Made by a program: the position numbers and the translations under genes
Origin: a virus
Taxonomy: Duplodnaviria > Caudoviricetes
DNA length: 64,000 bases
Virus record (IMG/VR): IMGVR_UViG_3300037400_001617
Direction: 5' to 3' (one strand)
Notes under the pieces: model-generated
The model's input: the letters and a program-made list of their open reading frames with translations, nothing else
Database searches by the model: none
What the model was told of the DNA's origin: nothing
Part shown: positions 1 to 64,000 of the stretch, one piece after another
Layout: every line of letters starts with the position of its first letter
How positions within the stretch are numbered: position 1 is the stretch's first letter

Positions 1-267
1 TGGTGTCATATCTGAGCGAGTAAGATAGTTGATGTAACAGATTTCGAAACTGTTTCTATCTCCATTCTGTAAGAATGAATAACAGTTAAGATCAGGAAGC
101 AGAGCACTTCCAATCAGAACTCTTTGAGCTGCCATAGCCTGAACCTGTGCCTGATCGACCATAGGGTCGTCAAGCAGAATGACAAAGTGTTTACGACCAT
201 TACTATCAAGAGTATATCTTACCATTGAAAGGTCGTTAGCATTGTTTATATAGTATGCATGAGCCAT
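1..267 (-). CDS. hypothetical protein, partial (runs off the window start)
   Basis: ATG at 267 with AGGAGGT SD; open frame MAHAYYINNANDLSMVRY... to position 1; not in the ORF track. Confidence 0.75.
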   Translation of the reverse strand, partial: MAHAYYINNANDLSMVRYTLDSNGRKHFVILLDDPMVDQAQVQAMAAQRVLIGSALLPDLNCYSFLQNGDRNSFEICYINYLTRSDMTP

Positions 268-330
268 ACCAATACCTCCTTTTCTATAGTGTTAGGGGAT
301 GAGTAAAATCACCCCCTAACGTCGATACTA

Positions 331-2364
331 TCAGTTCTTCCTCTTGTTGTAGTTATTGTCCTTTCTTCTCTTCTTGTTTCTCTTCTGTTCATATTTCTTT
401 GCTCTTGCTGCTTTCTCAGGATCATAGTAATCTGTGATCACTGATGAAGTAGATACTGAAATAGGCTGTTCTTCTTCTTCATCTCCCCAGTCTTCTCCTT
501 CTTCTCTAGCACGGAGAGGAGGAGTAGAATTGTCTGGTGTCATCGTAGATGAAGTGTATGCCTTCTTAGGACGAGGTGTAGTGTCAACTGTATACATCCA
601 CCAAGGTGTCTCATTGTTCTTCACAGATTCCTCATAGATCTTCTTCGCATCGTCATTTTCCTCTATCTCTATGTGTTCTGAATCGTTCTTTTCAGATTCT
701 CCTTTAGTCCCCTGAAGCTGTTCCTTAACAAGCTCAGGAATCATCTTCATGAAAGCTGGGACGACTTTGTCGACGATATCGATGATGAGACTCTTCTTGT
801 CAGGCATTCCCTGATAAAGTGAAGCGACAGTCTCTTTCATGCTCTTAAAGTCTACCTCGACTGCCATGAAGTTCTCGTTGATCTTGTTTGCATCTGTTGC
901 ATACTCATCTCCGAGATTCTTAAGATCGTTTGCTATCTTTTCGATCTTTTCATCAAGGTCATTGATCTTGTTGTAGATCGATGAGGCGAATCTATCGAAC
1001 TCATCACGAGTGATGTAATCCGCATCGGTGTCTTCATCATCCTCATCTTCATTCAAATAATCAAGATCTCCTTTATAGTTAGCTGCAAGAACTTCAGCAG
1101 TAGCTGAATACGAATTCAGGATTGCGGTGTCGTCAGGAACAACCGACTCATCAACAATTTCTGCTTCAACATGCTCTACAGGAGTCTCATTTGTTTCGAC
1201 GTCAACAACCTCTTCTTCCTTCTTATCCTCTACTTCATCGTCTTCAGCCATTACATCAAGTCCTGAAGACGAAGTGAAGCTGTTAGGATTAGTAGCAAAT
1301 TCCGTCAGTCTTGCCATTGATTCTACGAACGAATCTGTGGAATCATCAGAAGTTATAACTGGTGCTGATATCGGTGCTGCCTTAGGTGCAGGTGCATGCT
1401 CCATATCAACAAATGATGAAGAACGGTCTACAAGTACCTTCTTCTTGGTCTTCTGGCTTACGCCGTCTACGATTACATCGTCTGTGTCAAAGATAATTTC
1501 GATTGCCATATTAGATAACTCTCCTTTTCTGCTTTCGCCCTTAACGTAGGTGCGATTGATTGTGGTGGGTGTGTTTGTAGCCATAAGGCTCTTGATCTCG
1601 TACTTCTGTCCGCAGACAGTGCATTCCATCTTATTGAATCCGAGATCAAAATCAATAAGACCATTGCATGGCATTTCTATACCATGTCTTTTGACCCTTC
1701 TAGTACAATAGCACTTCTTAGGGTCTAAGATAACGACAGACGGAAAGTCACATAAGATTGGGCCAAAGTTTCTTCTTATAACCCACTGCTTAGGTGTAGC
1801 GATTCCTACATCTGTCATGGCAATCTTTCTTCTTCTGAAGACGATATCTAAGATATCAAAGATCTGATCGCCATAATCTATTATACTGTCTTTGTCTATT
1901 CTGAGACCAACCTCATCCAATGCTATTGCACCAGACTGAGTCACATCATAGACTTTGGTACAGTATGGTTTAAGAACATGCTGAACGTTGAACTCGTCCT
2001 TGTTGTTCTTAAATCCTTCTAGAGAGGTGCTTATCTTAGCACCGAACTGAGGGAATTCAACAGATGAATAGAACCTTCTATTAGTTCCACCGATCTCTGT
2101 CTTGAACCCTCTGCTTTCCATAAACTCATCCAGAAGATGATACTTTTCTATCGGATGAGTTGTTAGAGTTGGTGAGACAGCTACATCCTCGATGAACTTG
2201 ATGTCCTGAGGAGTGAACCATCTCGCTAATGGAGGACTCTGCCAAGAATCATACCAACGAATCATCTGATCATCGATAGACATCTCTGGATCGAATCCAT
2301 GCGTTTCTTTATACTTAGCCACAGGGTCAAAGTATATTTTATCGAGGTCTTTATTCACTCTCAT
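331..2364 (-). CDS. protein with N-terminal kinase-like domain, Cys-rich Zn ribbon, and acidic/coiled-coil C-terminal half
   Basis: 677 aa; GGTNRRFY (Gly loop), GAKI (Lys), NKDEF (helix C Glu), TDVG...KQW, ILCDFP (DFG-like), then CxC...C...CxxC. Confidence 0.55.
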   Translation of the reverse strand: MRVNKDLDKIYFDPVAKYKETHGFDPEMSIDDQMIRWYDSWQSPPLARWFTPQDIKFIEDVAVSPTLTTHPIEKYHLLDEFMESRGFKTEIGGTNRRFYSSVEFPQFGAKISTSLEGFKNNKDEFNVQHVLKPYCTKVYDVTQSGAIALDEVGLRIDKDSIIDYGDQIFDILDIVFRRRKIAMTDVGIATPKQWVIRRNFGPILCDFPSVVILDPKKCYCTRRVKRHGIEMPCNGLIDFDLGFNKMECTVCGQKYEIKSLMATNTPTTINRTYVKGESRKGELSNMAIEIIFDTDDVIVDGVSQKTKKKVLVDRSSSFVDMEHAPAPKAAPISAPVITSDDSTDSFVESMARLTEFATNPNSFTSSSGLDVMAEDDEVEDKKEEEVVDVETNETPVEHVEAEIVDESVVPDDTAILNSYSATAEVLAANYKGDLDYLNEDEDDEDTDADYITRDEFDRFASSIYNKINDLDEKIEKIANDLKNLGDEYATDANKINENFMAVEVDFKSMKETVASLYQGMPDKKSLIIDIVDKVVPAFMKMIPELVKEQLQGTKGESEKNDSEHIEIEENDDAKKIYEESVKNNETPWWMYTVDTTPRPKKAYTSSTMTPDNSTPPLRAREEGEDWGDEEEEQPISVSTSSVITDYYDPEKAARAKKYEQKRNKKRRKDNNYNKRKN

Positions 2365-3962
2365 TATACTTCCTCCCCCATCGCTTTGTACTGAGCAAGT
2401 CTAGCATTGATATTGTACTCAGTCAATGCATCCTGCTGTTCGTCAGTAAGCTGACTTGCTAGATCCTTAGTAGGATCAAACAAAGGTTTACCATATATGT
2501 CCTTAATTACTCCGTTGTCATCTGGAGCTATAGGAGCTGTACCAACTATCGGTGGACACGGATCAGCATCTCTTATTGGTGCATTATAGTCAACTCTACA
2601 GTTGCCAGTTCTGAGCTTATCTAAGAAGGCTCTCTTTCGCATCTCATAGTTGACTTTAAGCTTATTAGTAAGATACTGTTCAACCTGAGGACCATTAAAC
2701 AGCTCAGGATGATTCTGATAGTCGTACGCCAGTTTTACATCCCTTCTATCGCCAAGCTGAGTTGGCAGAGTATTCATATCGAACCTTATATTCGGATCAA
2801 TACCACTCAGATAGAAGGAACGTGTGTATTCTTTTGGTGACATATAGCAACCCGCTTTCCAACGAGTCATATGTCTCTTATAATCCTTCAGATAATAGGT
2901 ATTGTAAACCCATTTCATATATGGATCATCAACGCCATTCGTCAGGATCGATTCGTACGATGTAGCAAGTGCTTCTGGCGGTGGTGCACATACTACATCA
3001 AAGATATATCGTGCCATCTGCTTTTCATATTCTGATCTACGACAATTGTCATAGAAGTGCAGACGGGACTGATATTCTGCAACGTCGTGAGACTTGCTAT
3101 ACACAATCTTATGAGTACCAGTCTCTGGGTCGTTTGGTTGTGTTAAGAGAATTTCATCTCCTTCTTCTGTAAGAACAGATACGCTGACTCCAGACTCTTC
3201 AACTCTCTGGAAGTTCTCATCATAAGTGTAATCCATAAACTTATGATCTGCTTCGTATCTCATCTGCTGAAGATCCTCTTGAGATGGGAACATACGTCTT
3301 AATGTTTCCTCAACCTGTTTTGTCCAATCTTCAACAGATACATTTTCTGGTCGGCCCCACATCATGGTTCCTCTCCAGTAGTTCTTCATAGTCTGCATTT
3401 GAGCTTCCTGAGCTTTTCTGATCTCTTCAGCCTGCTCATTGTTCATCTGCATTCCGCCAATACCCATACCCATGCCAAACATATTGTATCCCTGCTGAGC
3501 CTGAGAGATATAAGAACCTCCCAACGGATTATAAGTTGTGGCCGCAGCGTTTACTATTGGATTGGAATACGGCATGGATGTTGCTGTCTTCTGTGTCATA
3601 CTGCTCTGCTGTCTTGCTATGTTCTGCCAGTTTGAGGCAGTAGAATCGCTTGATACACAAGACATTCCTTCGCTTTCCTCTTCATTGTCGAACGAGAAGT
3701 TTGATTCATCATTCAACTCATTCAGACCATCTAAAGAGAAATCTACATCTTCTGTCGGCTTTGGTGAACCATACATCTCTTCTTCGATGTATGATTTGCT
3801 TGACTGTAGCAGTCTCGCTTTTCTTTCAGCTCTTCTCTTCTTTTCTTCATCTAACATAACTGAAGCTGTCGGTGGAGCTGACTTTTCTTTAAGTTTGTTT
3901 AATGTCACATTATCATTCCTTTCATGTATTTGTATGTCTGAATAGTAGTAAGGTTGTGCCAT
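2364..3962 (-). CDS. hypothetical protein with Q/M/G-rich low-complexity segment
   Basis: 532-aa ORF, 1-nt overlap with the downstream gene; TATATATTAT motif upstream (3998-4007, minus strand). Confidence 0.8.
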   Translation of the reverse strand: MAQPYYYSDIQIHERNDNVTLNKLKEKSAPPTASVMLDEEKKRRAERKARLLQSSKSYIEEEMYGSPKPTEDVDFSLDGLNELNDESNFSFDNEEESEGMSCVSSDSTASNWQNIARQQSSMTQKTATSMPYSNPIVNAAATTYNPLGGSYISQAQQGYNMFGMGMGIGGMQMNNEQAEEIRKAQEAQMQTMKNYWRGTMMWGRPENVSVEDWTKQVEETLRRMFPSQEDLQQMRYEADHKFMDYTYDENFQRVEESGVSVSVLTEEGDEILLTQPNDPETGTHKIVYSKSHDVAEYQSRLHFYDNCRRSEYEKQMARYIFDVVCAPPPEALATSYESILTNGVDDPYMKWVYNTYYLKDYKRHMTRWKAGCYMSPKEYTRSFYLSGIDPNIRFDMNTLPTQLGDRRDVKLAYDYQNHPELFNGPQVEQYLTNKLKVNYEMRKRAFLDKLRTGNCRVDYNAPIRDADPCPPIVGTAPIAPDDNGVIKDIYGKPLFDPTKDLASQLTDEQQDALTEYNINARLAQYKAMGEEV

Positions 3963-4076
3963 TGGCCATTTGGCGCATCCCTAGTACACTCGCCACTATA
4001 ATATATAACTTACACTTTGTTTGCGATAACTACTTAGTAACAAGCCTGGATGGGCATGATAAGAAAGTGAGTGTGA

Positions 4077-4799
4077 ATGCACATGGAAAAATTAAGAGAT
4101 ATGATGATGGACTCTCTCACCCCGTTTCATAAGAAGCGGTCTCGTTATGAGAAAGGTGGAAGAGGTATTCCGTCAGTAACAGAGATCCTTGGTTACATAG
4201 ATAATCAGGGTCTTATTGATTGGGCGAATGCCATTGGTCGAAAGGGCCAAAACAATAAAGACATAGCAGCGAAGGCTGCTAGATATGGAACCGCTACTCA
4301 CTCAGCTATAGAGAACTACCTTAAGGAAGGTTACGATACAGGGTTTCTTGATAACTCTTCATTCAAAGCTTTTCTTAAGTGGTGGAATGGAATCAATAGC
4401 TGTCACAAAGTGGTAGTATTAGGACAGGAAGAAGCTCTTATAACTGAGCTCTTTGCTGGCACATATGATCTGCTTATCTCTATAGATGGAAAGATCTATA
4501 TGGTCGACTTCAAGACAAGCAATCATGTTAACTACAAATACTTCATGCAGTTGGCTGCCTACAGATATCTGATATACAGACTCAAAGGCATCAGCATTGA
4601 TGGAGTAATTATTCTTCAGCTTGGTAAAGGTCCTAATGCAGGATTCACCGAGTTCCCTCTGGACTTCAACATTCCAGATCATTACAACTTCATAGAGAAC
4701 TGTATGAATGCTTTCGTAGGAGCTCTCTACACATATCATAGTGCAGAGCCTCTGAAGGATCAGTTCAAAGACGTATTCTATGAGATCAACAAAAAATAA
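4077..4799 (+). CDS. PD-(D/E)XK exonuclease (MGME1/RecB-nuclease-like)
   Basis: IPSVTEIL, GTATH, AGTYDLL, VDFKTS, YFMQLAAY motifs. Confidence 0.85.
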   Translation: MHMEKLRDMMMDSLTPFHKKRSRYEKGGRGIPSVTEILGYIDNQGLIDWANAIGRKGQNNKDIAAKAARYGTATHSAIENYLKEGYDTGFLDNSSFKAFLKWWNGINSCHKVVVLGQEEALITELFAGTYDLLISIDGKIYMVDFKTSNHVNYKYFMQLAAYRYLIYRLKGISIDGVIILQLGKGPNAGFTEFPLDFNIPDHYNFIENCMNAFVGALYTYHSAEPLKDQFKDVFYEINKK

Positions 4800-4801
4800 G
4801 T

Positions 4802-4825
4802 AAGGGGAGTCAATCGACTCCCCTT
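4802..4825. terminator. hairpin between convergent genes, probable bidirectional terminator
   Basis: AAGGGGAGTC-aatc-GACTCCCCTT, 10-bp perfect stem. Confidence 0.75.
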
Positions 4826-4829
4826 ATCT

Positions 4830-6197
4830 TTATACCCATTCAGCATCAGAAATCATCTTGTTCTCGACAAGCAGCTTCTTAAGCTGACGTTTAATCTGAC
4901 CATACGATCTAGTCTTTGTGGGATCATAGTCAATCCCAATCGCACAGCACATGGCCTGATATCTATCAGTGCAGTTTCTTTCGGCATCCTGATATGCATT
5001 ATATGCTGCTGCGGCAAGATTGACATCATATATGACTTTCTCACTAGCTTTTTTGAGATGCTCAATCTCTTTCTTCATAGCTTCGATTGTAGCGATGTGT
5101 CTCTCATCTGCCGACTTGAAGTTGTCGGCAACTTGCTTAGATTTCTCGAGAGCTTCATTCTGAGTCTTAATGATGCTCTCAAGCTTAGCAATTGTATCCT
5201 CGAGATCCTTGACTTTCTTGTCGTAATCTGCAGGGATGTTCTTCTGCTTCTCAAGAACCTGTTCTAGTTCCTCTCTCATCATAGCTTCTCCGCAAGCCTG
5301 ATCTGAGAGTTTCTGGTTCTCTTCGGCAAGCTCGTTTCTCTCTCTACGGAATTCATTTCTTTCCTTTTCAAGCTCCATATACTGATCCTGAAGCTTGTGG
5401 AGTTCTGTGTTATCCTGATAGAGTTTGAACGCTTTTGGGTCTTGCTCATAGAGATAGCTTAAGATACGGTTTATGTTGTATCCTCTCTCTACGTAGGTCA
5501 TCTTGAAATCCTCAAGAAGAACCTGTTCCACAGCAGTTTGGTTCATTGTGACTGGAACTGATTCTACTGCTGATATCGGAAAGGTTATGATCTGACCGTG
5601 ATCCAGGTAAGATATAGCGTTTATATTCTTTGCCAGGATCTCTGGTGTGCTTGGAATCGCACTACGGCGATTTCCAGTGATTGACCCGATTATGCCAGGC
5701 TTACTACATAATGGTAAGCCTCTAGCCAGAGTACCATCACACCATACGACGAATATGGGACGATGAGATCCAGCTATGAGTTCGTTCTCGATGTCTTCTT
5801 TGTCATCAAAGACACCTGTTGTGATAACAACATCGCCTGGTTTGATCAGACATCTGTTGTACTGTTTCACCATATTCTTATTCAGGATAAGGTGAGGCTT
5901 GTTTCTTTTACCCATATCGGGTAACTGAACCCTCTTGGGTGTTTCTACCTCGAGAGTCTTTACTTCAGTTTTATCTTCAACAACGGCGGGAACTGGTGGC
6001 TGTTCTATAACTACTGGTTCTATAATTGAAATCTCCGATTCAGTAGTTTCTTCAATCACTTTAGCAGCCTCTTCGTTCTTGTCAACGTCATTGAGAACTG
6101 TTGTTGACTCAACTGGAGTAGTTTCCCTAACACCAACTTTACTGGTTCCTATGTAGTTAGTGTTAGCTTTTTTGTTCTTCTTCTTTCTTGAATGCAT
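4830..6197 (-). CDS. PemK/MazF-like domain fused to a long coiled coil
   Basis: KPGDVV...GSHRPIFVV...LPLCSK...SYLDHGQIITF follows the MazF/PemK pattern GD...G.RP.vV...P.TS...S....QI.T; heptad-rich C-terminal half. Confidence 0.55.
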   Translation of the reverse strand: MHSRKKKNKKANTNYIGTSKVGVRETTPVESTTVLNDVDKNEEAAKVIEETTESEISIIEPVVIEQPPVPAVVEDKTEVKTLEVETPKRVQLPDMGKRNKPHLILNKNMVKQYNRCLIKPGDVVITTGVFDDKEDIENELIAGSHRPIFVVWCDGTLARGLPLCSKPGIIGSITGNRRSAIPSTPEILAKNINAISYLDHGQIITFPISAVESVPVTMNQTAVEQVLLEDFKMTYVERGYNINRILSYLYEQDPKAFKLYQDNTELHKLQDQYMELEKERNEFRRERNELAEENQKLSDQACGEAMMREELEQVLEKQKNIPADYDKKVKDLEDTIAKLESIIKTQNEALEKSKQVADNFKSADERHIATIEAMKKEIEHLKKASEKVIYDVNLAAAAYNAYQDAERNCTDRYQAMCCAIGIDYDPTKTRSYGQIKRQLKKLLVENKMISDAEWV

Positions 6198-6313
6198 AAA
6201 GCAATCCTCCTTTTAAGTAATTAGCATAGTCATCCATGCTTACTATAATAGTATATAACCATAGATACTTACCAAGGCCAGAACTTCTAAGTAATCAGAA
6301 AAGGAGGAATCGT

Positions 6314-7450
6314 ATGTTTTACAGTAACCCAAACGCTACCAGACCTACTCTGGTAGAGATACATACAGCAGATATTCACTTTGGAGCAATGGATCCAAAG
6401 GTTCAATATGATCTCTTAACTAAAGGGATTCTCGACAAGCTTCAGAATATACAGTTCGATCTGTTCTGTATCAACGGAGACTTGTTTCATCATAAGTTCA
6501 TGAGTAACTCGGATGCGGTATTATATGCATCCATGTTTGTAGACAATATCGTACAGCTCTGTAAGAGAAATAGAGCTGCTCTGATCTTACTTCATGGTAC
6601 TGCGTCTCATGATGCTAACCAGTTAAAACTATTCTATCACTACCTCGCAGATACTACACTCGAGATGTACATAATAGAAACAGCTACATTCGTTTCAACA
6701 CACGGTAAGAAGATACTCTGTCTCCCAGAGGAATACAATAAGGGTAGAGATTACTATCTAAACCTCTTGGAGTGGAGCGGTTCATACGATAGTGTATGTA
6801 TGCACGGAAATCTTAAGGGTGCTATCTTCGGTTGCGACAAAGAAGATCTCGACACAACAAAGAACCCTACATTCGATATCAACTCATTCCAGTTCTGTAA
6901 GGGTCCTATCATTGCAGGACATGTACATGTGTCTGGCTGTTACCAAAGTCATATGTACTATTCAGGAAGTCCTCTTAGATGGCAGTTCGGAGAAGAAGAA
7001 ACTAAGGGCTTCTTGATAGTTATACACGACCTCGACTCTACTTACTATACAGTGCAAATGGAAGAAGTTGTGTCGTTCAAGTACAATACTATCAATCTGG
7101 ATGAGATGGTTAACTATGATCCTAAGGATGTAATCAAGTATCTAACGGACCTGAAAGCTACTGGTGTAGACTATATCAAAGTCAAGTTCACTAAGGGTGG
7201 TCCAACTGTAGATGCTCTTAAGGTATACTACAAGATGAACAATGAGATTACTATAGATGCTTCGGATGTTCAATTCCAAGAGACTATAAGAGAGAACCAA
7301 AAGGTGAGCGAAGAGTATGCTAAGTATTCATATATCTCCGACAAGAATCTTACTCCTAATGATATCATAGTACGATACATCAATGATGAGAAAGGTTGTG
7401 AATTCATCACTGTAGATGAGCTCGTCAAGTTACTCAGTTCAATCGATTAA
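6314..7450 (+). CDS. sbcD: SbcD/Mre11-like metallophosphoesterase nuclease
   Basis: ADIHFG, GDLFH, HGTASHD, MHG, GHVH, YSGS motifs; start moved to ATG 6314 after AAGGAGG. Confidence 0.9.
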   Translation: MFYSNPNATRPTLVEIHTADIHFGAMDPKVQYDLLTKGILDKLQNIQFDLFCINGDLFHHKFMSNSDAVLYASMFVDNIVQLCKRNRAALILLHGTASHDANQLKLFYHYLADTTLEMYIIETATFVSTHGKKILCLPEEYNKGRDYYLNLLEWSGSYDSVCMHGNLKGAIFGCDKEDLDTTKNPTFDINSFQFCKGPIIAGHVHVSGCYQSHMYYSGSPLRWQFGEEETKGFLIVIHDLDSTYYTVQMEEVVSFKYNTINLDEMVNYDPKDVIKYLTDLKATGVDYIKVKFTKGGPTVDALKVYYKMNNEITIDASDVQFQETIRENQKVSEEYAKYSYISDKNLTPNDIIVRYINDEKGCEFITVDELVKLLSSID

Positions 7451-7570
7451 GGGGAGTTTATCTCCCCTTCATAACCTGAATCAGATATATACTATCCATG
7501 AGTATAAAACTATCATCTTAGAAACATACAAGTAATCATATGAATCCTAAATTGGAGGAGGCATACACAT

Positions 7571-9664
7571 ATGCGAGTTAGAACCGCAGGTAAAACAATC
7601 GAACCAATGGCCTCTGAGGTGAAGATACCTCAGAGACTTTCAATAACACTTTTGGATATAATCTGTTCTTATATGATAACAGATAACAAAAACATTCGTC
7701 GTAAGGGATATACAAATATCCTCATGGCGATGAACACATTAGACCTTAGCATCTATACAGATGATGCATACTTATTACGTTTCGACTTCATTAAGACTGC
7801 TCTTAAGGCAAGAGTCGATAACGGCTTAACCAATCAGGCTCTCGTAATGGACTATATAGAAAACAATCTTGGAGATCTCTATAAGGAGATTGAACTTAGA
7901 GAGCTCAATAATAAAGAGATAGACTACATCAATCAGACAATCTCAAACATGCTTGACAATGTAGTCTTCGCACGTAATATAATGTCCTTTGAGTCTATAG
8001 CTCAGAGGTTTAAAGAAGCTAGTCCTAACCAGAAACCGTCTATAGTTAAAGAGTGGAAAGGACTTGTTGATGAAAGTAAGAATGCCATTCGTCAGCATCG
8101 TATAGAGAAGACTGACGAACAGATGTATTCACTGCAAGAGGGTGTATTCGAAGATTACGTAATGTACACTCACGCAGATTTATCTAGCCCGTGTAACAAA
8201 CTTGCCACAGGTATGATTGGATTCAATGTCCTTTTAGGGGGTGGATTCCAGTCTGATAGAATATATGGTATCTTTGGACTGCAGGGTGAAGGTAAGTCAT
8301 CAACTTTAGTTAACTTAGCATATCAGATCAAGATGTATAACAGAGGGTATAAGTGTAAAGACCCGACGAAGACACCTTGTGTAGTATATTTGACAATGGA
8401 AGATCATCCTAAGGAGACTCTGTCACGTCAGTTCTCGATGGTAACAGAACAGGGTAGTCTTATCGATCATGACGTTAATGAGTCAATTCAGCTTATGAGA
8501 CAGGGTGGTCTCGAGGTAACTCCAGATAACCCGATTGATATCATAGTCAAATATAAACCTAATGAGTCTGTAGACACATCATATATCTATGACTTAGTAG
8601 ACGATCTTGAAGAGATGGGATATGAAGTTATCTGCGTGATACTTGACTATCTCAACAGAATTCGTTCAGTCAATAAATTTAGTGCGTCCGAAGAAAGACT
8701 CAGACTTGGTGCTGTTGTAAATGAGCTTAAGACTATAGGAACAGAACTCCACATCCCAGTCATTACAGCAGCTCAGTTCAATAGAAGTGCTAATAAGAAT
8801 ATAGACGAAGCTAGAGAAAGCGGAACAGACGATCTTGTCAATCTTCTCGGAAGAGATAATATAGCTGAGTCTATGAAGATACTTGACAACCTCGATGCGG
8901 CATTCATGATAGTGCCAGAGTTCGATATCAATCATCATAAGTATCTCGGTATCAAGTTAGCAAAGAACAGATACCAGGTTGATTTAGAGTCTCCTCTTAT
9001 CAATACTAAGAAGAGATGTATTCATCATCCATACACAAACAACTTCTCTATGCGTCTTGCAGAAGATGTATTATCAGGAGTGCCAGTTCATAAGAAGACA
9101 CTCGTAGAGATGCAGATGTGTGATGAAGAAGGCATTGTAGTAGACGACAATGCTATCATTCCAGATAACAGCAATAGATTCAACTCTGCTGTTACAGAGT
9201 CTACAAAGAAGAATCTCCTCAAAGAAGCAGGTATCAAGGATACAAGTAAGACTACAGTAGTAGGTAATACTGTCGTACCTAATCTTGATAATATGACTGA
9301 GGAAGAGAAAACGAAGTACAAGAAGAAAACGTCAAAGAGTAAGAGTGCAACTAAGTGCACTCTCACACCTGATAGATATTCGTTCTTGTATACATTGACT
9401 CAAGACCCATTGGGATCTATCAATCAGAGATTTGTAGATGACTTCAACAAAGAGTTTAATACAAACTATGGTGTCGATATGTTCCCATACATAGCTAGTA
9501 CTAGAGAAATCAACCGTCTTAGAAAGGTGGAAGGTTCTCAGTATGAAGATATGAAATGCAAGAAGGGTGAACTATATACACCTCTCTTCAGGGTAGTAGA
9601 ACAGAGAAATCTGTTTGAGATATTGACTCCACAAGAGTATGCGGCTTCACGTTGCAGAAGCTGA
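7571..9664 (+). CDS. dnaB: DnaB-like replicative helicase
   Basis: Walker A GLQGEGKS, YLTMED, ILDYL, ITAAQFNR, KNR motifs. Confidence 0.9.
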   Translation: MRVRTAGKTIEPMASEVKIPQRLSITLLDIICSYMITDNKNIRRKGYTNILMAMNTLDLSIYTDDAYLLRFDFIKTALKARVDNGLTNQALVMDYIENNLGDLYKEIELRELNNKEIDYINQTISNMLDNVVFARNIMSFESIAQRFKEASPNQKPSIVKEWKGLVDESKNAIRQHRIEKTDEQMYSLQEGVFEDYVMYTHADLSSPCNKLATGMIGFNVLLGGGFQSDRIYGIFGLQGEGKSSTLVNLAYQIKMYNRGYKCKDPTKTPCVVYLTMEDHPKETLSRQFSMVTEQGSLIDHDVNESIQLMRQGGLEVTPDNPIDIIVKYKPNESVDTSYIYDLVDDLEEMGYEVICVILDYLNRIRSVNKFSASEERLRLGAVVNELKTIGTELHIPVITAAQFNRSANKNIDEARESGTDDLVNLLGRDNIAESMKILDNLDAAFMIVPEFDINHHKYLGIKLAKNRYQVDLESPLINTKKRCIHHPYTNNFSMRLAEDVLSGVPVHKKTLVEMQMCDEEGIVVDDNAIIPDNSNRFNSAVTESTKKNLLKEAGIKDTSKTTVVGNTVVPNLDNMTEEEKTKYKKKTSKSKSATKCTLTPDRYSFLYTLTQDPLGSINQRFVDDFNKEFNTNYGVDMFPYIASTREINRLRKVEGSQYEDMKCKKGELYTPLFRVVEQRNLFEILTPQEYAASRCRS

Positions 9665-10111
9665 TTGATTGTATGAGTCAATGAATGACTTCTCGGAGCC
9701 ATTGATACTACTAAGGGCTTGAGACATTTGAGACTTTGAGATAAGACGAACTTCACGGAAGTTGAAGTCTTTGACAGACCAAATGTCATTGAGCCATAGT
9801 ATAATGTAATAGAGCTCTCCGTTTCCATAGAGGAAATCGGCTAAGAGCTTAGGTCTAAAACGATATCTGAGGTACTCTTGCTCAGATAACGTGACCTTGG
9901 TAGACATATCTTTCAGATCCTGTATATAGTCTGACATGACATTGTATACATCGAACTCGATGTGATGTGCTGTATCGGGCTCTAACAGAGAAAGATAGTA
10001 GTATGACAACTGACCAGACGGCTTAGCATTAACGAAGTCGTCTAAAGTACAAGTTCTTGAAGGAACTTGCTGTGCGGAATTGACGTAGGTAGATGAGTTA
10101 TTGTACTTCAT
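9647..10111 (-). CDS. baseplate wedge (T4 gp53/LysM-like) protein
   Basis: RFRPKLLADFLYGNGELYYIILWLND resembles the gp53 RP..lA...YG....wiil..N pattern; ATG overlaps the upstream stop (ATGA). Confidence 0.55.
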   Translation of the reverse strand: MKYNNSSTYVNSAQQVPSRTCTLDDFVNAKPSGQLSYYYLSLLEPDTAHHIEFDVYNVMSDYIQDLKDMSTKVTLSEQEYLRYRFRPKLLADFLYGNGELYYIILWLNDIWSVKDFNFREVRLISKSQMSQALSSINGSEKSFIDSYNQSASAT

Positions 10112-10455
10112 TCGTAACACCTCCCGATGATCTGTACGTTGTTTATATTACCGCCTACAAAAGCAACTAAGAACTTAGTGCCTTTAGGGATGAACTTGTC
10201 TTCATAGGCGAGCATAATCTCTCTAGGTATCTTAAGGTCTAGTGTTATCTCACTAGACATCTTGCTAGTGGATAACCAGGTAAGGTCTTTATTCATAATA
10301 TAAGATCTATTAACTACTACAGTTCTTCCAACCTCTGTTTCAAAAGGCACCAATGCCTTGATATAGAATGGATGTTTAACTGTAGGGTTTTCATACTTGT
10401 TTACTTCTTCGTACAGGATAGCTTCTTGTACGTAGTTGTACTTCGAGTATTCCAT
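10108..10455 (-). CDS. hypothetical protein, possibly structural
   Basis: 115 aa, GGAGGTG SD, coupled to the gp53-like gene. Confidence 0.75.
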   Translation of the reverse strand: MEYSKYNYVQEAILYEEVNKYENPTVKHPFYIKALVPFETEVGRTVVVNRSYIMNKDLTWLSTSKMSSEITLDLKIPREIMLAYEDKFIPKGTKFLVAFVGGNINNVQIIGRCYE

Positions 10456-10515
10456 TCAATCACCTCCAGGATAACTTATTAGATGGTTCTGGAGACACAA
10501 TAAGGAGGAACCTAT

Positions 10516-11163
10516 ATGGCTATGCTTTATACACTTGATTATTCTCCATTTAAGAAGCTTACACCAAGTCAGTATAAAAAGGGTATACCGAGTCTGGACA
10601 GTTATACTGGTATAGAAGGACTGTTACAGTCGGTAAGACCAAAAGATCGTGAAGCTATCAGAACAGTACTCACATATGATCCATCGATCATATTCATGGA
10701 TATCATGTACTATGCTGGTATTGGAACCAGTAATGGTATCGTCGTAGATAATGATACTATGAGACCATTACCTTACAATGGAAACAAGCTCATGAGATAT
10801 CCTGCTGTTATCGGCGGATGCGGAAACATGAACATAGTCAACTTCGATCCTATCTTCAACCTTAAGATGATGGAGATAGTCTTCACTGTGTATATCACTA
10901 AGATATCTGCAGAGAGAAACATAAGCATCAAGTCATTCTATATATACGGACGTCAGAACCAACTTAAATCTGGTGAGTTGTGTTTAGACGACTATAAGGG
11001 AACTAAACTAGTTTCGGATCAATTCATGACTGATACTGTATGCTATATCAATCTGATGATGCAGATTGAGGGTGTAGACAGAGAAACAGCATACAATCAG
11101 TGTGCGGCTCTTGACAACTACATCGTTTGCTCAAAGAAGATGAAAGGACGTCATTATGAATGA
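10516..11163 (+). CDS. hypothetical protein
   Basis: 215 aa, AAGGAGG SD. Confidence 0.8.
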   Translation: MAMLYTLDYSPFKKLTPSQYKKGIPSLDSYTGIEGLLQSVRPKDREAIRTVLTYDPSIIFMDIMYYAGIGTSNGIVVDNDTMRPLPYNGNKLMRYPAVIGGCGNMNIVNFDPIFNLKMMEIVFTVYITKISAERNISIKSFYIYGRQNQLKSGELCLDDYKGTKLVSDQFMTDTVCYINLMMQIEGVDRETAYNQCAALDNYIVCSKKMKGRHYE

Positions 11164-12364
11164 TTATGGATCACTGAACACTAATCAGCGTAGAGTGTTC
11201 GACGCAGCTATGGAATGGTGGAAAGGTGCTCGATCTGAACCGTTCGAGATCTCTGGACCACCAGGCTCTGGCAAGACATATCTGATAAACACTATAGTCG
11301 ATTACCTCGGTATAGCTAGAGAAAAAATAGCTCCACTCGCATACACTGGAGCGGCCGCAATCAATATGAGAGTTCATGGAATGGAGAACGCTAAAACTGC
11401 TCATTCATGGCTCTATCTTCCAGTAATGCAACAGCTAGTCGACGAAAATGGTAAACCTATCATAGATCCAAGAACTGGTAAGCAAAAAGTGGTGATAAAA
11501 TACGTCGAAAGAGAATCACTACCAGGTATAGATCTCTTGATAATAGATGAGGGTGGCACTATACCACCCAACATGAGAGCTACTATAGAGAAACATCATA
11601 TACCAACCATAGTAGCAGGAGATATAGATCAATTGCCACCAGTACATGGTAAGCCTGCGTATCTGAATGATCCCCGCAAGATTCACTTCCTAACGGAGAT
11701 CATGAGACAGGCTCAGGATAGTGGTATAGTCTATATCTCTCAAATGGTAAAAGATGGAAGACAACCGCATTGTGGACTCTGGAAAGATGCGCTTGTCATC
11801 CATCGAAATCAGCTAACCTTAGATATGCTCTTAAGGTCAAAGATTATACTATGTGGCAGAAACGTCACTAGAGACTATTATAATGACTTCATGAGAGCTA
11901 CCTATGGTTTTGCAGGACAGCTACCAATGTATGGTGAGAGGGTAGTATGTCGTAAGAACAACTGGAATGTCGTCACTCCAGATGGAATCAATCTCACCAA
12001 TGGTCTTTTAGGTATGTGTATAAATGACCCAAAGTATACATATGATAGAAAGCATGATTCTTTCGTCTTAGACTTTGCACCAGATATGAGTACTGGTGTA
12101 ACGTCTAATGTATTCCACGGTCTCGACTGTTCATACACATACTTCACATCGGATGCTAAAGTCCGTGAGAAACTACGAAACGATCCCGAAATAAAGACTG
12201 AAAGATTTGAGTTTGGATATGCCATTACTACCCACATGTCACAAGGCTCTGAGTACGACAATGGTATATACATAGAAGAATCACTCAACAAGAGCATAGA
12301 TCACAAACTTAACTACGTTGGAGTTACACGCTTCAGAAAGTTTTGTATCTATGTAAAAGAGTGA
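11156..12364 (+). CDS. Dda/RecD-like SF1B DNA helicase
   Basis: GPPGSGKT, AYTGAAA, IIDE, GDIDQLPPV, LTEIMRQ, YAITTHMSQGSE, YVGVTR. Confidence 0.9.
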   Translation: MNDYGSLNTNQRRVFDAAMEWWKGARSEPFEISGPPGSGKTYLINTIVDYLGIAREKIAPLAYTGAAAINMRVHGMENAKTAHSWLYLPVMQQLVDENGKPIIDPRTGKQKVVIKYVERESLPGIDLLIIDEGGTIPPNMRATIEKHHIPTIVAGDIDQLPPVHGKPAYLNDPRKIHFLTEIMRQAQDSGIVYISQMVKDGRQPHCGLWKDALVIHRNQLTLDMLLRSKIILCGRNVTRDYYNDFMRATYGFAGQLPMYGERVVCRKNNWNVVTPDGINLTNGLLGMCINDPKYTYDRKHDSFVLDFAPDMSTGVTSNVFHGLDCSYTYFTSDAKVREKLRNDPEIKTERFEFGYAITTHMSQGSEYDNGIYIEESLNKSIDHKLNYVGVTRFRKFCIYVKE

Positions 12365-12399
12365 TGTATTCTTCTAACAAACTCACAACAATATAGTAT

Positions 12400-12516
12400 G
12401 GCGGTGCAGCTATGCACTATTAGACTCTCACAGCAGTTCTCTATGTTAAAATGGACAGTTATGAGTCTAGACGAGCGATTCTTTAAGAGTTGAATCTTAA
12501 GCAGTTACCGCCACCA
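12400..12516 (+). ncRNA. candidate tRNA-like small RNA with encoded CCA end
   Basis: GGCGGTG/TACCGCC stem followed by ACCA; AACA-N6-TA motif at 12387-12398; hairpin at 12521-12546. Confidence 0.55.
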
Positions 12517-12520
12517 CCTT

Positions 12521-12546
12521 TCCGTAGTGGAAATGTCCACTACGGA
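12521..12546 (+). terminator. terminator-like hairpin
   Basis: TCCGTAGTGGA-aatg-TCCACTACGGA, 11-bp perfect stem, no clear U-tract. Confidence 0.6.
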
Positions 12547-12630
12547 TAAGTTGTCTTAAAACAACTTTTGGCTACATATCATACCTTTGAGTCAAGAACA
12601 ATACTAAGACTCAGAAAGGAAATCGAAACA

Positions 12631-13347
12631 ATGAGCGATAACATTGTAAACCCCTTTGGTATTGTGAATCCTGTATCTGGTGAAGTAACCGAACAGGAAG
12701 TTAATCCTACCAAAGAGGATCTCAAACTTATCAAAGAAAAGGAAAAGAGACTGGCAGAAGAGGCTAAGAAGAACCTCAAGACAGTCAAAGTTGCAGATGG
12801 TACAGCAACAACTAAGAGACCTGCTAAGAATAAGAGAGCTCCACAGGCTCCAGTAGTAGCAGGTAAACCACAACAGCAGAATGTTCCTCAGAAGCCTAAG
12901 CAGATACAGTCTGTAAAAGAGTATCTTGTGTGCTTTGTATTTGAGGGACAGGATATGACTGAACCAGACTGGACACGTTCCAGATGGATAACTGCAGAAG
13001 GAAGAGGTTTATGCTTTGCTAAGACAGTAAGCATGATTCATGATATAACCTCTGAAAATGAAGACTTCTATGATCCTATCGATTATGAGGAGTCATTCGT
13101 GTTATGCACGGGAGTCAAGTATGAAGAGAAGGTTCCGCTCCTTCAGTTCATCAGACTCTGCATCGAGAAAGAAGCCAAAGCAATAGACAAGTATATGCTT
13201 GACTATATGCAGGCAGTCCTCAAGTCATACGAAACTGGTTCGTTTGAACCTATTGACGAATGGGTCAAGGTTAACAATGATACACCTTGTACTCCACAGG
13301 TTCAGCAGACCATGTATACATCACTTGAGGGTGAAGATATAAACTAA
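12631..13347 (+). CDS. hypothetical protein
   Basis: start moved to ATG 12631 after GAAAGGA; MSDNIVNPFGIVNP... Confidence 0.8.
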   Translation: MSDNIVNPFGIVNPVSGEVTEQEVNPTKEDLKLIKEKEKRLAEEAKKNLKTVKVADGTATTKRPAKNKRAPQAPVVAGKPQQQNVPQKPKQIQSVKEYLVCFVFEGQDMTEPDWTRSRWITAEGRGLCFAKTVSMIHDITSENEDFYDPIDYEESFVLCTGVKYEEKVPLLQFIRLCIEKEAKAIDKYMLDYMQAVLKSYETGSFEPIDEWVKVNNDTPCTPQVQQTMYTSLEGEDIN

Positions 13348-13369
13348 ACTAGCCAAGGAGGACACTAAT

Positions 13370-14137
13370 ATGGCACAGAACAACAAACCAAGACAGCCTC
13401 GTAAGACGTGGTTTGATAACCAGGCCGAGAGGAAAGGACAGAGGTTTCTGGACGGTTGGGCCAATGGTCAGGACAGAGACTTCATATTACCAGATAAAAA
13501 GATAAGAGCCATCGATAATATCCTGAGAGATATTAAAGATGGCCAGATAAATCAGATTAGGGATATAACTCCAACAAGGTTACTTAACAAGGACCTTCTG
13601 TATTCCATCACGCAGGTATGTAAAGCGAGACTGGATTATTTTAACCGTATGTATAATGCGTTTGTTATGCTCGACATGGTAAGCTACTGCGTTCTGACAC
13701 AGAAACGGCTTTATGAACTGACAGAAGGAATAACAGACGTAGATGAAAAAATGAAGCATCTTGAAAAGATTGGTGTTGACAGAAACTATATTTGGCTCGT
13801 CGGCACTATGCCTTTAGACGGAGCATATGATCCCATGACCAACACTTACAAAGGTGGTATACCTTATACAAGAGAGCTTCAGCAAGCACACAATCACCCA
13901 GCATATCAAACGCAGATATGGATGGCTGAGAGGTATAAAACCATGTATAAGATCATGTACAATATCTTCTCAAAAATCTATGATGGTGTGGCACATAACA
14001 CGCTCAAACAGTCGGATATAACATTTTATGAGCAGATTCAGTCAGCAATGAAAAACGCTGAAGAGCATAAGTTCCCAAATGGAATGAAGGTGCCGCTTGA
14101 CTTCAATGTGCTGACTGGATACGACTACATGCTTTAA
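13370..14137 (+). CDS. hypothetical protein
   Basis: 255 aa, AAGGAGG SD. Confidence 0.8.
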   Translation: MAQNNKPRQPRKTWFDNQAERKGQRFLDGWANGQDRDFILPDKKIRAIDNILRDIKDGQINQIRDITPTRLLNKDLLYSITQVCKARLDYFNRMYNAFVMLDMVSYCVLTQKRLYELTEGITDVDEKMKHLEKIGVDRNYIWLVGTMPLDGAYDPMTNTYKGGIPYTRELQQAHNHPAYQTQIWMAERYKTMYKIMYNIFSKIYDGVAHNTLKQSDITFYEQIQSAMKNAEEHKFPNGMKVPLDFNVLTGYDYML

Positions 14138-14185
14138 CCAGGCACTCAACTTATCTATAATACTAACCAAAGGAGGTTAATAGTT

Positions 14186-14722
14186 ATGGATAAAGCAAAA
14201 CTTATAGCTCTTAGAAAAGAGCTTCATCAGCTTACCAATATAGCTAGAAAGAATCCCGATCAGAAGATAGATGTACCGCTCATCATAGCAATCGATCACG
14301 GTACTACTGTAATCGACGAGATCGATAGTTGTATAATGTGGGATGATGATAACGAAGTATTGTACTCAATCGAGTACAATAACAACGTGAACGACAAGCT
14401 GTACAATATCTGCCCGATGAGAATCAGAGCATTTCAGTACAGCACGATCGTTTCAGTAACTGCGAGAGCAGATCTGAATATGCTTATGGACTTCTTCGAC
14501 TCAAAGATTTCTGACGGAATCACGAATGAGACTACTAAGGAGAAGTACAGAAAGGCATACATGGATATGAGAGATCCGAGAACCTTCGCTGCAGGACATC
14601 CTAGTCCGTCTACTTCAAAGGATCTTCCTTTGAATCAGGTAGATAGATTCAACGAAGACTTCCCGCTCATGAATCCATCAGCTATCATGGCAAACCTCGA
14701 GAACTCAAATCCTGAGGTATAA
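14186..14722 (+). CDS. hypothetical protein
   Basis: 178 aa, AAGGAGG SD, AACT-N6-TA motif upstream. Confidence 0.8.
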   Translation: MDKAKLIALRKELHQLTNIARKNPDQKIDVPLIIAIDHGTTVIDEIDSCIMWDDDNEVLYSIEYNNNVNDKLYNICPMRIRAFQYSTIVSVTARADLNMLMDFFDSKISDGITNETTKEKYRKAYMDMRDPRTFAAGHPSPSTSKDLPLNQVDRFNEDFPLMNPSAIMANLENSNPEV

Positions 14723-14806
14723 ACACAATAACAATTGTATACAATAGAGGGGTACGAGAGGATCCCTCTTGTATAAATCAAAATTCTTTTAAGGAGGACA
14801 TCGACA

Positions 14807-15883
14807 ATGATGTACAATTCTGTTTTCAACACACCCAACGGAGGAATCTATCCTTCAACAGTAATCAACCCCGTTAATGAGAAGCCTCAGGTTTCTACTC
14901 TTAACGAAAAGGAAGAGAAGATCCTCGCTTCAACAGGCGGAAACGAGTTCGTTTTCACAGAGGAAGAAATGGCAGTAGCTCACTGCAACCACGCTCCATC
15001 AAACAACGGCCAGAATGTTCTGGAAGTAGAAAGCGATGACGGAGTTGTTGCAAAGTTCCGTTGCAGACGCTGCCACACTACATTCGAAGTGGACAGAAGA
15101 ATCACTGAGAGTGATGTAAGCAAGGTGTGCGAGGTAATGCATAATATACTCAACACCATCAAAACATATCTTGGATCTGAGATCTCACCTCAGTTCGCAA
15201 GAGACGTGTTCAGCATTGATGCAGCTTTCCCGAAGCTGCCTAAGCTCTACTCACAGGCTAAGAAGAGCATCGAGCAGAAAGTCGCTGCACTCAATCAGCA
15301 GTTCCAGTATGCAAATCCTGGTGCTTACTTCGGCCAGGCAAATCCATACCAGACTGCATTCGCAAACGGTCTGAACAGTCCGTCAGCACAGTACCAGTAC
15401 AACCAGTACGCTGCAGCTGCATATCCTACCTTCAATGGTAATGGAATGCCTCAGCAGATGTATGGTTACGCAGGACAGCCTGGAATGCCTGTAAATCCAT
15501 ATGCAGCTCAGACACCTCAGATGGTAAATCCTTATGCTCCTCAGCAGGGATATGCACCTTCTCCTGTTGGCGGTCTGATGACTGCAGAAAATCCGCTGTA
15601 TACTTCACAGACTAGCGGAGTAGCTCCTGAGGGTACTGGAACTTATTCAGTTCCTGCTCCCAACTCAGGAATGATGTTCAACAGCGTTGTTCCCTCAAAC
15701 GTAAATGTTGCTCCTGCAGCTCCTATGGCAGGTACAACAACACAGGCAACACCTCAGATGAACATCCCTACAGTAGGAAGTCCTGCACCTGCACTTCCTC
15801 CTGTAACAAACCCTACACCTGCAGCTGCTCCTGCTCCTAATGTAGCAACTCCTGTAGGTAACACAAGCACAATCACACTGTAA
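14807..15883 (+). CDS. Zn-binding N-terminal domain plus Q/Y/G/P/A-rich low-complexity tail
   Basis: CNH...CRRCH; C-terminal ~190 aa almost uncharged with NPY repeats. Confidence 0.8.
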   Translation: MMYNSVFNTPNGGIYPSTVINPVNEKPQVSTLNEKEEKILASTGGNEFVFTEEEMAVAHCNHAPSNNGQNVLEVESDDGVVAKFRCRRCHTTFEVDRRITESDVSKVCEVMHNILNTIKTYLGSEISPQFARDVFSIDAAFPKLPKLYSQAKKSIEQKVAALNQQFQYANPGAYFGQANPYQTAFANGLNSPSAQYQYNQYAAAAYPTFNGNGMPQQMYGYAGQPGMPVNPYAAQTPQMVNPYAPQQGYAPSPVGGLMTAENPLYTSQTSGVAPEGTGTYSVPAPNSGMMFNSVVPSNVNVAPAAPMAGTTTQATPQMNIPTVGSPAPALPPVTNPTPAAAPAPNVATPVGNTSTITL

Positions 15884-15900
15884 TTCATATTGCCCTATAG

Positions 15901-15933
15901 GGAGGTGAGAGATTCTCTCACCTCCTTATTTTT
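15901..15933 (+). terminator. intrinsic terminator
   Basis: GGAGGTGAGAG-att-CTCTCACCTCC followed by TTATTTTT. Confidence 0.8.
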
Positions 15934-15983
15934 ATCGATCCTACAACAACACTATAATCAAATTAGAAAGGATTGATGCTACA

Positions 15984-18344
15984 ATGGCAACAGTGAAAAA
16001 GAAGAAGACCGAATCCCTTGAAGAACAAATCAAGAATTATGGGTCGCAGATCAAGGAGATTAATGATATTGTCGATCAGGTTCGACAGACTCCTGATGTG
16101 TATATAGGACCTTTAGGAAATAAGGGATTCCTAACGATGATTAGAGAGATCTTTCAGAATGCTCTTGATGAGATACTGAAGGGTGTAGCTCTTGATATGA
16201 ATATATCGCTCACATTCGATGAGCGCACTAACGCGGTGACTGTTGCAGATCATGGTCGTGGAATACCTCATGGTATGATAGGCAAGATCTTCGGTCAGAC
16301 GCATACAAGTTCCAACTATGAAAAACAGCCTGGTGTATATTCTGCTGGAAAGAATGGTTGTGGCGGTGCTGTCACAAACATGCTTTCTCATAGTATGATT
16401 ATAGATTCATACGTTTTAGGCGAAGGCCGACACGCCGAATTCGTAGAGGGACATCTCTGGAAGAAAGGCGAGGTAGCAATCCCCAAGAAGGATTGCAAAG
16501 GGAAACAGGGATCAGTGATCACATTCATTCCATCTGAGACATGTTTAAACGTTGACAAGTTTAGTTTGACTTGGGAGAATGTGCATGACTTGGTTGCTTC
16601 CATAGTTCCGTTGGCACCAATAGGAACAACTTGTTCATTCGATGGAGTGGACATGAATGGAGTTATCCATCACGAGGATATAGTCAATCAAGATGGGGTG
16701 ATAACCCATTTGATCAACATGACCCAGAATCCGTTCATTGCTCCTATCGTTGTACAAAACGATAATGGAACAATGAAGATGGATTTATGTTTGACGTACG
16801 ATACAAGTGTCGAGAACAACTTTGAAGACTATCAGAGCTTCAACAACACTTGTCCTACTGAGGGCGGAAAGCATCTTGATGGTGCACTCGATGGAGTAGT
16901 ACGATTCTTCAAAGAGTACATGAACAAGATATACCTTGTAAACGTAAAAAGCAAGGTTAAGCTCGTATGTGGAATCAACGACATCAAACAAGGACTCAAA
17001 CTGGTCATAAGTACATTCCATCTCTATGCTATGTATACTGGCCAGAGTAAGGAGATACTCAGCAATGAGGATATCTTCCCATTCGTTTCGCAGACTACTT
17101 ATGAAGGTCTTCAGGCTTGGAGTCAGAACAATACTACTGATCTTCAGAACCTGTGTAAGTACTTCAGAAGCATAATCGAACTTAGACTGAAGCAGGATAA
17201 GGACAAGGTGAAGTTGGCAAACTCTTTTAAGTCATCGATCCTTTCGGGCTATCCTGATAAGTTCAAGAAACCTAATATGAAGAAAGGTTTCGAGTTGATT
17301 ATAGTTGAAGGAGATTCAGCTTTCGGTTCTGCAGAGAACTCGAGAGACAATAACACTCAGGGTATCTACCCCATAAGAGGTAAGTTACCTAATGCCTTCG
17401 AAAAGCCAGCGAGCGTAATCTTCCAAAACGAAGAGGTAGCATCCATCTTCCAAATCATAGGTGGAGGCTACGGTAAGAACTTCGATATATCAAAGGTCAA
17501 CATATCAAAGCTTATATTCATGGCTGATGCTGACCCTGATGGTAAACATATCTTGACACTTCTCCTCAGGCTGATCGCACTGTATGCGAGACCGCTTTTG
17601 GAGGCAGGTATGGTTTACGCGGCAATACCGCCGTTATTTGGAGTTCCTATGGGTAAGGATAAGTACAAGTACTTTGTCGATAAGAAGGACTACTATCAGT
17701 ATATACAGAAGAAGTTCTCTACAGACAATGTCCTTACCGATATCAACGGAAAGGCTATGAGTACAAAGAGTATCGTAGACCTTCTCGACAGAACAGATAA
17801 CTATATCAGCGTTCTTGAGAGTACTGCTACTAACTATGCAATTGATCCTAGTCTGCTTGAGAGTATCTTAATCAATAAAGATCTCTCACCCAAGAAGTTC
17901 AAGTCTGCTATAGAAAAGCAGTATAGATTCATGAATGTACGTACTGAGAACGGTATAACTGTTCTTGATGGTTTGGCTGGAAACAAAGCACATCTGGTAT
18001 TCCTTACACCTCGTCTCTTAGCAGCGTGTGGTATGGTTATGAGTTATTTGAACGCTAATGAACCGTACTACAGACTCAATGGAGAAGTGGTGTCACTGTA
18101 TGGACTCAGAATTGCATTCGGCAAATACGAACCATCACATCTGCAGAGATTTAAAGGTCTCGGCGAGATGAATGCTAAGATGCTTGGTATAAGTACATTA
18201 AGACCTGACGGAGATAGACTTCTTGTTAGATACACGTTTGAGGATATCAATCGTGAGATCAATGAGATGAGAAAGCTCAATGATAACAAGGAACTTCTCC
18301 TCAAGGGTATTGGAAAGATACCTAGACAGGACATCTTAGGATAA
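15984..18344 (+). CDS. gyrB: type IIA topoisomerase subunit B (GyrB/ParE-like)
   Basis: EIFQNALDE, DHGRGIP, GKNGCG (GHKL ATPase); VEGDSA, PIRGK, DADPDG (TOPRIM); RFKGLGEM. Confidence 0.92.
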   Translation: MATVKKKKTESLEEQIKNYGSQIKEINDIVDQVRQTPDVYIGPLGNKGFLTMIREIFQNALDEILKGVALDMNISLTFDERTNAVTVADHGRGIPHGMIGKIFGQTHTSSNYEKQPGVYSAGKNGCGGAVTNMLSHSMIIDSYVLGEGRHAEFVEGHLWKKGEVAIPKKDCKGKQGSVITFIPSETCLNVDKFSLTWENVHDLVASIVPLAPIGTTCSFDGVDMNGVIHHEDIVNQDGVITHLINMTQNPFIAPIVVQNDNGTMKMDLCLTYDTSVENNFEDYQSFNNTCPTEGGKHLDGALDGVVRFFKEYMNKIYLVNVKSKVKLVCGINDIKQGLKLVISTFHLYAMYTGQSKEILSNEDIFPFVSQTTYEGLQAWSQNNTTDLQNLCKYFRSIIELRLKQDKDKVKLANSFKSSILSGYPDKFKKPNMKKGFELIIVEGDSAFGSAENSRDNNTQGIYPIRGKLPNAFEKPASVIFQNEEVASIFQIIGGGYGKNFDISKVNISKLIFMADADPDGKHILTLLLRLIALYARPLLEAGMVYAAIPPLFGVPMGKDKYKYFVDKKDYYQYIQKKFSTDNVLTDINGKAMSTKSIVDLLDRTDNYISVLESTATNYAIDPSLLESILINKDLSPKKFKSAIEKQYRFMNVRTENGITVLDGLAGNKAHLVFLTPRLLAACGMVMSYLNANEPYYRLNGEVVSLYGLRIAFGKYEPSHLQRFKGLGEMNAKMLGISTLRPDGDRLLVRYTFEDINREINEMRKLNDNKELLLKGIGKIPRQDILG

Positions 18345-18469
18345 CCAATAGAAGGTGTGGAGCAATCCGCACCTTCTTTTTTGTGCGTAATATTTTAATG
18401 ACAATCCTACATATATATAATCGAACCCAATTGGGCGATATTAAAATACATCCAAAGGAGAGTATCATT

Positions 18470-18913
18470 ATGAACAACAACAGAAACCCTAAGTACAACA
18501 AGAAAGGCTATTCAAAGCCTAACCCGAACACCACAAGAGTAGCAAAGTATACTACGGCTGAGTTCGAACTTGGTTCTTCTGACAAGTACGACTCTATAAT
18601 CGACACACTTATTGCTATCATTGATTCATGCAGCTTCGACTGCTGCGCTATCACTGCTAAGATGAGAAAGTCCGCTTTCTTTGACAGCTCTGAATCAAAG
18701 GGAATGATCGACCTCGGCGAGATCAGAGAGTTCAACAATGATACAAAGAAGTTCACTGTATCTATGCCTACAGCTACATATACAAAGCTTAAGGACGTCA
18801 TCAACAACGGCAGTCTTAAGATCGTACCTGCAGTGAGACTCAACAAGGACACTGGTGAAGTTAAGTTCATCTCTTGCTTCGAAGCTGTTCTTCCTTCCAC
18901 TGCAAACGAATAA
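18470..18913 (+). CDS. hypothetical protein
   Basis: start moved to ATG 18470 after AAAGGAG; lies between the two topoisomerase genes. Confidence 0.75.
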   Translation: MNNNRNPKYNKKGYSKPNPNTTRVAKYTTAEFELGSSDKYDSIIDTLIAIIDSCSFDCCAITAKMRKSAFFDSSESKGMIDLGEIREFNNDTKKFTVSMPTATYTKLKDVINNGSLKIVPAVRLNKDTGEVKFISCFEAVLPSTANE

Positions 18914-19068
18914 GACAACTTCTATCATTTCAAAACCATCCTTATATAGGAATTCGGTGGAGGTCCCTAGTGGCCTCCACCAATTCCCGTGTCTGTTGTA
19001 TATTATAGAGAGGTAATAAAGGAGTTTGGTCAGAACTCTACAATAATCACACAAGGAGGTTACAATAT

Positions 19069-21459
19069 ATGCCAGAAACAATAGTAGAAAGGAATATGCT
19101 CAGTCAGTATCACGGAGATTATAGAGCGTTTGCTCTGTACTGTGAGATGCAGAGAAGTGTTCCTAATATGAATGACGGACTTATACCAGTACACAGAAGA
19201 ACTGTGCACTGTGCATGGGAGTATTGTCATGCGTACTATCGGGAGAATGAACGCCCGAACCTTATGAAATGCGCCAATGTGATCGGAGCTACAATGTCAC
19301 ACGATCACCCACATGGTGATGCTGGTATACAAACAGCGCTCTATACAATGATAAACTGGTATCAGACTAAGTATCCTCTGTTCCTTGGACAGGGAAACTT
19401 TGGTAACACCTTTACCAGTACTGGTGCTTCACCACGATATACTGAGGCTACAATTTCAGCATTCTGCAGGGATGTAGTACTCGATGAAGTTATGCAGTTC
19501 AAAGATGTAATCGATTGGACTCCTAACTATGACAAGAGAAGCTTGGAACCATTATACTTACCTACTAAGGTTCCGCTTCTTCTGTTAAATGGCTCAATGC
19601 ATATGAGCGTTGGTGATAAGGTTGATGTACCTTCACATAATATCTGTGAGGTAATTGATGAGACTATCAAACTTATCAAGGACCCTAATCACCAGGTAGT
19701 TCTTATACCCGATCACACTCAGGCTTGTGAGATCATAGATACAGACTGGAAGGAAATGTCTAGAACTGGTTATGGCTTATACAAAGTAAGAGGTGTGATA
19801 GAGATTAAGGAGTACTTCGGTAAGACTAAGAAGTATAAGGGACGTACTGTTCTTGCTATACGTAGTTGTCCTAATCTCACTTATCTCGGAAACATCATAA
19901 CTTCTATCGAAAAGCTTGTTAAGGACAATAAGCTTATCGGTATAGAAGATATCGAAGATGAATCAGGCATCGACGATATGAACTATATTCTCGTTCTCAG
20001 ACCTGGTGTAGATCCCAACTTCGTTAAGGAGAGTATCTATACAAACACCAGACTTCAGAACACATTCCGTCTCTATCTGAAGGTATTCGTAGACGATGGA
20101 ATGTATGTATCTACTAAGAGAATGAACTACACAGAGTATCTCACACACTTTATCGATATCAGACGTATCACCAAGCAGAGATACTACTGCCACAAACATC
20201 AGAAGATTCAGACTCGTCTGCATGTAGTAAACAACTACATCTGGGCTTTTGAGTCTAAGAAGGTTACTGATGAGGTTCTTAACCTTATTCGTAAGAAGAA
20301 AGTTGTCGATGATGCAGAGCTTATAGAAGATCTGATTAAGAAGTTTGGCTTCACTGATCTTCAGGCTAAGTTCATAATCGACATGGAAGTCAAGAAGCTT
20401 TCACAGGGCTGGTATCTTAAGTTCAAAGAAGAGAAGGAACAGCTTGATGCAGAGGCTAAGATATGTGCAAACATCATCGCCAATGACGATGTACTCGATC
20501 AGATCATTATAGATGAGCTTGAAGATATCAAGAAAAAATATGGCGATAAGAGAAAGTGCAGAGTTATCTCTGCTGCAGAAGCATCTGGTATTCCTCAGGG
20601 TATCTTCAAGATATCTCTGTCAGAACAGAACATGCTCAAGAAGTTCGGACCAGAAGAGAATATAACTGGAACCAGATCTGGTGATAGAGTTAAGTTCCTT
20701 ATCAAGGGAGACAACTCTAAGAATATACTTCTCTTCGGCAACAAGGGAAGAGTATACAATATTCCGCTGTCGAAGATTCCGTTTGCGGATAAGTCTTCTC
20801 CTGGTACAGATGTCAGAATCATCAACAAGAATATCAATGCTCCGATAACTGCAGTTATCTATGAGCCTTTGTTCGAACAGTACAAGGATGGATATCTTGT
20901 AGTAGTTACAAAGAGCGGTCTTATTAAGAAGATGACCATAGGTGACTTCTTAGCAGTTCCACCTAGCGGTCTCGTGTATACGAATCTTGACCCAGATGAC
21001 TATGTGATCAGCGTTAACTTCTTCTATGGCAACAACGCTGACATAGTGATCTACAATCAGAACAAGGCTCTTAAACTCAACATTGCGGAGATACCTCTCT
21101 TTAAGCGTAATGCTAAGGGTAATATCTCTATGGGAGGTACAAACAAACAAGTAAACGGTATGAGTGTACTTAAACACGGCAGTACCGAGTATCTTGTATG
21201 TACAGCAAACGGCTATATCAACAAAATAACTCCAGACACTCTTCCTTCAGGAAGGGCAAAGGCTGGCAAGTCGGTAACAAGATTGACTAAGGGAGACTAT
21301 ATAGTCGATATACTTGGTGTAAACGAAGAATCGACTGTAAGAGTACTCACTAATAATGGCCAGCACACAGACATCGCTGTAAACACAATTCCTATGGGTA
21401 GCTCAGTATCTGTAGGATACAAAGCCAACTCTGGTATCATCGGAGTTTGGAACTTATAA
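19069..21459 (+). CDS. gyrA: type IIA topoisomerase subunit A (GyrA/ParC-like) with C-terminal beta-pinwheel
   Basis: DGLIPVHRR, HPHGD, GQGNFG, catalytic ASPRYTE, PLLLLNG, blade-like repeats at the C-terminus. Confidence 0.92.
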   Translation: MPETIVERNMLSQYHGDYRAFALYCEMQRSVPNMNDGLIPVHRRTVHCAWEYCHAYYRENERPNLMKCANVIGATMSHDHPHGDAGIQTALYTMINWYQTKYPLFLGQGNFGNTFTSTGASPRYTEATISAFCRDVVLDEVMQFKDVIDWTPNYDKRSLEPLYLPTKVPLLLLNGSMHMSVGDKVDVPSHNICEVIDETIKLIKDPNHQVVLIPDHTQACEIIDTDWKEMSRTGYGLYKVRGVIEIKEYFGKTKKYKGRTVLAIRSCPNLTYLGNIITSIEKLVKDNKLIGIEDIEDESGIDDMNYILVLRPGVDPNFVKESIYTNTRLQNTFRLYLKVFVDDGMYVSTKRMNYTEYLTHFIDIRRITKQRYYCHKHQKIQTRLHVVNNYIWAFESKKVTDEVLNLIRKKKVVDDAELIEDLIKKFGFTDLQAKFIIDMEVKKLSQGWYLKFKEEKEQLDAEAKICANIIANDDVLDQIIIDELEDIKKKYGDKRKCRVISAAEASGIPQGIFKISLSEQNMLKKFGPEENITGTRSGDRVKFLIKGDNSKNILLFGNKGRVYNIPLSKIPFADKSSPGTDVRIINKNINAPITAVIYEPLFEQYKDGYLVVVTKSGLIKKMTIGDFLAVPPSGLVYTNLDPDDYVISVNFFYGNNADIVIYNQNKALKLNIAEIPLFKRNAKGNISMGGTNKQVNGMSVLKHGSTEYLVCTANGYINKITPDTLPSGRAKAGKSVTRLTKGDYIVDILGVNEESTVRVLTNNGQHTDIAVNTIPMGSSVSVGYKANSGIIGVWNL

Positions 21460-21511
21460 GAAATGCGGGTAGAGGATAACACCTCTACCCATCTTTTATA
21501 GGAGGGTTATT

Positions 21512-22240
21512 ATGAGCGAAACAATCAAAAACACCAACGCAAAGATAAACGCACAGATGGAATTCACTATAGCTAATGGTGGCAACATCTGGCTCATGAC
21601 TGATTGGCATCTTATCAGATACAACAAGAAAACTGGCGAGTTCTATGAAAGAGAAAACGCAGCTGATATCCTTGGAACTGCGGTAAGGACTATTAAGGAT
21701 ACCGACATTGTTATCTTCATGGGCGACCTTGTAGATTCAGAATGCTATACAGATTATCCAGTTGTATCACTGTACAGGAAGTTAGCAACTATCTGCAGTG
21801 TCTTCAAGAAGGCTAAGAAGAAGTACTTCGTTATCGGCAACAATGATAGCGATGTCATACAGCTCTATAAGGATCTCGGATTCGATGAAGTGGTTCCGTG
21901 TATCCTCTTTAGAGGCGACATAGTGATTAGTCACATGCCATTCAAGTGTAAAGATGCTAAGTATAACATACACGGACATCTGCATATCGGAGATCCAGAT
22001 CTCAAGTGTACTAGCCATTATTGGCCTCAGTATGGAGTAGAGAAAACCAGTCAGCACATCAATGTGTTCAACAACGAGAGACATCCGATTGATCTGATGA
22101 GTGATGTTCTCAATGGACTCTGTATCAACGGAGTTCCAAATGATTCAGAGCCGTTAACTACTACAGACATGAAGGCTAAGAAACATAACGCACAACTTCT
22201 TAAGGATACCAAAGCTTACTACAAGGAACTTAAGAAGTAA
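21512..22240 (+). CDS. calcineurin-like metallophosphoesterase
   Basis: TDWH, MGDL, IGNND, SHMP, NIHGHLH. Confidence 0.85.
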   Translation: MSETIKNTNAKINAQMEFTIANGGNIWLMTDWHLIRYNKKTGEFYERENAADILGTAVRTIKDTDIVIFMGDLVDSECYTDYPVVSLYRKLATICSVFKKAKKKYFVIGNNDSDVIQLYKDLGFDEVVPCILFRGDIVISHMPFKCKDAKYNIHGHLHIGDPDLKCTSHYWPQYGVEKTSQHINVFNNERHPIDLMSDVLNGLCINGVPNDSEPLTTTDMKAKKHNAQLLKDTKAYYKELKK

Positions 22241-22291
22241 TCTATAGGGGGTTGTTATACACAACCCCTTATTTTTAAGGAGGAATCGGAT

Positions 22292-22888
22292 ATGAATAAC
22301 AGAATTCCTAAGATACCAAAGATGAAGATAGAAGATCTTCTCGAAAAGCTCAAAGAAGAATTCAGAATAGGACATTGGGATCCGAAGGAGGAAGAGTTTA
22401 CTCCAAGAGGTGCATTCAACATGCACTCTATATACAGAACTCTCTCCCCACAGAAGTTTGAAGCTTACAAATGTGGACTCAACTACGACTACACAGAGTA
22501 TCTGGCTTGGTATTTCACTACATACTTCAATTCAACATTCTTTGAACTGTACTACATAGAGTTCAGCGATGGCTTCAATTACACATTCCTTATCTATCAG
22601 GATCAGTACGGATATCATCTTGTCATTCCAGATGGCTATCTTCCAGTGTATGGAGTCATCGACAAAGGAACAGAAGATGAGTGTGTACAATTCATAGTCA
22701 ATGTGATAAGTAGCTATAGAATGTGTAAAACAGAATGGATCGTCTTCAAGTATCTGCCTACTGGAATATATGGGTGTACTATAAAACAGTTCATGGATGA
22801 TAAGTGGGTATGGAGATGGTACTACAAGTCATCATGTAGACAGGATCAAGTTCAATTCTTATTCAAGAGAGTCAATACCGTCCTATAG
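22292..22888 (+). CDS. hypothetical protein
   Basis: 198 aa, AAGGAGG SD, aromatic-rich. Confidence 0.75.
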   Translation: MNNRIPKIPKMKIEDLLEKLKEEFRIGHWDPKEEEFTPRGAFNMHSIYRTLSPQKFEAYKCGLNYDYTEYLAWYFTTYFNSTFFELYYIEFSDGFNYTFLIYQDQYGYHLVIPDGYLPVYGVIDKGTEDECVQFIVNVISSYRMCKTEWIVFKYLPTGIYGCTIKQFMDDKWVWRWYYKSSCRQDQVQFLFKRVNTVL

Positions 22889-22921
22889 TTACATATTATA
22901 ATGACGAAAGGAGGACTAGTT

Positions 22922-23311
22922 ATGGCTAGTGGAGTACGTATAGTATCAATCCCTAGGCGAGTAACTAAGAAAAACGAAGAGTATAAACTCGATGGATACC
23001 ACTATGTGGGAATGGAGGAAGCTCTTCGGAAGTACACACACCCAAGGTTTGCCGATCAATGCTGCTGGGTTTATATGCAGAGGGATTCAGCAAACCAAAA
23101 CAACCAGTTACCAGATGCTCTCACAATAGTGGGTAAAGTGATCAATTACGATGAAGAGCAATTCACTGTAGAACTCTATAGGAATGACTGGTACAATACT
23201 TTACCCAATCCAGAAATCTCTATAGCCTTTACAGGTCACAGAGACGTCGAAAACAAAGCTATCGAAGTATACTCCATTACTGGACTGTACTTAGGTAGCG
23301 TAATATTCTAA
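22922..23311 (+). CDS. hypothetical protein
   Basis: start moved to ATG 22922 after AAAGGAGG. Confidence 0.75.
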   Translation: MASGVRIVSIPRRVTKKNEEYKLDGYHYVGMEEALRKYTHPRFADQCCWVYMQRDSANQNNQLPDALTIVGKVINYDEEQFTVELYRNDWYNTLPNPEISIAFTGHRDVENKAIEVYSITGLYLGSVIF

Positions 23312-23324
23312 GGAGGAATTACAC

Positions 23325-24689
23325 ATGGGAACAACAAGAATGGGAATTATCGTTAGGGATACTAAGAAGCCCTTTCCATTCGATAAGGAAAAGATCGAGA
23401 AAGTTAACAAGACAGAAGAAGGTTACTCTATTCTCGTACATGGAGGAGTAAACCACTTCGATGACAGAGCTTGTGTTGCTCTGTTCAGACTGATCATGGC
23501 TGGATATTCCACCAGTTATGTAAGAAACACAATCCCTGCTGTTGAAGGTGATGAACCTGCATGGGAGCATGAAGTTACGATTTCAGAAAAGACACATGAC
23601 AACAACGAAAATATTACAGTTGAAAGACAGACTAAGTACTCACTCATCTGCGACATCGGTCGTAAGTATGATCCTGAAAAGGGATATTTCGATCATCACC
23701 AGGAGCTTGACGAAGCACATAAGAACTATGCAGCTTTTGGTCTTCTCTGGGAATACTATACTACGCCAGAGATGAGAGAATACTACAAGGAGTTTGACAG
23801 ATTCGTTCATCAGATGGATGATCATGACATGGGAGTTAAGAAGTCTCCTGTATGCGACTTCTTCAGAAACTTCAATGCGTTCTCATCAACCAGTGGTTAT
23901 TATGATAATGATGAGATACTTTTTGAAGAGAGCGTTAACATACTCACCTTTGTATTCAGACGTATGCTGATCAATTGTCACATCAGCAGAGTAGCAGAAA
24001 AGGAAGCTGCTATAGCATCAGAGATAAAGACAGTAAAGCTGGAGAATGGTAAAGAAGTAAAGATCTGTATGCTCAAACACTTCTTCCCTGCTGGTGAATC
24101 ATATGCTGCATCAATGGGTTGCGAATTGGTAGCATGGAAACTTGCAGAGGACGATGATCGCAATCCTAACTGCTATCATGTAATTTGTGTACGTCCCGAC
24201 AGAAGCACTTACTCTACACCAGTTCGTTTCCCTGCTGACTGGGCAGAGAAGAAGAGTGCACCTGAATGGGTAAAGTTCTGCCACAAGACAGGATTCCTTG
24301 CAGTGGTAGATACTTATGAGCATGCTGTGGAGTGCTTACATCATGTAGTACTCAATGAGAAGGCTGCTGATAAGGTTCTCAATATCAAGCTCATATGCTC
24401 AGACGACATCAAACTCGAGGATATGTATAACCAGTACATGTCAGAGTTCGGAGTTATGGGTGACTATGGCGAAGGAAATATCTCCATAGATCGTTTCCCT
24501 GAAGCAGACAATATGGGTATCTACAGCGATGTGAGAGAACTTGGTCTCACTTTAGATCTGAAGAAGGCTATAGCTCCTAATCAGCTTGTTAGTATGATGG
24601 GAAGAGTATTCTCCGATCAGTGTTGCGAAGATCTCTATGACTATCACGATGAGATACTCGAAAAGCCTGCAGGAAACTTTGGCTTATAA
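23325..24689 (+). CDS. Myg1 (UPF0160)-like DHH-family exonuclease
   Basis: HGGVNHFDD, DIGRKYDP...FDHHQ, AAFGLLW, DDHDMG, FCHKTGFLA. Confidence 0.8.
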   Translation: MGTTRMGIIVRDTKKPFPFDKEKIEKVNKTEEGYSILVHGGVNHFDDRACVALFRLIMAGYSTSYVRNTIPAVEGDEPAWEHEVTISEKTHDNNENITVERQTKYSLICDIGRKYDPEKGYFDHHQELDEAHKNYAAFGLLWEYYTTPEMREYYKEFDRFVHQMDDHDMGVKKSPVCDFFRNFNAFSSTSGYYDNDEILFEESVNILTFVFRRMLINCHISRVAEKEAAIASEIKTVKLENGKEVKICMLKHFFPAGESYAASMGCELVAWKLAEDDDRNPNCYHVICVRPDRSTYSTPVRFPADWAEKKSAPEWVKFCHKTGFLAVVDTYEHAVECLHHVVLNEKAADKVLNIKLICSDDIKLEDMYNQYMSEFGVMGDYGEGNISIDRFPEADNMGIYSDVRELGLTLDLKKAIAPNQLVSMMGRVFSDQCCEDLYDYHDEILEKPAGNFGL

Positions 24690-24701
24690 TACATCAGCAA
24701 G

Positions 24702-24738
24702 AAGGAACGGTGGGAATCATCCCACCGTTTCTTTTTTT
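24702..24738. terminator. terminator between convergent genes
   Basis: AAGGAACGGTGGGA-atca-TCCCACCGTTTCTT followed by a T-run. Confidence 0.75.
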
Positions 24739-24739
24739 G

Positions 24740-25552
24740 TTAATCCCACGGAGAACGGAACAATGGTACATATACAGGTTGCTGTGCAGGCGCTTGTGAA
24801 GGTATACCAGCATAGTTATCGTTACCATCTCTTAAAAACGACAGACGCTGTTTAAGCAGTTCCCGAGTAGCCCCAAGCTGGTCGACTTGAGAGTTGTCTC
24901 CCATATCGATAGCAATGTATTTCTTTTCAAGTATCTGCATGTAGTCATTGTATATCTGATCTTGTGCAAGCTTCTCAATCATTTTCAGTTTGTCGAGAAG
25001 TTCAGTATCGATATAGTCATGATATTGCTGAACGAATGCATTGTAATATCCGTATACCCTGTTCGCAGGAACATAGATATACTGATTATGAACAAGCTCA
25101 TGAACAGTCTCTGATAATGGGATAAGTCCTACCATTAAGCAGTAGTGTACATAGAGTACTTCATATGCTACTGCTTCTATAGTAAGAAGCTCTCCAAGAG
25201 CCATTCTCTTTCTGATGATTATACTACAGATCTCATAGAGTGTCATAGGAGAGTGGTGAATCTCTATCCTTATCTTAGGAGTAAACTCGTTCGATACGTT
25301 AGGCAGAAATGCACAGTTTCTCATATCCATATACTCCCTGAGATACTGTACCATGTTCTTGTATTCGAGTGATTGTCTGACAAATCTCTCGAGATCTTTT
25401 ATGTATTTAGTCATATCCTTCTCATCAAACATATCGTAGTCTTGAACACCGTACTCGGGTATGTCGTTCGGAATTGCAATTATATCGATATCGTTAGGAG
25501 TGAAGGTATCAAGAGGATTAGTAGTATCCACTTCTTTGTTATTGTAATCCAT
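24740..25552 (-). CDS. putative HNH-like/His-metal protein
   Basis: CAF...IEIHHSP...PLSETVHELVH; start moved to ATG 25552 after AAAGGAGG. Confidence 0.5.
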   Translation of the reverse strand: MDYNNKEVDTTNPLDTFTPNDIDIIAIPNDIPEYGVQDYDMFDEKDMTKYIKDLERFVRQSLEYKNMVQYLREYMDMRNCAFLPNVSNEFTPKIRIEIHHSPMTLYEICSIIIRKRMALGELLTIEAVAYEVLYVHYCLMVGLIPLSETVHELVHNQYIYVPANRVYGYYNAFVQQYHDYIDTELLDKLKMIEKLAQDQIYNDYMQILEKKYIAIDMGDNSQVDQLGATRELLKQRLSFLRDGNDNYAGIPSQAPAQQPVYVPLFRSPWD

Positions 25553-25635
25553 ACAAATGCCTCCTTTCAGGTATTTATCATGATGTTTCGACAAAAAAAA
25601 GAAACCTGGGCAGTACGCTCAGGTTCCTCTTAAAA

Positions 25636-25959
25636 CTACTGGATGTTCCAATACCCTTCGAAGAAGTGCACTGTTACAGAGGGATAGTCTCCCCACTTTT
25701 CAAACATCCGATATCCACCCCATGCTGGAACGGCGAACTTGTAGACGCCATCGACACATACCAACAGATACCCGTCGAAGTTCTTCACCATTTCCCTAAT
25801 AATCCATCCTGGGAAAGTGGCAGTGCTGTCTGTTGTTCTTATATGCGGTGCTGACTTGATCAGCTTCTCACCGAATATAAGCTTTATGCTTTCCACGCTC
25901 TTATAATCGGAAAGCTTGAATCTGGTCACCTTTACACGGTCTTTTGTTCTACTAGTCAT
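25636..25959 (-). CDS. hypothetical protein
   Basis: start moved to ATG 25959 after AAAGGAG; TATATACTAT motif upstream. Confidence 0.7.
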   Translation of the reverse strand: MTSRTKDRVKVTRFKLSDYKSVESIKLIFGEKLIKSAPHIRTTDSTATFPGWIIREMVKNFDGYLLVCVDGVYKFAVPAWGGYRMFEKWGDYPSVTVHFFEGYWNIQ

Positions 25960-26073
25960 AATTGACAACTCCTTTTCATTTAGTATGAGAATGTGATTAT
26001 CACACTCTACACATCTATAGTATATAACGGAGACAAAGATTCCGAGATCCACTAGGGATCTCGGAGTTTCTTT

Positions 26074-26952
26074 TTACTTACTGCACCAATCCATGATAGC
26101 ATTCTGTACATACTGCTCAAGGTTAACAATAACCTTCTTACCATCTGTAGTGGTCAGAGCAACTCTCTTACCACCATCAACGATAATAGCAGATTCATAC
26201 AGAGTTTCGAATGTATCAACGATGAACTTAACGTTAGCAGACTCTTCCTTGATGAAGTCGCATACCTGCTGGTTCATGATAGGAGTGAGTATACCATCTG
26301 TAGCAGCTGATTCTGTAATCATAGCTCTTCTGTGAAGTTCGTTGTCTGCCAGAGGTTTTCCGTCTACTCCTACTATAGCAGACTCTTTGATAACCTTGTT
26401 CTTATCCTTAGGATCGATAAGATGACTCATGTAAGCTCTCTTATGAGATGGGAAGATAACGTGGTCCCAAGTGATGATTCTGATGTTTCTTACATAGCAT
26501 CTACCATCCTTAGAACGATCTACACTACCCAATGCTCTAAGAGAGAAAGCAGGCTTGCAGCCGTCGATAAGGTCTTGGTTAAACATAGCACCAAGCTCAT
26601 TGTTTGTTCCGTGGAAGTTAGCATGGATATCCTTACCATCTCTCCATACCTTATCGAACTGTACACAGACAAGCTTAGGATCGATTACACTCTGTATAGA
26701 GAGTTCATTGCTGGAAGGATGTCCTGCATGTCCTCTGAGATAGCCTGCCTTAATAAGCTCCTGCATTCTGTCGCCGTTAAGTTCGGGATCCATCTCTTTG
26801 ACTTCGTAGATACGTCCATTTCTGTTTTCTATCTCAAGATCCTGTACTATGCCAGTAGCATAGACTCTGCCACCTTCTTGCGAAATGACAACAGAATCTG
26901 ATTCAGTGACTGATTCGTTGATAATCATACCAACGCATACATCTTTGTTCAT
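26074..26952 (-). CDS. prohead maturation protease (T4 gp21-like)
   Basis: NRNGRIY, GHAGHP (catalytic His), FSLRALG (catalytic Ser), ITWD.V..PS. Confidence 0.88.
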   Translation of the reverse strand: MNKDVCVGMIINESVTESDSVVISQEGGRVYATGIVQDLEIENRNGRIYEVKEMDPELNGDRMQELIKAGYLRGHAGHPSSNELSIQSVIDPKLVCVQFDKVWRDGKDIHANFHGTNNELGAMFNQDLIDGCKPAFSLRALGSVDRSKDGRCYVRNIRIITWDHVIFPSHKRAYMSHLIDPKDKNKVIKESAIVGVDGKPLADNELHRRAMITESAATDGILTPIMNQQVCDFIKEESANVKFIVDTFETLYESAIIVDGGKRVALTTTDGKKVIVNLEQYVQNAIMDWCSK

Positions 26953-27119
26953 AATAGGGATTACCTCCTTTGAGTGATATTGTTACTAAGATGTTTAAGA
27001 AGAACCCCTCATATGTGTTTTATATCAACATCTATAAACTGACCCGTTTGGGAGGATTATAGAATACAGTTTTAAAAAAGCAGAACATATTAGTAATCTC
27101 CTTGAAAGGAGTTGGTGAC

Positions 27120-27317
27120 TTGAACAAGTCAAAGACACATTACGAGAAGGGAAGTTTCTTAGATCATCTCGCTTCAATGACACCAAACGAGATCAATGAC
27201 TTCCTTAGGACTAATGGTAAAAGTAAACCAGTCAACCCATTTATAAGAATCGATCCTAGAGATAGGTTCGATCAAACTACATCCAAACAGGAGGACAAAG
27301 ACTATGGCAACCAATAA
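27120..27317 (+). CDS. small hypothetical protein
   Basis: TTG start after GAAAGGAG; AACA-N6-TA at 27084-27095. Confidence 0.65.
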   Translation: MNKSKTHYEKGSFLDHLASMTPNEINDFLRTNGKSKPVNPFIRIDPRDRFDQTTSKQEDKDYGNQ

Positions 27318-27876
27318 GAATGCTACAGCTAACACAGAAGAGATGGGAGTAACAGCTCTCGTCAATGACATCAAGACTCATCTCACTCAGAAGAGTGCTT
27401 CTACAAGAGATGAAGTAAGAGTAATGAAAGCAATGCTCAATGACAGAAACTTCCAGTATTCCGAATACTCTAACAGCGGCGTTACACAGCACTGCCCTGC
27501 AACAGAGTTCAGAGGAATGATGGCAAATATCGTATCATCAACAACTCACATGCCCAAGGCTGAGGCTGAAACACTCGTTAACTCCTATGAGGCTAAGAAG
27601 AGCGATGCTGAAACAATGGTAAAGCTCTCCAAGGACTTCCTCAATACAGCGCTCAGAACTGGCAGAAGCGTAAATCTCGGCGGTACAGAGAAGAGCAATA
27701 TCTCTATTCAGCTCAAGGACGTTGAAATGACAACAAAGAGATATCCTAAGAAGGTCGGCGTTAACCCTGACGGTTCTACACGTTACGAAAACGCTGAGTC
27801 TACAGTACCTGCTCATGAAGGACTTAAGGTTAAGTCACCTTGCCCTGATTGGGTATCAGACAAGAAGAAGAAGTAA
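27304..27876 (+). CDS. putative HU/IHF-like DNA-binding protein
   Basis: C-terminal half LRTGRSVNLGG...ISIQLKDV...VPAHEGLKVK resembles the HU beta-arm pattern. Confidence 0.4.
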   Translation: MATNKNATANTEEMGVTALVNDIKTHLTQKSASTRDEVRVMKAMLNDRNFQYSEYSNSGVTQHCPATEFRGMMANIVSSTTHMPKAEAETLVNSYEAKKSDAETMVKLSKDFLNTALRTGRSVNLGGTEKSNISIQLKDVEMTTKRYPKKVGVNPDGSTRYENAESTVPAHEGLKVKSPCPDWVSDKKKK

Positions 27877-28216
27877 TCTCTCCGAGATTACTCTTCATAT
27901 AAATCATTCATCCATACTTATACCAAGTGCGAGACGAATCAGCTGATAAGCAACACTAAACCTAGTCCAGGTAGGACAGTAGTAATATGAGAGTAGTACG
28001 CGAATCAGCCCCGTCTCACATTGACTAGCATCTCAATACCTATAGTTAAAAGCTCTCACTCAATTCACAATATGCAATATAACCTAGCCTTTATATAACA
28101 TACTAGCTTCCAGCCTATTGGATTAAGTAGGCGATCACTACCACTATACAGCTCTAACACTGTAAAGGATATCCTTAATTAACAATTCTAGCTAAAGAAC
28201 TAAACCCCATGATTTA

Positions 28217-28250
28217 GCCCACTGGGTGTTCCCCAGTGGGCATCTTTTTT
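28217..28250 (+). terminator. intrinsic terminator
   Basis: GCCCACTGGG/CCCAGTGGGC stem followed by ATCTTTTTT. Confidence 0.75.
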
Positions 28251-28255
28251 GTCTC

Positions 28256-29077
28256 TTAGATGTAATCGTTTGTTACAACTGCAGATTCATCTACGTTCTT
28301 CATACGTCTCTTCATCAGGAAGTTGTATTCCTTGTTGAAGGTAGCAAGCCACTCATCGAGTTTGCTCTGAACGTGTGACTTGTCTGAAGCATCTCTTGCT
28401 TCCTTAGTTACATCAATGAGCTTTCTGAGAGTCTCACTGACTGCTGTACAAGCTGTCTCATAGTCGTAAGTCTTCTCAGTCTCTACGCCCATCTCAGGAA
28501 CGTACTTAGCAGCATTACAGAAGTTATCAAGCTCACAAGCTTCGTCCTCAAGAGCAAGCTCTGCTGCAACGTCGATGAGATACCAACACTTACCGACAAG
28601 GTTGTCTGTCATAGAGTGTATAGTATCGAACTTCTTACCTGCACACATGAGGTGTACGTGTTCGAAGTTGTTAGTTGCAACGACGATTGCATATGCGAGC
28701 TTAGCGAGAAGTCCTGACTCCTGTCCACAGCCACAGCATTCTCCTGAATCTGATGAAGAATCATCGTCGCCGAGATAATCGTTAGAACTATAATCGTCCT
28801 CATCAGAATCACTCCAATCGGAGTCATCCTCCGACGAATCTTCTTCGTCACCAAGGTAATCATTACCCGATGAATCGCTATCATCATCAGAAGAAGAATC
28901 ATCGTCATCTTCATCTGAATCTATATCATCGAGATAGTCATTTCCGTCGCTAGAAGAATCATCGTCGTCATCATCCTTCTTATCTTCGTCTTTCTCGTCA
29001 TCGAGCTCTTCGTCTTCGTCGTCCTTCTTCTTCTTCTTGAGCTCCTCGTCGTCTTCTAATAAGAACATGTTAGCCAT
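28256..29077 (-). CDS. Dps/ferritin-like domain with long Asp/Ser-rich N-terminal tract
   Basis: HVHLMCAGKKFDTIH...IDVAAE matches the Dps H-W-x-x-x-G-x-x-F-x-x-x-H...D-x-x-A-E pattern (Trp replaced). Confidence 0.65.
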   Translation of the reverse strand: MANMFLLEDDEELKKKKKDDEDEELDDEKDEDKKDDDDDDSSSDGNDYLDDIDSDEDDDDSSSDDDSDSSGNDYLGDEEDSSEDDSDWSDSDEDDYSSNDYLGDDDSSSDSGECCGCGQESGLLAKLAYAIVVATNNFEHVHLMCAGKKFDTIHSMTDNLVGKCWYLIDVAAELALEDEACELDNFCNAAKYVPEMGVETEKTYDYETACTAVSETLRKLIDVTKEARDASDKSHVQSKLDEWLATFNKEYNFLMKRRMKNVDESAVVTNDYI

Positions 29078-29116
29078 AACGTGTTCCTCCTTTCAGTAGT
29101 TTATTATAAGGTTGAT

Positions 29117-30430
29117 TTACTTGATCTTGGTGTTCTTAATATAGGTCTGCTGGACATCCTTCTCAGTGTCGAAGATTCTGTTCTTAATAAGATACTTGAG
29201 ATCTCCTCCGCCAGCATAATACATGAACGACCTCATGTAGTTCTCTACTACTCTAGGGTCATCGATGTCTTTACCTTCTTCGAAGATATCATCGATCGTC
29301 TTTTCCGTTCGCTTGATATCATTGTCAAGCTGTTTCTTAAGCTTGGGAGAGATACCAGGTCTGTTCATCTCTGTCTTAAGACCATCAATGACACTTTTGA
29401 ATCTTGCTTGTGTAGCTGGGTGCTCGTCAGTGATATCAAGCAGAAACTTAAGAGGCAGAAGAATGAGTTCTTGTGAGTGCGAGTATATAGGAACTTCCAT
29501 AAAACGAGCCCTAATACCAGCACCCTTTCTCTGATCTCCAAACTTATCGAGAGCAGATATGAGGTCCTTACCAAAGCCGTAGTAGCTAGCGAATCTATCA
29601 GCCATGATCTCACCATAATAAGCATGACGTCTTGAGAATGGTGCCCATATCAATGTACTGATAGCACTCATAAGATTACGTCCCATAGCATATATAACAG
29701 CTATAGGAGGGATAAACAGCATAGTCAGATCAGAAGCAATATCGATAGAGTTCTTGATCGTACCGAATATAGTATTTGCTGTAGAGATGATACTGTTCCT
29801 CTGTCCTATATTCATTTCGTTATACAACTTCGATATTGACCCTAAAGTCTTATCGTTTAAGAATGGGAGCAGGAGAGATTTCATGTTACCCATAGCAAGC
29901 TGAAGGACACTTAAGAGAAGATCATTCATATTGGCACACTGTCCTATGGTGTGCATTCTATCAGATATGACATCTTGGAAGTTATGGCCTATCTCATGAA
30001 GCATGATAGCAAAGACTTCTCTGTTTGTATAATCGGAGTTGAAGAACAGACCGCCAAAGATACAAGTAATCATGGATACTTTACATTCTTTCTTGAATCT
30101 GTAGCCGTCTTTTCCGAACTCTACTCTTTCAGTTCCCTTTAGCTTACTGTTGAAGTTGAAGAATGCTGGGAAGGTGAAAGCGTTTATAGTGTCACTATTT
30201 ATTATGACTATAGAGTATGAATAGAGACCGAACTCCCTTTCTATCTCTGCTACGAACTTACCTAACAGAGGGTCTCGTTCGGCAGCACCATTCATCATAT
30301 AGACCTTTCTATCCATAAGATACTTACTTCTCCACGCAGAGAAGGCATTGAAACATCTCATGATACCAGGGGTTTCGCCAAAGTACACCTCATTCAGTAC
30401 TTGGTCTTTCTGTATTGAATATATACCCAT
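29117..30430 (-). CDS. zincin metallopeptidase (M48-like)
   Basis: LHEIGH, EIMADRFA, L.SAL.K, HP...R; central hydrophobic segments. Confidence 0.75.
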   Translation of the reverse strand: MGIYSIQKDQVLNEVYFGETPGIMRCFNAFSAWRSKYLMDRKVYMMNGAAERDPLLGKFVAEIEREFGLYSYSIVIINSDTINAFTFPAFFNFNSKLKGTERVEFGKDGYRFKKECKVSMITCIFGGLFFNSDYTNREVFAIMLHEIGHNFQDVISDRMHTIGQCANMNDLLLSVLQLAMGNMKSLLLPFLNDKTLGSISKLYNEMNIGQRNSIISTANTIFGTIKNSIDIASDLTMLFIPPIAVIYAMGRNLMSAISTLIWAPFSRRHAYYGEIMADRFASYYGFGKDLISALDKFGDQRKGAGIRARFMEVPIYSHSQELILLPLKFLLDITDEHPATQARFKSVIDGLKTEMNRPGISPKLKKQLDNDIKRTEKTIDDIFEEGKDIDDPRVVENYMRSFMYYAGGGDLKYLIKNRIFDTEKDVQQTYIKNTKIK

Positions 30431-30441
30431 CAGTGTTCACC

Positions 30442-31626
30442 TCACTTGTTTGCAGAGTTTATAATCAGAGCGAAGTATGTAAGGATTGCTCTGTTGTACG
30501 AGAGTTGCGTAGCTTTACGACTCTTACGTCTAGAGTATGCAGTAGAGTTACCCATAAGCAACTCCTCTACAACTTCACCTTGACGAAGAATGTCTTTGTT
30601 CTTAGTATTCGGTTTAGCCTTGATGGAGAATGTAATGAAGTCGATATCTCTTACATCCTTAGTACTACTACTCTGGAAGTATGTAGATACCATGAGATAA
30701 AGAAGTTCTCTCATCAGATCGAGGTTGTCAGTATTCTTTACGATACTCTCAATGATAGAACGTATCTCATCAGTCTTAACGTTCTCGTCACTACACATCT
30801 TACATAGACGATAGTCTACATCATGGGAAGTAATGTAGGTAAGTGTTCTGTTGACAGCAGTATCTATCTTAGTAGAGTCATTCTGAGTGAGACGGAAGTT
30901 ATCCTGACTCATATCATCGGATTCGTAAGTAAGATACTCTTTATCATTATAGCACTTATAGTAGACTTCAGCAGTGTTCTTGATGAAGGACTTGATACGA
31001 ACGTGGAGCTGTTGTATGATGTAGACATAATCTTCGTCATCAGTCACTCCAGTGAATCTATCCTTATAGGTATCAATCCATGTCTGAGTGGTGTTCTTCA
31101 TAACACCGATAACGTTTCCTTCCGTTTTCAGAAGGAACTTGTCAGAGAGTTCATTGTTTACCACATAGTCACACACGAATCTATAGTCTGCAGGGACAGC
31201 CTTAGGATATTGAGCATAGTGTATAGAGGGATAGAACTTACCTGTGAAGCAAGTGTAGATCATAGCAAGCTCAAGGTTCTTCTGGTCCTTCTTAGAGTAG
31301 AAGTACTTGATCATACACATACACAATACAGTGACTGGGTCCTTAGCTGCTCTTGGATTGAAGTTGGTAATCTTACCGTAATAGGTTTCATTGATGAATC
31401 CTTGTATCTCGTTAGCCTTAACGCCAAGAGCAGAACAGAGCATGTCGGTATCCTGTTGTCCATAAAGCATACGTGTAGCTGGGAAAGTATCATATAATCC
31501 CTTAGAACGTGTCTGCATAAAGTGAGACATAAGAGACTTAAACTTAGTAAGCGACTTAGAAAGAGAGTTCTTAACCAAGGGATAGATCTTAGTGTCTATA
31601 ACCTTAGTGATTTGATTGTTAGCCAT
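30442..31626 (-). CDS. hypothetical protein, predicted late/virion
   Basis: 394 aa, AAGGAGG SD, AACA-N6-TA at 31648-31661 (minus strand). Confidence 0.8.
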   Translation of the reverse strand: MANNQITKVIDTKIYPLVKNSLSKSLTKFKSLMSHFMQTRSKGLYDTFPATRMLYGQQDTDMLCSALGVKANEIQGFINETYYGKITNFNPRAAKDPVTVLCMCMIKYFYSKKDQKNLELAMIYTCFTGKFYPSIHYAQYPKAVPADYRFVCDYVVNNELSDKFLLKTEGNVIGVMKNTTQTWIDTYKDRFTGVTDDEDYVYIIQQLHVRIKSFIKNTAEVYYKCYNDKEYLTYESDDMSQDNFRLTQNDSTKIDTAVNRTLTYITSHDVDYRLCKMCSDENVKTDEIRSIIESIVKNTDNLDLMRELLYLMVSTYFQSSSTKDVRDIDFITFSIKAKPNTKNKDILRQGEVVEELLMGNSTAYSRRKSRKATQLSYNRAILTYFALIINSANK

Positions 31627-31785
31627 TGTTGCACCTCCTTATGTATGATTATAGTGATGTTTTCGACAAAAAAGAAACCCCGTAGGGGTTCCTCTTTCCT
31701 TTGATAAGCTAGTGTGGTCTAGCCGTTTGTGCAACCGATATTATAATCCTCCGTCGGTTAAGCGGTCTTTGATGTGCACTTTACT

Positions 31786-32682
31786 TTACTTTATATTCCT
31801 TCTGGACGGGCGACGACAATGGCTCTCCTTTGGGATGAAGGTTAACTCGTCCTCTTCGAGTACTTCATTCGAATGGAGATTACTAATCTCTATTCCATAC
31901 TTCTTCAGCCACTTCTTTGAAGTATTATAGCCGAAGTCGTACTCTGACGAATCGTCTCCTACAGATACAGCTAAGAGAATTTCCAGTATATCTCCTATAT
32001 ACATCTGGAAATCTCCTACTTTCTGATACATACTTATATGCAGAGCAGCTGCTCTGTGCATGAATACGTATCGATCTCCTCTTCTTTTGTAGAGATCTAA
32101 CGACACATCTCTACATCCACTGTATCCTGTACGAACAGTAGTTTTGTATGGGTGTACTCGATCACATCTATTGTATCTATGCAGACTAGCTGTTTTGCTA
32201 GCTACATATTCTACAATTGTTCCCACTTGTGCAATTGTAGGGTCCGCACCTTTTAATTTTGTAAATTTAAGGTCATGATCGACCAGTTCTACAAGACATC
32301 TGCCTTTGGATGGGTTTCCATCCCAGTCCCATGAAGTATAATTGAAGCAGTATTTTGATTTTGTTTTTGCTGTTGTAGTTGTAGTGGTTTCCCTGTATGG
32401 TTTTGTCGGCCATCTCTGGCCTGAGACTCTGTCGAGGATATCCTCTCTGAGCTCCTCTGATGCTCGAAAACCATCATCATTCAGTTCTGATATGGTTTCC
32501 ATCCATGTGTCATCGTCTACCGCATATGAAATTCTTTCATACATATGAAAGTATAAATCGTAATACAAGTCGTGCCAAGTTAAGTTAAGATAGCTGTATG
32601 TATGTTCTAATGCGGCTATGAGAGCTATTACGATATTCTTTGTGCTGTATCCGTTTCTGTAGAGATTGAGATTAATGTTCAT
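31786..32682 (-). CDS. hypothetical protein with no obvious SD, behind a structured leader
   Basis: 298-aa ORF. Confidence 0.65.
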   Translation of the reverse strand: MNINLNLYRNGYSTKNIVIALIAALEHTYSYLNLTWHDLYYDLYFHMYERISYAVDDDTWMETISELNDDGFRASEELREDILDRVSGQRWPTKPYRETTTTTTAKTKSKYCFNYTSWDWDGNPSKGRCLVELVDHDLKFTKLKGADPTIAQVGTIVEYVASKTASLHRYNRCDRVHPYKTTVRTGYSGCRDVSLDLYKRRGDRYVFMHRAAALHISMYQKVGDFQMYIGDILEILLAVSVGDDSSEYDFGYNTSKKWLKKYGIEISNLHSNEVLEEDELTFIPKESHCRRPSRRNIK

Positions 32683-32960
32683 AGTATTTGCTCAGTAGGT
32701 GCTACACGGTTGACCGACCGTCGTGCTGAGCGAATGTAGTCTCCATCTGAGACATCCTATCATAAAGGATACACCTTTTGTTACTGGATGTAGAGGTCTG
32801 TCTTTCTCCTTAGCAGACCTTAAGATTTTTACACCCAGTGTAAGTTGGTTTAAATCTATTGGGCTTATGCCCTTAACCACTTACACTATTAGAATATATA
32901 GTCGAATCGTCTTACTTTAACAATCCTATAATACACACTCTATAAGGAGGAACATAGACT

Positions 32961-33680
32961 ATGAACGCTAACCGTAAGAAAGCTGAACTTTTGATCTATA
33001 AGGCCTTTGATGCTATAGATCCTACTCATGCTAACTCAGACTTCTATAAACAACTGTTCGCTGGAATGACAGATGAGCAGTTCCTTAACTTCTGTAAGAG
33101 AAGGCTTCCCCTTAGATTACAAACTTCAGCATTTGAAAGGGAACTTACCCCAGAGAAGTGTCTTAAGGGACTCAAAGCTATAAACGTACCATTGATGGAG
33201 AAAGTGGTTAATCCGCAACTCTATGTAAACAAAGATGGTGTTCCTGTAGGAGGAGAATATGAGGCCTTCGTAGTATATCTGAACATCCCTAAGCTCAAAC
33301 AGTTCGCTACTAAGAAGAGTGGTTATAACACCAACATCGATACTCGTAACCCTAAGACTGGACAGATCGTAGGTAACAGTAAGGGTATCGAGAGTGATAG
33401 AGAGCTTGAGAGTTTGGTACTTCAAGGACTCGATGATACTATCAAAGAAGTTACCAGAGCTAAGGCAGATGATATGGAAGCTAAGAACAAGATGTATACA
33501 ATGATCAATACTACTGGTCAAGTATCATTGAAGGACTTAGAGAGTCCTAAGACTGCCCAGGTAGCTAGAACTACAACAGATGTCTTCTTGATAGGAAGCT
33601 TTGTAATGACAAACCTGTTGGAAGAGGACTACATGACTCCATACACTCTGTCAATGAAAAAGAAAAGAATCGAGAAGTAA
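32961..33680 (+). CDS. RNA polymerase beta subunit, C-terminal fragment (probably virion RNAP)
   Basis: LKQFATKK...RNPKTGQ...SKG..SDRELESL...KE...KADD corresponds to beta region I; complements 57818-63118. Confidence 0.75.
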   Translation: MNANRKKAELLIYKAFDAIDPTHANSDFYKQLFAGMTDEQFLNFCKRRLPLRLQTSAFERELTPEKCLKGLKAINVPLMEKVVNPQLYVNKDGVPVGGEYEAFVVYLNIPKLKQFATKKSGYNTNIDTRNPKTGQIVGNSKGIESDRELESLVLQGLDDTIKEVTRAKADDMEAKNKMYTMINTTGQVSLKDLESPKTAQVARTTTDVFLIGSFVMTNLLEEDYMTPYTLSMKKKRIEK

Positions 33681-33687
33681 AGGAATG

Positions 33688-33710
33688 CCCCACCCCGTGA
33701 AGGGGTGGGG
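33688..33710. terminator. hairpin between convergent genes
   Basis: CCCCACCCC-gtgaa-GGGGTGGGG. Confidence 0.7.
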
Positions 33711-33716
33711 ATTTGA

Positions 33717-34118
33717 TCAGTAGATGCTAATGTGCTTCTTGCTTGTGTCGCTATAGGTAATAACTATATCTCCTCGCCTTACTCTCTCGAATACATCTGA
33801 GAGGTCCGAAGGAATAATATCAAGTCTTGTTATTAGCCACGCAAGATGCATGGCTTCTTCTTTTCCGTTTTTCACTGCGCTTATGAAAAACGGAAAACTT
33901 CTTTCAAGCTTTTCGTTTTTCGCTAGCACGAATTTCTCGGTCATCCACTTTTCAATGACCTCATTATCCGTACCAAAAACGGCATCCATCAACTTAACGG
34001 TCATTTCCCTGTTGTTGTCGTTTAAATAGTTGCATGCCATTGCGACCATTAATTGGTCTGAGGAGCAGCAAAGATACTCATCAAAATCTTTCCAGCATGC
34101 TCTGATAGTTGTTGTCAT
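33717..34118 (-). CDS. hypothetical protein
   Basis: start moved to ATG 34118 after GGAGGAGG. Confidence 0.7.
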   Translation of the reverse strand: MTTTIRACWKDFDEYLCCSSDQLMVAMACNYLNDNNREMTVKLMDAVFGTDNEVIEKWMTEKFVLAKNEKLERSFPFFISAVKNGKEEAMHLAWLITRLDIIPSDLSDVFERVRRGDIVITYSDTSKKHISIY

Positions 34119-34120
34119 AT

Positions 34121-34453
34121 TTATTCCTCCTCCCAAACAGAATATTCGTTATCGAAGTCTTTAGACTCCTTGATTGTTGTCAGTATCTTCTTGCATATGG
34201 TTCTGACCTCTGCCATCTTTTTGGCAGTGTAATAGTCGAACTGTGTGAGTTTCGATACTTCTCCCAGGAGTCCGCAGACTCCAAATTTGTTCATCCAAAA
34301 GAGGTCTTCAAAGTGCATCGATACCTCTCCTGGAACGTTTTCATATTCTCTTTTCAGACTTGTTGCGATATAATATGCATCGTCTTCAGAAATGAGCTTC
34401 TTAGTAAGAACAAATTTCATAAGAGCTTCTGTGTTTTCATAATTCCATGCCAT
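34121..34453 (-). CDS. hypothetical protein
   Basis: 110 aa, GAAAGGTAGG upstream. Confidence 0.7.
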   Translation of the reverse strand: MAWNYENTEALMKFVLTKKLISEDDAYYIATSLKREYENVPGEVSMHFEDLFWMNKFGVCGLLGEVSKLTQFDYYTAKKMAEVRTICKKILTTIKESKDFDNEYSVWEEE

Positions 34454-34660
34454 GATAAAACCTACCTTTCATCAGTTCCTACTCTAGCGAGCTCCTACCT
34501 TTCCTCTTAGGATCATAGTCTTTTGCCGAGTAGCAAGCCAAGAACGTCAGAACTTTTCTGAACTCTTATCTTGACTCACTATGATGATATACATTCGAAA
34601 CCACCTACTTTTACAAAACAAAAAAGAACGGACTTGTCAAGATCCGTTCTCATCTCATCA

Positions 34661-35056
34661 TTAGGTTGACTCTTTGTCGAGTATCTCAATAGCCTTATAG
34701 AGATCGTCATATACTTTCTTGATCATATCTGTAAGTTCTTTACAAGCATCGTAGTCGTTACTGTTGTACTCCAGATTGAAGTCTTCTGGGAGACTGAGCC
34801 TCTTGATGCCACTCATCCCCATGTCTACTAAAGGTGCCATTGCATCATAATAAGTGATTGATGCTTCTGCATCTAAGCTACCTATAGCGCCAAGATAGTG
34901 ACTTGCTATCGTATAATAGATCTTATCCTTGGCACACTGTGCCTTCCAGTGTCTATCGAGAGTAGTTCCATCATATTCGAAGTTATCGAACATGCTGTCT
35001 GCGGAATCATTCTTAATAGACATAAATACCGATACAAGTTTCTTTACCTTAATCAT
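34661..35056 (-). CDS. hypothetical protein
   Basis: 131 aa, AAGGAGG SD. Confidence 0.75.
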   Translation of the reverse strand: MIKVKKLVSVFMSIKNDSADSMFDNFEYDGTTLDRHWKAQCAKDKIYYTIASHYLGAIGSLDAEASITYYDAMAPLVDMGMSGIKRLSLPEDFNLEYNSNDYDACKELTDMIKKVYDDLYKAIEILDKEST

Positions 35057-35116
35057 GGTTTAGTCCTCCTTCTTAAAAAGAAACCGTGGCTAATTGCCAC
35101 GGTTTCATGTTTAGTT

Positions 35117-36703
35117 TTACTGCTGGTCTTCAGTTGTTTCGACTCTGATGTCGATATCACCGCTACAAGCTTCAATTATAGGCCTTATAGCAGAGGCTAC
35201 ATTAGCAGTCTTGATGATCAGTGTAGGTCTCTGCTGATAGATGTCGATCGCTGTATTCTGCTTTCTTGTAACTTCATCGTACCAAGCTTGGCTATGTCTA
35301 GCTATGGTATCGAGTCTGTCAGTTTCTCCTGTCGAAGTGAGCATATCGCCATCATGGAAGAGAGTGAATACTACATCTTTTACGTCGAATCCGATGTAGT
35401 CGGCTACCATCTTAGCTATTGCTTTGATAGTGGTGTTTATGTTTTCCTTCTTGATATTCTCAAGATTGAAGCCTGTAGGCTTACAAACTGCTAAGCCTTT
35501 CCTGATCACGTAATCCTCAAGATTCTTGTAGAGCTTTCCGTTGTAATCGGCATGCTCATCCTTTACAAGATTGTAAAGCTGCCAGAAAGCGGCACGCTCT
35601 TTTTCCTCGTACATCATCTCCCATATAGAAGTGATGAGCGATTCTGGGTAAGCGTCATTACCATGACGTTTCTTGTAATCATCCCTAAGGATGTCTCTGA
35701 TTCTGGCTACAACTCTGTTATAACCATAATCGGAATAGGATGTGGAATCTACAGTTACCTCGGTCTTACCATTGGTATTCTTGAACTTTTCAAGTGTGTC
35801 CTTATGGACTTTAAACTTGAAGGTAATATATTCGTCCTCTTCCTCCTGCTCGAGTACCTTGTCATTGATGTTGGGAAGGTTTATAACGCCTTTCTGGTAA
35901 AGGTACTTCTGAAGTGGAGCAGGATCAACTCCTTCTGATACTCCATTCAACGCTACCTCATACAGTCTGTCATAGACTTCTTTATCCATTAAAGTATATA
36001 TAGGTTCATCAAGTGCACCTACTGGATAGTCAAGTAATGGGCTATCTATATAAATAATACGTAGCACTCTTCTTAAGCCGTCCATGACTTTTCCGAATGA
36101 ATCTGCAGATTCAAATTTTCCCGCATCAACTCTTATAGTGGTTGTATCGATGGGATTGCCATTGGCGTCAGTGCAATTACAGAAGAGAGCATCATTCTTG
36201 AAGTTTTCTCCTCTAAAGAGCTCACAAATACCCTCGCCAATGTCTTTTATATCTACTCCCCACTCCTTCTTAGGCCATGTGAACTGAAGATTGAGTGTAT
36301 TTACCTCAGTTTCTTTAGCACTGTTGTCAATACCTTTAAGTGTACGATATACATCTAATGCGCTTTTCGCAGTCGCAGGTTCCGATGTAGCTGGTATATA
36401 CTGCTTATTTACAATAAGCTCGAACATTCTCACGAAGTCTGCCTTGAACGTGTTCAGCAGGCGGCAGAATGAGAAGAATTCCTTGATAGAAGGAAGTCTT
36501 TTTTCGTCAAGAAGCTCAAGATGCTTCTTTCTGTACTGCGACGAAGATGCCGCTATTATTTTCGACAGTCCATACTTATCTGTATGTGCTATCGCACATG
36601 CTGTTTCTACAAACAGTCTGGGAGTCATTTTCACAATTCTTCCGTCTCTGTCAACAGTTGTGAAATCGATTATACCGTTATTCTGCTTCTTATCTCTATA
36701 CAT
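35117..36703 (-). CDS. hypothetical protein with an internal duplication
   Basis: start moved to ATG 36703 after GAAAGGA, which removes the overlap with the upstream gene. Confidence 0.75.
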   Translation of the reverse strand: MYRDKKQNNGIIDFTTVDRDGRIVKMTPRLFVETACAIAHTDKYGLSKIIAASSSQYRKKHLELLDEKRLPSIKEFFSFCRLLNTFKADFVRMFELIVNKQYIPATSEPATAKSALDVYRTLKGIDNSAKETEVNTLNLQFTWPKKEWGVDIKDIGEGICELFRGENFKNDALFCNCTDANGNPIDTTTIRVDAGKFESADSFGKVMDGLRRVLRIIYIDSPLLDYPVGALDEPIYTLMDKEVYDRLYEVALNGVSEGVDPAPLQKYLYQKGVINLPNINDKVLEQEEEDEYITFKFKVHKDTLEKFKNTNGKTEVTVDSTSYSDYGYNRVVARIRDILRDDYKKRHGNDAYPESLITSIWEMMYEEKERAAFWQLYNLVKDEHADYNGKLYKNLEDYVIRKGLAVCKPTGFNLENIKKENINTTIKAIAKMVADYIGFDVKDVVFTLFHDGDMLTSTGETDRLDTIARHSQAWYDEVTRKQNTAIDIYQQRPTLIIKTANVASAIRPIIEACSGDIDIRVETTEDQQ

Positions 36704-36719
36704 AATTAACTTCCTTTCG

Positions 36720-37475
36720 TTATTCGGACTCTGTATCAGAGTCATTGTCATTCTTTTTACATTCGATTGTGCCGTCGTCATTGACGATCAGCTCACATTT
36801 GTCATATTCGACGCCTGTGTTTATACAGTTCGCTTTATAAGCATCTGTGATATTCAGAAGCATCGACATGATGGCAAAGTCTATCACATCTGGTGATTTT
36901 AACATTGCCACTGTATTATTTCGGAGCGACTCGTAAGCCTTTGCTCCAGACTCGTCGTACATGAAACAGCTCCATGTACCATCGATGGCGCTGTCAGTAT
37001 GACTTATACAAAGGGGTGTAATACACTTCCATATAGGAAGATCCCTCTTTGCATTCTTTGGTGCTTTCGCTGTATAAAACTCTATTCGCACCATGTCGGT
37101 GACAAGGATATCTCCAAACAGGTCTCCATCCTTGAACTTCTTTATTCTTTCTGCTCTGTTCGGTAAGGGAATGAAAGATATTCTGGTTCTATACTTTCCC
37201 TTATAGAGCAGATTGCCACTACTTATTGTAGATAGCGGCTCATACTGGATCGGGTTCCAGATAAGATTCTTAATCGCTTCTGTTCTCGTCCAGTTTATCG
37301 AAGTTAGCATTGACTGAGTATCACTTGGAATCATGCTTGGTTCCAAAGAATCAGTCAATCTATTCTTCTGCTTTTGGATCTCTTCGGTAAGTTCCCAAAC
37401 TTCCTTAGAGAATGATTGTTTGATGAGATTGTCTTCATCGTAGAAGATCATATCATCAAGTAGATTCATGAGCAT
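36720..37475 (-). CDS. hypothetical protein
   Basis: 251 aa, AAAGGAGG SD, TACATACTAT motif upstream. Confidence 0.75.
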   Translation of the reverse strand: MLMNLLDDMIFYDEDNLIKQSFSKEVWELTEEIQKQKNRLTDSLEPSMIPSDTQSMLTSINWTRTEAIKNLIWNPIQYEPLSTISSGNLLYKGKYRTRISFIPLPNRAERIKKFKDGDLFGDILVTDMVRIEFYTAKAPKNAKRDLPIWKCITPLCISHTDSAIDGTWSCFMYDESGAKAYESLRNNTVAMLKSPDVIDFAIMSMLLNITDAYKANCINTGVEYDKCELIVNDDGTIECKKNDNDSDTESE

Positions 37476-37637
37476 ATGTATACTCCTCCTTTCATATAAG
37501 ATTTATACACAACAGTCAAAGGAGTGGTGCAAGTGGCCGTTGTATATACATCTTAATAGTATGTAACCCATGTATATTTTATCAGTTCATTCTGCAAACC
37601 ATACAGTAATCACTATTGTACCGAAGGAGGTGCTATT

Positions 37638-37775
37638 ATGGAAGATAAGAACTACGGAGTGCTTAACGAACAAGGCTATGTAGGAGCTAAACTCGGTTTC
37701 ACTCCTCTCAACGAACAGGACTCTAAGGCTACTGAAGCTGAGAAGAAGGAGTCCGAAAACAAGGACAAGGAATAA
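37638..37775 (+). CDS. 45-aa small protein (not in the ORF track)
   Basis: AAGGAGG SD; MEDKNYGVLNEQGYVGAKLGFTPLNEQDSKATEAEKKESENKDKE; AACC-N6-TA upstream. Confidence 0.75.
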   Translation: MEDKNYGVLNEQGYVGAKLGFTPLNEQDSKATEAEKKESENKDKE

Positions 37776-37795
37776 TATCCCAAAGGAGGATCACC

Positions 37796-39136
37796 ATGCT
37801 TAGATCATTCACATTCGGTTGTGGTCAGGGTGCTACAAAGGCAATGATTACGGCCATTGACAATGGTGTACTTGATAAGGGTAGATGTGTAGTAGTTAAC
37901 TCTACGATCAAAGATGTCCCTTCAGAGTACAGACCTACTGCTATCATCATCTCAGACGATCCTGACGCAGGTTGTGGTAAAGTAAGAGACGCAGCGCGTG
38001 CGTTGATGAATGACTTTATCAAGGTTAACCCAAACTATCTCGAGGAACTTATCCCCGAAGATACAGACTATGTAAATATTATCACCACTTCAGAAGGTGC
38101 TTCTGGTAGTGGTTCTTCTGTAGTACTTGCTCAGTACATCAGTAACTCTATTCAGCTTCCTGTTATCATTACACTGATCACAGGCTTCGAGTCTGATGTA
38201 AGAGGTCTTCAGAACACTATCAACTACTTCAGAGACCTTAAGGGTGCTAACTGCGGAATCATCACTGTATCAAACAGACGTTTCCTCAATGAAGCTAACG
38301 GCAATATCTTCGTTGCAGAGAAGCTTGCTAATGAGGATATCTCTAAAACACTCTCTATCGTCGGAGCTCAGGGTCTTATAGACTGCGAGCAGAACATCGA
38401 TGATACAGATCACTACAAGATTATCACCAATCCTGGTGTAGTCTTCGCTGGTGAAGTTGAAGTGTCAGACCGTATCAAGAATGCCGAACAGTTCAACAAG
38501 CTTGTTGGCGATATGATCGACAATACTACTTCACTTGACTTCGAGCCTTCTGCTACTAAGGTAGGTATCTACATGAACATACCTGAGGAGACTATAGAAG
38601 TACTCGATACTTCATTCTCTATCATCAAGAAGAAGCTCTGCTGGAATGGCTTCCAGGAGTTCTTCATCCACAGACAGTATAATCCTAAGCAGAAGAGTTT
38701 CATCAGAGTCATTGCTTCGGGTATCAACATGCCTAAGGCTGAACTGATGAGCATGTACGACAAGTTCGAGAAGTCTACCAACCAGATGAACGCTGCAGAG
38801 GATGACTTCTTCGATACTCTTGGTAAACTTGAGACTAATGCACAGCTGGAGAAGAAGGTTGAAAGAGATGATTCATTTCTTGACTCCTTCGCAACAGCTT
38901 CTAGCGATGAAGCTAGCGCAGTCTTATCGAGAAATAAGAGGAAGTCGGGTGTTAAGCTCGGCACATCAAAGCACTCGGCACCTGAGAAAGTTTCAGACAC
39001 AACTGATAAGGTTGCTGATGAAGAAGTGAAAAAGAATCCTCTTACTACCAACGGTAAGACTCAGATAAATCCCAAACACTCTATGGGTACTAACAAGCAT
39101 CTCACAGAGTTCTCGGAAGAGGGAATCAACAAGTAA
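37796..39136 (+). CDS. phuZ: PhuZ/TubZ-like tubulin-FtsZ family protein
   Basis: FGCGQGATKA, VVVNS, AGCGK, EGASGSG (variant of GGGTG[ST]G), NIDDTD (T7-loop-like), long charged tail. Confidence 0.85.
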   Translation: MLRSFTFGCGQGATKAMITAIDNGVLDKGRCVVVNSTIKDVPSEYRPTAIIISDDPDAGCGKVRDAARALMNDFIKVNPNYLEELIPEDTDYVNIITTSEGASGSGSSVVLAQYISNSIQLPVIITLITGFESDVRGLQNTINYFRDLKGANCGIITVSNRRFLNEANGNIFVAEKLANEDISKTLSIVGAQGLIDCEQNIDDTDHYKIITNPGVVFAGEVEVSDRIKNAEQFNKLVGDMIDNTTSLDFEPSATKVGIYMNIPEETIEVLDTSFSIIKKKLCWNGFQEFFIHRQYNPKQKSFIRVIASGINMPKAELMSMYDKFEKSTNQMNAAEDDFFDTLGKLETNAQLEKKVERDDSFLDSFATASSDEASAVLSRNKRKSGVKLGTSKHSAPEKVSDTTDKVADEEVKKNPLTTNGKTQINPKHSMGTNKHLTEFSEEGINK

Positions 39137-39261
39137 AAGGACGAGGGTGGATAAGCTCCACCCTCTAATTCTACCCGCAGTAAGACTTTATAGTTTTCGA
39201 AACTATTCAATACAGGAGTACTTAGAGTGCTCATAATCGATCCAATCAAGGAGGAATAGTT

Positions 39262-40521
39262 ATGTTATTAACAGAAATGTTCAGGAACGCCGTTAAGGAT
39301 TCCAAGGACTATGGCATGAAAACTGAGGCAGTGTTTGACGTTCAGTACAGCACTGGCTTCCCAAACGTTGACTACCTTAATGGTCAGATCATAAGAGTAA
39401 CAGACACAAACAGAGGTATAGAGTTCGAGTACGATAGCGTAGGCATCGTAGACGGCTCAATCAATATGGTAATCGGTCGTTCTGGATGTGGTAAGTCCAC
39501 ATTCATCAAGCAGGCTGCAGGTAATATAATCAGAGGATTCGACAAGGGTGCTATCTTCGAAGATAGTATCGAAGGCGGCATTACTCGTCGTCGTGATGAG
39601 ATCCTCACAGGTATGACACCAGAAGAGCTCAACACAAAGATGATCGTTCGTAATGCAGGTATCAGTACTGAGACTTTCTATAAGTCTATCAAGATCATCT
39701 ACGATAAGAAGACAGAGCATGCAGATGAATTTACCTATGATACTGGTAAGTTTGACAGTAGAGGTAACCGTATCTACAAGATGCAGCCAACAGTATACAT
39801 TCTTGACTCACTAGCTATGCTGATGCCTGAGAAGATGACTCAGGAAGAAGAGCTTAGTGGACAGATGTCTACTACAGCGGCTGCTAAGATGATAGCTACT
39901 ACAATGAGAAGAATAGTTCCTCTCTGTAAGGCAGCTAATATCATCGTCTTCATCGTTAACCATATCACCCAGAAGATTGAGATCAATGCGTTTACTCATT
40001 CTAAGGGTCAGAATATCTATCTTAAGCAGGATGAGACTTGTCCTGGCGGTGTAACTCCGTTCTATATCGCAAACAATATCTTCAGACTTGATGATAACAC
40101 CAAGCTTACTGAAGATAAGGGACTTGGTATCTCTGGTAATCATGTACTGATCACTATGGTTAAGTCTCGTACTAACCGTGCAGGTGCAAGTACAGATATG
40201 ATCTTCAATCAGGATATCGGCTTCGACGTAATTCTCACTCTTTACAATATGCTCAACGACAACGGCTTCATCAAGGGTGCAGGTGCTTACCTTTACATCG
40301 ACGGCTATCAGGACGTTAAGTTCGCTCAGAAGAACTTCAAGAAGAAACTCTTTGAGAATGAAGAGTTTAAGAATGTCTTCCTCGATACTTGTACTAAGGT
40401 TCTCCACAATATGCTCCATAGACTTGATAGTGCTACTGACGATGAGTTCATTAAGGCTACTGGTATTACTCAGGAGCTCTACATGAGACTCAACAGTAGA
40501 GAAGAAGATATCGTAGCATAA
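39262..40521 (+). CDS. recA: RecA/UvsX-like recombinase
   Basis: STGFPNVD, GRSGCGKST, ILDSLA, FIVNH, PGG, VKSR. Confidence 0.88.
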   Translation: MLLTEMFRNAVKDSKDYGMKTEAVFDVQYSTGFPNVDYLNGQIIRVTDTNRGIEFEYDSVGIVDGSINMVIGRSGCGKSTFIKQAAGNIIRGFDKGAIFEDSIEGGITRRRDEILTGMTPEELNTKMIVRNAGISTETFYKSIKIIYDKKTEHADEFTYDTGKFDSRGNRIYKMQPTVYILDSLAMLMPEKMTQEEELSGQMSTTAAAKMIATTMRRIVPLCKAANIIVFIVNHITQKIEINAFTHSKGQNIYLKQDETCPGGVTPFYIANNIFRLDDNTKLTEDKGLGISGNHVLITMVKSRTNRAGASTDMIFNQDIGFDVILTLYNMLNDNGFIKGAGAYLYIDGYQDVKFAQKNFKKKLFENEEFKNVFLDTCTKVLHNMLHRLDSATDDEFIKATGITQELYMRLNSREEDIVA

Positions 40522-40534
40522 ATCAAAGAGTTGT

Positions 40535-40544
40535 TATATACTAT
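40535..40544 (+). promoter_or_regulatory. TATATACTAT-type promoter motif (representative copy)
   Basis: variants at plus-strand 7486, 12573, 18997, 22890, 45420, 54154 and minus-strand 3998, 6248, 26017, 32891, 34584, 37556, 57727. Confidence 0.7.
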
Positions 40545-40602
40545 GGATTGGAGAGGGTCCCACACTCTCTCCAGTTCGTATCTTTAAAGGAGGATCACAC
40601 TT

Positions 40603-42834
40603 ATGAAAATCGAACAGAACCCAAAACTTGACCAAGCATTTGCTGAAGTCTATGCGTCTAATCGTCCGATAGATCAGATGCTTGGTAGATCAGGACTCCA
40701 GATATGTGAGTCCCTGAATTCATCTTCAAGAAAGATAATGCATTCCAACCAGAAGAAACAAGCTAAGTGTCCGAAGGAACCAGAGGTTCCTCTTGCTGGT
40801 ACTGGAATAGAGAACCGTTATGGACACAAATCATCGGCATTCTTACAGTCTAATGAAGCACAGACTGTAATAGCCAAGATAAGTAGATACTCTATGTACC
40901 CAGACCATGAGTACTATCTTATCCTTAAGAACGAACACAACGAGCTCAATATGGTGACTCGTAAAGTTTGTCAGCACAACACCGAGACATTCGGTTTCCT
41001 TTGGAACAATGATTACATCGATTCTCTTCAGGAGGATGATGTCATTCCTAAAGGAACAGTGTATAAGAAAAGCACCAGTTTCGATGAGTACAATAACTAC
41101 AAAGCTGGTGTAAATGCGCTTGCTACTTATGCAAGCCTTCCTCAGACTACAGAAGACCCTGTTATCATAAGACAGGGATTCCGTAAGAAACTCAGCTCTC
41201 CAGAGTTTAAGAGTATAACCGTTAAGTTAAACGACAACGATGTATTCTTAAATCTGTATGGAGACGAAAACGTCTATAAGGCTTTCCCAGATCTCGGTGA
41301 AGAGACTAAGAACGGTATACTCTGTTCTATAAGAAAAGCCAATTCAGACAACTCAGCGTTTACCTTATCTAGAGACTCACTCAGAAATATAACTATCTCT
41401 GATGAGACTATAGTTCCCAAAGAAGGTAAAGTCATAGACATAAAAGTCTATTCTAACAAGCAGATAGCCCCAGGACGTGAGGATGGAGAACTCTACAACG
41501 TCTTTGAGGGTCAGCTTAGAATGTACGTTGATGAAGAGAACCGTTTCGCTAGACAGTTTGTCGAAGCTATGGCTAACTACATCAACAACAAGGACTACAA
41601 GGTATCTTATGAGCTGGAAGAGATGTACTATAACTGTCAGGGTAGACTTGAAGGAAAGCAGTTTATCGAAGATGGTAAGATCACCAGCAATATAGTTATA
41701 GAGTTCCTTGTATACTGCGATCACAATATATCTATAGGTGATAAGCTTGCTAACCGTAATGGAGGTAAAGGCGTTATCGCTGATATATGGCCAGATGAAA
41801 TGATGCCAAAACTTCCAGATGGAACACCTATCGACATTATATGGGATGAGAGTACTTGTGTAAACCGACTCAATATAGCTCAGCTCTCAGAACTGTCTAT
41901 CAATCGTATTGGTAGAGGAATCCTCGACTATATCAACTTGGGTGTACTTGATACTGCACAGATATGTGGAATACTCACAGACTTCTATAGAGAGCTTTCA
42001 CCAGATCTTGCAGACTTCTTCCAGAAGACTCTTGAGTGTTGTGAGACTGATCAGGAACTTATTACGCTCGTAGAGTCATTCTTATATCCTACTGAAGGGC
42101 CTAGAGGAATCTATACTTCCCTTCTTCCTATCAGTGAGTGCGTAGACTTCGATAAGATCAGAAAGATCTATGAGAAGTTCTCATATATCAAGCAGGAATA
42201 TCTTCAGGTACCTATACAGAACTCAGATGGTACTTATCGTTATACATGGTCTAATAAACCATCTACGGTAGGTGAACAGTTCATATACATCCTCAAGCAG
42301 GAAGCTGAAGAGAAACACTCTGCTACTTCTGCATCTTCGACTAATATCAAGGATGAGAACAGCAAGAGTAAAGAGTCTAAGGAGTACAGATGTGCTATCA
42401 CTAAGACTCCAGTTAAGTGGGGAGAGATGGAGACAATGATCTTCCTCCACTGTAGCTCAGAGACTGTAGTAGTCAACGCTATGCTGATGTCTCTGTCTCC
42501 TAGAGCACGTAGAAGTGTCATGGACATGCTTCTCGGAGATCCGTATCATATCGATATCCATATCGACATGGATGCTCGTAACAGATCTGCAGAAAAGGTA
42601 CAGGCTATTATGAAGGGTATGGGACTTAGACTAAAGTTTAAGAAGATACCTATAGTCAAAAAGCCAGTATTCGAGATGGCAGAACAGAAGATGCTCTTCG
42701 AAATAGTTCCGCAGAAGATGCTTTTTGAGCAGATACCTCAGAAGATGCTCTTCGAACCTATGGAGATGAAACCTCTGTTCGAGCCAGTAAAGCAGGAATT
42801 ACTTTTCAAACCACTTTGGTTATGCAAAGACTAA
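40603..42834 (+). CDS. RNA polymerase beta subunit, C-terminal part (probably non-virion RNAP)
   Basis: SSRKIMHSNQ, TEDPVII, GDKLANRNGGKGV, PIDII...NRLN, KWGEME. Confidence 0.9.
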   Translation: MKIEQNPKLDQAFAEVYASNRPIDQMLGRSGLQICESLNSSSRKIMHSNQKKQAKCPKEPEVPLAGTGIENRYGHKSSAFLQSNEAQTVIAKISRYSMYPDHEYYLILKNEHNELNMVTRKVCQHNTETFGFLWNNDYIDSLQEDDVIPKGTVYKKSTSFDEYNNYKAGVNALATYASLPQTTEDPVIIRQGFRKKLSSPEFKSITVKLNDNDVFLNLYGDENVYKAFPDLGEETKNGILCSIRKANSDNSAFTLSRDSLRNITISDETIVPKEGKVIDIKVYSNKQIAPGREDGELYNVFEGQLRMYVDEENRFARQFVEAMANYINNKDYKVSYELEEMYYNCQGRLEGKQFIEDGKITSNIVIEFLVYCDHNISIGDKLANRNGGKGVIADIWPDEMMPKLPDGTPIDIIWDESTCVNRLNIAQLSELSINRIGRGILDYINLGVLDTAQICGILTDFYRELSPDLADFFQKTLECCETDQELITLVESFLYPTEGPRGIYTSLLPISECVDFDKIRKIYEKFSYIKQEYLQVPIQNSDGTYRYTWSNKPSTVGEQFIYILKQEAEEKHSATSASSTNIKDENSKSKESKEYRCAITKTPVKWGEMETMIFLHCSSETVVVNAMLMSLSPRARRSVMDMLLGDPYHIDIHIDMDARNRSAEKVQAIMKGMGLRLKFKKIPIVKKPVFEMAEQKMLFEIVPQKMLFEQIPQKMLFEPMEMKPLFEPVKQELLFKPLWLCKD
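42658..42819 (+). repeat. six 27-bp (9-aa) tandem units at the RNAP beta C-terminus
   Basis: KKPVFEMAE/QKMLFEIVP/QKMLFEQIP/QKMLFEPME/MKPLFEPVK/QELLFKPLW; CAGAAGATGCT recurs at 42685, 42712 and 42739. Confidence 0.9.
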
Positions 42835-42905
42835 TACAATGATATAATATAGAAGGGTATGATGGTGAAAGCCATCATACCTAACTTATGAAAGGAGGTG
42901 TTAGT

Positions 42906-43082
42906 ATGACACAGATCGTAGATAGTATAATGCTTATAGTGCTCTTCTGTTTAGCAATTGCTATAATGATCGCAATGTTAGTATGCTTTGCGAAGATCGC
43001 TATAGTACCAATCGATGATGAAGATGAAGAATGGGATGATGAAACCCCAGATTCTCTTCAGGCTGAAAGGAGTGGAAACTAA
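42906..43082 (+). CDS. small single-pass membrane protein
   Basis: AAAGGAGG SD; hydrophobic stretch then acidic tail. Confidence 0.7.
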   Translation: MTQIVDSIMLIVLFCLAIAIMIAMLVCFAKIAIVPIDDEDEEWDDETPDSLQAERSGN

Positions 43083-45388
43083 TGTACAAAAAGATCATTC
43101 AGCATCTTCTCAATGGAGATGCCTCAGATCTTGTTCCTGAAACAATCAGGAACATCAACTCACATGTGGTGAGGTTTCTTAATCGAACCAATCTTGATCC
43201 ACAGGAAGTTGAAATAGTGGGTGATATATTGCATATCAGCAATATCATCTACAACAACACGGATAGGAGTATCCTTGTACTTGAAGACGGAGTATATGAT
43301 AATCTGCTTCAGATGTACAAGAGGTACAATCCTAATTATCAGGTTGGAGGAGAACCTGTACATTTTGCTCCTGTTGGAGAGACTGTCGTTAAAGAGACTC
43401 CACAACAGAGACCAGTACAACTCTTCCAAGAGATGCACTACGATAAAGATATGCTCTTCAGAAAAGATATAGCGTCTAACAACACATATCGAAGAGCAGA
43501 CTTTGGTGGAGAAGACGTTAAAGCATCAAAACGACTCCGCAATACTGCACACAACTATCCACAGCTCGTGGGTACTCTTGATAAGGCTAAGTTTACGCTC
43601 AATCAGGAGGCAGTAGAAAGAAATGCTTGGAACAATCCAAACGTTGTAATCTTCGAAAGAGATTTCCTCGCTAAACACATCCAGGAGGGTATAGTTGATC
43701 CTAACAATATATCCCTTGTTTGTGAGCTCAAGTATGATGGAATCTCAGTGGAAGCAGATGTAACCGATGAGGTTGTGTCTGCAAGAACTAGAGGAGACAC
43801 TGGAATGGATAAGGCTACAGACCTTACTTCAGTCTTCCAGGGTTATCCGTTCATGGAAGCAAAAGAATATGCTAAAAAGGTAGGTCCTATAAAGCAGTTT
43901 GGTATGAAGTTTGAAGCTATAGTAGACAACTTTGCTTTACAGGAACTTGATAGAAAGCATAATATAAGATATGTGAGCTCTCGTAATGCAGTAATCGGTC
44001 TCACTAGTAGAGCTGATGCACGTATGTATGCTCATTATATCACTCTCGTCCCTCTTCAGACAAGTCTTGAGAATATGAATAGGGTAGAAGAGATTGCGTT
44101 TATGAACAAGTTCTATGCTAACGGCATCTACTTAAGTCATGCTGTTATACATGGAAATTATCAATCCGTTTTGTATCAGGTATATAAGTTCGTTCAGGAA
44201 GCAGAACAGATGAGAGACTATATCCCATTCAAGTATGATGGTATAGTTGTCTCTTATATAGATCCTGTAATAAGAACTGCACTTGGTAGAAAGAACTTTG
44301 TCAATCAGTTCTCCATAGCTATCAAGTTCAATACTATGAAGAAACTTACCCAGTTCATCGGTTATGACTATACTGTTGGTAAGGACGGAACAATAACTCC
44401 GATGATAAACTACAATCCAGTAGAATTCTTCGGAGGTATAAACACGAAGTCTTCTGGACACTCATGGAAACGTTTCTTCGAGCTTGGTCTTCGTAAAGGA
44501 GATTGGCTCCAGGCTGAGTTCAGGAACGATGTCATGGTCTATATAGAGAAGGCTAACGTGGAAGAGAATCAGTACAATCCTATGCCAATGGAACAGTTCC
44601 CCAGTAATTGCCCGTGTTGTGGTACGAAGTTGGTGTTCAGCGATAAGAATGCCAAGTGTATCAACTTAGCGTGTCCTGGAAGGGTTTTAGCTAGAGTAAC
44701 AGACATGCTCGCTAAGCTAGGTTTTAAGGGATTCGCCGAGGAGAGTGTTAAGAAGCTTGAACTCAAAGGATTTGATGACCTCGTAAACGGAATGTCAGAG
44801 GAGAGAATTATCAAAGCTCTCGGTAAAGCAGATGGTCAGGACTTTATGGAACAACTCTCTAAGTTCCTGACAGATCCACAGTTCGACTATATAGTACTTG
44901 GAAGCCTCGGCTTCTCATCTATAGCCTCAACAAAGTGGAAAGGAATACTCCAAAAGGTTTCATTGGATGAGCTCATAAATCTTGACAATATGACCTTATC
45001 CACTATAATGCAATCGAAGCCTAACAAGATAGGTACAAAGACGATTCAGACTGTCCTCGAAGAGAGGCCAATCTTTATCAATGATTTGATAGCAATCAAG
45101 AATCTCAGGAATCTTGTATCTATCAAAGATAACAAGAACGGAACAACTTCTAAGATAATCAGATTCAGTGGATGTAGAGACGTTCAACTCATGATGGCTC
45201 TCAACAAGCTGGGGCATGATTGTTCAGAAGGATCTGTTACAAAGAACACAAACATTCTCTTAGTCCCATATATGGGATTCAACAGCACCAAAGTTGCATC
45301 TGCTTCAAAGTATAACAGCAATGGTGCTTTCATTCGCATACTGCCTATAGAAGAATTCAGAAAGAACCCAAACGCGTTCCTTCAGTAA
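43082..45388 (+). CDS. ligA: NAD-dependent DNA ligase
   Basis: ELKYDG adenylation motif, RTRGD, YDGIVV, IAIKF, CPCC...C....C Zn finger, BRCT-like C-terminus. Confidence 0.92.
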   Translation: MYKKIIQHLLNGDASDLVPETIRNINSHVVRFLNRTNLDPQEVEIVGDILHISNIIYNNTDRSILVLEDGVYDNLLQMYKRYNPNYQVGGEPVHFAPVGETVVKETPQQRPVQLFQEMHYDKDMLFRKDIASNNTYRRADFGGEDVKASKRLRNTAHNYPQLVGTLDKAKFTLNQEAVERNAWNNPNVVIFERDFLAKHIQEGIVDPNNISLVCELKYDGISVEADVTDEVVSARTRGDTGMDKATDLTSVFQGYPFMEAKEYAKKVGPIKQFGMKFEAIVDNFALQELDRKHNIRYVSSRNAVIGLTSRADARMYAHYITLVPLQTSLENMNRVEEIAFMNKFYANGIYLSHAVIHGNYQSVLYQVYKFVQEAEQMRDYIPFKYDGIVVSYIDPVIRTALGRKNFVNQFSIAIKFNTMKKLTQFIGYDYTVGKDGTITPMINYNPVEFFGGINTKSSGHSWKRFFELGLRKGDWLQAEFRNDVMVYIEKANVEENQYNPMPMEQFPSNCPCCGTKLVFSDKNAKCINLACPGRVLARVTDMLAKLGFKGFAEESVKKLELKGFDDLVNGMSEERIIKALGKADGQDFMEQLSKFLTDPQFDYIVLGSLGFSSIASTKWKGILQKVSLDELINLDNMTLSTIMQSKPNKIGTKTIQTVLEERPIFINDLIAIKNLRNLVSIKDNKNGTTSKIIRFSGCRDVQLMMALNKLGHDCSEGSVTKNTNILLVPYMGFNSTKVASASKYNSNGAFIRILPIEEFRKNPNAFLQ

Positions 45389-45488
45389 GAAAATATAGGC
45401 TGTTAAACATGATTATAAGCATATACTATGCTTATGTACGGGACGACGAGTCCTGTAATATTATAAACTTTTCAAGGAGGTTTTCACT

Positions 45489-46250
45489 ATGAAAACAATG
45501 GAACTCAGAGACACTAATATGCCACAGCTTTTCAGAAGCTCACTCATCAGCGAGCTTACTGGCAGTGGCACAAATGGAAATGCAATTCACTTCGTAATCA
45601 GTGACACAACTAATGAAAAGGATCAGCGCAATGACAGCGTATATCCTTTCACTGCAGTCATAGCAGCTTGTGCTCGTATCATGAGTGCAGATGCTATGAA
45701 GAGCAAAGACCACAAGACCGCACTCGTATTCTCCGATCCTAAGGGCGCAGGAAGCATGCTTATGGCTTGCATTTCTGAGTGGATCCCTGAAGGAGACGAC
45801 GGAAACTACAATTTCTACTTCTCCTTCGACCCTGAAGACATCAAGGGTATTCCTGAGGACGCAATCAAGCCGTTCTATGATATCCAGGCTATAATGCCTT
45901 GGGGTCCTACTCTGAGGGATGTACTTACTAACGTACATTGCCGCAGAATCGACGACCTTGAGATTCTCAACGGAATCACAATCCTGGTCGTAAAGACTAT
46001 CTGCAACTGGCTCGATTCAAACGCCAACGAGTCAGAAACAGTCAATGTCGAATTCAAAGACAGTACTGTATATGATGCAGAGCTCACGGCAGAAGGCGCA
46101 CCTAACCCGATCGACTTCGAGACATACAAGTCACACTGGGTAACTTATGCTACCGCTACAGTATCTGTAGAGCGCGGCATCAAGAAGAAGACCATGACCT
46201 TCGGCGAAGAGATGAAGGCTATCGCTAAGGGAAATGCAGATCTCACTTGA
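45489..46250 (+). CDS. hypothetical protein
   Basis: 253 aa, AAGGAGG SD, CATATACTAT motif upstream. Confidence 0.8.
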   Translation: MKTMELRDTNMPQLFRSSLISELTGSGTNGNAIHFVISDTTNEKDQRNDSVYPFTAVIAACARIMSADAMKSKDHKTALVFSDPKGAGSMLMACISEWIPEGDDGNYNFYFSFDPEDIKGIPEDAIKPFYDIQAIMPWGPTLRDVLTNVHCRRIDDLEILNGITILVVKTICNWLDSNANESETVNVEFKDSTVYDAELTAEGAPNPIDFETYKSHWVTYATATVSVERGIKKKTMTFGEEMKAIAKGNADLT

Positions 46251-46323
46251 TTGTCGAGGTTAGCTAATCATAGTAATCGGGGAGTTCGCTCCCCGATTAT
46301 TTTTAAGAGGAGGAGAGTATAAG

Positions 46324-47010
46324 ATGTTACACCCAATAAACCAGGCTTACGTAAACGGCGTCAGAGTCGATGTCGTAAGTCCATCAGAATACTTCTACAA
46401 CCAAGAGTTGTACGATCCGAAAACGACGTGCATCATGATGGAGAATGTGGATTATATTCTCCCAATTCGTACGTCTAATGTTGACCTTAACGTTCCTGGT
46501 TTCTATGTAACGCCAGGAGTCTATGGTCCTGGAGCTAGTCCGTTCATTCCTATAGTACCTCCAACTAAGAATGAAATGGAAACGTACTCCACAAAAAACA
46601 TTGTAGATTTCTCCAACGTGTCATCAATGTCTGAATATCTCGCCGCTAATGCAGAGCTGGTTGAACAGGAGAGAAAAGCCTTCCTGTCGGATCAGCCAGA
46701 TGATGTGGTGAGACTAATCATAGATGAGGTGTCCGATACACCTCTGATGATATTATGCAAAAGCATTATCAATAGCAAGTTTGTTACCTCGAAGTTCCTC
46801 GAGAATAGAATGGGTAACAACTACAACAACAACATGCGTCTGCTGAAGAATAAGAACGATATCTCCTACAACAAAGCAGTTGAGATACTCAACTGTATCG
46901 ATGTAAAGATAACGGCTACGGCAGACAATGCAATCAGCTCGGCTGTATATCCAATGCAGTCTCCTATCACATACGATCTCAACTCAGGTATAAATGGGGG
47001 GTGTTTCTGA
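46324..47010 (+). CDS. hypothetical protein
   Basis: 228 aa, coupled to the RNAP beta-N gene. Confidence 0.8.
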   Translation: MLHPINQAYVNGVRVDVVSPSEYFYNQELYDPKTTCIMMENVDYILPIRTSNVDLNVPGFYVTPGVYGPGASPFIPIVPPTKNEMETYSTKNIVDFSNVSSMSEYLAANAELVEQERKAFLSDQPDDVVRLIIDEVSDTPLMILCKSIINSKFVTSKFLENRMGNNYNNNMRLLKNKNDISYNKAVEILNCIDVKITATADNAISSAVYPMQSPITYDLNSGINGGCF

Positions 47011-48797
47011 TGAGACCTTTAGAATGGGACGGTAAATGCTATCAGATGTATCCCAATCAGAGATCTATGATAGCAGTATACAACGAAACTCACAGAGCTC
47101 CGTTCAATGACGATCTGTTTAAGAGAGACGTTAATGATATCATTAGTTGTCTCAAGAATATCATACTCTCTGCTCAGAGAGATGAATTCTTCAAGATACA
47201 GGTTACTGGCTTCAGAGAGATAACTTCATATGCTGAAGTTCAGGAACGTCTTAGAGCACTCGAATCGAACTCTAACAACAAGAGAAAGAGATTCAATGAG
47301 TACGAGTATATCAATCTCAAACCATCAAGTGTCATGCTTCTCGAAGTTCTGTATCATCTCGAAACAGAAGAAGAGAAGTGTGATACTTCGGTTATAATAC
47401 AGGTACCTATAGTCGTTGATAAGTATTACTTCAAGATCAACGGCTGTAAGTATTCGGCGCAGTACCAGATAGTGGATGCGTCTACCTACAATAACACTAG
47501 CATGGGATCTGCAAAGGTCCCTGCAGTGTTTATGAAGTCAGCATTCTCAAGAACTGTTGTGCATCGTATGGAGAAGAAGCTTACCACAATCGATAAGGAA
47601 ACCATACCTTGTATGCAGTTTGTATGTGACATCTTCGCTAATAAGATATCTGCTGAGAAGTTCATACTCTGTAAGTTCGGTCTTAACAGAGGTATAGAGT
47701 TTCTCAATCTTCATGATATCGGATACACTAGTGAAGCCACACTTGATGAGAAGTACTATTACTTCCCTACAGAGATCCCAGGAGTCAATGTGTATTGTCC
47801 TAAGTTTCTTTACGACAACAACTACATGTATCAGAGCATGTGTTACTGTCTCGTGAAGAATGCTGTTCAGAGTTACACATTAGCGGATCTCTATACTGAA
47901 GACTACTGGCTGGAGTCTCAGGGTGCTGAGCTTAAGACCAGAACCAAATTCAAAGGTATGTCATTCAGAGAATCGTTTGAAGTCTCTATAGACAATAACA
48001 CATATGATCACCTCAGGGTATCAGATGAGTATAAGAAGAGAGACGCTTATACAGTTCTCAGATGGATACTTCAGAACCATGCAGCATTGTTGCTCAAGGA
48101 CAACACAAACATTGCTGCTAAGCGAGTAAGATTTGGTGAGTATATAGCGGTTCATTATGCTAGAAAGCTTGCTAACAATATCAAGCGTGTAGCTAATGCA
48201 GCTAACAAGGTATCGATGAAGAAGCTCAAACAGATCATTGGTATCAAACATCACTATCTTATCGATCAGCTTAAGAGTAGTTGTACTCTCGTCACCTATA
48301 ACAACATGGTTAATGATGACGATGCTATAGTACCACTCTCTTATTCATTCAAAGGCATCTCAGGTATTGGAGAGAACAAGACATCTGCAGTACAGACTAA
48401 GTATAAACTTGTTAACCCAAGTCATCTTGGTCGTCTGGATATGACTGATTCTTCTAACAGTGATCCTGGAATGTCTGGTACACTTGTACCTTATGCAAAG
48501 CTCTACGAGGGTGGATATCTTAGCGATTTCCACGAACCTTGTAAGGGACGTGATGATCTGGATAAGCTCTATGAAGAGTACAAACAGCTTAACGGAATTG
48601 TTGAGCTCGAGTTTGCTAAAAGTGCAATGCTTGGTAGAAGCAATTCAGATACCATCATGGAGTTAACCTCATATAAAGAGCTCATGGATAAGATATCTAA
48701 TGCTGCTCTGAATCTTAATGATCCTGTTGTAGATGTCGTCAGCGAACTCCCGTTAGTCGAAGACGGCTCTATTACTATAGGAGCAATAGCAGCTTAA
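47001..48797 (+). CDS. RNA polymerase beta subunit, N-terminal part (probably non-virion RNAP)
   Basis: VP...YFKING..Y...YQ (region B); NPSHLGRLD...SSNSDPGMSGTL (region D, HxSHyGR). Confidence 0.85.
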   Translation: MFLMRPLEWDGKCYQMYPNQRSMIAVYNETHRAPFNDDLFKRDVNDIISCLKNIILSAQRDEFFKIQVTGFREITSYAEVQERLRALESNSNNKRKRFNEYEYINLKPSSVMLLEVLYHLETEEEKCDTSVIIQVPIVVDKYYFKINGCKYSAQYQIVDASTYNNTSMGSAKVPAVFMKSAFSRTVVHRMEKKLTTIDKETIPCMQFVCDIFANKISAEKFILCKFGLNRGIEFLNLHDIGYTSEATLDEKYYYFPTEIPGVNVYCPKFLYDNNYMYQSMCYCLVKNAVQSYTLADLYTEDYWLESQGAELKTRTKFKGMSFRESFEVSIDNNTYDHLRVSDEYKKRDAYTVLRWILQNHAALLLKDNTNIAAKRVRFGEYIAVHYARKLANNIKRVANAANKVSMKKLKQIIGIKHHYLIDQLKSSCTLVTYNNMVNDDDAIVPLSYSFKGISGIGENKTSAVQTKYKLVNPSHLGRLDMTDSSNSDPGMSGTLVPYAKLYEGGYLSDFHEPCKGRDDLDKLYEEYKQLNGIVELEFAKSAMLGRSNSDTIMELTSYKELMDKISNAALNLNDPVVDVVSELPLVEDGSITIGAIAA

Positions 48798-48812
48798 AGG
48801 AGGTGAGAGGAA

Positions 48813-49055
48813 GTGGACATTTATACTCGCTACTTCCTCTTCTCCCAATCTCATTATGATAAGATCATGGAGATTGAGAGAAGAGCAGGAAACAGAAACT
48901 ACAAACCTGGTACAGTGCTGGTAGGAGGTTATTACAGACCTTTCACCGCTATGGAAACCAGACCAGAGAAGTATACTCAGATACACGGAGACGCTAAAAC
49001 CGTTCTGGTTGGAGATATTCGTAAAGTGAAGTATACTGATCCTGTAAAGGAGTAA
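48813..49055 (+). CDS. small hypothetical protein
   Basis: 80 aa, GTG start with SD. Confidence 0.7.
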   Translation: MDIYTRYFLFSQSHYDKIMEIERRAGNRNYKPGTVLVGGYYRPFTAMETRPEKYTQIHGDAKTVLVGDIRKVKYTDPVKE

Positions 49056-49060
49056 TCGAT

Positions 49061-49468
49061 ATGGAAACAGAACCTTTATTCAAAGTGATCAACATCGGCG
49101 AGTGTCCATGTTGCGGACAGGATGGTAAGATAACTGTCAAGTTCCGCAATACAGAATACGTGACACTCAATAAGAATGGAAGAGTAACCAAATGGTCTGA
49201 TGTTCAGAACCATATTGGAACTGCTTTCTGTGGTACATGTATGCAAAGGTTTGGTGCTATCAACTTGAGCGATCTTGTTGGAATACCTGGGCTGGTACGT
49301 GTAGTACCGCTCGAGCATGTTAAAGATATCGCTTTGAGTTACCTCAAAGTCTATGCTAAGGATGAGTTTGAAGCTGCTGGAGAGAATCCATTAGTTTGTA
49401 AAACAATGACCGAAGCAGAGGATGCCGAGGAAGCTAGACAGCATATGGTAGACGTATCATATTTCTAA
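49061..49468 (+). CDS. Zn-ribbon protein
   Basis: CPCCG...CGTC; begins METEPLFK. Confidence 0.7.
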   Translation: METEPLFKVINIGECPCCGQDGKITVKFRNTEYVTLNKNGRVTKWSDVQNHIGTAFCGTCMQRFGAINLSDLVGIPGLVRVVPLEHVKDIALSYLKVYAKDEFEAAGENPLVCKTMTEAEDAEEARQHMVDVSYF

Positions 49469-49487
49469 TTACAAGGAGGACTCCACC

Positions 49488-52052
49488 ATGGAGAATCGCA
49501 TTAAAGTAGAGGATGAGGTAAAGAATAGAGGAGGATTCAGAGATGAATCCTCCAAGCTTTATGTCGTAATCAACGGAAGCTATGTCTTTCTCTTCCCAGA
49601 AGAAGAGTTCGATAAGCTCAATTCTATCGACAGAAAAATTGTATGGGATACTGTAGACTACGTCTTACAGAACTCCCTTACCAACAAAGAAGGTGATACT
49701 GAATACACCTTCGACATGTTCGATCTCATGAAGATATCTCATACTGTCGTACTTCCGCCTATAACACTCAAGGTTGATATAAGCAGTGATGATGATGTAT
49801 CTGGAGATGAGTTCAATACATTATACAACGACACACCATACCATGTACACTCAATGGTAATGAAGAAAGCTGGAGAGTATACAGTGTATGTAAACAGAAC
49901 TGTCTACGATGGTCTCTCTGAAGAAGACAAGGATACCATATGTGATAACGTAGGATCAATAGCATGGAGTGGCTGTGATAAGCACGTATGGTTTATAGAG
50001 TCTAACACAGACTTCATGAACTTCTCCAATATCATATTCGTCGATATCAAACCTAACTACGCAAGAAGGTTTGTTCTTGATGAAATAGAAGAATATGGAG
50101 GGTTCAAAGACGATAAGACTGATGAGTATGTGATTTATCAGTATCCTTGCACGTTTATCTTTCCCGAATGGTTCGAGAATGTCGACAAGTCGTGTAGAGA
50201 GAATATATACTACATATGTCATAAGATATCTCAAGACGAAAATCGTCCATCGAGTAACAGCACCAATAGCTATACTTATAAGTGGGACGATATCATGTCG
50301 TGTATGCCAATATACTACACTCCAAGAAAGGCATATAGTGGCGATGCGTTAGGGCAGCTCATAGACCGTCAGAACAGCGATCAGAATAAACGCGAAACAC
50401 TTCTTTTCGATACAGAGGAGAACGACTACTATGTCAATCTTAAGTCGTGCGTGTCAAGATTACAGTTACATATTAAACGCGACGTATGGGACAAGTTGTT
50501 TTTGTTCTCTAGCAACAATAGCTATAATCTTAGCAAAGAAAACATCTTCAATGCTTTCACCAACGTCATCAAAACATTCTCTCAGAATGCAGAGAATGGA
50601 TACGATTGGTCGTTAGACACGTTAGATTCAGTATCGTTCTTCATCAAAGCTGCTTTAGATACTCCTTTAACTCTTAGATCCAACAGAGTTGAATGTAATA
50701 CATACTTTGAGCAGACAAGAGAGGGTAAGATTGTATTGAACGTAGATACATTCAACTTCGATACAGGTAAGATTGAAGCATGCTGCTTTTATATAGGAAC
50801 TGGTGACTTCTTCAGTGTCATAGATGAAGCCACTAAATCAGATATCATCGTTGAAGCTAAGAGGGTAGCTTGTCTCTCCGCAAAGGAAAGATGCGAAGAA
50901 TTCAATACCTTCCCGATAGACTGTAAGGTATTCTATCTTGGATCTGAACGTAAGTTTACACCGTATAAACCTGAACCTATCATTGATACTCAGCTTCCTT
51001 GTATGAACACAAGTCTTCATTCTATTCAAGGAAGAATGAATATATACGTCACTATGAACGATGAGATAGTCAAGGAGAATATATATGACGACAACTACAG
51101 AGGTGAAAGATGTAAGATCCTGAAGTTTACCTCTAAGCATAACGGCATATACTTCTTCTCTATATCATCCGAAGCATGGTCTATGCTTGACCAGACAATG
51201 GAAGATATGGTCGTCACAAAAGCAAGAATCATATCCAAGTCTGGATGCAGTAACCAAGTATGGTATTTGAACTCTGTCACAGCTGTGGAAGAGTTCATTA
51301 ATATACCTATAGTAGACGAGAAGAATCTTCTCGGTCTCAACAACACAAACCCTAATCCCAACCCAATCAAGGAGGAAAACACCATGTTTAACAAATTCCC
51401 ATTCAAGAAGAACGACAACGACAACCTTCCTAAGAAGGAAGCCAACAGCCCTGCTATGCCTACTCCAGAGCAGGCAAAAGTTATCATGGATGCTATGTGT
51501 GCATGCCAGACAGATATCTCTCAGTATGCTGAAGATATGAGACGTGACAGAGCAAGAGCTAATGCTACAATGGCTAGAGCTATTCTCACTCACGGTATTC
51601 TGACAGATGACTCAATGATTGACAGAAACTTCCTTCTCCCGAAGGACGTCAAGTATCCTTATGCTACAAGAATGCTTGATGGTGAGCTCGTTGTAGTTAC
51701 TAACGGTAAGCCAGCATCAGATCAGGTTCTTACTACAATAAACTCTGTTCCTGTTACCAATCTTCAGGACTATGCAAACATTCTCGGAACTCTCAACCTG
51801 GTTAAAGAACAGTCTGCTGATCATGGTCTTACAGCCGAAGAAGCAGCTTCTATAGTTACTAACTATATAGGTTGTCGTGACCAGGCTCTTCTGAACATGC
51901 TCCAGGATACTAACAGCCTCGAGAAGGTTATAGGAGAGAAAACTGTTAAGGATATTGAGAACACTGAGTTTAGTAATCTCATGATTACTACATCTCCTAC
52001 TGTAATGAGGTATATCACTATTGAACCTGTCGATGAGGACAGCAAGAAGTGA
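49488..52052 (+). CDS. multidomain hypothetical protein; C-terminal domain paralogous to 52236-52943
   Basis: 854 aa; internal repeats; in-frame internal SD and ATG at 51384. Confidence 0.8.
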   Translation: MENRIKVEDEVKNRGGFRDESSKLYVVINGSYVFLFPEEEFDKLNSIDRKIVWDTVDYVLQNSLTNKEGDTEYTFDMFDLMKISHTVVLPPITLKVDISSDDDVSGDEFNTLYNDTPYHVHSMVMKKAGEYTVYVNRTVYDGLSEEDKDTICDNVGSIAWSGCDKHVWFIESNTDFMNFSNIIFVDIKPNYARRFVLDEIEEYGGFKDDKTDEYVIYQYPCTFIFPEWFENVDKSCRENIYYICHKISQDENRPSSNSTNSYTYKWDDIMSCMPIYYTPRKAYSGDALGQLIDRQNSDQNKRETLLFDTEENDYYVNLKSCVSRLQLHIKRDVWDKLFLFSSNNSYNLSKENIFNAFTNVIKTFSQNAENGYDWSLDTLDSVSFFIKAALDTPLTLRSNRVECNTYFEQTREGKIVLNVDTFNFDTGKIEACCFYIGTGDFFSVIDEATKSDIIVEAKRVACLSAKERCEEFNTFPIDCKVFYLGSERKFTPYKPEPIIDTQLPCMNTSLHSIQGRMNIYVTMNDEIVKENIYDDNYRGERCKILKFTSKHNGIYFFSISSEAWSMLDQTMEDMVVTKARIISKSGCSNQVWYLNSVTAVEEFINIPIVDEKNLLGLNNTNPNPNPIKEENTMFNKFPFKKNDNDNLPKKEANSPAMPTPEQAKVIMDAMCACQTDISQYAEDMRRDRARANATMARAILTHGILTDDSMIDRNFLLPKDVKYPYATRMLDGELVVVTNGKPASDQVLTTINSVPVTNLQDYANILGTLNLVKEQSADHGLTAEEAASIVTNYIGCRDQALLNMLQDTNSLEKVIGEKTVKDIENTEFSNLMITTSPTVMRYITIEPVDEDSKK

Positions 52053-52235
52053 TAATAGTATTACCCTTTTGATGAATGGCGGCTCGGTGAGTAGAATCAC
52101 CGAGCCTGTTATTCCGATTATTCCAATTTAATTGTAAATTATGATAAGGAAACAACATTATATTGAGCGGAAGTGAATAAACACCCGTGCTTCCGCATAA
52201 GCCATTCATCCAAAATTAATTAGGAGGTTAACACT

Positions 52236-52943
52236 ATGAACGACACAAACAACATCGACTTCAACCGTATGATCTCTTTCAAAAAGAGAATAGGACGTCC
52301 AAGCGACTCAACAGACTTCTTCGAAGATGAGCCTGGTCAGGAAACAGAACAGGTATCTGTAGAAGTAATAGAGGAAGAAGATCCTCTCAAAAGAAAAATG
52401 ATTGAATGTCAGGTAGACTTTCGTAAGTACTACTCAGACATGAAGCGTGAAAGAGATAAGGCTAACGTTGTAGTAGCCAGAGCTTTTCTCACAAACTCTA
52501 TACTGACATCGAACATGATGAAACAGAACAACGTATATCTGCCTACTGGCGAAAACTTCTCGTCTGGTATAAGGGTATGCGACAATGAGTATGTCGCTGT
52601 TACTAATGGCGGCACTCCAGTCAGTCAGATTCTCGACAACACAAACTCTGTCCCAGTTACTAATCTTCAGGACTATGCAAACATCATCAATTGCTACAAC
52701 GAGAAGGATCCTGATTCAGACTATATAACTAAGCAGGAAGCGGCTTCTATAGCTACTAACTATATCACATTTCGTGATCAGTCTCTTCTCGATAGCGTAG
52801 TTAAGAATGGATGCATGGATCGTCTCATAGGTAAAGACACTATCAAGAAGATCAAGTGTACGGAAATAAACGATCCTATGATAATCACTTCACCTACAAT
52901 AAGAGCAAACTCGAAGATTCAGCAGGACAATGATGAGGATTGA
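52236..52943 (+). CDS. hypothetical protein (paralog of the preceding gene's C-terminal domain)
   Basis: shares NSVPVTNLQDYANI and EAASI.TNYI..RDQ.LL. Confidence 0.8.
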   Translation: MNDTNNIDFNRMISFKKRIGRPSDSTDFFEDEPGQETEQVSVEVIEEEDPLKRKMIECQVDFRKYYSDMKRERDKANVVVARAFLTNSILTSNMMKQNNVYLPTGENFSSGIRVCDNEYVAVTNGGTPVSQILDNTNSVPVTNLQDYANIINCYNEKDPDSDYITKQEAASIATNYITFRDQSLLDSVVKNGCMDRLIGKDTIKKIKCTEINDPMIITSPTIRANSKIQQDNDED

Positions 52944-53317
52944 TAAGAATGGACATTACTATTTACAGGGACAAGCCAGAGTATTTCAACAGGATCTGTA
53001 CTGCTAATATAGTCTGGAATGCTCTGATCCCTCTTAACTACTACGAACCTGTGTTGTCAGTCAAAGACGTAGAGAATCAAGAAGACTATAAGAACAACTA
53101 TGACGAGTCGATTGGTGTTCTTGAAAATCTCTTCAAAATGATGCAGATGACGACAGGAGACATAGTAGAAATCACCAACTCGAACTCATGTGATGGCGTG
53201 TACTATTACAGATCTTATTGTTGGTACGAACTGAAAAGAGACGAGTTTGATATCAACTCTAAAAAGCTTGTATGTGATATCGTACAGTGCCTAAGAATAG
53301 CCGAAGGGTGGAGGTAA
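52940..53317 (+). CDS. hypothetical protein
   Basis: 125 aa, overlaps the previous stop. Confidence 0.7.
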   Translation: MIRMDITIYRDKPEYFNRICTANIVWNALIPLNYYEPVLSVKDVENQEDYKNNYDESIGVLENLFKMMQMTTGDIVEITNSNSCDGVYYYRSYCWYELKRDEFDINSKKLVCDIVQCLRIAEGWR

Positions 53318-53367
53318 TCCACCCTTCTTTTTTGTCAAACATATATGTAATAGGAAGGAGGAATCGT

Positions 53368-53802
53368 ATGGATAACTTCATAACGTCTGTCTCCGAACTA
53401 TTTCTTGGCAATGGTATAATCATATCATTAGCATGTCTCACAGTAGGTATGTTTCTTAAAGGTACCTTCAAGAAGTTCCCTAACAAGTATATCCCTTTTA
53501 GTAATGTCGTAGTCGCCATAGCTGCTGGATTCGCGATACCAGGAACTTTTGACGATAAAGACCCAGTGTCAAAGGTGATTATACTGGCATTCCTGGGACT
53601 GTCCTCTGTTGGCCTTTATGAGTCTCTCTGTGTAATTGTGAAGAAACGGTTCGATATAGACATTGCCGAGATCTTATCTCACTATGGGTCTGCCAGTGAC
53701 CCTGATACTGGCGAAGATTCCAATGACGTTCTCCTGGATGCTACCACATCAGAGGAGATCGATATCCCAATCGATCAATCCGAAGACGATGCGAAAACAT
53801 GA
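53368..53802 (+). CDS. holin
   Basis: three hydrophobic segments, K...PNKYIP, GLSSVGLYE, acidic tail; ATG after AAGGAGG and AACA-N6-TA. Confidence 0.7.
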   Translation: MDNFITSVSELFLGNGIIISLACLTVGMFLKGTFKKFPNKYIPFSNVVVAIAAGFAIPGTFDDKDPVSKVIILAFLGLSSVGLYESLCVIVKKRFDIDIAEILSHYGSASDPDTGEDSNDVLLDATTSEEIDIPIDQSEDDAKT

Positions 53803-53905
53803 TCCTGGTGAATGAAATAACTGGTGCCCGAGGGAGCGCTCCCTCGGGCGTCATTCTCGTCTCTTACAGTAGGTGTAACCATCTAATGAAAGGAGATGAT
53901 ATATT

Positions 53906-54139
53906 ATGACAGAACCACTCTTCAAAATGGCTGGACCTAAGTACTGTTCAAGATGCGGAACAGACGGAATAGCAATCATAGTAGTAAATACTCGTAAAGG
54001 TAAAGAAGCTCGGTGTATGCGGTGTAAGAACTGTGGTGCTGAGTTCATGATAGATTGGAGAAATCCTAAAGTTCCTAGACCTCTGTCAATGGGGTTGTAT
54101 GCTAATATATGTCTAAGAGGTTTGAATGCTTATGTATAA
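53906..54139 (+). CDS. small Zn-ribbon protein
   Basis: CSRCG...CKNCG; begins MTEPLFK. Confidence 0.75.
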   Translation: MTEPLFKMAGPKYCSRCGTDGIAIIVVNTRKGKEARCMRCKNCGAEFMIDWRNPKVPRPLSMGLYANICLRGLNAYV

Positions 54140-54164
54140 CATTACACAAGCATAACATATCATT

Positions 54165-54360
54165 GACGGACGGATAGGATAGATAGTTTCAAGTCAGAGC
54201 CTCCTCAAGAGGTTACCACTCTGCGCTTACCGATACGTATTGCGGGTGTAAATCGTCCTGTTTGAGCAGCTTGTAACAGGTGACTATTGATACCCCCTAA
54301 GTGTTCGCTCGTGTCCTTAATAAAGCCATACTTGAAGCTATCTATCGTGTCCGCTCCGTC
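54165..54360 (+). ncRNA. candidate ~196-nt structured RNA (6S-like architecture)
   Basis: ends pair over ~29 bp including a 17-bp helix (54178-54194 with 54330-54346); G-U pairs favour the plus strand; promoter-like motif just upstream. Confidence 0.6.
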
Positions 54361-54450
54361 GGACTGCAAACTATTCCAAAATGATAACCCAACTTCAATT
54401 CTAGCATTGGTAAACCTTTACTCATGGTTTACAAAACATCTTAATACTCA

Positions 54451-54484
54451 GGGGTCCCGAAAGGGACTCCATCTCTTTTTTTTT
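54451..54484 (+). terminator. intrinsic terminator
   Basis: GGGGTCCC-GAAA-GGGACTCC followed by a T-run. Confidence 0.75.
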
Positions 54485-54556
54485 CTTCATTCGACTGTTC
54501 ATAATCAATCCAAACACGTACGTTAACAATACTATAATCTAGCGAGAAAGGACGTT

Positions 54557-57307
54557 GTGAACGTTATGCGTATAAACTACTTAGAACTGCACAATTATGC
54601 AGGTATATACAATGGTATGGAGCTCAACGAGCTTGTTATCGACTTCTCCAAGTGCCAACACAAGATATGTCTCATTAAGGGAGACAATGGTTCTGGTAAG
54701 AGCACAATCATGAAAGCACTTAATCCTCTTCCAGATCCAGCATCAGTATTCATTCCAGGATTAGTAGGATACAAGTGTATCATTTATCTTGACGAGTACA
54801 CTGGTATCATGTATAAGATAGAGTATCTGCACGATGTAAACTCTAAGGGTGACAGAGCTACTCCTAAGGGTCACATCTACGAGATCACTCAATCAGCAGT
54901 GATCGATCTTAATCCAAGTGGTAATGTATCTTCTGCTAAAGAAATCATCTACGACAGGTTCAATCTTGACCCTTGTTATCTGTCTCTTACACAGCTTAGT
55001 AGCAATAAGAGGGGTATGGCAGATATGAAACCTGCCGAGAGAAAGAAGTTTGTCAACAGCATCCTAAACAATGTAGATGCATACAATGACATGTATAAGG
55101 TACTTAGCAAGAAGGCTGTCATGTACAAGGGAGTAATCAAGAACATCGAGAGTCGTCTCAGTACTATAGGAGATGTAGGTAAGCTTGACCTTAGAATACA
55201 GAATCTCACATCTACAGTTAAACAGGCAGATGAGCTGCTCAACAATGAAAAGGATCTTAAGTCTAAGGCAGAGGCAGTTATACTTACTCTTGACCCAGAT
55301 GGTACAAAGAACCAGAAGTATCTCGATGTCGTCAAGGATATGACTAAATACGAGAATGACCTCAACACATTCACCACTATGACTGATCATAAGTATAGAG
55401 GACGAGAAGTACAGAGACTTGATCACAATAATCTTATCACTCAGATAGAACTTGCTAAACAGAAGAAGAGTTCACTCAATACAGAGATTGGAACTCTGAT
55501 GAGTAAGACTGAGATTGATACTATAGAGATCAACCAGAAGAGACAGAAGCTTAACGATGTTAACAGCGGTGAGTCTCTTGACTATCTAAGGGATCTTAAG
55601 TCTAAGCTTCAGGATAGATTCAGCGAGATTAGAGGAGAGCTCAAGAAGCTCAACATCAACACACTCGAGATTCCATTCACTAAGGATACACTAGTACAGT
55701 GTATCACTACTTTATGTGAAGTGAGAGATAGACTCTCTTCTCCAGACTTTGCAGATATAGAGTTTCTTGTAGAGTGTGTATCCGAGTTTGGTCACGAGAG
55801 AAATGGCGAGATATCTTCACTCTCTATCATGAAAGCTGCGGCTAGTTCAATGGAAGAGCATAAAAAGACAATCGACGATGCTAAGCAAAAGCTTGCCGAG
55901 AAGGAAGCTCTTAGAAGATCATTCGAGGGTCTGTTAGAGAATAGACCTAAAGAGTGTCATATAGACGATTGTCACTTCATCGCTAATGCAGTGTTGAAGA
56001 AACGTGAGTATGAAGAATGCTATAATGAAGACTATGAAACTATCATCAGAGAGGCTACTGCTAACTACAATGGTGATAAACTCGTATGGGAACATATGCA
56101 GAATGTAGAGAATGGTTTCCGTGAACTTCAGATGCTTAAGGCTAAAGTGAATGGTATATCATCTACTCTCAAGCTCATCACTCCTAAAGAGTACATGCCT
56201 GCTTACGACTTCATAGTCAACTTCAACTATACTTCAGATAGTAAAGTAGTCAGGACCATAAACACTTTCAATCAGTATGTAGACTTCCTCTACAATCATC
56301 TCTATATAGCTAACTCCTTCGAGGAGTATAAGGATATACGAGAGAATCTTATCAAGGTACAGGGAGAGATTGAAAAGCTTGAGTCTAATGAACAGCTTAT
56401 CAATATGCTTACCGATGATATTAACAAGCTTCAGGAAGAGCTTAACGAAACTCTTCAGAAGACTCAGAACAACAGGTTCGAGATAACACAACTCGATATA
56501 ACTATATCTGACACTGAGAGAAAGCTTGAAGAACTTCAGACTTATAGAGAAGATATGTTCAAGCTCGACGAACTTAAGGAAAAAGTTAAAGAGCTCAATG
56601 CAGAGCTATACAATCTCGAGAATTCCATGTCTAAGCTGTTGGAAGCTAAGAAGACTATACATGAATGTGAAGCAAGCATCAAAGAGATCGAAGAGAAGCT
56701 CATTCCAATGAAAAAAGAATTGGCTGATCTGGAGACATCTAGAAGACTCTATGGCTCATACATAGACGATCTCAAGACCAACAAAGAGATGCTCAACAAG
56801 ATAGAAGTAATCAAGTACTATACTTCTCCTACTACTGGTATACAGTTGATATTCGCTACACTCTATCTGAGTAAGATTCTTGAGAAAGCTAACTGGATGC
56901 TGTCTGGTCTTTTCGGAGGAGCATTCAATATACTTCCATTCATCATTACAGAAGATGAGTTCAGGATTCCTATAGCAGTACAGGGTGGACTCAATCACGA
57001 TGATATAACTTCTATGTCATCTGCTCAAATAGCATTGATCAGTATGATTATCAGTATCAGTATGCTTAGTCAGGTGTCTACTAGTATGAATATCATAGTA
57101 GGAGACGAGATAGACGCTTCATTGGACACAGAGAATAGAAGACGTTTCTTCGACATTCTGTTGGGTCTAATGGAGATGGTCAATGCAAGTCAGAGTATAC
57201 TGATCTCTCACAATAGTGAGTACACACAGAACGAATGTGATGTCATCTGGTTAAGAAACAAAGAACACATCACAGAAGCAGGTAACGTAATCTGGAGCTT
57301 TGAATAA
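54557..57307 (+). CDS. sbcC: SbcC/Rad50-like SMC ATPase
   Basis: GDNGSGKST, Q-loop, coiled coils, CHIDDC zinc-hook-like motif, MSSAQ signature, GDEIDASLD, LISH. Confidence 0.9.
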   Translation: MNVMRINYLELHNYAGIYNGMELNELVIDFSKCQHKICLIKGDNGSGKSTIMKALNPLPDPASVFIPGLVGYKCIIYLDEYTGIMYKIEYLHDVNSKGDRATPKGHIYEITQSAVIDLNPSGNVSSAKEIIYDRFNLDPCYLSLTQLSSNKRGMADMKPAERKKFVNSILNNVDAYNDMYKVLSKKAVMYKGVIKNIESRLSTIGDVGKLDLRIQNLTSTVKQADELLNNEKDLKSKAEAVILTLDPDGTKNQKYLDVVKDMTKYENDLNTFTTMTDHKYRGREVQRLDHNNLITQIELAKQKKSSLNTEIGTLMSKTEIDTIEINQKRQKLNDVNSGESLDYLRDLKSKLQDRFSEIRGELKKLNINTLEIPFTKDTLVQCITTLCEVRDRLSSPDFADIEFLVECVSEFGHERNGEISSLSIMKAAASSMEEHKKTIDDAKQKLAEKEALRRSFEGLLENRPKECHIDDCHFIANAVLKKREYEECYNEDYETIIREATANYNGDKLVWEHMQNVENGFRELQMLKAKVNGISSTLKLITPKEYMPAYDFIVNFNYTSDSKVVRTINTFNQYVDFLYNHLYIANSFEEYKDIRENLIKVQGEIEKLESNEQLINMLTDDINKLQEELNETLQKTQNNRFEITQLDITISDTERKLEELQTYREDMFKLDELKEKVKELNAELYNLENSMSKLLEAKKTIHECEASIKEIEEKLIPMKKELADLETSRRLYGSYIDDLKTNKEMLNKIEVIKYYTSPTTGIQLIFATLYLSKILEKANWMLSGLFGGAFNILPFIITEDEFRIPIAVQGGLNHDDITSMSSAQIALISMIISISMLSQVSTSMNIIVGDEIDASLDTENRRRFFDILLGLMEMVNASQSILISHNSEYTQNECDVIWLRNKEHITEAGNVIWSFE

Positions 57308-57359
57308 AAAAATAAGGGGAGTGGCTGTTACGCCACCCCCTATTTGTTCTTGTTCGCTA

Positions 57360-57704
57360 TCAATATCCAGCTGGGACTATGATAGCGAGGATCCATAGCA
57401 ACGATACCATTGCCAGCATCATTGCTACGGATCCAATAAATAGCAATGCTATCTCAAAGTAACTGAAATGTTTATGAAGCTGCCTTAGTTTATGTCTAAC
57501 GGCAGCTAGACCCTCCATAAATATGAAGAGGCTTTCAATCGCCTCACATGTAAGGCGATATAACATAGTGACGAATCCATACAGAACCCACCACACTAAC
57601 CCAATGACGACATAGCCTATTGCGGCTACGATTCGTATTACGAATCTTGCCTCTGGGTTCTTGACATAGTTATTAAGCGTACGTTTGTTGTTCATATTGA
57701 ACAT
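57360..57704 (-). CDS. small membrane protein
   Basis: two hydrophobic segments, GAAAGGAG SD. Confidence 0.7.
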   Translation of the reverse strand: MFNMNNKRTLNNYVKNPEARFVIRIVAAIGYVVIGLVWWVLYGFVTMLYRLTCEAIESLFIFMEGLAAVRHKLRQLHKHFSYFEIALLFIGSVAMMLAMVSLLWILAIIVPAGY

Positions 57705-57780
57705 CTCCTTTCATTGTTCTACTTCAATAGTATGTATTTCAAACTATTCGCCTTTACGAAGCGCCTTGATTGAGCCGTTG

Positions 57781-57794
57781 AACATTTTAGTAAT
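57781..57794 (+). promoter_or_regulatory. AACA-N6-TA(AT) promoter motif (representative copy)
   Basis: also at plus-strand 7523, 12387, 15945, 27084, 32919, 53338, 54525 and minus-strand 25576-25587, 26984-26995, 31648-31661; each lies shortly upstream of a gene or candidate RNA. Confidence 0.8.
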
Positions 57795-57817
57795 CTAAAT
57801 TGGAAAGGAGAGTTCAT

Positions 57818-60800
57818 ATGAGTATTCATATACATGAGCTTAAACCCTATAAGCTGTATAGCTCTAACAACAAGTTATACTTACCGCTGAATGAAGACTC
57901 TAACAAGAAGGGTAGTGCTGTTATCCTTCTCACCCCTAACCTCGAATCATCTATAGGGATAATCAACTCTAAGACGTTTATCAACAGAGCATGGTTTCAG
58001 TCCTACTATCTTGAGAAGAGTATCAATACTATCCTTACTCAAGAGAACTACATACAGAGCTTTGTAGACTCTACCGATAGATTCCTCGACTATATCTTTG
58101 TAGAGGCTAAGCTCCCCTCTGACAAGAGAAACAAGCTTAACGATAAACAGTTCGGCATTCCTAGTAAGAGGAAGTATCCTCTGAATGATGAAGCCCATGT
58201 ACGTGCTGCAGTGAGGATGTTCAACCATGTACATCCCGAAGACGAGAAGACACTTGCTCGTAACATCGTAAAGGCTATCAAGAAGTATAATATCACTGAT
58301 CTCGAAGTAGGAGAAGGTAATCGCTTCCATAAGTACTACCATCCTATCAAGGAGATGACCTTTGATGACTACGATATCTACTTCTTCAAGGATACCTCTA
58401 CTATCATCAAGGAGTTCAAGGAGTGTGATACTCTCTACACTAAGGAGTATGGTAGAGGTATGACACTCAAGGGAAGCGTAAACGATATTAAGATCCTCGT
58501 GAAAGCATATCACGAGGGCGAGAATGAGCTTGTTGGCTTTATCTACGGTCGTAAGGAATCTGTATCTGGTAAGACTCTTGAGTGTAGTATCTATGTAGAT
58601 CCCAATGAAGAGTATCAGGAGTATTGTACTAATGCTCTCATCTACGGTATGAGAAGTCATATCATGACAAACATGAGGGGAAAGTACGAGTATGCCACAA
58701 TCTACTACGATGAAGATATGACTCAGGTTATGACTCGTATAGCTACAAAGTATAAGACTCTTCTCAAGGGCGAAGCACTTACTGGTATAGACAACAGAAA
58801 GGCTTCAAGAAAGAGTATCAAGCTTGTTCTTAAGGAAGAGACTGTACCTTTTGAAGAGAGCTACAAGGTAGAGAGAGTCAGCGAAGCTGCTATGACAGAG
58901 CTTGGACTTCAGTGTGGTAATCAGCTTATCATATGCGACGATGTCTTCAATGAGGATACTGTTGCTCGTAACAGTGCTAAGCTTAAGCAGATACTCTACC
59001 CAGAGAGAATTCGTAATCAGAAGGATATCACTGCTATCTACAAGGCTGTAAAGAGTCAGTGTCCTTCTATCAAGTTTACATACTTCAACTATCCTGCTTA
59101 TAAGATGAAGAATCTCTATGTAGATACATCTTACTACAACAAGGCATTCTTCGAAAACAAAAACAACACATTCGTTAATGATAAGGCTGTTGACCTTTAC
59201 TATGATCTCATCGCCAGACTGCTCAACAACAAGGCTTTCGTTAACTCTGGTTACAGTAAGAAGACTCTTATCATCCCTGTTATAGACTGGAACAAGAAGA
59301 CTGGAGATGTGCTTGATTATAGGGAGAATATCAATCCTATCTCTATCATGATACGTCTTCTCAGAATCAATAAGGTAAGCAAGCTTCGTACTCTCTTCGG
59401 AGATATGGATACCATCTTCCTTGGTGCTACAGGATACTTCAAGATCAACTTCAAGGACTTCGATAAGAATGTGCTGTCTAAGTTCATGAATAACATCCGT
59501 ACACTCATATCTAAGGCTCCTATAGAGGATGATGAGATGGTTCAGGATACTCCAGATGCTATAGTAACAGATATTGTAGACAAGCTGGAGAAGAGTCAGG
59601 GTATCCAGATGTATGCTCTTACTGGTACAAAGGGTGCTAGCAATAAGGGTTCACTCTCTGGTCTTGCTAATAAGCTGGCTAGACTCCCAGAATCTTCTAA
59701 GGACGAAAAGAAGGAGACTACTCCAAAGCCTGTAGAGAAGAAGGAAGAGCCCAAGAAGACAGAAACTACAGCTAAAACTACTACAAAGACTACAACTCCT
59801 AAGGAAGATAAGGAGAAGGTAGTTCCTAAGGAAGTAGGACCTGCTAAGTCAGACAAGCAGGCTGAATCAGAGGAAACACTTCAGAAGAAGGTTAAGGTTG
59901 CTAAGGCTATAGCCGATGCTGCTTCTACATCAACCTCTACTGATGAAGCTATAGAGAAGCTTAACAATGATGAGTATATAGCTAATCTTATCAAGGACAT
60001 CGCAGACGAAGAGTCTAATGGTATAAAGGTATCTAGTGCTCGTACAGCACGTATCAATACTTTGAATGATAATTTCAAGACTCAGTCTGTAAAGGGTAAG
60101 TCTGTTAAGGAACTCATCGAGAAGTCTCAGGACACAGAACTCGAAGAAGAGCTTCCTAAGACTTCACTCAATATCAACTCTATAAACAAGGATCAGTGGT
60201 CTAATCTTCAGTATATCAACTTCAATAAGGAGTATGATGTAGATGAAGATATCATGGCTATACTCTCATTCTTTGGCACTAGAACTGTACCTGTAGCTGT
60301 AAGAGATGTCAATGTTGAGGATACTTCTACATCGGAAGATCTCATAGAGACATGGACTGCTCATATGGAAGATATTCATGGTACACGTTTCACACTCAAG
60401 TTCGATATCCCTAAGTTCATCAACAATCGTTTCATGAGACTTAGAGGTAACGATAAAGCTATCAATGCTCAGCTCATGAATCTTCCTATCATAAAGACCG
60501 AGAAGGACGTTTGTCAGATCACTACTAACTACAACAAGATCTTCTTCAGAGTATATGGCTCATCACTTGGTAAGAGTAATCTCTATGCCGATAAGATCTG
60601 TAAGACACTCAACAAGCTTGACGGAAAGCATATCAATGTAAAGCTGGGTAACAACTACATCGGCTCACTGAAGTATGATCTTCCTATAGACTATATAGAT
60701 CTTGGTACTACTTACTCTATGCTTTCATATAAGCACTATACATTCTACTTCGACCAGGATGTAATCAGAGAGAAGTATAAAGATAAGCTTGATCTTAAGC

Positions 60801-63118
60801 AGGGTATTCCTATAGGATACGACTCGCTTAAGGGAGAGATCATCTATCACCCCAATACAAACGTTATCTGTACTCAGATGATAGCAGAATACCTCTGCCA
60901 GTGTCCTGAGTTTAAGGCTATCTATGACGAGTGTAAGGCTAGTGTAAGATATTCTTACTCAGATGCTTCTATCATGACTACTACAATCCCTGTAGTTGTA
61001 ATCTGCTGCTATTGTGAGGGACTCACTAAGACCCTCTCCAAGGCTAACGTAGAATACAGAATCAGTGAGACTCGTTCCTATGATAGAAATACAGAGGATA
61101 TCATCAAGTTCTCTGATGCTTATCTTATCTACAAGATTAACTACTCATCATCTATGCTCATGAATGGTCTTAAGGGAGTTCCTACAGACACATACTCTAT
61201 CAAGGATATCAACACTAAGCAGATGTGGACAGAAGCTCTGGATCTGTTTGGAGGACGTATCAAGGCAGACGGTCTGGATAACTTCTATGACCTCATGTTT
61301 GATCCTATCTCTAAGAGAACTTGTGAAGCATATGATATTCCTTCAGACTTCTGTTCTGCTCTTATCTATGCTTCAAACATGCTTGTTGATTCTAAGTACA
61401 ATAAGCATACTGATATCAGAGGTAACAGATTCAGAACTAATGAACTTGTTGCTGGTTACACATACAAGGCTCTCTCTAAGGCATATGCAGAGTATAGAAC
61501 CAGACTCAAGAAAACTGGTAAGGGTAGTATGTCACTTAAGCAGTCTGCTATTATAGACCTCATCCTTCTTGACAATACTACTGGTGATGCATCTACGATC
61601 AATGATCTCTGTTATGCAGAAGCTGCAAACACTGTATCGTTCAAGGGACTCTCTGGTATGAACTCAGAACGTTCTTACTCACTTGATAAGAGAACCTTTG
61701 ATGAGTCTATGAATAGTATACTTGGTATGTCTACTGGATTTGCTGCTACTGTTGGTACCGTTAGACAGACTACGGTTAATGCTAGCATTGCTGGTAAGAG
61801 AGGATATATCAAAGATACTGCTGGTAAGACGGAAATCATGAATGATGTCAATACTATGGCTATGAACGAAGCTCTTGTTCCTGGCTGTACTACACACGAT
61901 GACCCATTCCGACTTGCCATGTCATTCACTCAGAGAACTAAGCACGGTATGCGTGTACAGGGCGGCGATCCTCTACTCGTAACTAACGGTGCAGACGATG
62001 CTCTCGCTAACTTCACACCAGATGTCTTCTCAGTTTGTGCTAAGCAGGACGGTAAGATAGTAGAGAGAACTGATGAGTATATAGTAGTCAAGTATAAAGA
62101 CGGCACTATAGACTATGTAGATCTTCGTAACAAAGTTTACAAGAACTCTGATGGTGGTTTCTATGCATCAGTTAAGCTCAAAGCATCAGACAAGCTTGGC
62201 GGTACTGTAAAGGCTGGTCAGGTAATTGCCTATGATCCTTTAAGTTATGATCAGCATATGGGATACGATGATAATCCTACATACATTCAGGGTGCTCTGC
62301 TTAAGGTAGGTATCATGACTACAGATGAAGGATTCGAAGATTCTACTGCTGTATCTAGTTATGTATGTGAAGCTCTGTCTTCAGACATCATCACACAGGT
62401 TGATATCAATCTCGAGAAGGGAACCAACGTATTCAATCTCGTTAAGGTTGGTCAGCCTATCCAGGAGGGTGATCCTCTGCTCATTATACAGAACTCTTAT
62501 GAAGACGACGATGTCAATACTCTTCTTAAGAACCTTGTAGATGACGAAGAGACAGTAACCTCTCTTGGACGTATACCTATCAAGTCTCATAACACTGGTT
62601 TTGTAGAAGACATCAAGATGTACAGAACCTGCGAAATCTCAGAACTCTCACCATCTCTCCAGAAGATAGTAAAGGAGTATGAGAAGAAGCAGAGTGAGAT
62701 TCGTAAGACTATCGAGAAGTATGATAAGGTAAAGGCTCAGTCCTATACTAACGATCAGAAACTCTCTAACACAGGTAAACTTAAGGGCCTTGAATCTGGT
62801 GTATTGATTGAGATATATGTCAGATACAAGGATGACTTCGCTACAGGTGATAAACTTATCGCTCTGGGCGCTCAAAAGGGTGTATGTAAAGAAGTCTTCC
62901 CCAAGGGTAAAGAACCTAAGTCTGAATACAGACCAGATGAACCAATAGATGTACTCTTCTCCATGAGATCATTCGATGCGCGTATGTGTGCTACTCCTCT
63001 TCTTCACGGTATGGCTAACAAGTTCTTAGTAGAGCTTGACCGTCAAGTTAAGGATATCATGGGAATCAAGCAAGACTACACAGTACATCGTAAGGAGATA
63101 GAAGACAAACTTAAGTAA
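57818..63118 (+). CDS. RNA polymerase beta subunit, large part with long N-terminal extension (probably virion RNAP)
   Basis: DIPK...FMRLRG, DDPFRLAMSFTQ, GFEDS, GDKLIALGAQKGV, PIDVLFS..SFDARM; ends before region I; ATG after GAAAGGAG. Confidence 0.88.
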   Translation: MSIHIHELKPYKLYSSNNKLYLPLNEDSNKKGSAVILLTPNLESSIGIINSKTFINRAWFQSYYLEKSINTILTQENYIQSFVDSTDRFLDYIFVEAKLPSDKRNKLNDKQFGIPSKRKYPLNDEAHVRAAVRMFNHVHPEDEKTLARNIVKAIKKYNITDLEVGEGNRFHKYYHPIKEMTFDDYDIYFFKDTSTIIKEFKECDTLYTKEYGRGMTLKGSVNDIKILVKAYHEGENELVGFIYGRKESVSGKTLECSIYVDPNEEYQEYCTNALIYGMRSHIMTNMRGKYEYATIYYDEDMTQVMTRIATKYKTLLKGEALTGIDNRKASRKSIKLVLKEETVPFEESYKVERVSEAAMTELGLQCGNQLIICDDVFNEDTVARNSAKLKQILYPERIRNQKDITAIYKAVKSQCPSIKFTYFNYPAYKMKNLYVDTSYYNKAFFENKNNTFVNDKAVDLYYDLIARLLNNKAFVNSGYSKKTLIIPVIDWNKKTGDVLDYRENINPISIMIRLLRINKVSKLRTLFGDMDTIFLGATGYFKINFKDFDKNVLSKFMNNIRTLISKAPIEDDEMVQDTPDAIVTDIVDKLEKSQGIQMYALTGTKGASNKGSLSGLANKLARLPESSKDEKKETTPKPVEKKEEPKKTETTAKTTTKTTTPKEDKEKVVPKEVGPAKSDKQAESEETLQKKVKVAKAIADAASTSTSTDEAIEKLNNDEYIANLIKDIADEESNGIKVSSARTARINTLNDNFKTQSVKGKSVKELIEKSQDTELEEELPKTSLNINSINKDQWSNLQYINFNKEYDVDEDIMAILSFFGTRTVPVAVRDVNVEDTSTSEDLIETWTAHMEDIHGTRFTLKFDIPKFINNRFMRLRGNDKAINAQLMNLPIIKTEKDVCQITTNYNKIFFRVYGSSLGKSNLYADKICKTLNKLDGKHINVKLGNNYIGSLKYDLPIDYIDLGTTYSMLSYKHYTFYFDQDVIREKYKDKLDLKQGIPIGYDSLKGEIIYHPNTNVICTQMIAEYLCQCPEFKAIYDECKASVRYSYSDASIMTTTIPVVVICCYCEGLTKTLSKANVEYRISETRSYDRNTEDIIKFSDAYLIYKINYSSSMLMNGLKGVPTDTYSIKDINTKQMWTEALDLFGGRIKADGLDNFYDLMFDPISKRTCEAYDIPSDFCSALIYASNMLVDSKYNKHTDIRGNRFRTNELVAGYTYKALSKAYAEYRTRLKKTGKGSMSLKQSAIIDLILLDNTTGDASTINDLCYAEAANTVSFKGLSGMNSERSYSLDKRTFDESMNSILGMSTGFAATVGTVRQTTVNASIAGKRGYIKDTAGKTEIMNDVNTMAMNEALVPGCTTHDDPFRLAMSFTQRTKHGMRVQGGDPLLVTNGADDALANFTPDVFSVCAKQDGKIVERTDEYIVVKYKDGTIDYVDLRNKVYKNSDGGFYASVKLKASDKLGGTVKAGQVIAYDPLSYDQHMGYDDNPTYIQGALLKVGIMTTDEGFEDSTAVSSYVCEALSSDIITQVDINLEKGTNVFNLVKVGQPIQEGDPLLIIQNSYEDDDVNTLLKNLVDDEETVTSLGRIPIKSHNTGFVEDIKMYRTCEISELSPSLQKIVKEYEKKQSEIRKTIEKYDKVKAQSYTNDQKLSNTGKLKGLESGVLIEIYVRYKDDFATGDKLIALGAQKGVCKEVFPKGKEPKSEYRPDEPIDVLFSMRSFDARMCATPLLHGMANKFLVELDRQVKDIMGIKQDYTVHRKEIEDKLK

Positions 63119-63128
63119 AACACAGCAA

Positions 63129-63157
63129 ATGTGGAGTACCATTACGGTACTCCACAT
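63129..63157. terminator. hairpin between the RNAP gene and the convergent tRNA
   Basis: ATGTGGAGTACC-attac-GGTACTCCACAT, 12-bp stem. Confidence 0.75.
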
Positions 63158-63196
63158 CTGTTTCTCAGAAGGTATATCACATATGACAGTTGCAAT

Positions 63197-63271
63197 TGGT
63201 TGGGGCAGCGGGGATCGAACCCACGGATGACAGAGTCAAAGTCTGTTGCCTTACCGCTTGGCTATGCCCCA
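63197..63271 (-). tRNA. tRNA-Gln (anticodon UUG) with encoded CCA
   Basis: TGGGGCA/TGCCCCA acceptor, AGCCAAGCGGTAAGGC D-arm, ACAGA-CTTTGAC-TCTGT anticodon arm, GTTCGATC T-loop, ACCA. Confidence 0.95.
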
Positions 63272-63371
63272 TTATAATAATGGTTGCCTTCATCATAAAG
63301 AACTAAGTTTCCCCTAGGGTCCCACACCCTAGGGGAGTTCGGTTATCATATATGAAACAAGGAGGATCATT

Positions 63372-63452
63372 ATGATATACATCGAGTATGATGAAGTGGG
63401 ATTCACTCCATACTATATAGTTAACGACAGAGTGGATTACTATACACTCTGA
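63372..63452 (+). CDS. possible 26-aa peptide
   Basis: AAGGAGG SD; MIYIEYDEVGFTPYYIVNDRVDYYTL; overlaps the 3' end of the convergent gene. Confidence 0.4.
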   Translation: MIYIEYDEVGFTPYYIVNDRVDYYTL

Positions 63453-63837
63453 TAAAGGGATTGTAGTATGCTGATGTAAAGGTATTATTACGATACTCTT
63501 CCACTCGCATAGTCTCAGTATCTACTCTTCTTCTAAGAGTTTCCCTATTGCCGCTATACCAGTGTTCCGTAGTGATACCTGTATTAATATTACCATTGAT
63601 CTTATATATAAGATCGCCATACTGATCGTATTGATAGTGACTAAACTCACCGTTAGACTTATAGAATGCAATCTTTCTATACTGATCATCATAAGTGTAC
63701 TTATACTCTATAGGAATCGGCTTGTTGTTCTCGTCTCTTTCGTATACTATGTAGCTAAGCTTGTTGCCATGGTTATCTCGCTTTACATAGTAAGGTTCTC
63801 CAAGACGTGGATTCCTGGGTGGTTTGTTATAGTTCAT
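63421..63837 (-). CDS. YD/RHS-repeat-like small protein
   Basis: RDNHGN, YKYTYDDQ, YQYDQYGD repeats. Confidence 0.6.
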   Translation of the reverse strand: MNYNKPPRNPRLGEPYYVKRDNHGNKLSYIVYERDENNKPIPIEYKYTYDDQYRKIAFYKSNGEFSHYQYDQYGDLIYKINGNINTGITTEHWYSGNRETLRRRVDTETMRVEEYRNNTFTSAYYNPFIRVYSNPLCR

Positions 63838-64000
63838 TGTGATATACCTCTTCTTTCGGCTAGGATTTCAGTAAAAAAAAACGAAGAAACGTATTCTCCT
63901 CTCTCCTCTCTTTATCTATATCGCGTTCTGCGCGTTGTCGGGCTTCTCCCTCTCTCTCTATCGGTTATCTCATCGGTTATCTCCCCTTTCTCTGAGTGTA

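What the first reader, a model, noticed from the sequence alone, without database searches (positions are those of the whole stretch)
12387..12546. Self-contained ~117-nt RNA with tRNA-like acceptor stem and CCA but no cloverleaf
Seen: AACA-atatag-TA (12387-12398) puts a predicted start 2 nt before GGCGGTG (12400), which pairs with TACCGCC and is followed by A-CCA (ends 12516), then an 11-bp hairpin. Inside are a TAGACTC/GAGTCTA stem enclosing ~33 nt and a T-arm-like TTAAGA-GTTGAA-TCTTAA hairpin. There is no canonical D or anticodon arm and no G3-U70 pair, so it is neither a normal tRNA nor tmRNA. Inference: a tRNA mimic that could be aminoacylated or act as a decoy for tRNA-targeting defence nucleases or toxins. 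An alternative reading: the predicted +1 is the A of an ATG opening a 31-codon leaderless ORF (12398-12493, MAVQLCTIRL...FFKS).
Basis: partly seen in the sequence, partly recalled or inferred. Interest (0 to 1): 0.75.

Follow-up and report, generated by a model that had tools for sequence, protein, structure and literature searches.

The report
Structured phage RNA, not tRNA mimic
A folded non-coding RNA of about 120-150 bases lies between two replication-region genes of an uncultured cattle-gut giant phage and is kept in related phages, but its tRNA-like CCA end occurs in only some of them, so it looks like a new small phage RNA rather than a tRNA mimic.

Summary
The element is a real, conserved, structured non-coding RNA. 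Five other lineages of related rumen giant phages carry it at the same place, between a Dda-like helicase gene and an unknown gene. Its helices keep pairing through compensatory changes: 27 pairs, 99.5% paired, 7 pairs changed on both sides, 0 of 500 shuffles as good.

An AR9-type late-promoter motif (AACA-N6-TA) is invariant in all carriers. The closing helix starts at the predicted +1/+2 in most lineages, including L093, whose helix has a quite different sequence.

The tRNA-mimic reading fails:
- ARAGORN and Rfam find nothing, even at E up to 10.
- There is no T-loop, and a natural variant supports a different register for the supposed T-arm.
- The "discriminator" A pairs with U12399.
- ACCA occurs in only three closely related sequence types; four other lineages have other tails.

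The 31-codon ORF is not conserved (0 to 49 codons).

The best reading is a single-copy late transcript that is either a small RNA or a leader. Its 5' end is sealed, and it ends at or reads through a locus-specific hairpin shared with the helicase mRNA. It belongs to no Rfam family. Its function is inferred, not shown.

The parts
12387..12398 (+). Late-promoter-like motif AACA-N6-TA; the predicted +1 is A12398.
   Evidence: It matches the experimentally defined AR9 late consensus AACA-(6N)-TA/G, in which the last base is the start site (PMC5312081). It is invariant in all RNA-bearing relatives. In this window the motif is 3.5 times denser in intergenic DNA than in coding DNA, with 17 sense against 5 antisense copies upstream of genes.
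12398..12513 (+). Structured RNA domain closed by helix P1.
   Evidence: Folds. The covariance model R1 finds it only at this locus, in the window and in two complete relatives. Covariation was counted.
12399..12406 (+). P1, 5' strand (UGGCGGUG).
   Evidence: It pairs with 12506-12513. In L093 the helix at the same position is replaced by AUUGCGAA/UUCGCAAU. A helix starting at +1/+2 is reached by 45 of 5000 shuffles in L093 and 306 of 5000 in the window.
12506..12513 (+). P1, 3' strand (UACCGCCA).
   Evidence: A12513 pairs with U12399 in the minimum-energy fold. The surrounding 3' region is rearranged between lineages, but the pairing is always restored.
12404..12417 (+). P2, a local hairpin (GUGCA-GCUA-UGCAC) that competes with an extension of P1 (GCU 12409-12411 with AGC 12500-12502).
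   Evidence: Four of its five pairs are changed on both sides in L091 (GAUGC-GAUU-GCAUC), in the same register. Enforcing P2 costs 0 to 5.8 kcal/mol relative to the minimum-energy fold.
12421..12469 (+). P3, a 7-bp stem (UAGACUC/GAGUCUA) with an inner stem and an A/U-rich apical loop.
   Evidence: Two pairs are changed on both sides: A-U to G-C in four sequences and U-A to A-U in L091. All cells are paired.
12477..12496 (+).
   Evidence: L101 has GAUCC/GGAUC, a compensatory change. L002 has a 7-bp and L113 a 4-bp unrelated stem at this place. L001 and L090 have almost no hairpin here.
12514..12520 (+). Single-stranded linker CCACCUU, which contains the 'CCA'.
   Evidence: The linker is 8-11 nt long, and its sequence is not conserved across lineages.
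12521..12546 (+). An 11-bp hairpin specific to this locus; a candidate shared terminator or 3'-end element.
   Evidence: It covaries (U-A to C-G in L093, A-U to G-C in L091). It is present just after the helicase gene in L096 and L098, which lack the RNA, and is followed by a U-tract in L098. It occurs once per genome. The terminator scan does not flag it, because there is no U-tract here.
12573..12589 (+). Early-promoter-like motif TACATATCAT-N6-G for the downstream gene; the predicted +1 is G12589.
   Evidence: It resembles the AR9 early consensus ending ATATATTAT-(6N)-G. It is conserved in L091, L093, L096, L098 and L099. TATAYYAT-N6-G occurs 10 times against 4.1 expected, with 0 of 100 shuffles reaching 10.
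12398..12493 (+). 31-codon ATG ORF, rejected as a gene.
   Evidence: The frame runs 31, 29, 10, 10, 7, 49, 26, 0 and 19 codons in the nine sequence types.

Best explanation
This is a single-copy, conserved, structured non-coding RNA of an AR9-like (uracil-DNA type, two-RNA-polymerase) giant phage from the cattle gut.

Inferred mechanism. The phage's non-virion RNA polymerase starts at A12398 from an AACA-N6-TA late promoter that lies 22 nt after the helicase stop codon. The first nucleotides immediately pair with the far end of the domain (P1). The 5' end is therefore sealed, which would protect it from 5'-end-dependent decay. Inside P1 are a robust arm (P3), a variable arm (P4) and a 5' segment that can form either a local hairpin (P2) or an extension of P1.

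Eight to eleven nucleotides after P1 comes a hairpin specific to this locus, which the helicase mRNA also uses. Transcripts either stop there, giving a small RNA of about 150 nt, or read through into the gene at 12631. This is the pattern described for small RNAs made by premature termination in giant phages.

The 7-bp 'acceptor' plus ACCA is a lineage-specific form of the closing helix and linker, not a tRNA-like functional end.

What is shown: the conservation, the covariation, the single copy and the promoter-motif statistics. What is inferred: the start site, the 3' end, the stability role and any regulatory target.
For: - Synteny: the element lies between the helicase and the 238-aa gene in L001/L003, L002/L071, L113, L090, L091 and L093, with a shorter form in L097.
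- Covariation: on the model-based alignment of 8 sequences, 27 pairs are 99.5% paired, 7 pairs are changed on both sides, 0 of 500 shuffles reach this, and slid controls pair only 27-46%.
- Closing helix: it is re-created with a different sequence in L093 and starts at the predicted +1/+2 in the window, L001, L090, L093 and L097.
- Promoter: AACA-N6-TA is invariant in the carriers. AR9 late promoters have this consensus with the last base as the start site (PMC5312081). The motif is enriched in intergenic DNA and in the sense orientation in this window.
- Phage type: the window encodes an RNA polymerase beta fragment. The nearest cultured helicases are from Staphylococcus jumbo phages and Bacillus phage AR9, at 30-34% identity.
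- Copy number: one per genome in two complete relatives of 229 and 232 kb.
- Hairpin: it is retained after the helicase gene in relatives without the RNA.
- Read-through: L097 has no early promoter between the hairpin and the ribosome-binding site. A 479-nt contig from a metatranscriptome library of a 95-99% identical relative bridges 12330-12804.
- Precedent: giant phage 201phi2-1 has 11 small RNAs, 8 of them made by premature termination in 5' UTRs (PMC11512511).
Against: - No transcript ends were observed, so the start site and the 3' end are predictions.
- The bridging RNA-library contig begins 68 nt upstream of the predicted start, and it could be DNA carry-over.
- The hairpin has no U-tract in this phage and fails the terminator scan.
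- The four compensatory pairs of P2 come from one lineage (L091), and the alignment was fitted to the model.
- The family is narrow. Relatives with helicase identity of 61% or less (L094, L096, L098, L099) lack the RNA.
- No conserved target or partner was found, so the function remains inferred.
Confidence: 0.55

Rival explanations
1. tRNA-end mimic. After removal of the 5' AU, the RNA presents a 7-bp acceptor-like helix, a discriminator A and CCA. It would then be handled by host tRNA enzymes (RNase P, the CCA-adding enzyme, a synthetase) or would act as a decoy for tRNA-targeting nucleases.
For: The window, L002/L071 and L113 types have GGCGGUG/UACCGCC followed by A-CCA. The phage's one true tRNA gene (Gln, 63197-63271, minus strand) also encodes A-CCA. 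T4 has precedents: the stable RNAs rnaC and rnaD are annotated in its tRNA cluster, and rnaC has a tRNA-like arm. They are late RNAs of still unknown function (PMC9697503).
Against: There is no tRNA, tmRNA or Y RNA model hit at E up to 10. ARAGORN finds nothing in the window or in 8 homolog loci. ACCA is absent from L001/L003, L090, L091, L093 and L097. The 'discriminator' is paired in the minimum-energy fold. There is no UUCRA T-loop. L101 covaries in a different register from the proposed T-arm. In most lineages the closing helix continues as a long, irregular rod rather than as a 7+5 bp acceptor/T stack.
Confidence: 0.07
2. It is only the 3' untranslated region of the helicase mRNA. On this reading the folded domain plus hairpin is a stability or processing element of the upstream transcript, and the AACA-N6-TA match is fortuitous.
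For: The element starts 34 nt after the helicase stop codon and shares the hairpin that follows the helicase gene in relatives without the RNA. The RNA-library contig begins at 12330, inside the helicase gene. The bare motif is common: 87 copies in the window against 85 expected.
Against: The motif is strictly kept in every carrier, while the flanking sequence differs in L091, L093 and L097. The closing helix begins at the predicted +1/+2 in sequence-unrelated versions. L098 has neither the RNA nor the motif, and L096 keeps only a degenerate remnant of the promoter region.
Confidence: 0.15
3. A factor- or ligand-sensing attenuator, riboswitch-like. The closed domain would be a sensor, and the switch between P2 and the extended P1, or between the tail and the hairpin, would set how many late transcripts pass the hairpin into genes 12631-15883.
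For: The layout is a closed multi-helix domain 8-11 nt upstream of a hairpin, ahead of a gene. Two mutually exclusive pairings of the 5' segment lie within 0 to 5.8 kcal/mol in all lineages. In the window type, CCACCAC (12511-12517) can pair with GUAGUGG (12524-12530) in the 5' arm of the hairpin (read from the sequence).
Against: No Rfam riboswitch matches. The junction and the 3' half are hypervariable, which is unlike a ligand pocket. The tail-hairpin complementarity is not conserved in L001, L090, L091 or L093. The downstream gene has its own early promoter in most lineages.
Confidence: 0.12
4. A leaderless 31-codon protein gene (12398-12493).
For: An ATG sits at the predicted +1/+2 in all lineages but L093, and the frame is open for 31 codons in the window.
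Against: The frame length varies across lineages: 31, 29, 10, 10, 7, 49, 26, 0 and 19 codons. L093 has no ATG. The changes in L091 preserve base pairs, not amino acids.
Confidence: 0.02

Closest known systems
Small RNAs of giant phages made by premature termination or from intergenic units (201phi2-1, phiKZ; PMC11512511)
   Same: A phage promoter is followed within 250 nt by a hairpin end, upstream of a gene. The secondary structure is conserved among related giant phages, and the function is unknown.
   Different: Those RNAs were seen by cappable-seq, whereas here both ends are predicted. The phage group (AR9-like, rumen) and the promoter type differ, and no sequence relation was looked for. 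Here the unit also lies in the 3' region of the upstream helicase gene.
3'-UTR small RNAs with their own promoter that share the mRNA's terminator (for example DapZ and MicL of enterobacteria; from my own knowledge)
   Same: A promoter just after or inside the upstream gene and a shared 3' hairpin. The hairpin exists in relatives without the RNA.
   Different: Those RNAs act through Hfq and a seed region. No seed or target was found here.
Phage T4 stable RNAs rnaC and rnaD (species 1 and 2)
   Same: Phage-encoded late stable RNAs of about 120-140 nt with unknown function (PMC9697503). Their ends pair.
   Different: The T4 RNAs lie in the tRNA gene cluster, and rnaC has a canonical T arm (CCGGG-UUCGAAU-CCCGG). 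This RNA lies apart from the tRNA gene, has no T-loop, and model R1 does not match the T4 region (best 6.4 bits, E 0.34).
tRNA and the tRNA-like domain of tmRNA
   Same: In three sequence types there is a 7-bp terminal helix followed by A-CCA.
   Different: There are no D, anticodon or T arms of tRNA geometry, no G3-U70 pair, no tag reading frame and no model hit. The CCA is not conserved.

Membership tests
tRNA (Rfam RF00005 / ARAGORN) | A cloverleaf scored by a tRNA covariance model or by ARAGORN. | tested here: not met
   The only tRNA in the window is tRNA-Gln at 63197-63271. There is no tRNA hit in 12340-12640 at E up to 10, and none in 8 homolog loci.
tRNA (Rfam RF00005 / ARAGORN) | A T arm with a 5-bp stem and a 7-nt UUCRANY loop, abutting the acceptor stem. 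| tested here: not met
   The loop is GUUGAA (6 nt), 5 nt from the 3' strand. L101 covaries as GAUCC/GGAUC in another register. The arm is replaced or absent in L002, L113, L001 and L090.
tRNA (Rfam RF00005 / ARAGORN) | A conserved 7-bp acceptor stem with an unpaired discriminator and a 3' CCA, either encoded or added. | tested here: not met
   ACCA occurs only in the window, L002/L071 and L113 types. A12513 pairs with U12399. P1 is 5 bp in L091, and in L001 and L090 it is bulged or extended. Post-transcriptional addition of CCA is not testable here.
tmRNA | A tRNA-like domain with a G3-U70 pair, a tag reading frame and pseudoknots. | tested here: not met
   ARAGORN finds no tmRNA. Position 3 pairs as C-G. 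There is no Rfam tmRNA hit.
T4 species 1/2 RNA (rnaC, rnaD) | Lies in the tRNA gene cluster, is matured with the tRNAs, and (rnaC) has a canonical T arm. | tested here: not met
   The RNA is about 50 kb from the only tRNA gene. It has no T arm. Model R1 gives 6.4 bits or less on the T4 region. Maturation is not testable here.
Giant-phage small RNA made by premature termination or from an intergenic unit | A mapped transcription start followed within 250 nt by a mapped termination site. | not testable with these tools
   Only the promoter motif and the hairpin are predicted. The runs that were laid on the window are assembled contigs, which cannot show transcript ends.
Giant-phage small RNA made by premature termination or from an intergenic unit | Conserved position relative to homologous genes, and conserved secondary structure. 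| tested here: met
   Synteny holds in six lineages, and the structure covaries.
Riboswitch (any Rfam class) | A match to a known aptamer model, with a conserved junction core. | tested here: not met
   There is no Rfam hit, and the junction and the 3' half are hypervariable.

The most novel reading that the evidence does not exclude
In one sublineage (the window, L002 and L113 types), the closing helix of this phage RNA has evolved into a true tRNA-end mimic: a 7-bp helix, then A, then CCA. Host tRNA-end enzymes would process or charge it, or it would soak up tRNA-targeting defence nucleases. That would make it a minimal acceptor-only decoy carried by an AR9-like giant phage.
Probability: 0.07. 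Interest if true: 0.7.

Novelty: new member of a known kind. Interest (0 to 1): 0.4.

Why it matters
Small RNAs of giant phages have barely been explored, and none is described for the AR9-like group, which transcribes its genome with its own two RNA polymerases. This element would be a well-supported structured RNA family for uncultured rumen members of that group. It has a predicted late promoter, a sealed 5' end, a possibly bistable 5' segment and a hypervariable arm. It also shows that a helix followed by CCA is not enough to call a tRNA mimic. If its ends are confirmed, it offers a compact test case for how non-virion RNA polymerase transcripts are terminated and stabilised.

Tried and rejected
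- DNA searches. Blastn of 11000-14000 against cultured phages found no match. An exact 28-mer scan of viral contigs found none. An 18-mer scan of metagenome contigs gave 20 hits, of which only L071 and L081 are true relatives and the rest are chance matches in coding DNA.
- Paralogs. Model R1 found none in the window or in two complete relatives.
- Trans targets. Duplex scanning timed out. Exact complementary matches of 10 nt or more numbered 18, 67 and 65, against means of 13, 42 and 35 with a composition-only shuffled RNA. The one match shared by both relatives (12 nt, in the minus-strand gene 2.4 kb upstream) does not covary with the window's changed RNA (9 of 12 pairs), so it was rejected.
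- Anti-Shine-Dalgarno reading of CCACCACCUUU. The tract is not conserved in L001, L090, L091 or L093.
- Mimicry of the polymerase's template-strand promoter motif by the loop UGUU. By eye, the spacing is wrong, and the motif is absent from L091 and L093.
- An H-type pseudoknot in the P3 loop. It is possible in L001, L002, L090 and L091 but not in the window, so it was not pursued.
- Neighbouring proteins. The genes at 12631, 13370 and 14186 have no Pfam or PHROG family, and the one at 14807 has only sub-threshold zinc-ribbon hits. The protein atlas gave nothing for the 12631 protein.
- Metatranscriptome runs. Only assembled contigs were available. The parts of the window without cover in run X17 (for example 11000-12330) say nothing. 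Runs X18-X20 hold relatives less than 95% alike (mostly below 90%), on contigs of up to 7 kb that could be DNA.
- AR9 itself has no counterpart after its Dda-like helicase; the gap there is 47 nt.

Full report
**Observation.**
- the AACA-N6-TA motif at 12387-12398;
- GGCGGTG (12400-12406) pairing with TACCGCC (12506-12512), followed by A12513 and CCA 12514-12516;
- the TAGACTC/GAGTCTA stem (12421-12427 with 12463-12469), which encloses 35 nt;
- the TTAAGA-GTTGAA-TCTTAA hairpin (12483-12500);
- the 11-bp hairpin at 12521-12546;
- a 31-codon ATG ORF at 12398-12493.

The 117-nt core folds at -32.5 kcal/mol with z = -2.07. The 201-nt stretch that includes the hairpins has z = -4.0, with no shuffle as good. 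ARAGORN and Rfam at gathering thresholds report only a tRNA-Gln at 63197-63271. A permissive Rfam scan of 12340-12640 (E up to 10) gives only four chance-level hits, none to tRNA, tmRNA, Y RNA, 6S RNA or any riboswitch.

**Context.** The element fills most of a 266-nt gap between a Dda-like helicase gene (11156-12364) and a 238-aa gene of unknown family (12631-13347). The region also holds a DnaB-like helicase and both topoisomerase II subunits. The window further encodes an RNA polymerase beta fragment (40603-42834) and a weak tubulin-like protein. The nearest cultured helicases, at 30-34% identity, belong to Staphylococcus jumbo phages and Bacillus phage AR9. Near-identical DNA occurs in bovine-gut metagenomes from several studies. 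Two complete relatives are 229 and 232 kb long. This is therefore an uncultured, AR9-like giant phage of the rumen.

**Promoters.**
- AR9 late promoters were mapped experimentally as AACA-(6N)-TA/G with the last base as the start site. Its early promoters have the form AAATATATATTAT-(6N)-G (PMC5312081).
- The bare late motif is not over-represented in the window (87 copies against 85 expected). It is, however, 3.5 times denser in intergenic DNA than in coding DNA, and it lies upstream of genes in the sense orientation 17 times against 5 in the antisense control.
- The early-type motif TATAYYAT-N6-G occurs 10 times against 4.1 expected, and no shuffle reaches 10. One early-like motif, TACATATCAT-N6-G at 12573-12589, sits between the hairpin and the downstream gene.

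**Relatives.** Helicase-guided searches recovered the same gene order in many contigs. The RNA is present in:
- the window type, including the variants L100 and L101;
- L002/L071 and L113;
- L001/L003;
- L090 (helicase 81% identical);
- L091 (74%);
- L093 (63%), with a quite different sequence;
- L097 (67%), as a shorter form.

Relatives at 61% identity or below either keep only the hairpin (L096, L098) or have neither the hairpin nor the RNA (L094, L099). A covariance model finds the RNA once per genome, in the window and in both complete relatives.

**Structure.** On the model-based alignment of eight sequences, 27 pairs are 99.5% paired. Seven pairs show changes on both sides, and no shuffle of 500 reaches the observed values. 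Sliding the partners drops pairing to 27-46%. Two caveats apply: the alignment was fitted to the model, and the lineages are few.
- P3 changes A-U to G-C in four sequences and U-A to A-U in L091.
- The terminal hairpin changes A-U to G-C in L091 and U-A to C-G in L093.
- That same 5' segment can instead extend the closing helix (GCU with AGC and onward). This extended form is the minimum-energy fold in most lineages. It is nearly continuous in L113, where a 5-nt deletion abuts the two helices. The two states differ by 0 to 5.8 kcal/mol, so the segment may be bistable.
In L101 two substitutions convert GAUUC/GAAUC into GAUCC/GGAUC, which is a different register. In other lineages the arm is replaced by unrelated stems or is nearly absent.

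**Closing helix and the CCA.**
- In the minimum-energy folds the closing helix starts at the predicted +1 or +2 in the window, L001, L090, L093 and L097. In L093 it is AUUGCGAA/UUCGCAAU, which is unrelated in sequence to GGCGGUG/UACCGCC.
- In L093 only 45 of 5000 shuffles reach a helix of that length starting at +1/+2. In the window 306 of 5000 do.
- In the window, A12513, the proposed discriminator, pairs with U12399.
- The tail after the helix is ACCACC only in the window, L002/L071 and L113 types, which share an identical 3' segment. It is AUAUCC, AUAAAC, UACCUA and UGUAAU in L001, L090, L091 and L093.
- ARAGORN finds nothing in eight homolog loci.
- The T4 stable RNA rnaC, the best-known acceptor-plus-T-arm phage RNA, has a canonical T arm and lies among the tRNA genes. 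This RNA has neither property, and model R1 does not match the T4 region.
- The tRNA-mimic reading is therefore not supported for the family. It survives only as a low-probability, lineage-specific possibility.

**ORF.** The frame opened by the ATG runs 31, 29, 10, 10, 7, 49, 26, 0 and 19 codons in the nine sequence types. The changes in L091 keep base pairs rather than amino acids. The ORF is rejected.

**The 3' side.**
- The hairpin at 12521-12546 is unique in each genome.
- It is kept in sequence even in relatives that lack the RNA, where it directly follows the helicase gene. In L098 it is followed by a U-tract. It is thus the 3' element of the helicase transcript, and the promoter-plus-RNA module lies between the stop codon and that element.
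- In this phage the hairpin lacks a U-tract and fails the terminator scan.
- L097 has no early promoter between the hairpin and the ribosome-binding site.
- A 479-nt contig from an rRNA-depleted metatranscriptome of a 95-99% identical relative bridges 12330-12804. That contig may be DNA, and it cannot show transcript ends.
- Partial read-through into the downstream genes is therefore plausible. In 201phi2-1, 8 of 11 small RNAs arise by premature termination in 5' UTRs (PMC11512511), and AR9 genes that are expressed continuously carry both early and late promoters.

**Function.** Nothing points to a target. No conserved complementary site was found in the window or in two complete relatives. 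The neighbouring proteins have no family. The best-supported account is a late transcript with a sealed 5' end and a possibly bistable 5' segment. It would end at, or read through, the hairpin it shares with the helicase mRNA. Its role in stability or regulation is inferred.

**Verdict.** The non-coding RNA reading is supported, the tRNA-mimic reading is not, and the ORF is rejected. The element is a new family of a known kind, a giant-phage small RNA or leader. It is restricted to a narrow clade of rumen phages and is of moderate interest.

Noticed in passing
window 12573-12631: The downstream gene has an early-type promoter (TACATATCAT-N6-G, predicted +1 at G12589) and a leader hairpin (GAGUC 12589-12593 with GACUC 12608-12612). 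CCUUU (12584-12588), just upstream of that start, can pair with AAAGG (12615-12619) in the ribosome-binding site. So only transcripts coming from upstream, not early transcripts, could mask the site. The pairing is partly kept in L093 and weak in L091.
   Followed up: partly
window 12450-12507; L002, L113, L001, L090: The 3' half of the RNA (the P4 arm and the junction) is swapped or deleted between close relatives, while the first 38 nt stay 89-95% identical in the closest relatives (79% in L091). Contigs of two RNA-library runs also replace 56 nt with 70 other letters here.
   Followed up: partly
L096:4213-4356, L098:2588-2745: Relatives without the RNA keep the hairpin core GUAGUGGG...CCCACUAC right after the helicase gene. 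L096 also keeps a degenerate remnant of the promoter region, which suggests that the RNA module was lost or gained as a unit.
   Followed up: partly
window 63197-63271 (-): tRNA-Gln(UUG) with an encoded A-CCA end. It is the only tRNA that ARAGORN finds in the 229-kb complete relative.
   Followed up: partly
window 37796-39136 and 40603-42834: A weak tubulin/FtsZ-like hit (E 4e-4, below the Pfam cut-off) and an RNA polymerase beta (Rpb2 domain 6) fragment. These fit a phage with its own multisubunit polymerases and perhaps a tubulin-based spindle.
   Followed up: no
window 12400-12413: From memory only: GGCGGUG-CA-GCUA resembles the start of some bacterial tRNAs (acceptor stem, then UA, then the D-stem GCUC), and the AGC at 12500-12502 that pairs with GCU resembles a D-stem partner. 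A distant tRNA ancestry cannot be excluded, but no tRNA model detects it.
   Followed up: partly
window about 9977-9998 (-); G001 158026-158037; G002 105588-105599: In two relatives, a 12-nt copy of the RNA's AGGCUCUAACAG lies inside the minus-strand gene 2.4 kb upstream, so that gene's mRNA would be complementary to the RNA. The window's RNA has changed at three of these positions while the gene has not, which makes chance likely.
   Followed up: yes

Follow-up and report, generated by a model that had tools for sequence, protein, structure and literature searches.

What the short repeats at the end of a phage RNA polymerase subunit are for is the question raised by the gene for the C-terminal half of the nvRNAP beta subunit in the window, the whole 64,000-nucleotide stretch of phage DNA analyzed here. 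The encoded protein matches chain C of the AR9 nvRNAP structure (PDB 7S00) over residues 41 to 675 (E = 2.5e-68), as well as PHROG 3295 (E = 1e-89) and the Pfam family RNA_pol_Rpb2_6. Its best tblastn match, AR9 g089, carries the annotation of a non-virion RNAP subunit, and the gene neighborhood is kept in synteny with AR9, with a UvsX-like recombinase gene upstream and an NAD ligase gene downstream. AR9 gp089 is thus an orthologous catalytic subunit of about 30% identity in a shared gene neighborhood, but unlike the window protein, it stops about 20 residues past the common core and carries no repeats. The six 9-residue units described in the original prediction are exactly those of the translation (KKPVFEMAE, QKMLFEIVP, QKMLFEQIP, QKMLFEPME, MKPLFEPVK, and QELLFKPLW), and they form a multivalent copy of the docking motif outside the region that can be aligned to the solved AR9 enzyme. 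The codons for L/V and F vary among the units (CTC TTC, CTT TTT, CTG TTC, and GTA TTC), indicating maintenance of the repeat at the protein level rather than a recent duplication of DNA. In six relatives with tail identities of 44 to 82%, the F is invariant in all tail units, and positions F+2 to F+4 are variable. Equivalent tails, which had been expected in related phages, are present in RNAP homologs down to about 42% identity, with three to six motif copies within the last 70 residues; over the whole homolog set, the mean motif density per 70 residues is 0.73 in tails versus 0.17 in bodies. RNAP lineages below about 40% identity have tail repeats of other types, among them SPVKRLRRDVV, PGLIF..., and P[IV]xxxP[IV]. 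The phages bearing the tag belong to a clade of uncultured 230- to 260-kb gut phages.

Table 1. Positions in the window of the nvRNAP gene, its tail, and the other motif sites
Feature	Gene	Position	Strand	Description
nvRNAP beta C-half gene	40603-42834	40603..42834	+	743 aa; AR9 gp089 ortholog (non-virion multisubunit RNA polymerase)
C-terminal tail, six tandem 9-aa units	40603-42834	42658..42819	+	residues 686-739; each unit with (L/V)F
DnaB-like helicase, C-terminus	7571-9664	9575..9628	+	residues 669-686; two copies, F residues 9 apart
NAD ligase, variable linker	43082-45388	43409..43435	+	residues 110-118; one copy, PVQLFQEM
NAD ligase, second site (uncertain member)	43082-45388	43445..43465	+	residues 122-128; KDMLFRK
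284-aa protein (PHROG 12252)	24740-25594	24743..24772	-	extreme C-terminus, YVPLFRSPWD
532-aa protein	2364-3962	2472..2492	-	residues 491-497; GKPLFDP
Zn-ribbon protein	49061-49468	49067..49087	+	N-terminal TEPLFKV
Zn-ribbon protein	53906-54139	53909..53929	+	N-terminal TEPLFKM
259-aa protein	12568-13347	12646..12666	+	N-terminal VNPFGIV
215-aa protein	10516-11163	10540..10560	+	N-terminal YSPFKKL
71-aa protein	27102-27317	27231..27251	+	VNPFIRI
138-aa protein	63421-63837	63445..63465	-	C-terminal YNPFIRV
198-aa protein	22292-22888	22853..22873	+	C-terminal QFLFKRV; kept in G001
228-aa protein	46324-47010	46537..46557	+	internal SPFIPIV; gene overlaps polymerase-like gene start

The same motif, with the core [P/L]-F-x-x-[V/I/L], recurs on other proteins of the window, and every further instance named in the original prediction, on the DnaB, the ligase, the HNH-like 284-aa protein, the 532-aa protein, and the two Zn-ribbon proteins, was found as written, including the 9-residue spacing on DnaB. 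Among long-form DnaB homologs, 72 of 75 have at least one core motif within the last 45 residues, a density about 27 times that of the remaining protein, and the DnaB variant agrees with that of the RNAP tail from the same sample. The first ligase site sits in a poorly conserved linker, where the aligned sequences read SPFERV in L020, SPFTKV in L021, PVPLFQVI in L001, and KVMCVAV (at residue 116) in G003, a distant complete genome of 259 kb; the AR9 ligase, on comparison, lacks the N-terminal extension with the tagged linker. At the second ligase site, M124 and F126 are invariant over four lineages despite their differing motif variants, and this site may therefore belong to the protein fold rather than to the tag. 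The G003 ortholog of the PHROG 12252 protein (44% identity) terminates in NKIMCVIVKD, which is the G003 lineage variant. In L026, EPVF lies close to the C-terminus of the counterpart of the 532-aa protein, which is encoded by a syntenic gene of 610 aa; no ortholog of the 532-aa protein was found in G003, which leaves the site less well supported. Chance or structure could account for the sites in the 532-aa protein, at the N-terminus of a 253-aa protein (45489-46250), and at the second position in the ligase.

The syntenic counterparts of the Zn-ribbon protein encoded at 49061-49468 begin with MDNSPFEL in L020 and MIEMVNIV in G003, and those of the second Zn-ribbon protein begin with MNSPFVRI in L020 and MKMELKEMCRIV in G003, where the gene lies directly upstream of an SbcC-like gene, as in the window. 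Smaller proteins behave similarly. The N-terminal site of the 259-aa protein is SPFRRI in L024 and SPFVRV in L026; the 215-aa protein position is TPFKKM in L024, SPIKKV in L025, and SPFKKV in L026; NPFIRI of the 71-aa protein is identical in a syntenic 66-aa protein of L019; and the 138-aa protein site is NPFVRV in G001, the complete genome (231,846 bp) of an 85%-identical sister phage. The SPFVRV lineage has SPFVPVV at the internal site of the 228-aa protein, a candidate docking site that the protein's confident structural model places in a coil segment. The UvsX-like recombinase, the gyrase subunits, and the SbcC-like protein are DNA enzymes without a tag. Their lack of a tag is unexpected for a universal address signal, counts against a single-receptor reading, and would be tolerated by a clamp-type toolbelt.

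The pattern [PMNLQ]LF[EKRQD] occurs 18 times in the window versus 4.2 expected from 1,000 per-protein shuffles, and 13 times versus 4.1 when the RNAP tail is left out; PLF[EKRQD] occurs 7 times versus 0.58 expected. In G001, 12 proteins carry the originally predicted pattern within 45 residues of an end versus 3.8 expected (0 of 500 shuffles), and interior occurrences (12 versus 11.2 expected) show that the excess is at termini only. These patterns were defined post hoc, after inspection of the data, and in unbiased scans of G001 covering all 400 XY..[VIL] cores and all tripeptides, LF and PF were not top-ranked; the class [NST]PF|P[LV]F gave 22 versus 12 (P = 0.006). The top k-mers of these scans (KGG and ERR) are probably an artifact of ORF calling, in which N-termini were extended through ribosome-binding sites. 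The expected enrichment over shuffled sequences thus appeared at three- to fourfold and at termini only, and the unbiased G001 scans did not single the motif out. The statistics for the window lineage are only moderate, and the motif is degenerate there. In G003, 14 proteins have MC..[IV] no more than 45 residues from an end versus 1.7 expected (0 of 300 shuffles), and this core ranks first of the 400 dipeptide cores in the unbiased scan (Bonferroni 2e-4); the LF/PF class has no terminal excess in that genome.

The variant of the motif changes from lineage to lineage in the same way on different proteins. In sister lineages, the RNAP tail reads NPFKRI, PLFTRV, or SPFVRV, and the DnaB of the same sample has a matching variant: in sample ERR12543393, RNAP carries NPFKRI/QPFKRI five times and DnaB carries NPFKRI and QPFTRI, and in sample SRR17023456, RNAP carries PLFTRV/DLFTRV and DnaB carries PIFRRV and PLFTRV. 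The ligase and both Zn-ribbon proteins track the lineage variant wherever those sequences could be obtained. In the SPFVRV lineage, the RNAP tail is tracked by the Zn-ribbon proteins (SPFVRI and SPFELC), the ligase linker (SPFERV), and a 196-aa protein (SPFVRV). In G003, the tag is K-K-x-M-C-x-I-V and is borne by orthologous clients, with NVMAKIV and KVMCKKV on RNAP and KVMCTIV on DnaB in a single record; of two more distant complete genomes, each likewise a single record, G004 has LVMCKTV and LVMCKEV on RNAP and KQMCRIV on DnaB, and G005 has two MC copies on DnaB. The local variant is found in G001 as well as in G003 on the orthologous clients DnaB, the ligase linker, the PHROG 12252 protein, the PolB exonuclease half, the SF2 helicase, and the nvRNAP beta' C-half, and in one ortholog pair of 575 and 521 aa, the tag has shifted from the C- to the N-terminus. 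As a negative control, PLF/LLF sites within the GyrA fold are unchanged between lineages.

The longest DNA word common to the DnaB and RNAP tails is only 8 nucleotides, so the source of the shared variant is not gene conversion. The motif is placed at termini and changes in concert over orthologous clients, with no copying at the DNA level, and it has the properties of a short linear motif, lying outside folded domains with few fixed positions, variable flanks, and no dependence on position. It is hardly credible that the tail is a low-complexity repeat formed by slippage and the other sites are chance matches to a loose pattern; the post hoc pattern, the commonness of LF followed by a hydrophobic residue, and the nonsignificant unbiased scans of G001 would fit such a coincidence, but it is contradicted by the way RNAP, DnaB, ligase, and Zn-ribbon proteins switch variants jointly over at least five lineages, by the unbiased, Bonferroni-significant MC signal in G003, and by the synonymous codon variation behind the invariant L and F. 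We consider the covariation, as read from the sequences, to be the decisive evidence for a shared tag. The idea of one hub to which unrelated DNA-acting proteins dock by a common short motif is strongly supported, mainly by this concerted change, which points to a motif co-evolving with one partner, and the tagged proteins of this clade most likely dock on one common partner via such a tag.

Peptides of this kind, which dock unrelated enzymes on a single hub, are known from clamp toolbelts, such as the bacterial QL[SD]LF motif, the PIP box on PCNA clients, and the tails of T4/RB69 gp43, gp55, and gp33 that bind gp45, of which the T4 clamp tails couple late transcription with replication. The tag resembles them in being a hydrophobic peptide of 5 to 8 residues at the termini or in the linkers of polymerase, ligase, helicase, and transcription proteins, and it shares with T4 the placement on transcription and replication enzymes (nvRNAP beta C-half, beta' C-half, and PolB exonuclease half, in G001 and G003). 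Unlike in clamp toolbelts, no clamp was detected here in G001 or G002 by three Pfam models, and the core subunits of a multisubunit phage RNAP carry the tag as a tandem array of up to six copies. Unlike clamp motifs, the tag conserves F and F+3 with no obligatory Q or aromatic pair and is wholly replaced among related phages (LF, PF, and MC). The Gln at position 1 with L-F at positions 4 and 5 that characterizes the beta-clamp motif is found as Q-x-x-L-F in five window copies only, and most window clients read xxPLF or xNPF; the aromatic pair of the PIP box is absent from the RNAP tail, where positions 7 and 8 are IV, QI, PM, PV, PL, and IL. The likeness to the beta-clamp pentapeptide, which the original prediction had put forward, therefore finds no support as a general property, given the few copies with Q, the conserved F and F+3, and the NPFKRI, SPFVRV, and KKxMCxIV forms of relatives.

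The host beta sliding clamp DnaN is accordingly an unlikely partner. In that case, QKMLF and QRNLF would mimic QL[SD]LF and recruit phage enzymes to clamps on phage DNA, as might be suggested by the Q-x-x-L-F in four RNAP units and one DnaB unit, by the lack of a phage clamp detectable with Pfam models, and by the terminal position that is typical of the motif on clamp clients. However, Q is absent from that position in most clients, the clamp motif does not include the hydrophobic residue conserved at F+3, and the equivalents in relatives (NPFKRI, SPFVRV, and KKxMCxIV) misfit a conserved pocket, the motif pocket of DnaN being highly conserved among bacteria. Proteome-wide concerted switching suggests instead a fast-evolving receptor.

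The six-unit tail probably presents a short linear docking motif in a multivalent array, by which one phage-encoded receptor would gather the tagged proteins. The motif core consists of a hydrophobic residue or Pro, F, two variable residues, and V/I/L, with F replaced in other lineages, for example, by C after M, and one or two tags are present on DnaB, the NAD ligase, the two Zn-ribbon proteins, and several small proteins, at their ends or in a variable linker. Each copy may insert its two hydrophobic anchors into a pocket of the common receptor, which is most likely phage encoded, since it co-evolves with the motif. A single DNA-acting receptor of this kind would bring accessory factors and the late RNA polymerase together with the replisome on replicating phage DNA in the manner of a toolbelt such as a sliding clamp or SSB, with avidity set by copy number (six on RNAP and two per DnaB protomer). 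We infer that transcription would thereby be coupled to replication, and such coupling via the tag is plausible.

Candidates for the receptor were sought among the phage proteins. The Pfam clamp models PF02916, PF00712, and PF00705 had no match in G001 or G002, a weak negative that leaves room for a divergent clamp encoded elsewhere, and the same holds for the bacterial-type SSB model in family searches of complete genomes and for the DnaG Zn ribbon in family searches of complete genomes among G001, G002, and G003, both likewise weak negatives. Clamp identity was rejected for the 253-aa protein (pLDDT 86) and for the 228-aa protein (pLDDT 92), whose genes neighbor the polymerase-like gene, with no clamp among the fold matches listed for either. 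The closest architectural match of the 253-aa protein is single-chain IHF at a VIA Z of 5.7, which is below unrelated rows at Z of 6.5 to 8.1, and the fold matches of the 228-aa protein are weak only (E of at least 0.5), several being XRE-type helix-turn-helix regulators. The RNAP tail co-folded with the 253-aa HU-like protein and with the UvsX-like recombinase scored 0.00, with the partner's own fold uncertain, a result that speaks neither for binding nor against it. The recombinase N-terminus MLLTEMFRNAV was discarded as a BRC-like self-motif, since it fails to track the client variants, being unchanged in the NPFKRI lineage. The 253-, 228-, and 80-aa proteins had no tblastn match in cultured phages, so their presence or absence in AR9 could not be used to rank them as hubs. 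Pfam and PHROG annotation of 20 more proteins conserved from G001 to G003 yielded no hub candidate; these included the polymerase halves, the SF2 helicase, RusA, a GroEL-like protein, and virion proteins.

Rhc, an RNase H-clamp protein known from the nucleus-forming Chimalliviridae among related jumbo phages, represents one kind of hub that may be considered; it has a clamp-derived domain that binds the polymerase and also supports late transcription (PMC13648698). In the phages with Rhc, the B-family polymerase is split, DnaB and nvRNAP are present, and neither a clamp nor a primase can be recognized; the word "motif" does not occur in the text of that paper (PMC13648698). Unlike Rhc, the RNase H protein here (278 aa, and 225 aa in G003) is too short for a clamp domain of about 300 aa. 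The tag also resembles the SSB tip (D-D-D-I-P-F) in that a Pro-Phe peptide serves as a common handle for many DNA enzymes. The SSB peptide is on the hub and requires a free C-terminus, whereas the tag is on the clients, is usually followed by conserved residues, and is also N-terminal. The AR9 DnaB C-terminus reads ...DSGIPF, and the AR9 orthologs of the remaining clients have no shared terminal motif.

Alternatively, the tag may be an NLS-like address for a replication compartment or condensate, read by an import or partition machine or a scaffold, which is possible but well short of probable. Such a compartment would be expected to contain the clients, namely polymerases, helicases, ligase, RNAP, and Zn-ribbon and HTH proteins; the tag looks functional at either terminus and has switched ends in one ortholog pair, and a tubulin homolog is encoded two genes upstream, with the recombinase gene between, in all lineages. 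Weighing against it are the untagged recombinase, gyrase, and SbcC-like proteins, and nucleus formation is not known for AR9 or PBS1, the closest cultured relatives. Single-sequence searches of G001, G002, and G003 with phiKZ gp54 and gp69, for chimallin and PicA, returned nothing at an E value of 10 or below, an insensitive search that gives weak evidence against a compartment. It is doubtful that the tag is a transferable address into a tubulin-positioned compartment or condensate with no recognizable chimallin, in which its rewriting between lineages would exclude co-infecting relatives and host proteins. Such a scheme would resemble PicA import in phiKZ-type phages in the selective gathering of replication and transcription proteins by tubulin-encoding jumbo phages. 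In related nucleus-forming phages, import is species specific, which favors a compartment; phiKZ PicA cargo, however, is recognized via a folded surface patch, and no linear motif shared among nuclear proteins was found (PMC11087766).

The shared tag could also be explained with no separate hub if the tags bound one another as beta-strand or amphipathic stickers, with covariation arising from the matching of stickers. This is rather unlikely, even though many variants are rich in beta formers (PFVFVE, LFVYVP, VMCKTV, and RVFIPD) and a multivalent RNAP and a hexameric DnaB fit network formation, since single-copy clients could merely cap a network and the flanking charges and prolines disfavor extended zippers. 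Very unlikely is a signal for processing, such as packaging into the capsid or degron-driven, timed proteolysis. Degrons and targeting peptides are typically terminal and position independent, and a prohead protease (Peptidase_S77) is encoded nearby, but a degron needs no six tandem copies, replication enzymes and the non-virion RNAP are unexpected cargo, and neither the virion RNAP beta candidate (57800-63118) nor its G001 ortholog has a match to the two scanned patterns.

A literature search for earlier descriptions of such a shared phage tag found none. Jumbo phages of the phiKZ/AR9 type have a split polymerase and DnaB with no recognizable clamp, clamp loader, or primase, and how their replisome coheres and is coordinated with the phage multisubunit RNAP is an open question (PMC13648698). 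Replisome organization can be approached directly through a tag common to the polymerase, helicases, ligase, and RNAP subunits, and the rewriting of the tag among related phages (LF, PF, and MC) offers a natural example of one receptor and its whole interaction network evolving together. Should the receptor prove to be an import machine or a compartment, phages would have in the tag their first known linear localization signal, and it could be used for directing cargo to phage DNA.

The 743-aa protein that carries the repeat tail is the C-terminal half of the beta subunit of a non-virion multisubunit RNA polymerase (nvRNAP). Residues 41 to 675 align with chain C of PDB 7S00, the non-virion RNA polymerase of Bacillus phage AR9 (E=2.5e-68), with further matches to PHROG 3295, "RNA polymerase beta subunit" (E=1e-89), and to the Pfam family RNA_pol_Rpb2_6. 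PBS1/AR9 are its best tblastn matches, at ~30% identity. The AR9 counterpart, g089, is annotated as the C-terminal half of the non-virion RNAP beta subunit and has the same neighbors as in the window, a UvsX-like recombinase upstream and an NAD ligase downstream. A tubulin/PhuZ-like gene directly upstream of the recombinase gene keeps its position in all lineages examined, and its extreme C-terminus, TEFSEEGINK, is conserved across lineages. The window has no nucleotide match in cultured phages, and IMG/VR contigs of ~230 kb include 85%-identical relatives.

The six 9-residue units of the original prediction were borne out exactly as written, and AR9 gp089 ends ~20 residues past the shared core without such a tail. 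Tandem Repeats Finder recovers just 2.6 copies of a 27-nt unit (76% identity), and the L and F codons vary from unit to unit. Among six relatives, F is invariant in every unit and the preceding L in most units, while the three positions that follow F vary (IV, II, VM, IM, VL, QI, QV, and QL), which indicates that the tail is under purifying selection for a peptide feature. Equivalent tails, on which the original prediction partly hung, are present among the hundreds of metagenomic homologs; those down to ~42% identity have 3 to 6 short repeats, 9 to 11 residues apart, after the conserved ...MGLRLxFKK... end, and the repeat is lineage specific (QKMLFE, PLFKPV, NPFKRI, PLFTRV, SPFVRV, xLFYFLD/xLFVPV, NNLFxHPSIMD, or RPxVFIPD). 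More distant tails (homologs P0021 to P0120) carry other repeats, including two to three copies of SPVKRLRRDVV, PGLIF/PGIIE/PGILF, and P[IV]xxxP[IV] pairs on both sides of an acidic spacer.

All further motif sites listed originally are present in the window, and their common core is [P/L]-F-x-x-[V/I/L], frequently with N/S/T-P ahead. Additional copies of this tag were spotted by eye: NPFIRI in a 71-aa protein, NPFIRV and FLFKRV at the C-termini of 138-aa and 198-aa proteins, SPFKKL and NPFGIV at one N-terminus each, and SPFIPIV internally in the 228-aa protein whose gene runs into the start of the polymerase-like gene. With patterns defined post hoc, [PMNLQ]LF[EKRQD] occurs 18 times in the window versus 4.2 expected from per-protein shuffles (13 versus 4.1 without the RNAP tail) and PLF[EKRQD] 7 times versus 0.58; in G001, a sister phage with a complete genome (231,846 bp), the predicted terminal enrichment was found, with a match in the terminal 45 residues of 12 proteins versus 3.8 expected (0/500 shuffles) and no such excess in the interior (12 versus 11.2). 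Unbiased scans of all 400 XY..[VIL] cores and of all tripeptides in G001 did not bring LF/PF to prominence, and the window statistics taken alone are suggestive but not compelling.

The C-termini of DnaB homologs show the same variants as the RNAP tails, with the core in the last 45 residues of 72/75 long-form DnaBs, and the RNAP and DnaB of one assembly bear the same variant (see the table). In the SPFVRV lineage, the two Zn-ribbon proteins begin MNSPFVRI and MDNSPFEL, the ligase linker is SPFERV, and a 196-aa protein has SPFVRV at its start. The longest DNA word common to the DnaB and RNAP tails is <=8 nt, which rules out gene conversion as the source of the matching variants and indicates that they are a convergence under selection. 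This concerted change between lineages provides the decisive evidence for a docking motif.

For a more distant RNAP homolog (37% identity), IMG/VR supplied genomes that are complete or nearly so (G003, 258,973 bp; G004; and G005), and both members of each RNAP/DnaB pair come from the same record. In G003, MC..[IV] lies <=45 residues from an end in 14 proteins versus 1.7 expected (0/300 shuffles), and MC ranks first of all 400 cores in an unbiased scan (Bonferroni 2e-4), with [KR]-[KE]-x-M-C-x-I-V as the consensus. In G003 the LF/PF class is not in excess at protein ends and is depleted there by an interior-density test (3 versus 10.8). The distant lineage thus serves as an independent, unbiased test of the tag. 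BLASTP orthology mapping reveals the same set of tagged proteins (clients) in G001 and G003. As a negative control, PLF/LLF sites within the folded GyrA C-terminal domain retain their own conserved residues in G003, with no MC. The polymerase-like protein has a tag in G003 and no recognizable copy in the window lineage, in which the adjacent 228-aa protein has the internal copy. A GroEL-like chaperonin and a RusA-like resolvase of G001 are also conserved in G003.

Features, tags, and coordinates (window positions unless another record is named)
Feature	Position	Strand	Tag or basis
Tubulin/PhuZ-like gene	37796-39136	+	
nvRNAP beta C-half gene, 743 aa	40603-42834	+	Homology to AR9 nvRNAP
RNAP tail, six 9-residue units	42658-42819 (residues 686-739)	+	Past end of AR9 homology
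253-aa protein	45489-46250	+	Between ligase and polymerase module; HU/IHF-like model
228-aa protein	46324-47010	+	Stop overlaps start of 598-aa polymerase-like gene by 10 nt
Polymerase-like protein, window lineage	47001-48797		
Polymerase-like protein, 598-603 aa (PHROG 2943)	G003 172172-173983		KKEMCRIV at residue 545
854-aa protein	49488-52052	+	
235-aa protein	52236-52943	+	
AR9 DnaB (g007)	L055:3583-5268		...DSGIPF
GroEL-like chaperonin	G001 44789-46519		Cpn60_TCP1, PHROG 5725
RusA-like resolvase	G001 194223-194963		
RNAP/DnaB pair	Sample ERR12543393		Tail NPFKRI/QPFKRI, five copies; DnaB C-terminus NPFKRI + QPFTRI
RNAP/DnaB pair	Sample SRR17023456		Tail PLFTRV/DLFTRV; DnaB C-terminus PIFRRV + PLFTRV
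RNAP/DnaB pair	G003		Tail NVMAKIV + KVMCKKV; DnaB C-terminus KVMCTIV
RNAP/DnaB pair	G004		Tail LVMCKTV + LVMCKEV; DnaB C-terminus KQMCRIV
RNAP/DnaB pair	G005		Tail LVMCKTV + LVMCKEV; DnaB C-terminus two MC copies
DnaB	G001; G003		C-terminal; C-terminal
Ligase	G001; G003		Linker, residue ~114; linker, residue ~116
PHROG 12252 protein	G001; G003		C-terminal; C-terminal
B-family polymerase, exonuclease half	G001; G003		SPFVPKW; two MC copies
SF2 helicase (AR9 gp156 ortholog)	G001; G003		NPFIMGY; VMCTTV
nvRNAP beta' C-half (AR9 gp154 ortholog)	G001; G003		KPLFEII; IEMVKIV
Zn-ribbon proteins, paired by synteny	G001; G003		EPLFK...; MIEMVNIV, EMCRIV
575/521-aa protein	G001; G003		C-terminal; N-terminal

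The tag is most likely a short linear docking motif. Its copies sit outside domains, independent of position and with few residues fixed; they are spread over many proteins that are unrelated but belong to one functional class, and they co-evolve as a set. This co-evolution supports the original idea of a docking motif common to unrelated DNA-acting proteins; less likely readings are that the tags associate with one another, that they are degrons or packaging signals, or that they occur by chance. Since a dozen clients co-evolve, the sequences imply one receptor changing along with them, and a partner encoded by the phage is therefore favored over a host protein that is conserved. The host beta clamp, another option raised originally, is consistent with QKMLF, which resembles the clamp motif, but the family-wide pattern does not fit.

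A Pfam search of the complete genomes found no clamp, a bacterial-type SSB and a DnaG-type primase Zn ribbon had no Pfam match in G001 or G003, and neither chimallin nor PicA was detected by single-sequence searches. The related chimalliviruses are without recognizable clamps and primases, and the clamp-derived domain of their RNase H protein, Rhc, is a polymerase subunit that also aids late transcription (PMC13648698). The RNase H protein here is just 278 aa (225 aa in G003), which is short compared with that RNase H-clamp fusion. After removal of clients and virion proteins from the 86-protein shared core of G001 and G003, too many receptor candidates are left to single one out. The 253-aa protein is highly conserved, with an invariant C-terminal FGEE.K..AKGN and an N-terminal P-x-x-F that is constant across lineages and probably structural. 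Its model (pLDDT 86) has two tandem HU/IHF-like halves (pseudo-dimer), with single-chain IHF 2iif as the best architectural match (Z 5.7; unrelated rows higher, Z 6.5 to 8.1), and tblastn found no homolog in cultured phages; as modeled, it could be a phage "chromatin" protein, and it is a candidate hub. The 228-aa protein, for which the representative library contains 208 homologs, is a possible accessory subunit of the polymerase, its gene overlap suggesting translational coupling. Fold matches to its model (pLDDT 92) are all weak, and several of them are XRE-type helix-turn-helix regulators. Neither model matched a clamp, and a clamp identity was rejected for both proteins.

The clients comprise a DNA polymerase, two helicases, a ligase, nuclease-like proteins, RNAP subunits, and small DNA-binding proteins. 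Enzymes of these types are assembled by sliding clamps or SSB in other systems, and T4 couples late transcription to replication via clamp-binding tails. The preferred reading is therefore a DNA-associated, phage-encoded platform that would gather the replisome and the nvRNAP, with avidity tuned by the copy number of the tag. Alternatively, the tag could address proteins to a compartment or condensate. The set of clients and the conservation of the tubulin fit this reading, but the recombinase and gyrase are untagged and no shell genes were detected.

AR9 has neither the RNAP tail nor the tagged ligase linker, and no end motif is common to its orthologs of the remaining clients, so the system seems restricted to the uncultured clade. 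The end of AR9 DnaB resembles the bacterial SSB C-terminal tip DDDIPF, so this helicase, too, may end in a docking tail, but one of another type. The 854-aa and 235-aa proteins of the window have a different C-terminal motif in common (LMITTSPTVMRY and PMIITSPTIRAN), possibly another tag of this kind. The literature searched gave no account of such a motif in jumbo phages, and no motif common to the nuclear proteins of phiKZ was found (PMC11087766). Systems of a hub and a peptide tag are known; new here are repeats arrayed in tandem on a multisubunit phage RNAP, the wide client set in a replisome with no clamp detected, and a tag rewritten wholesale from lineage to lineage.
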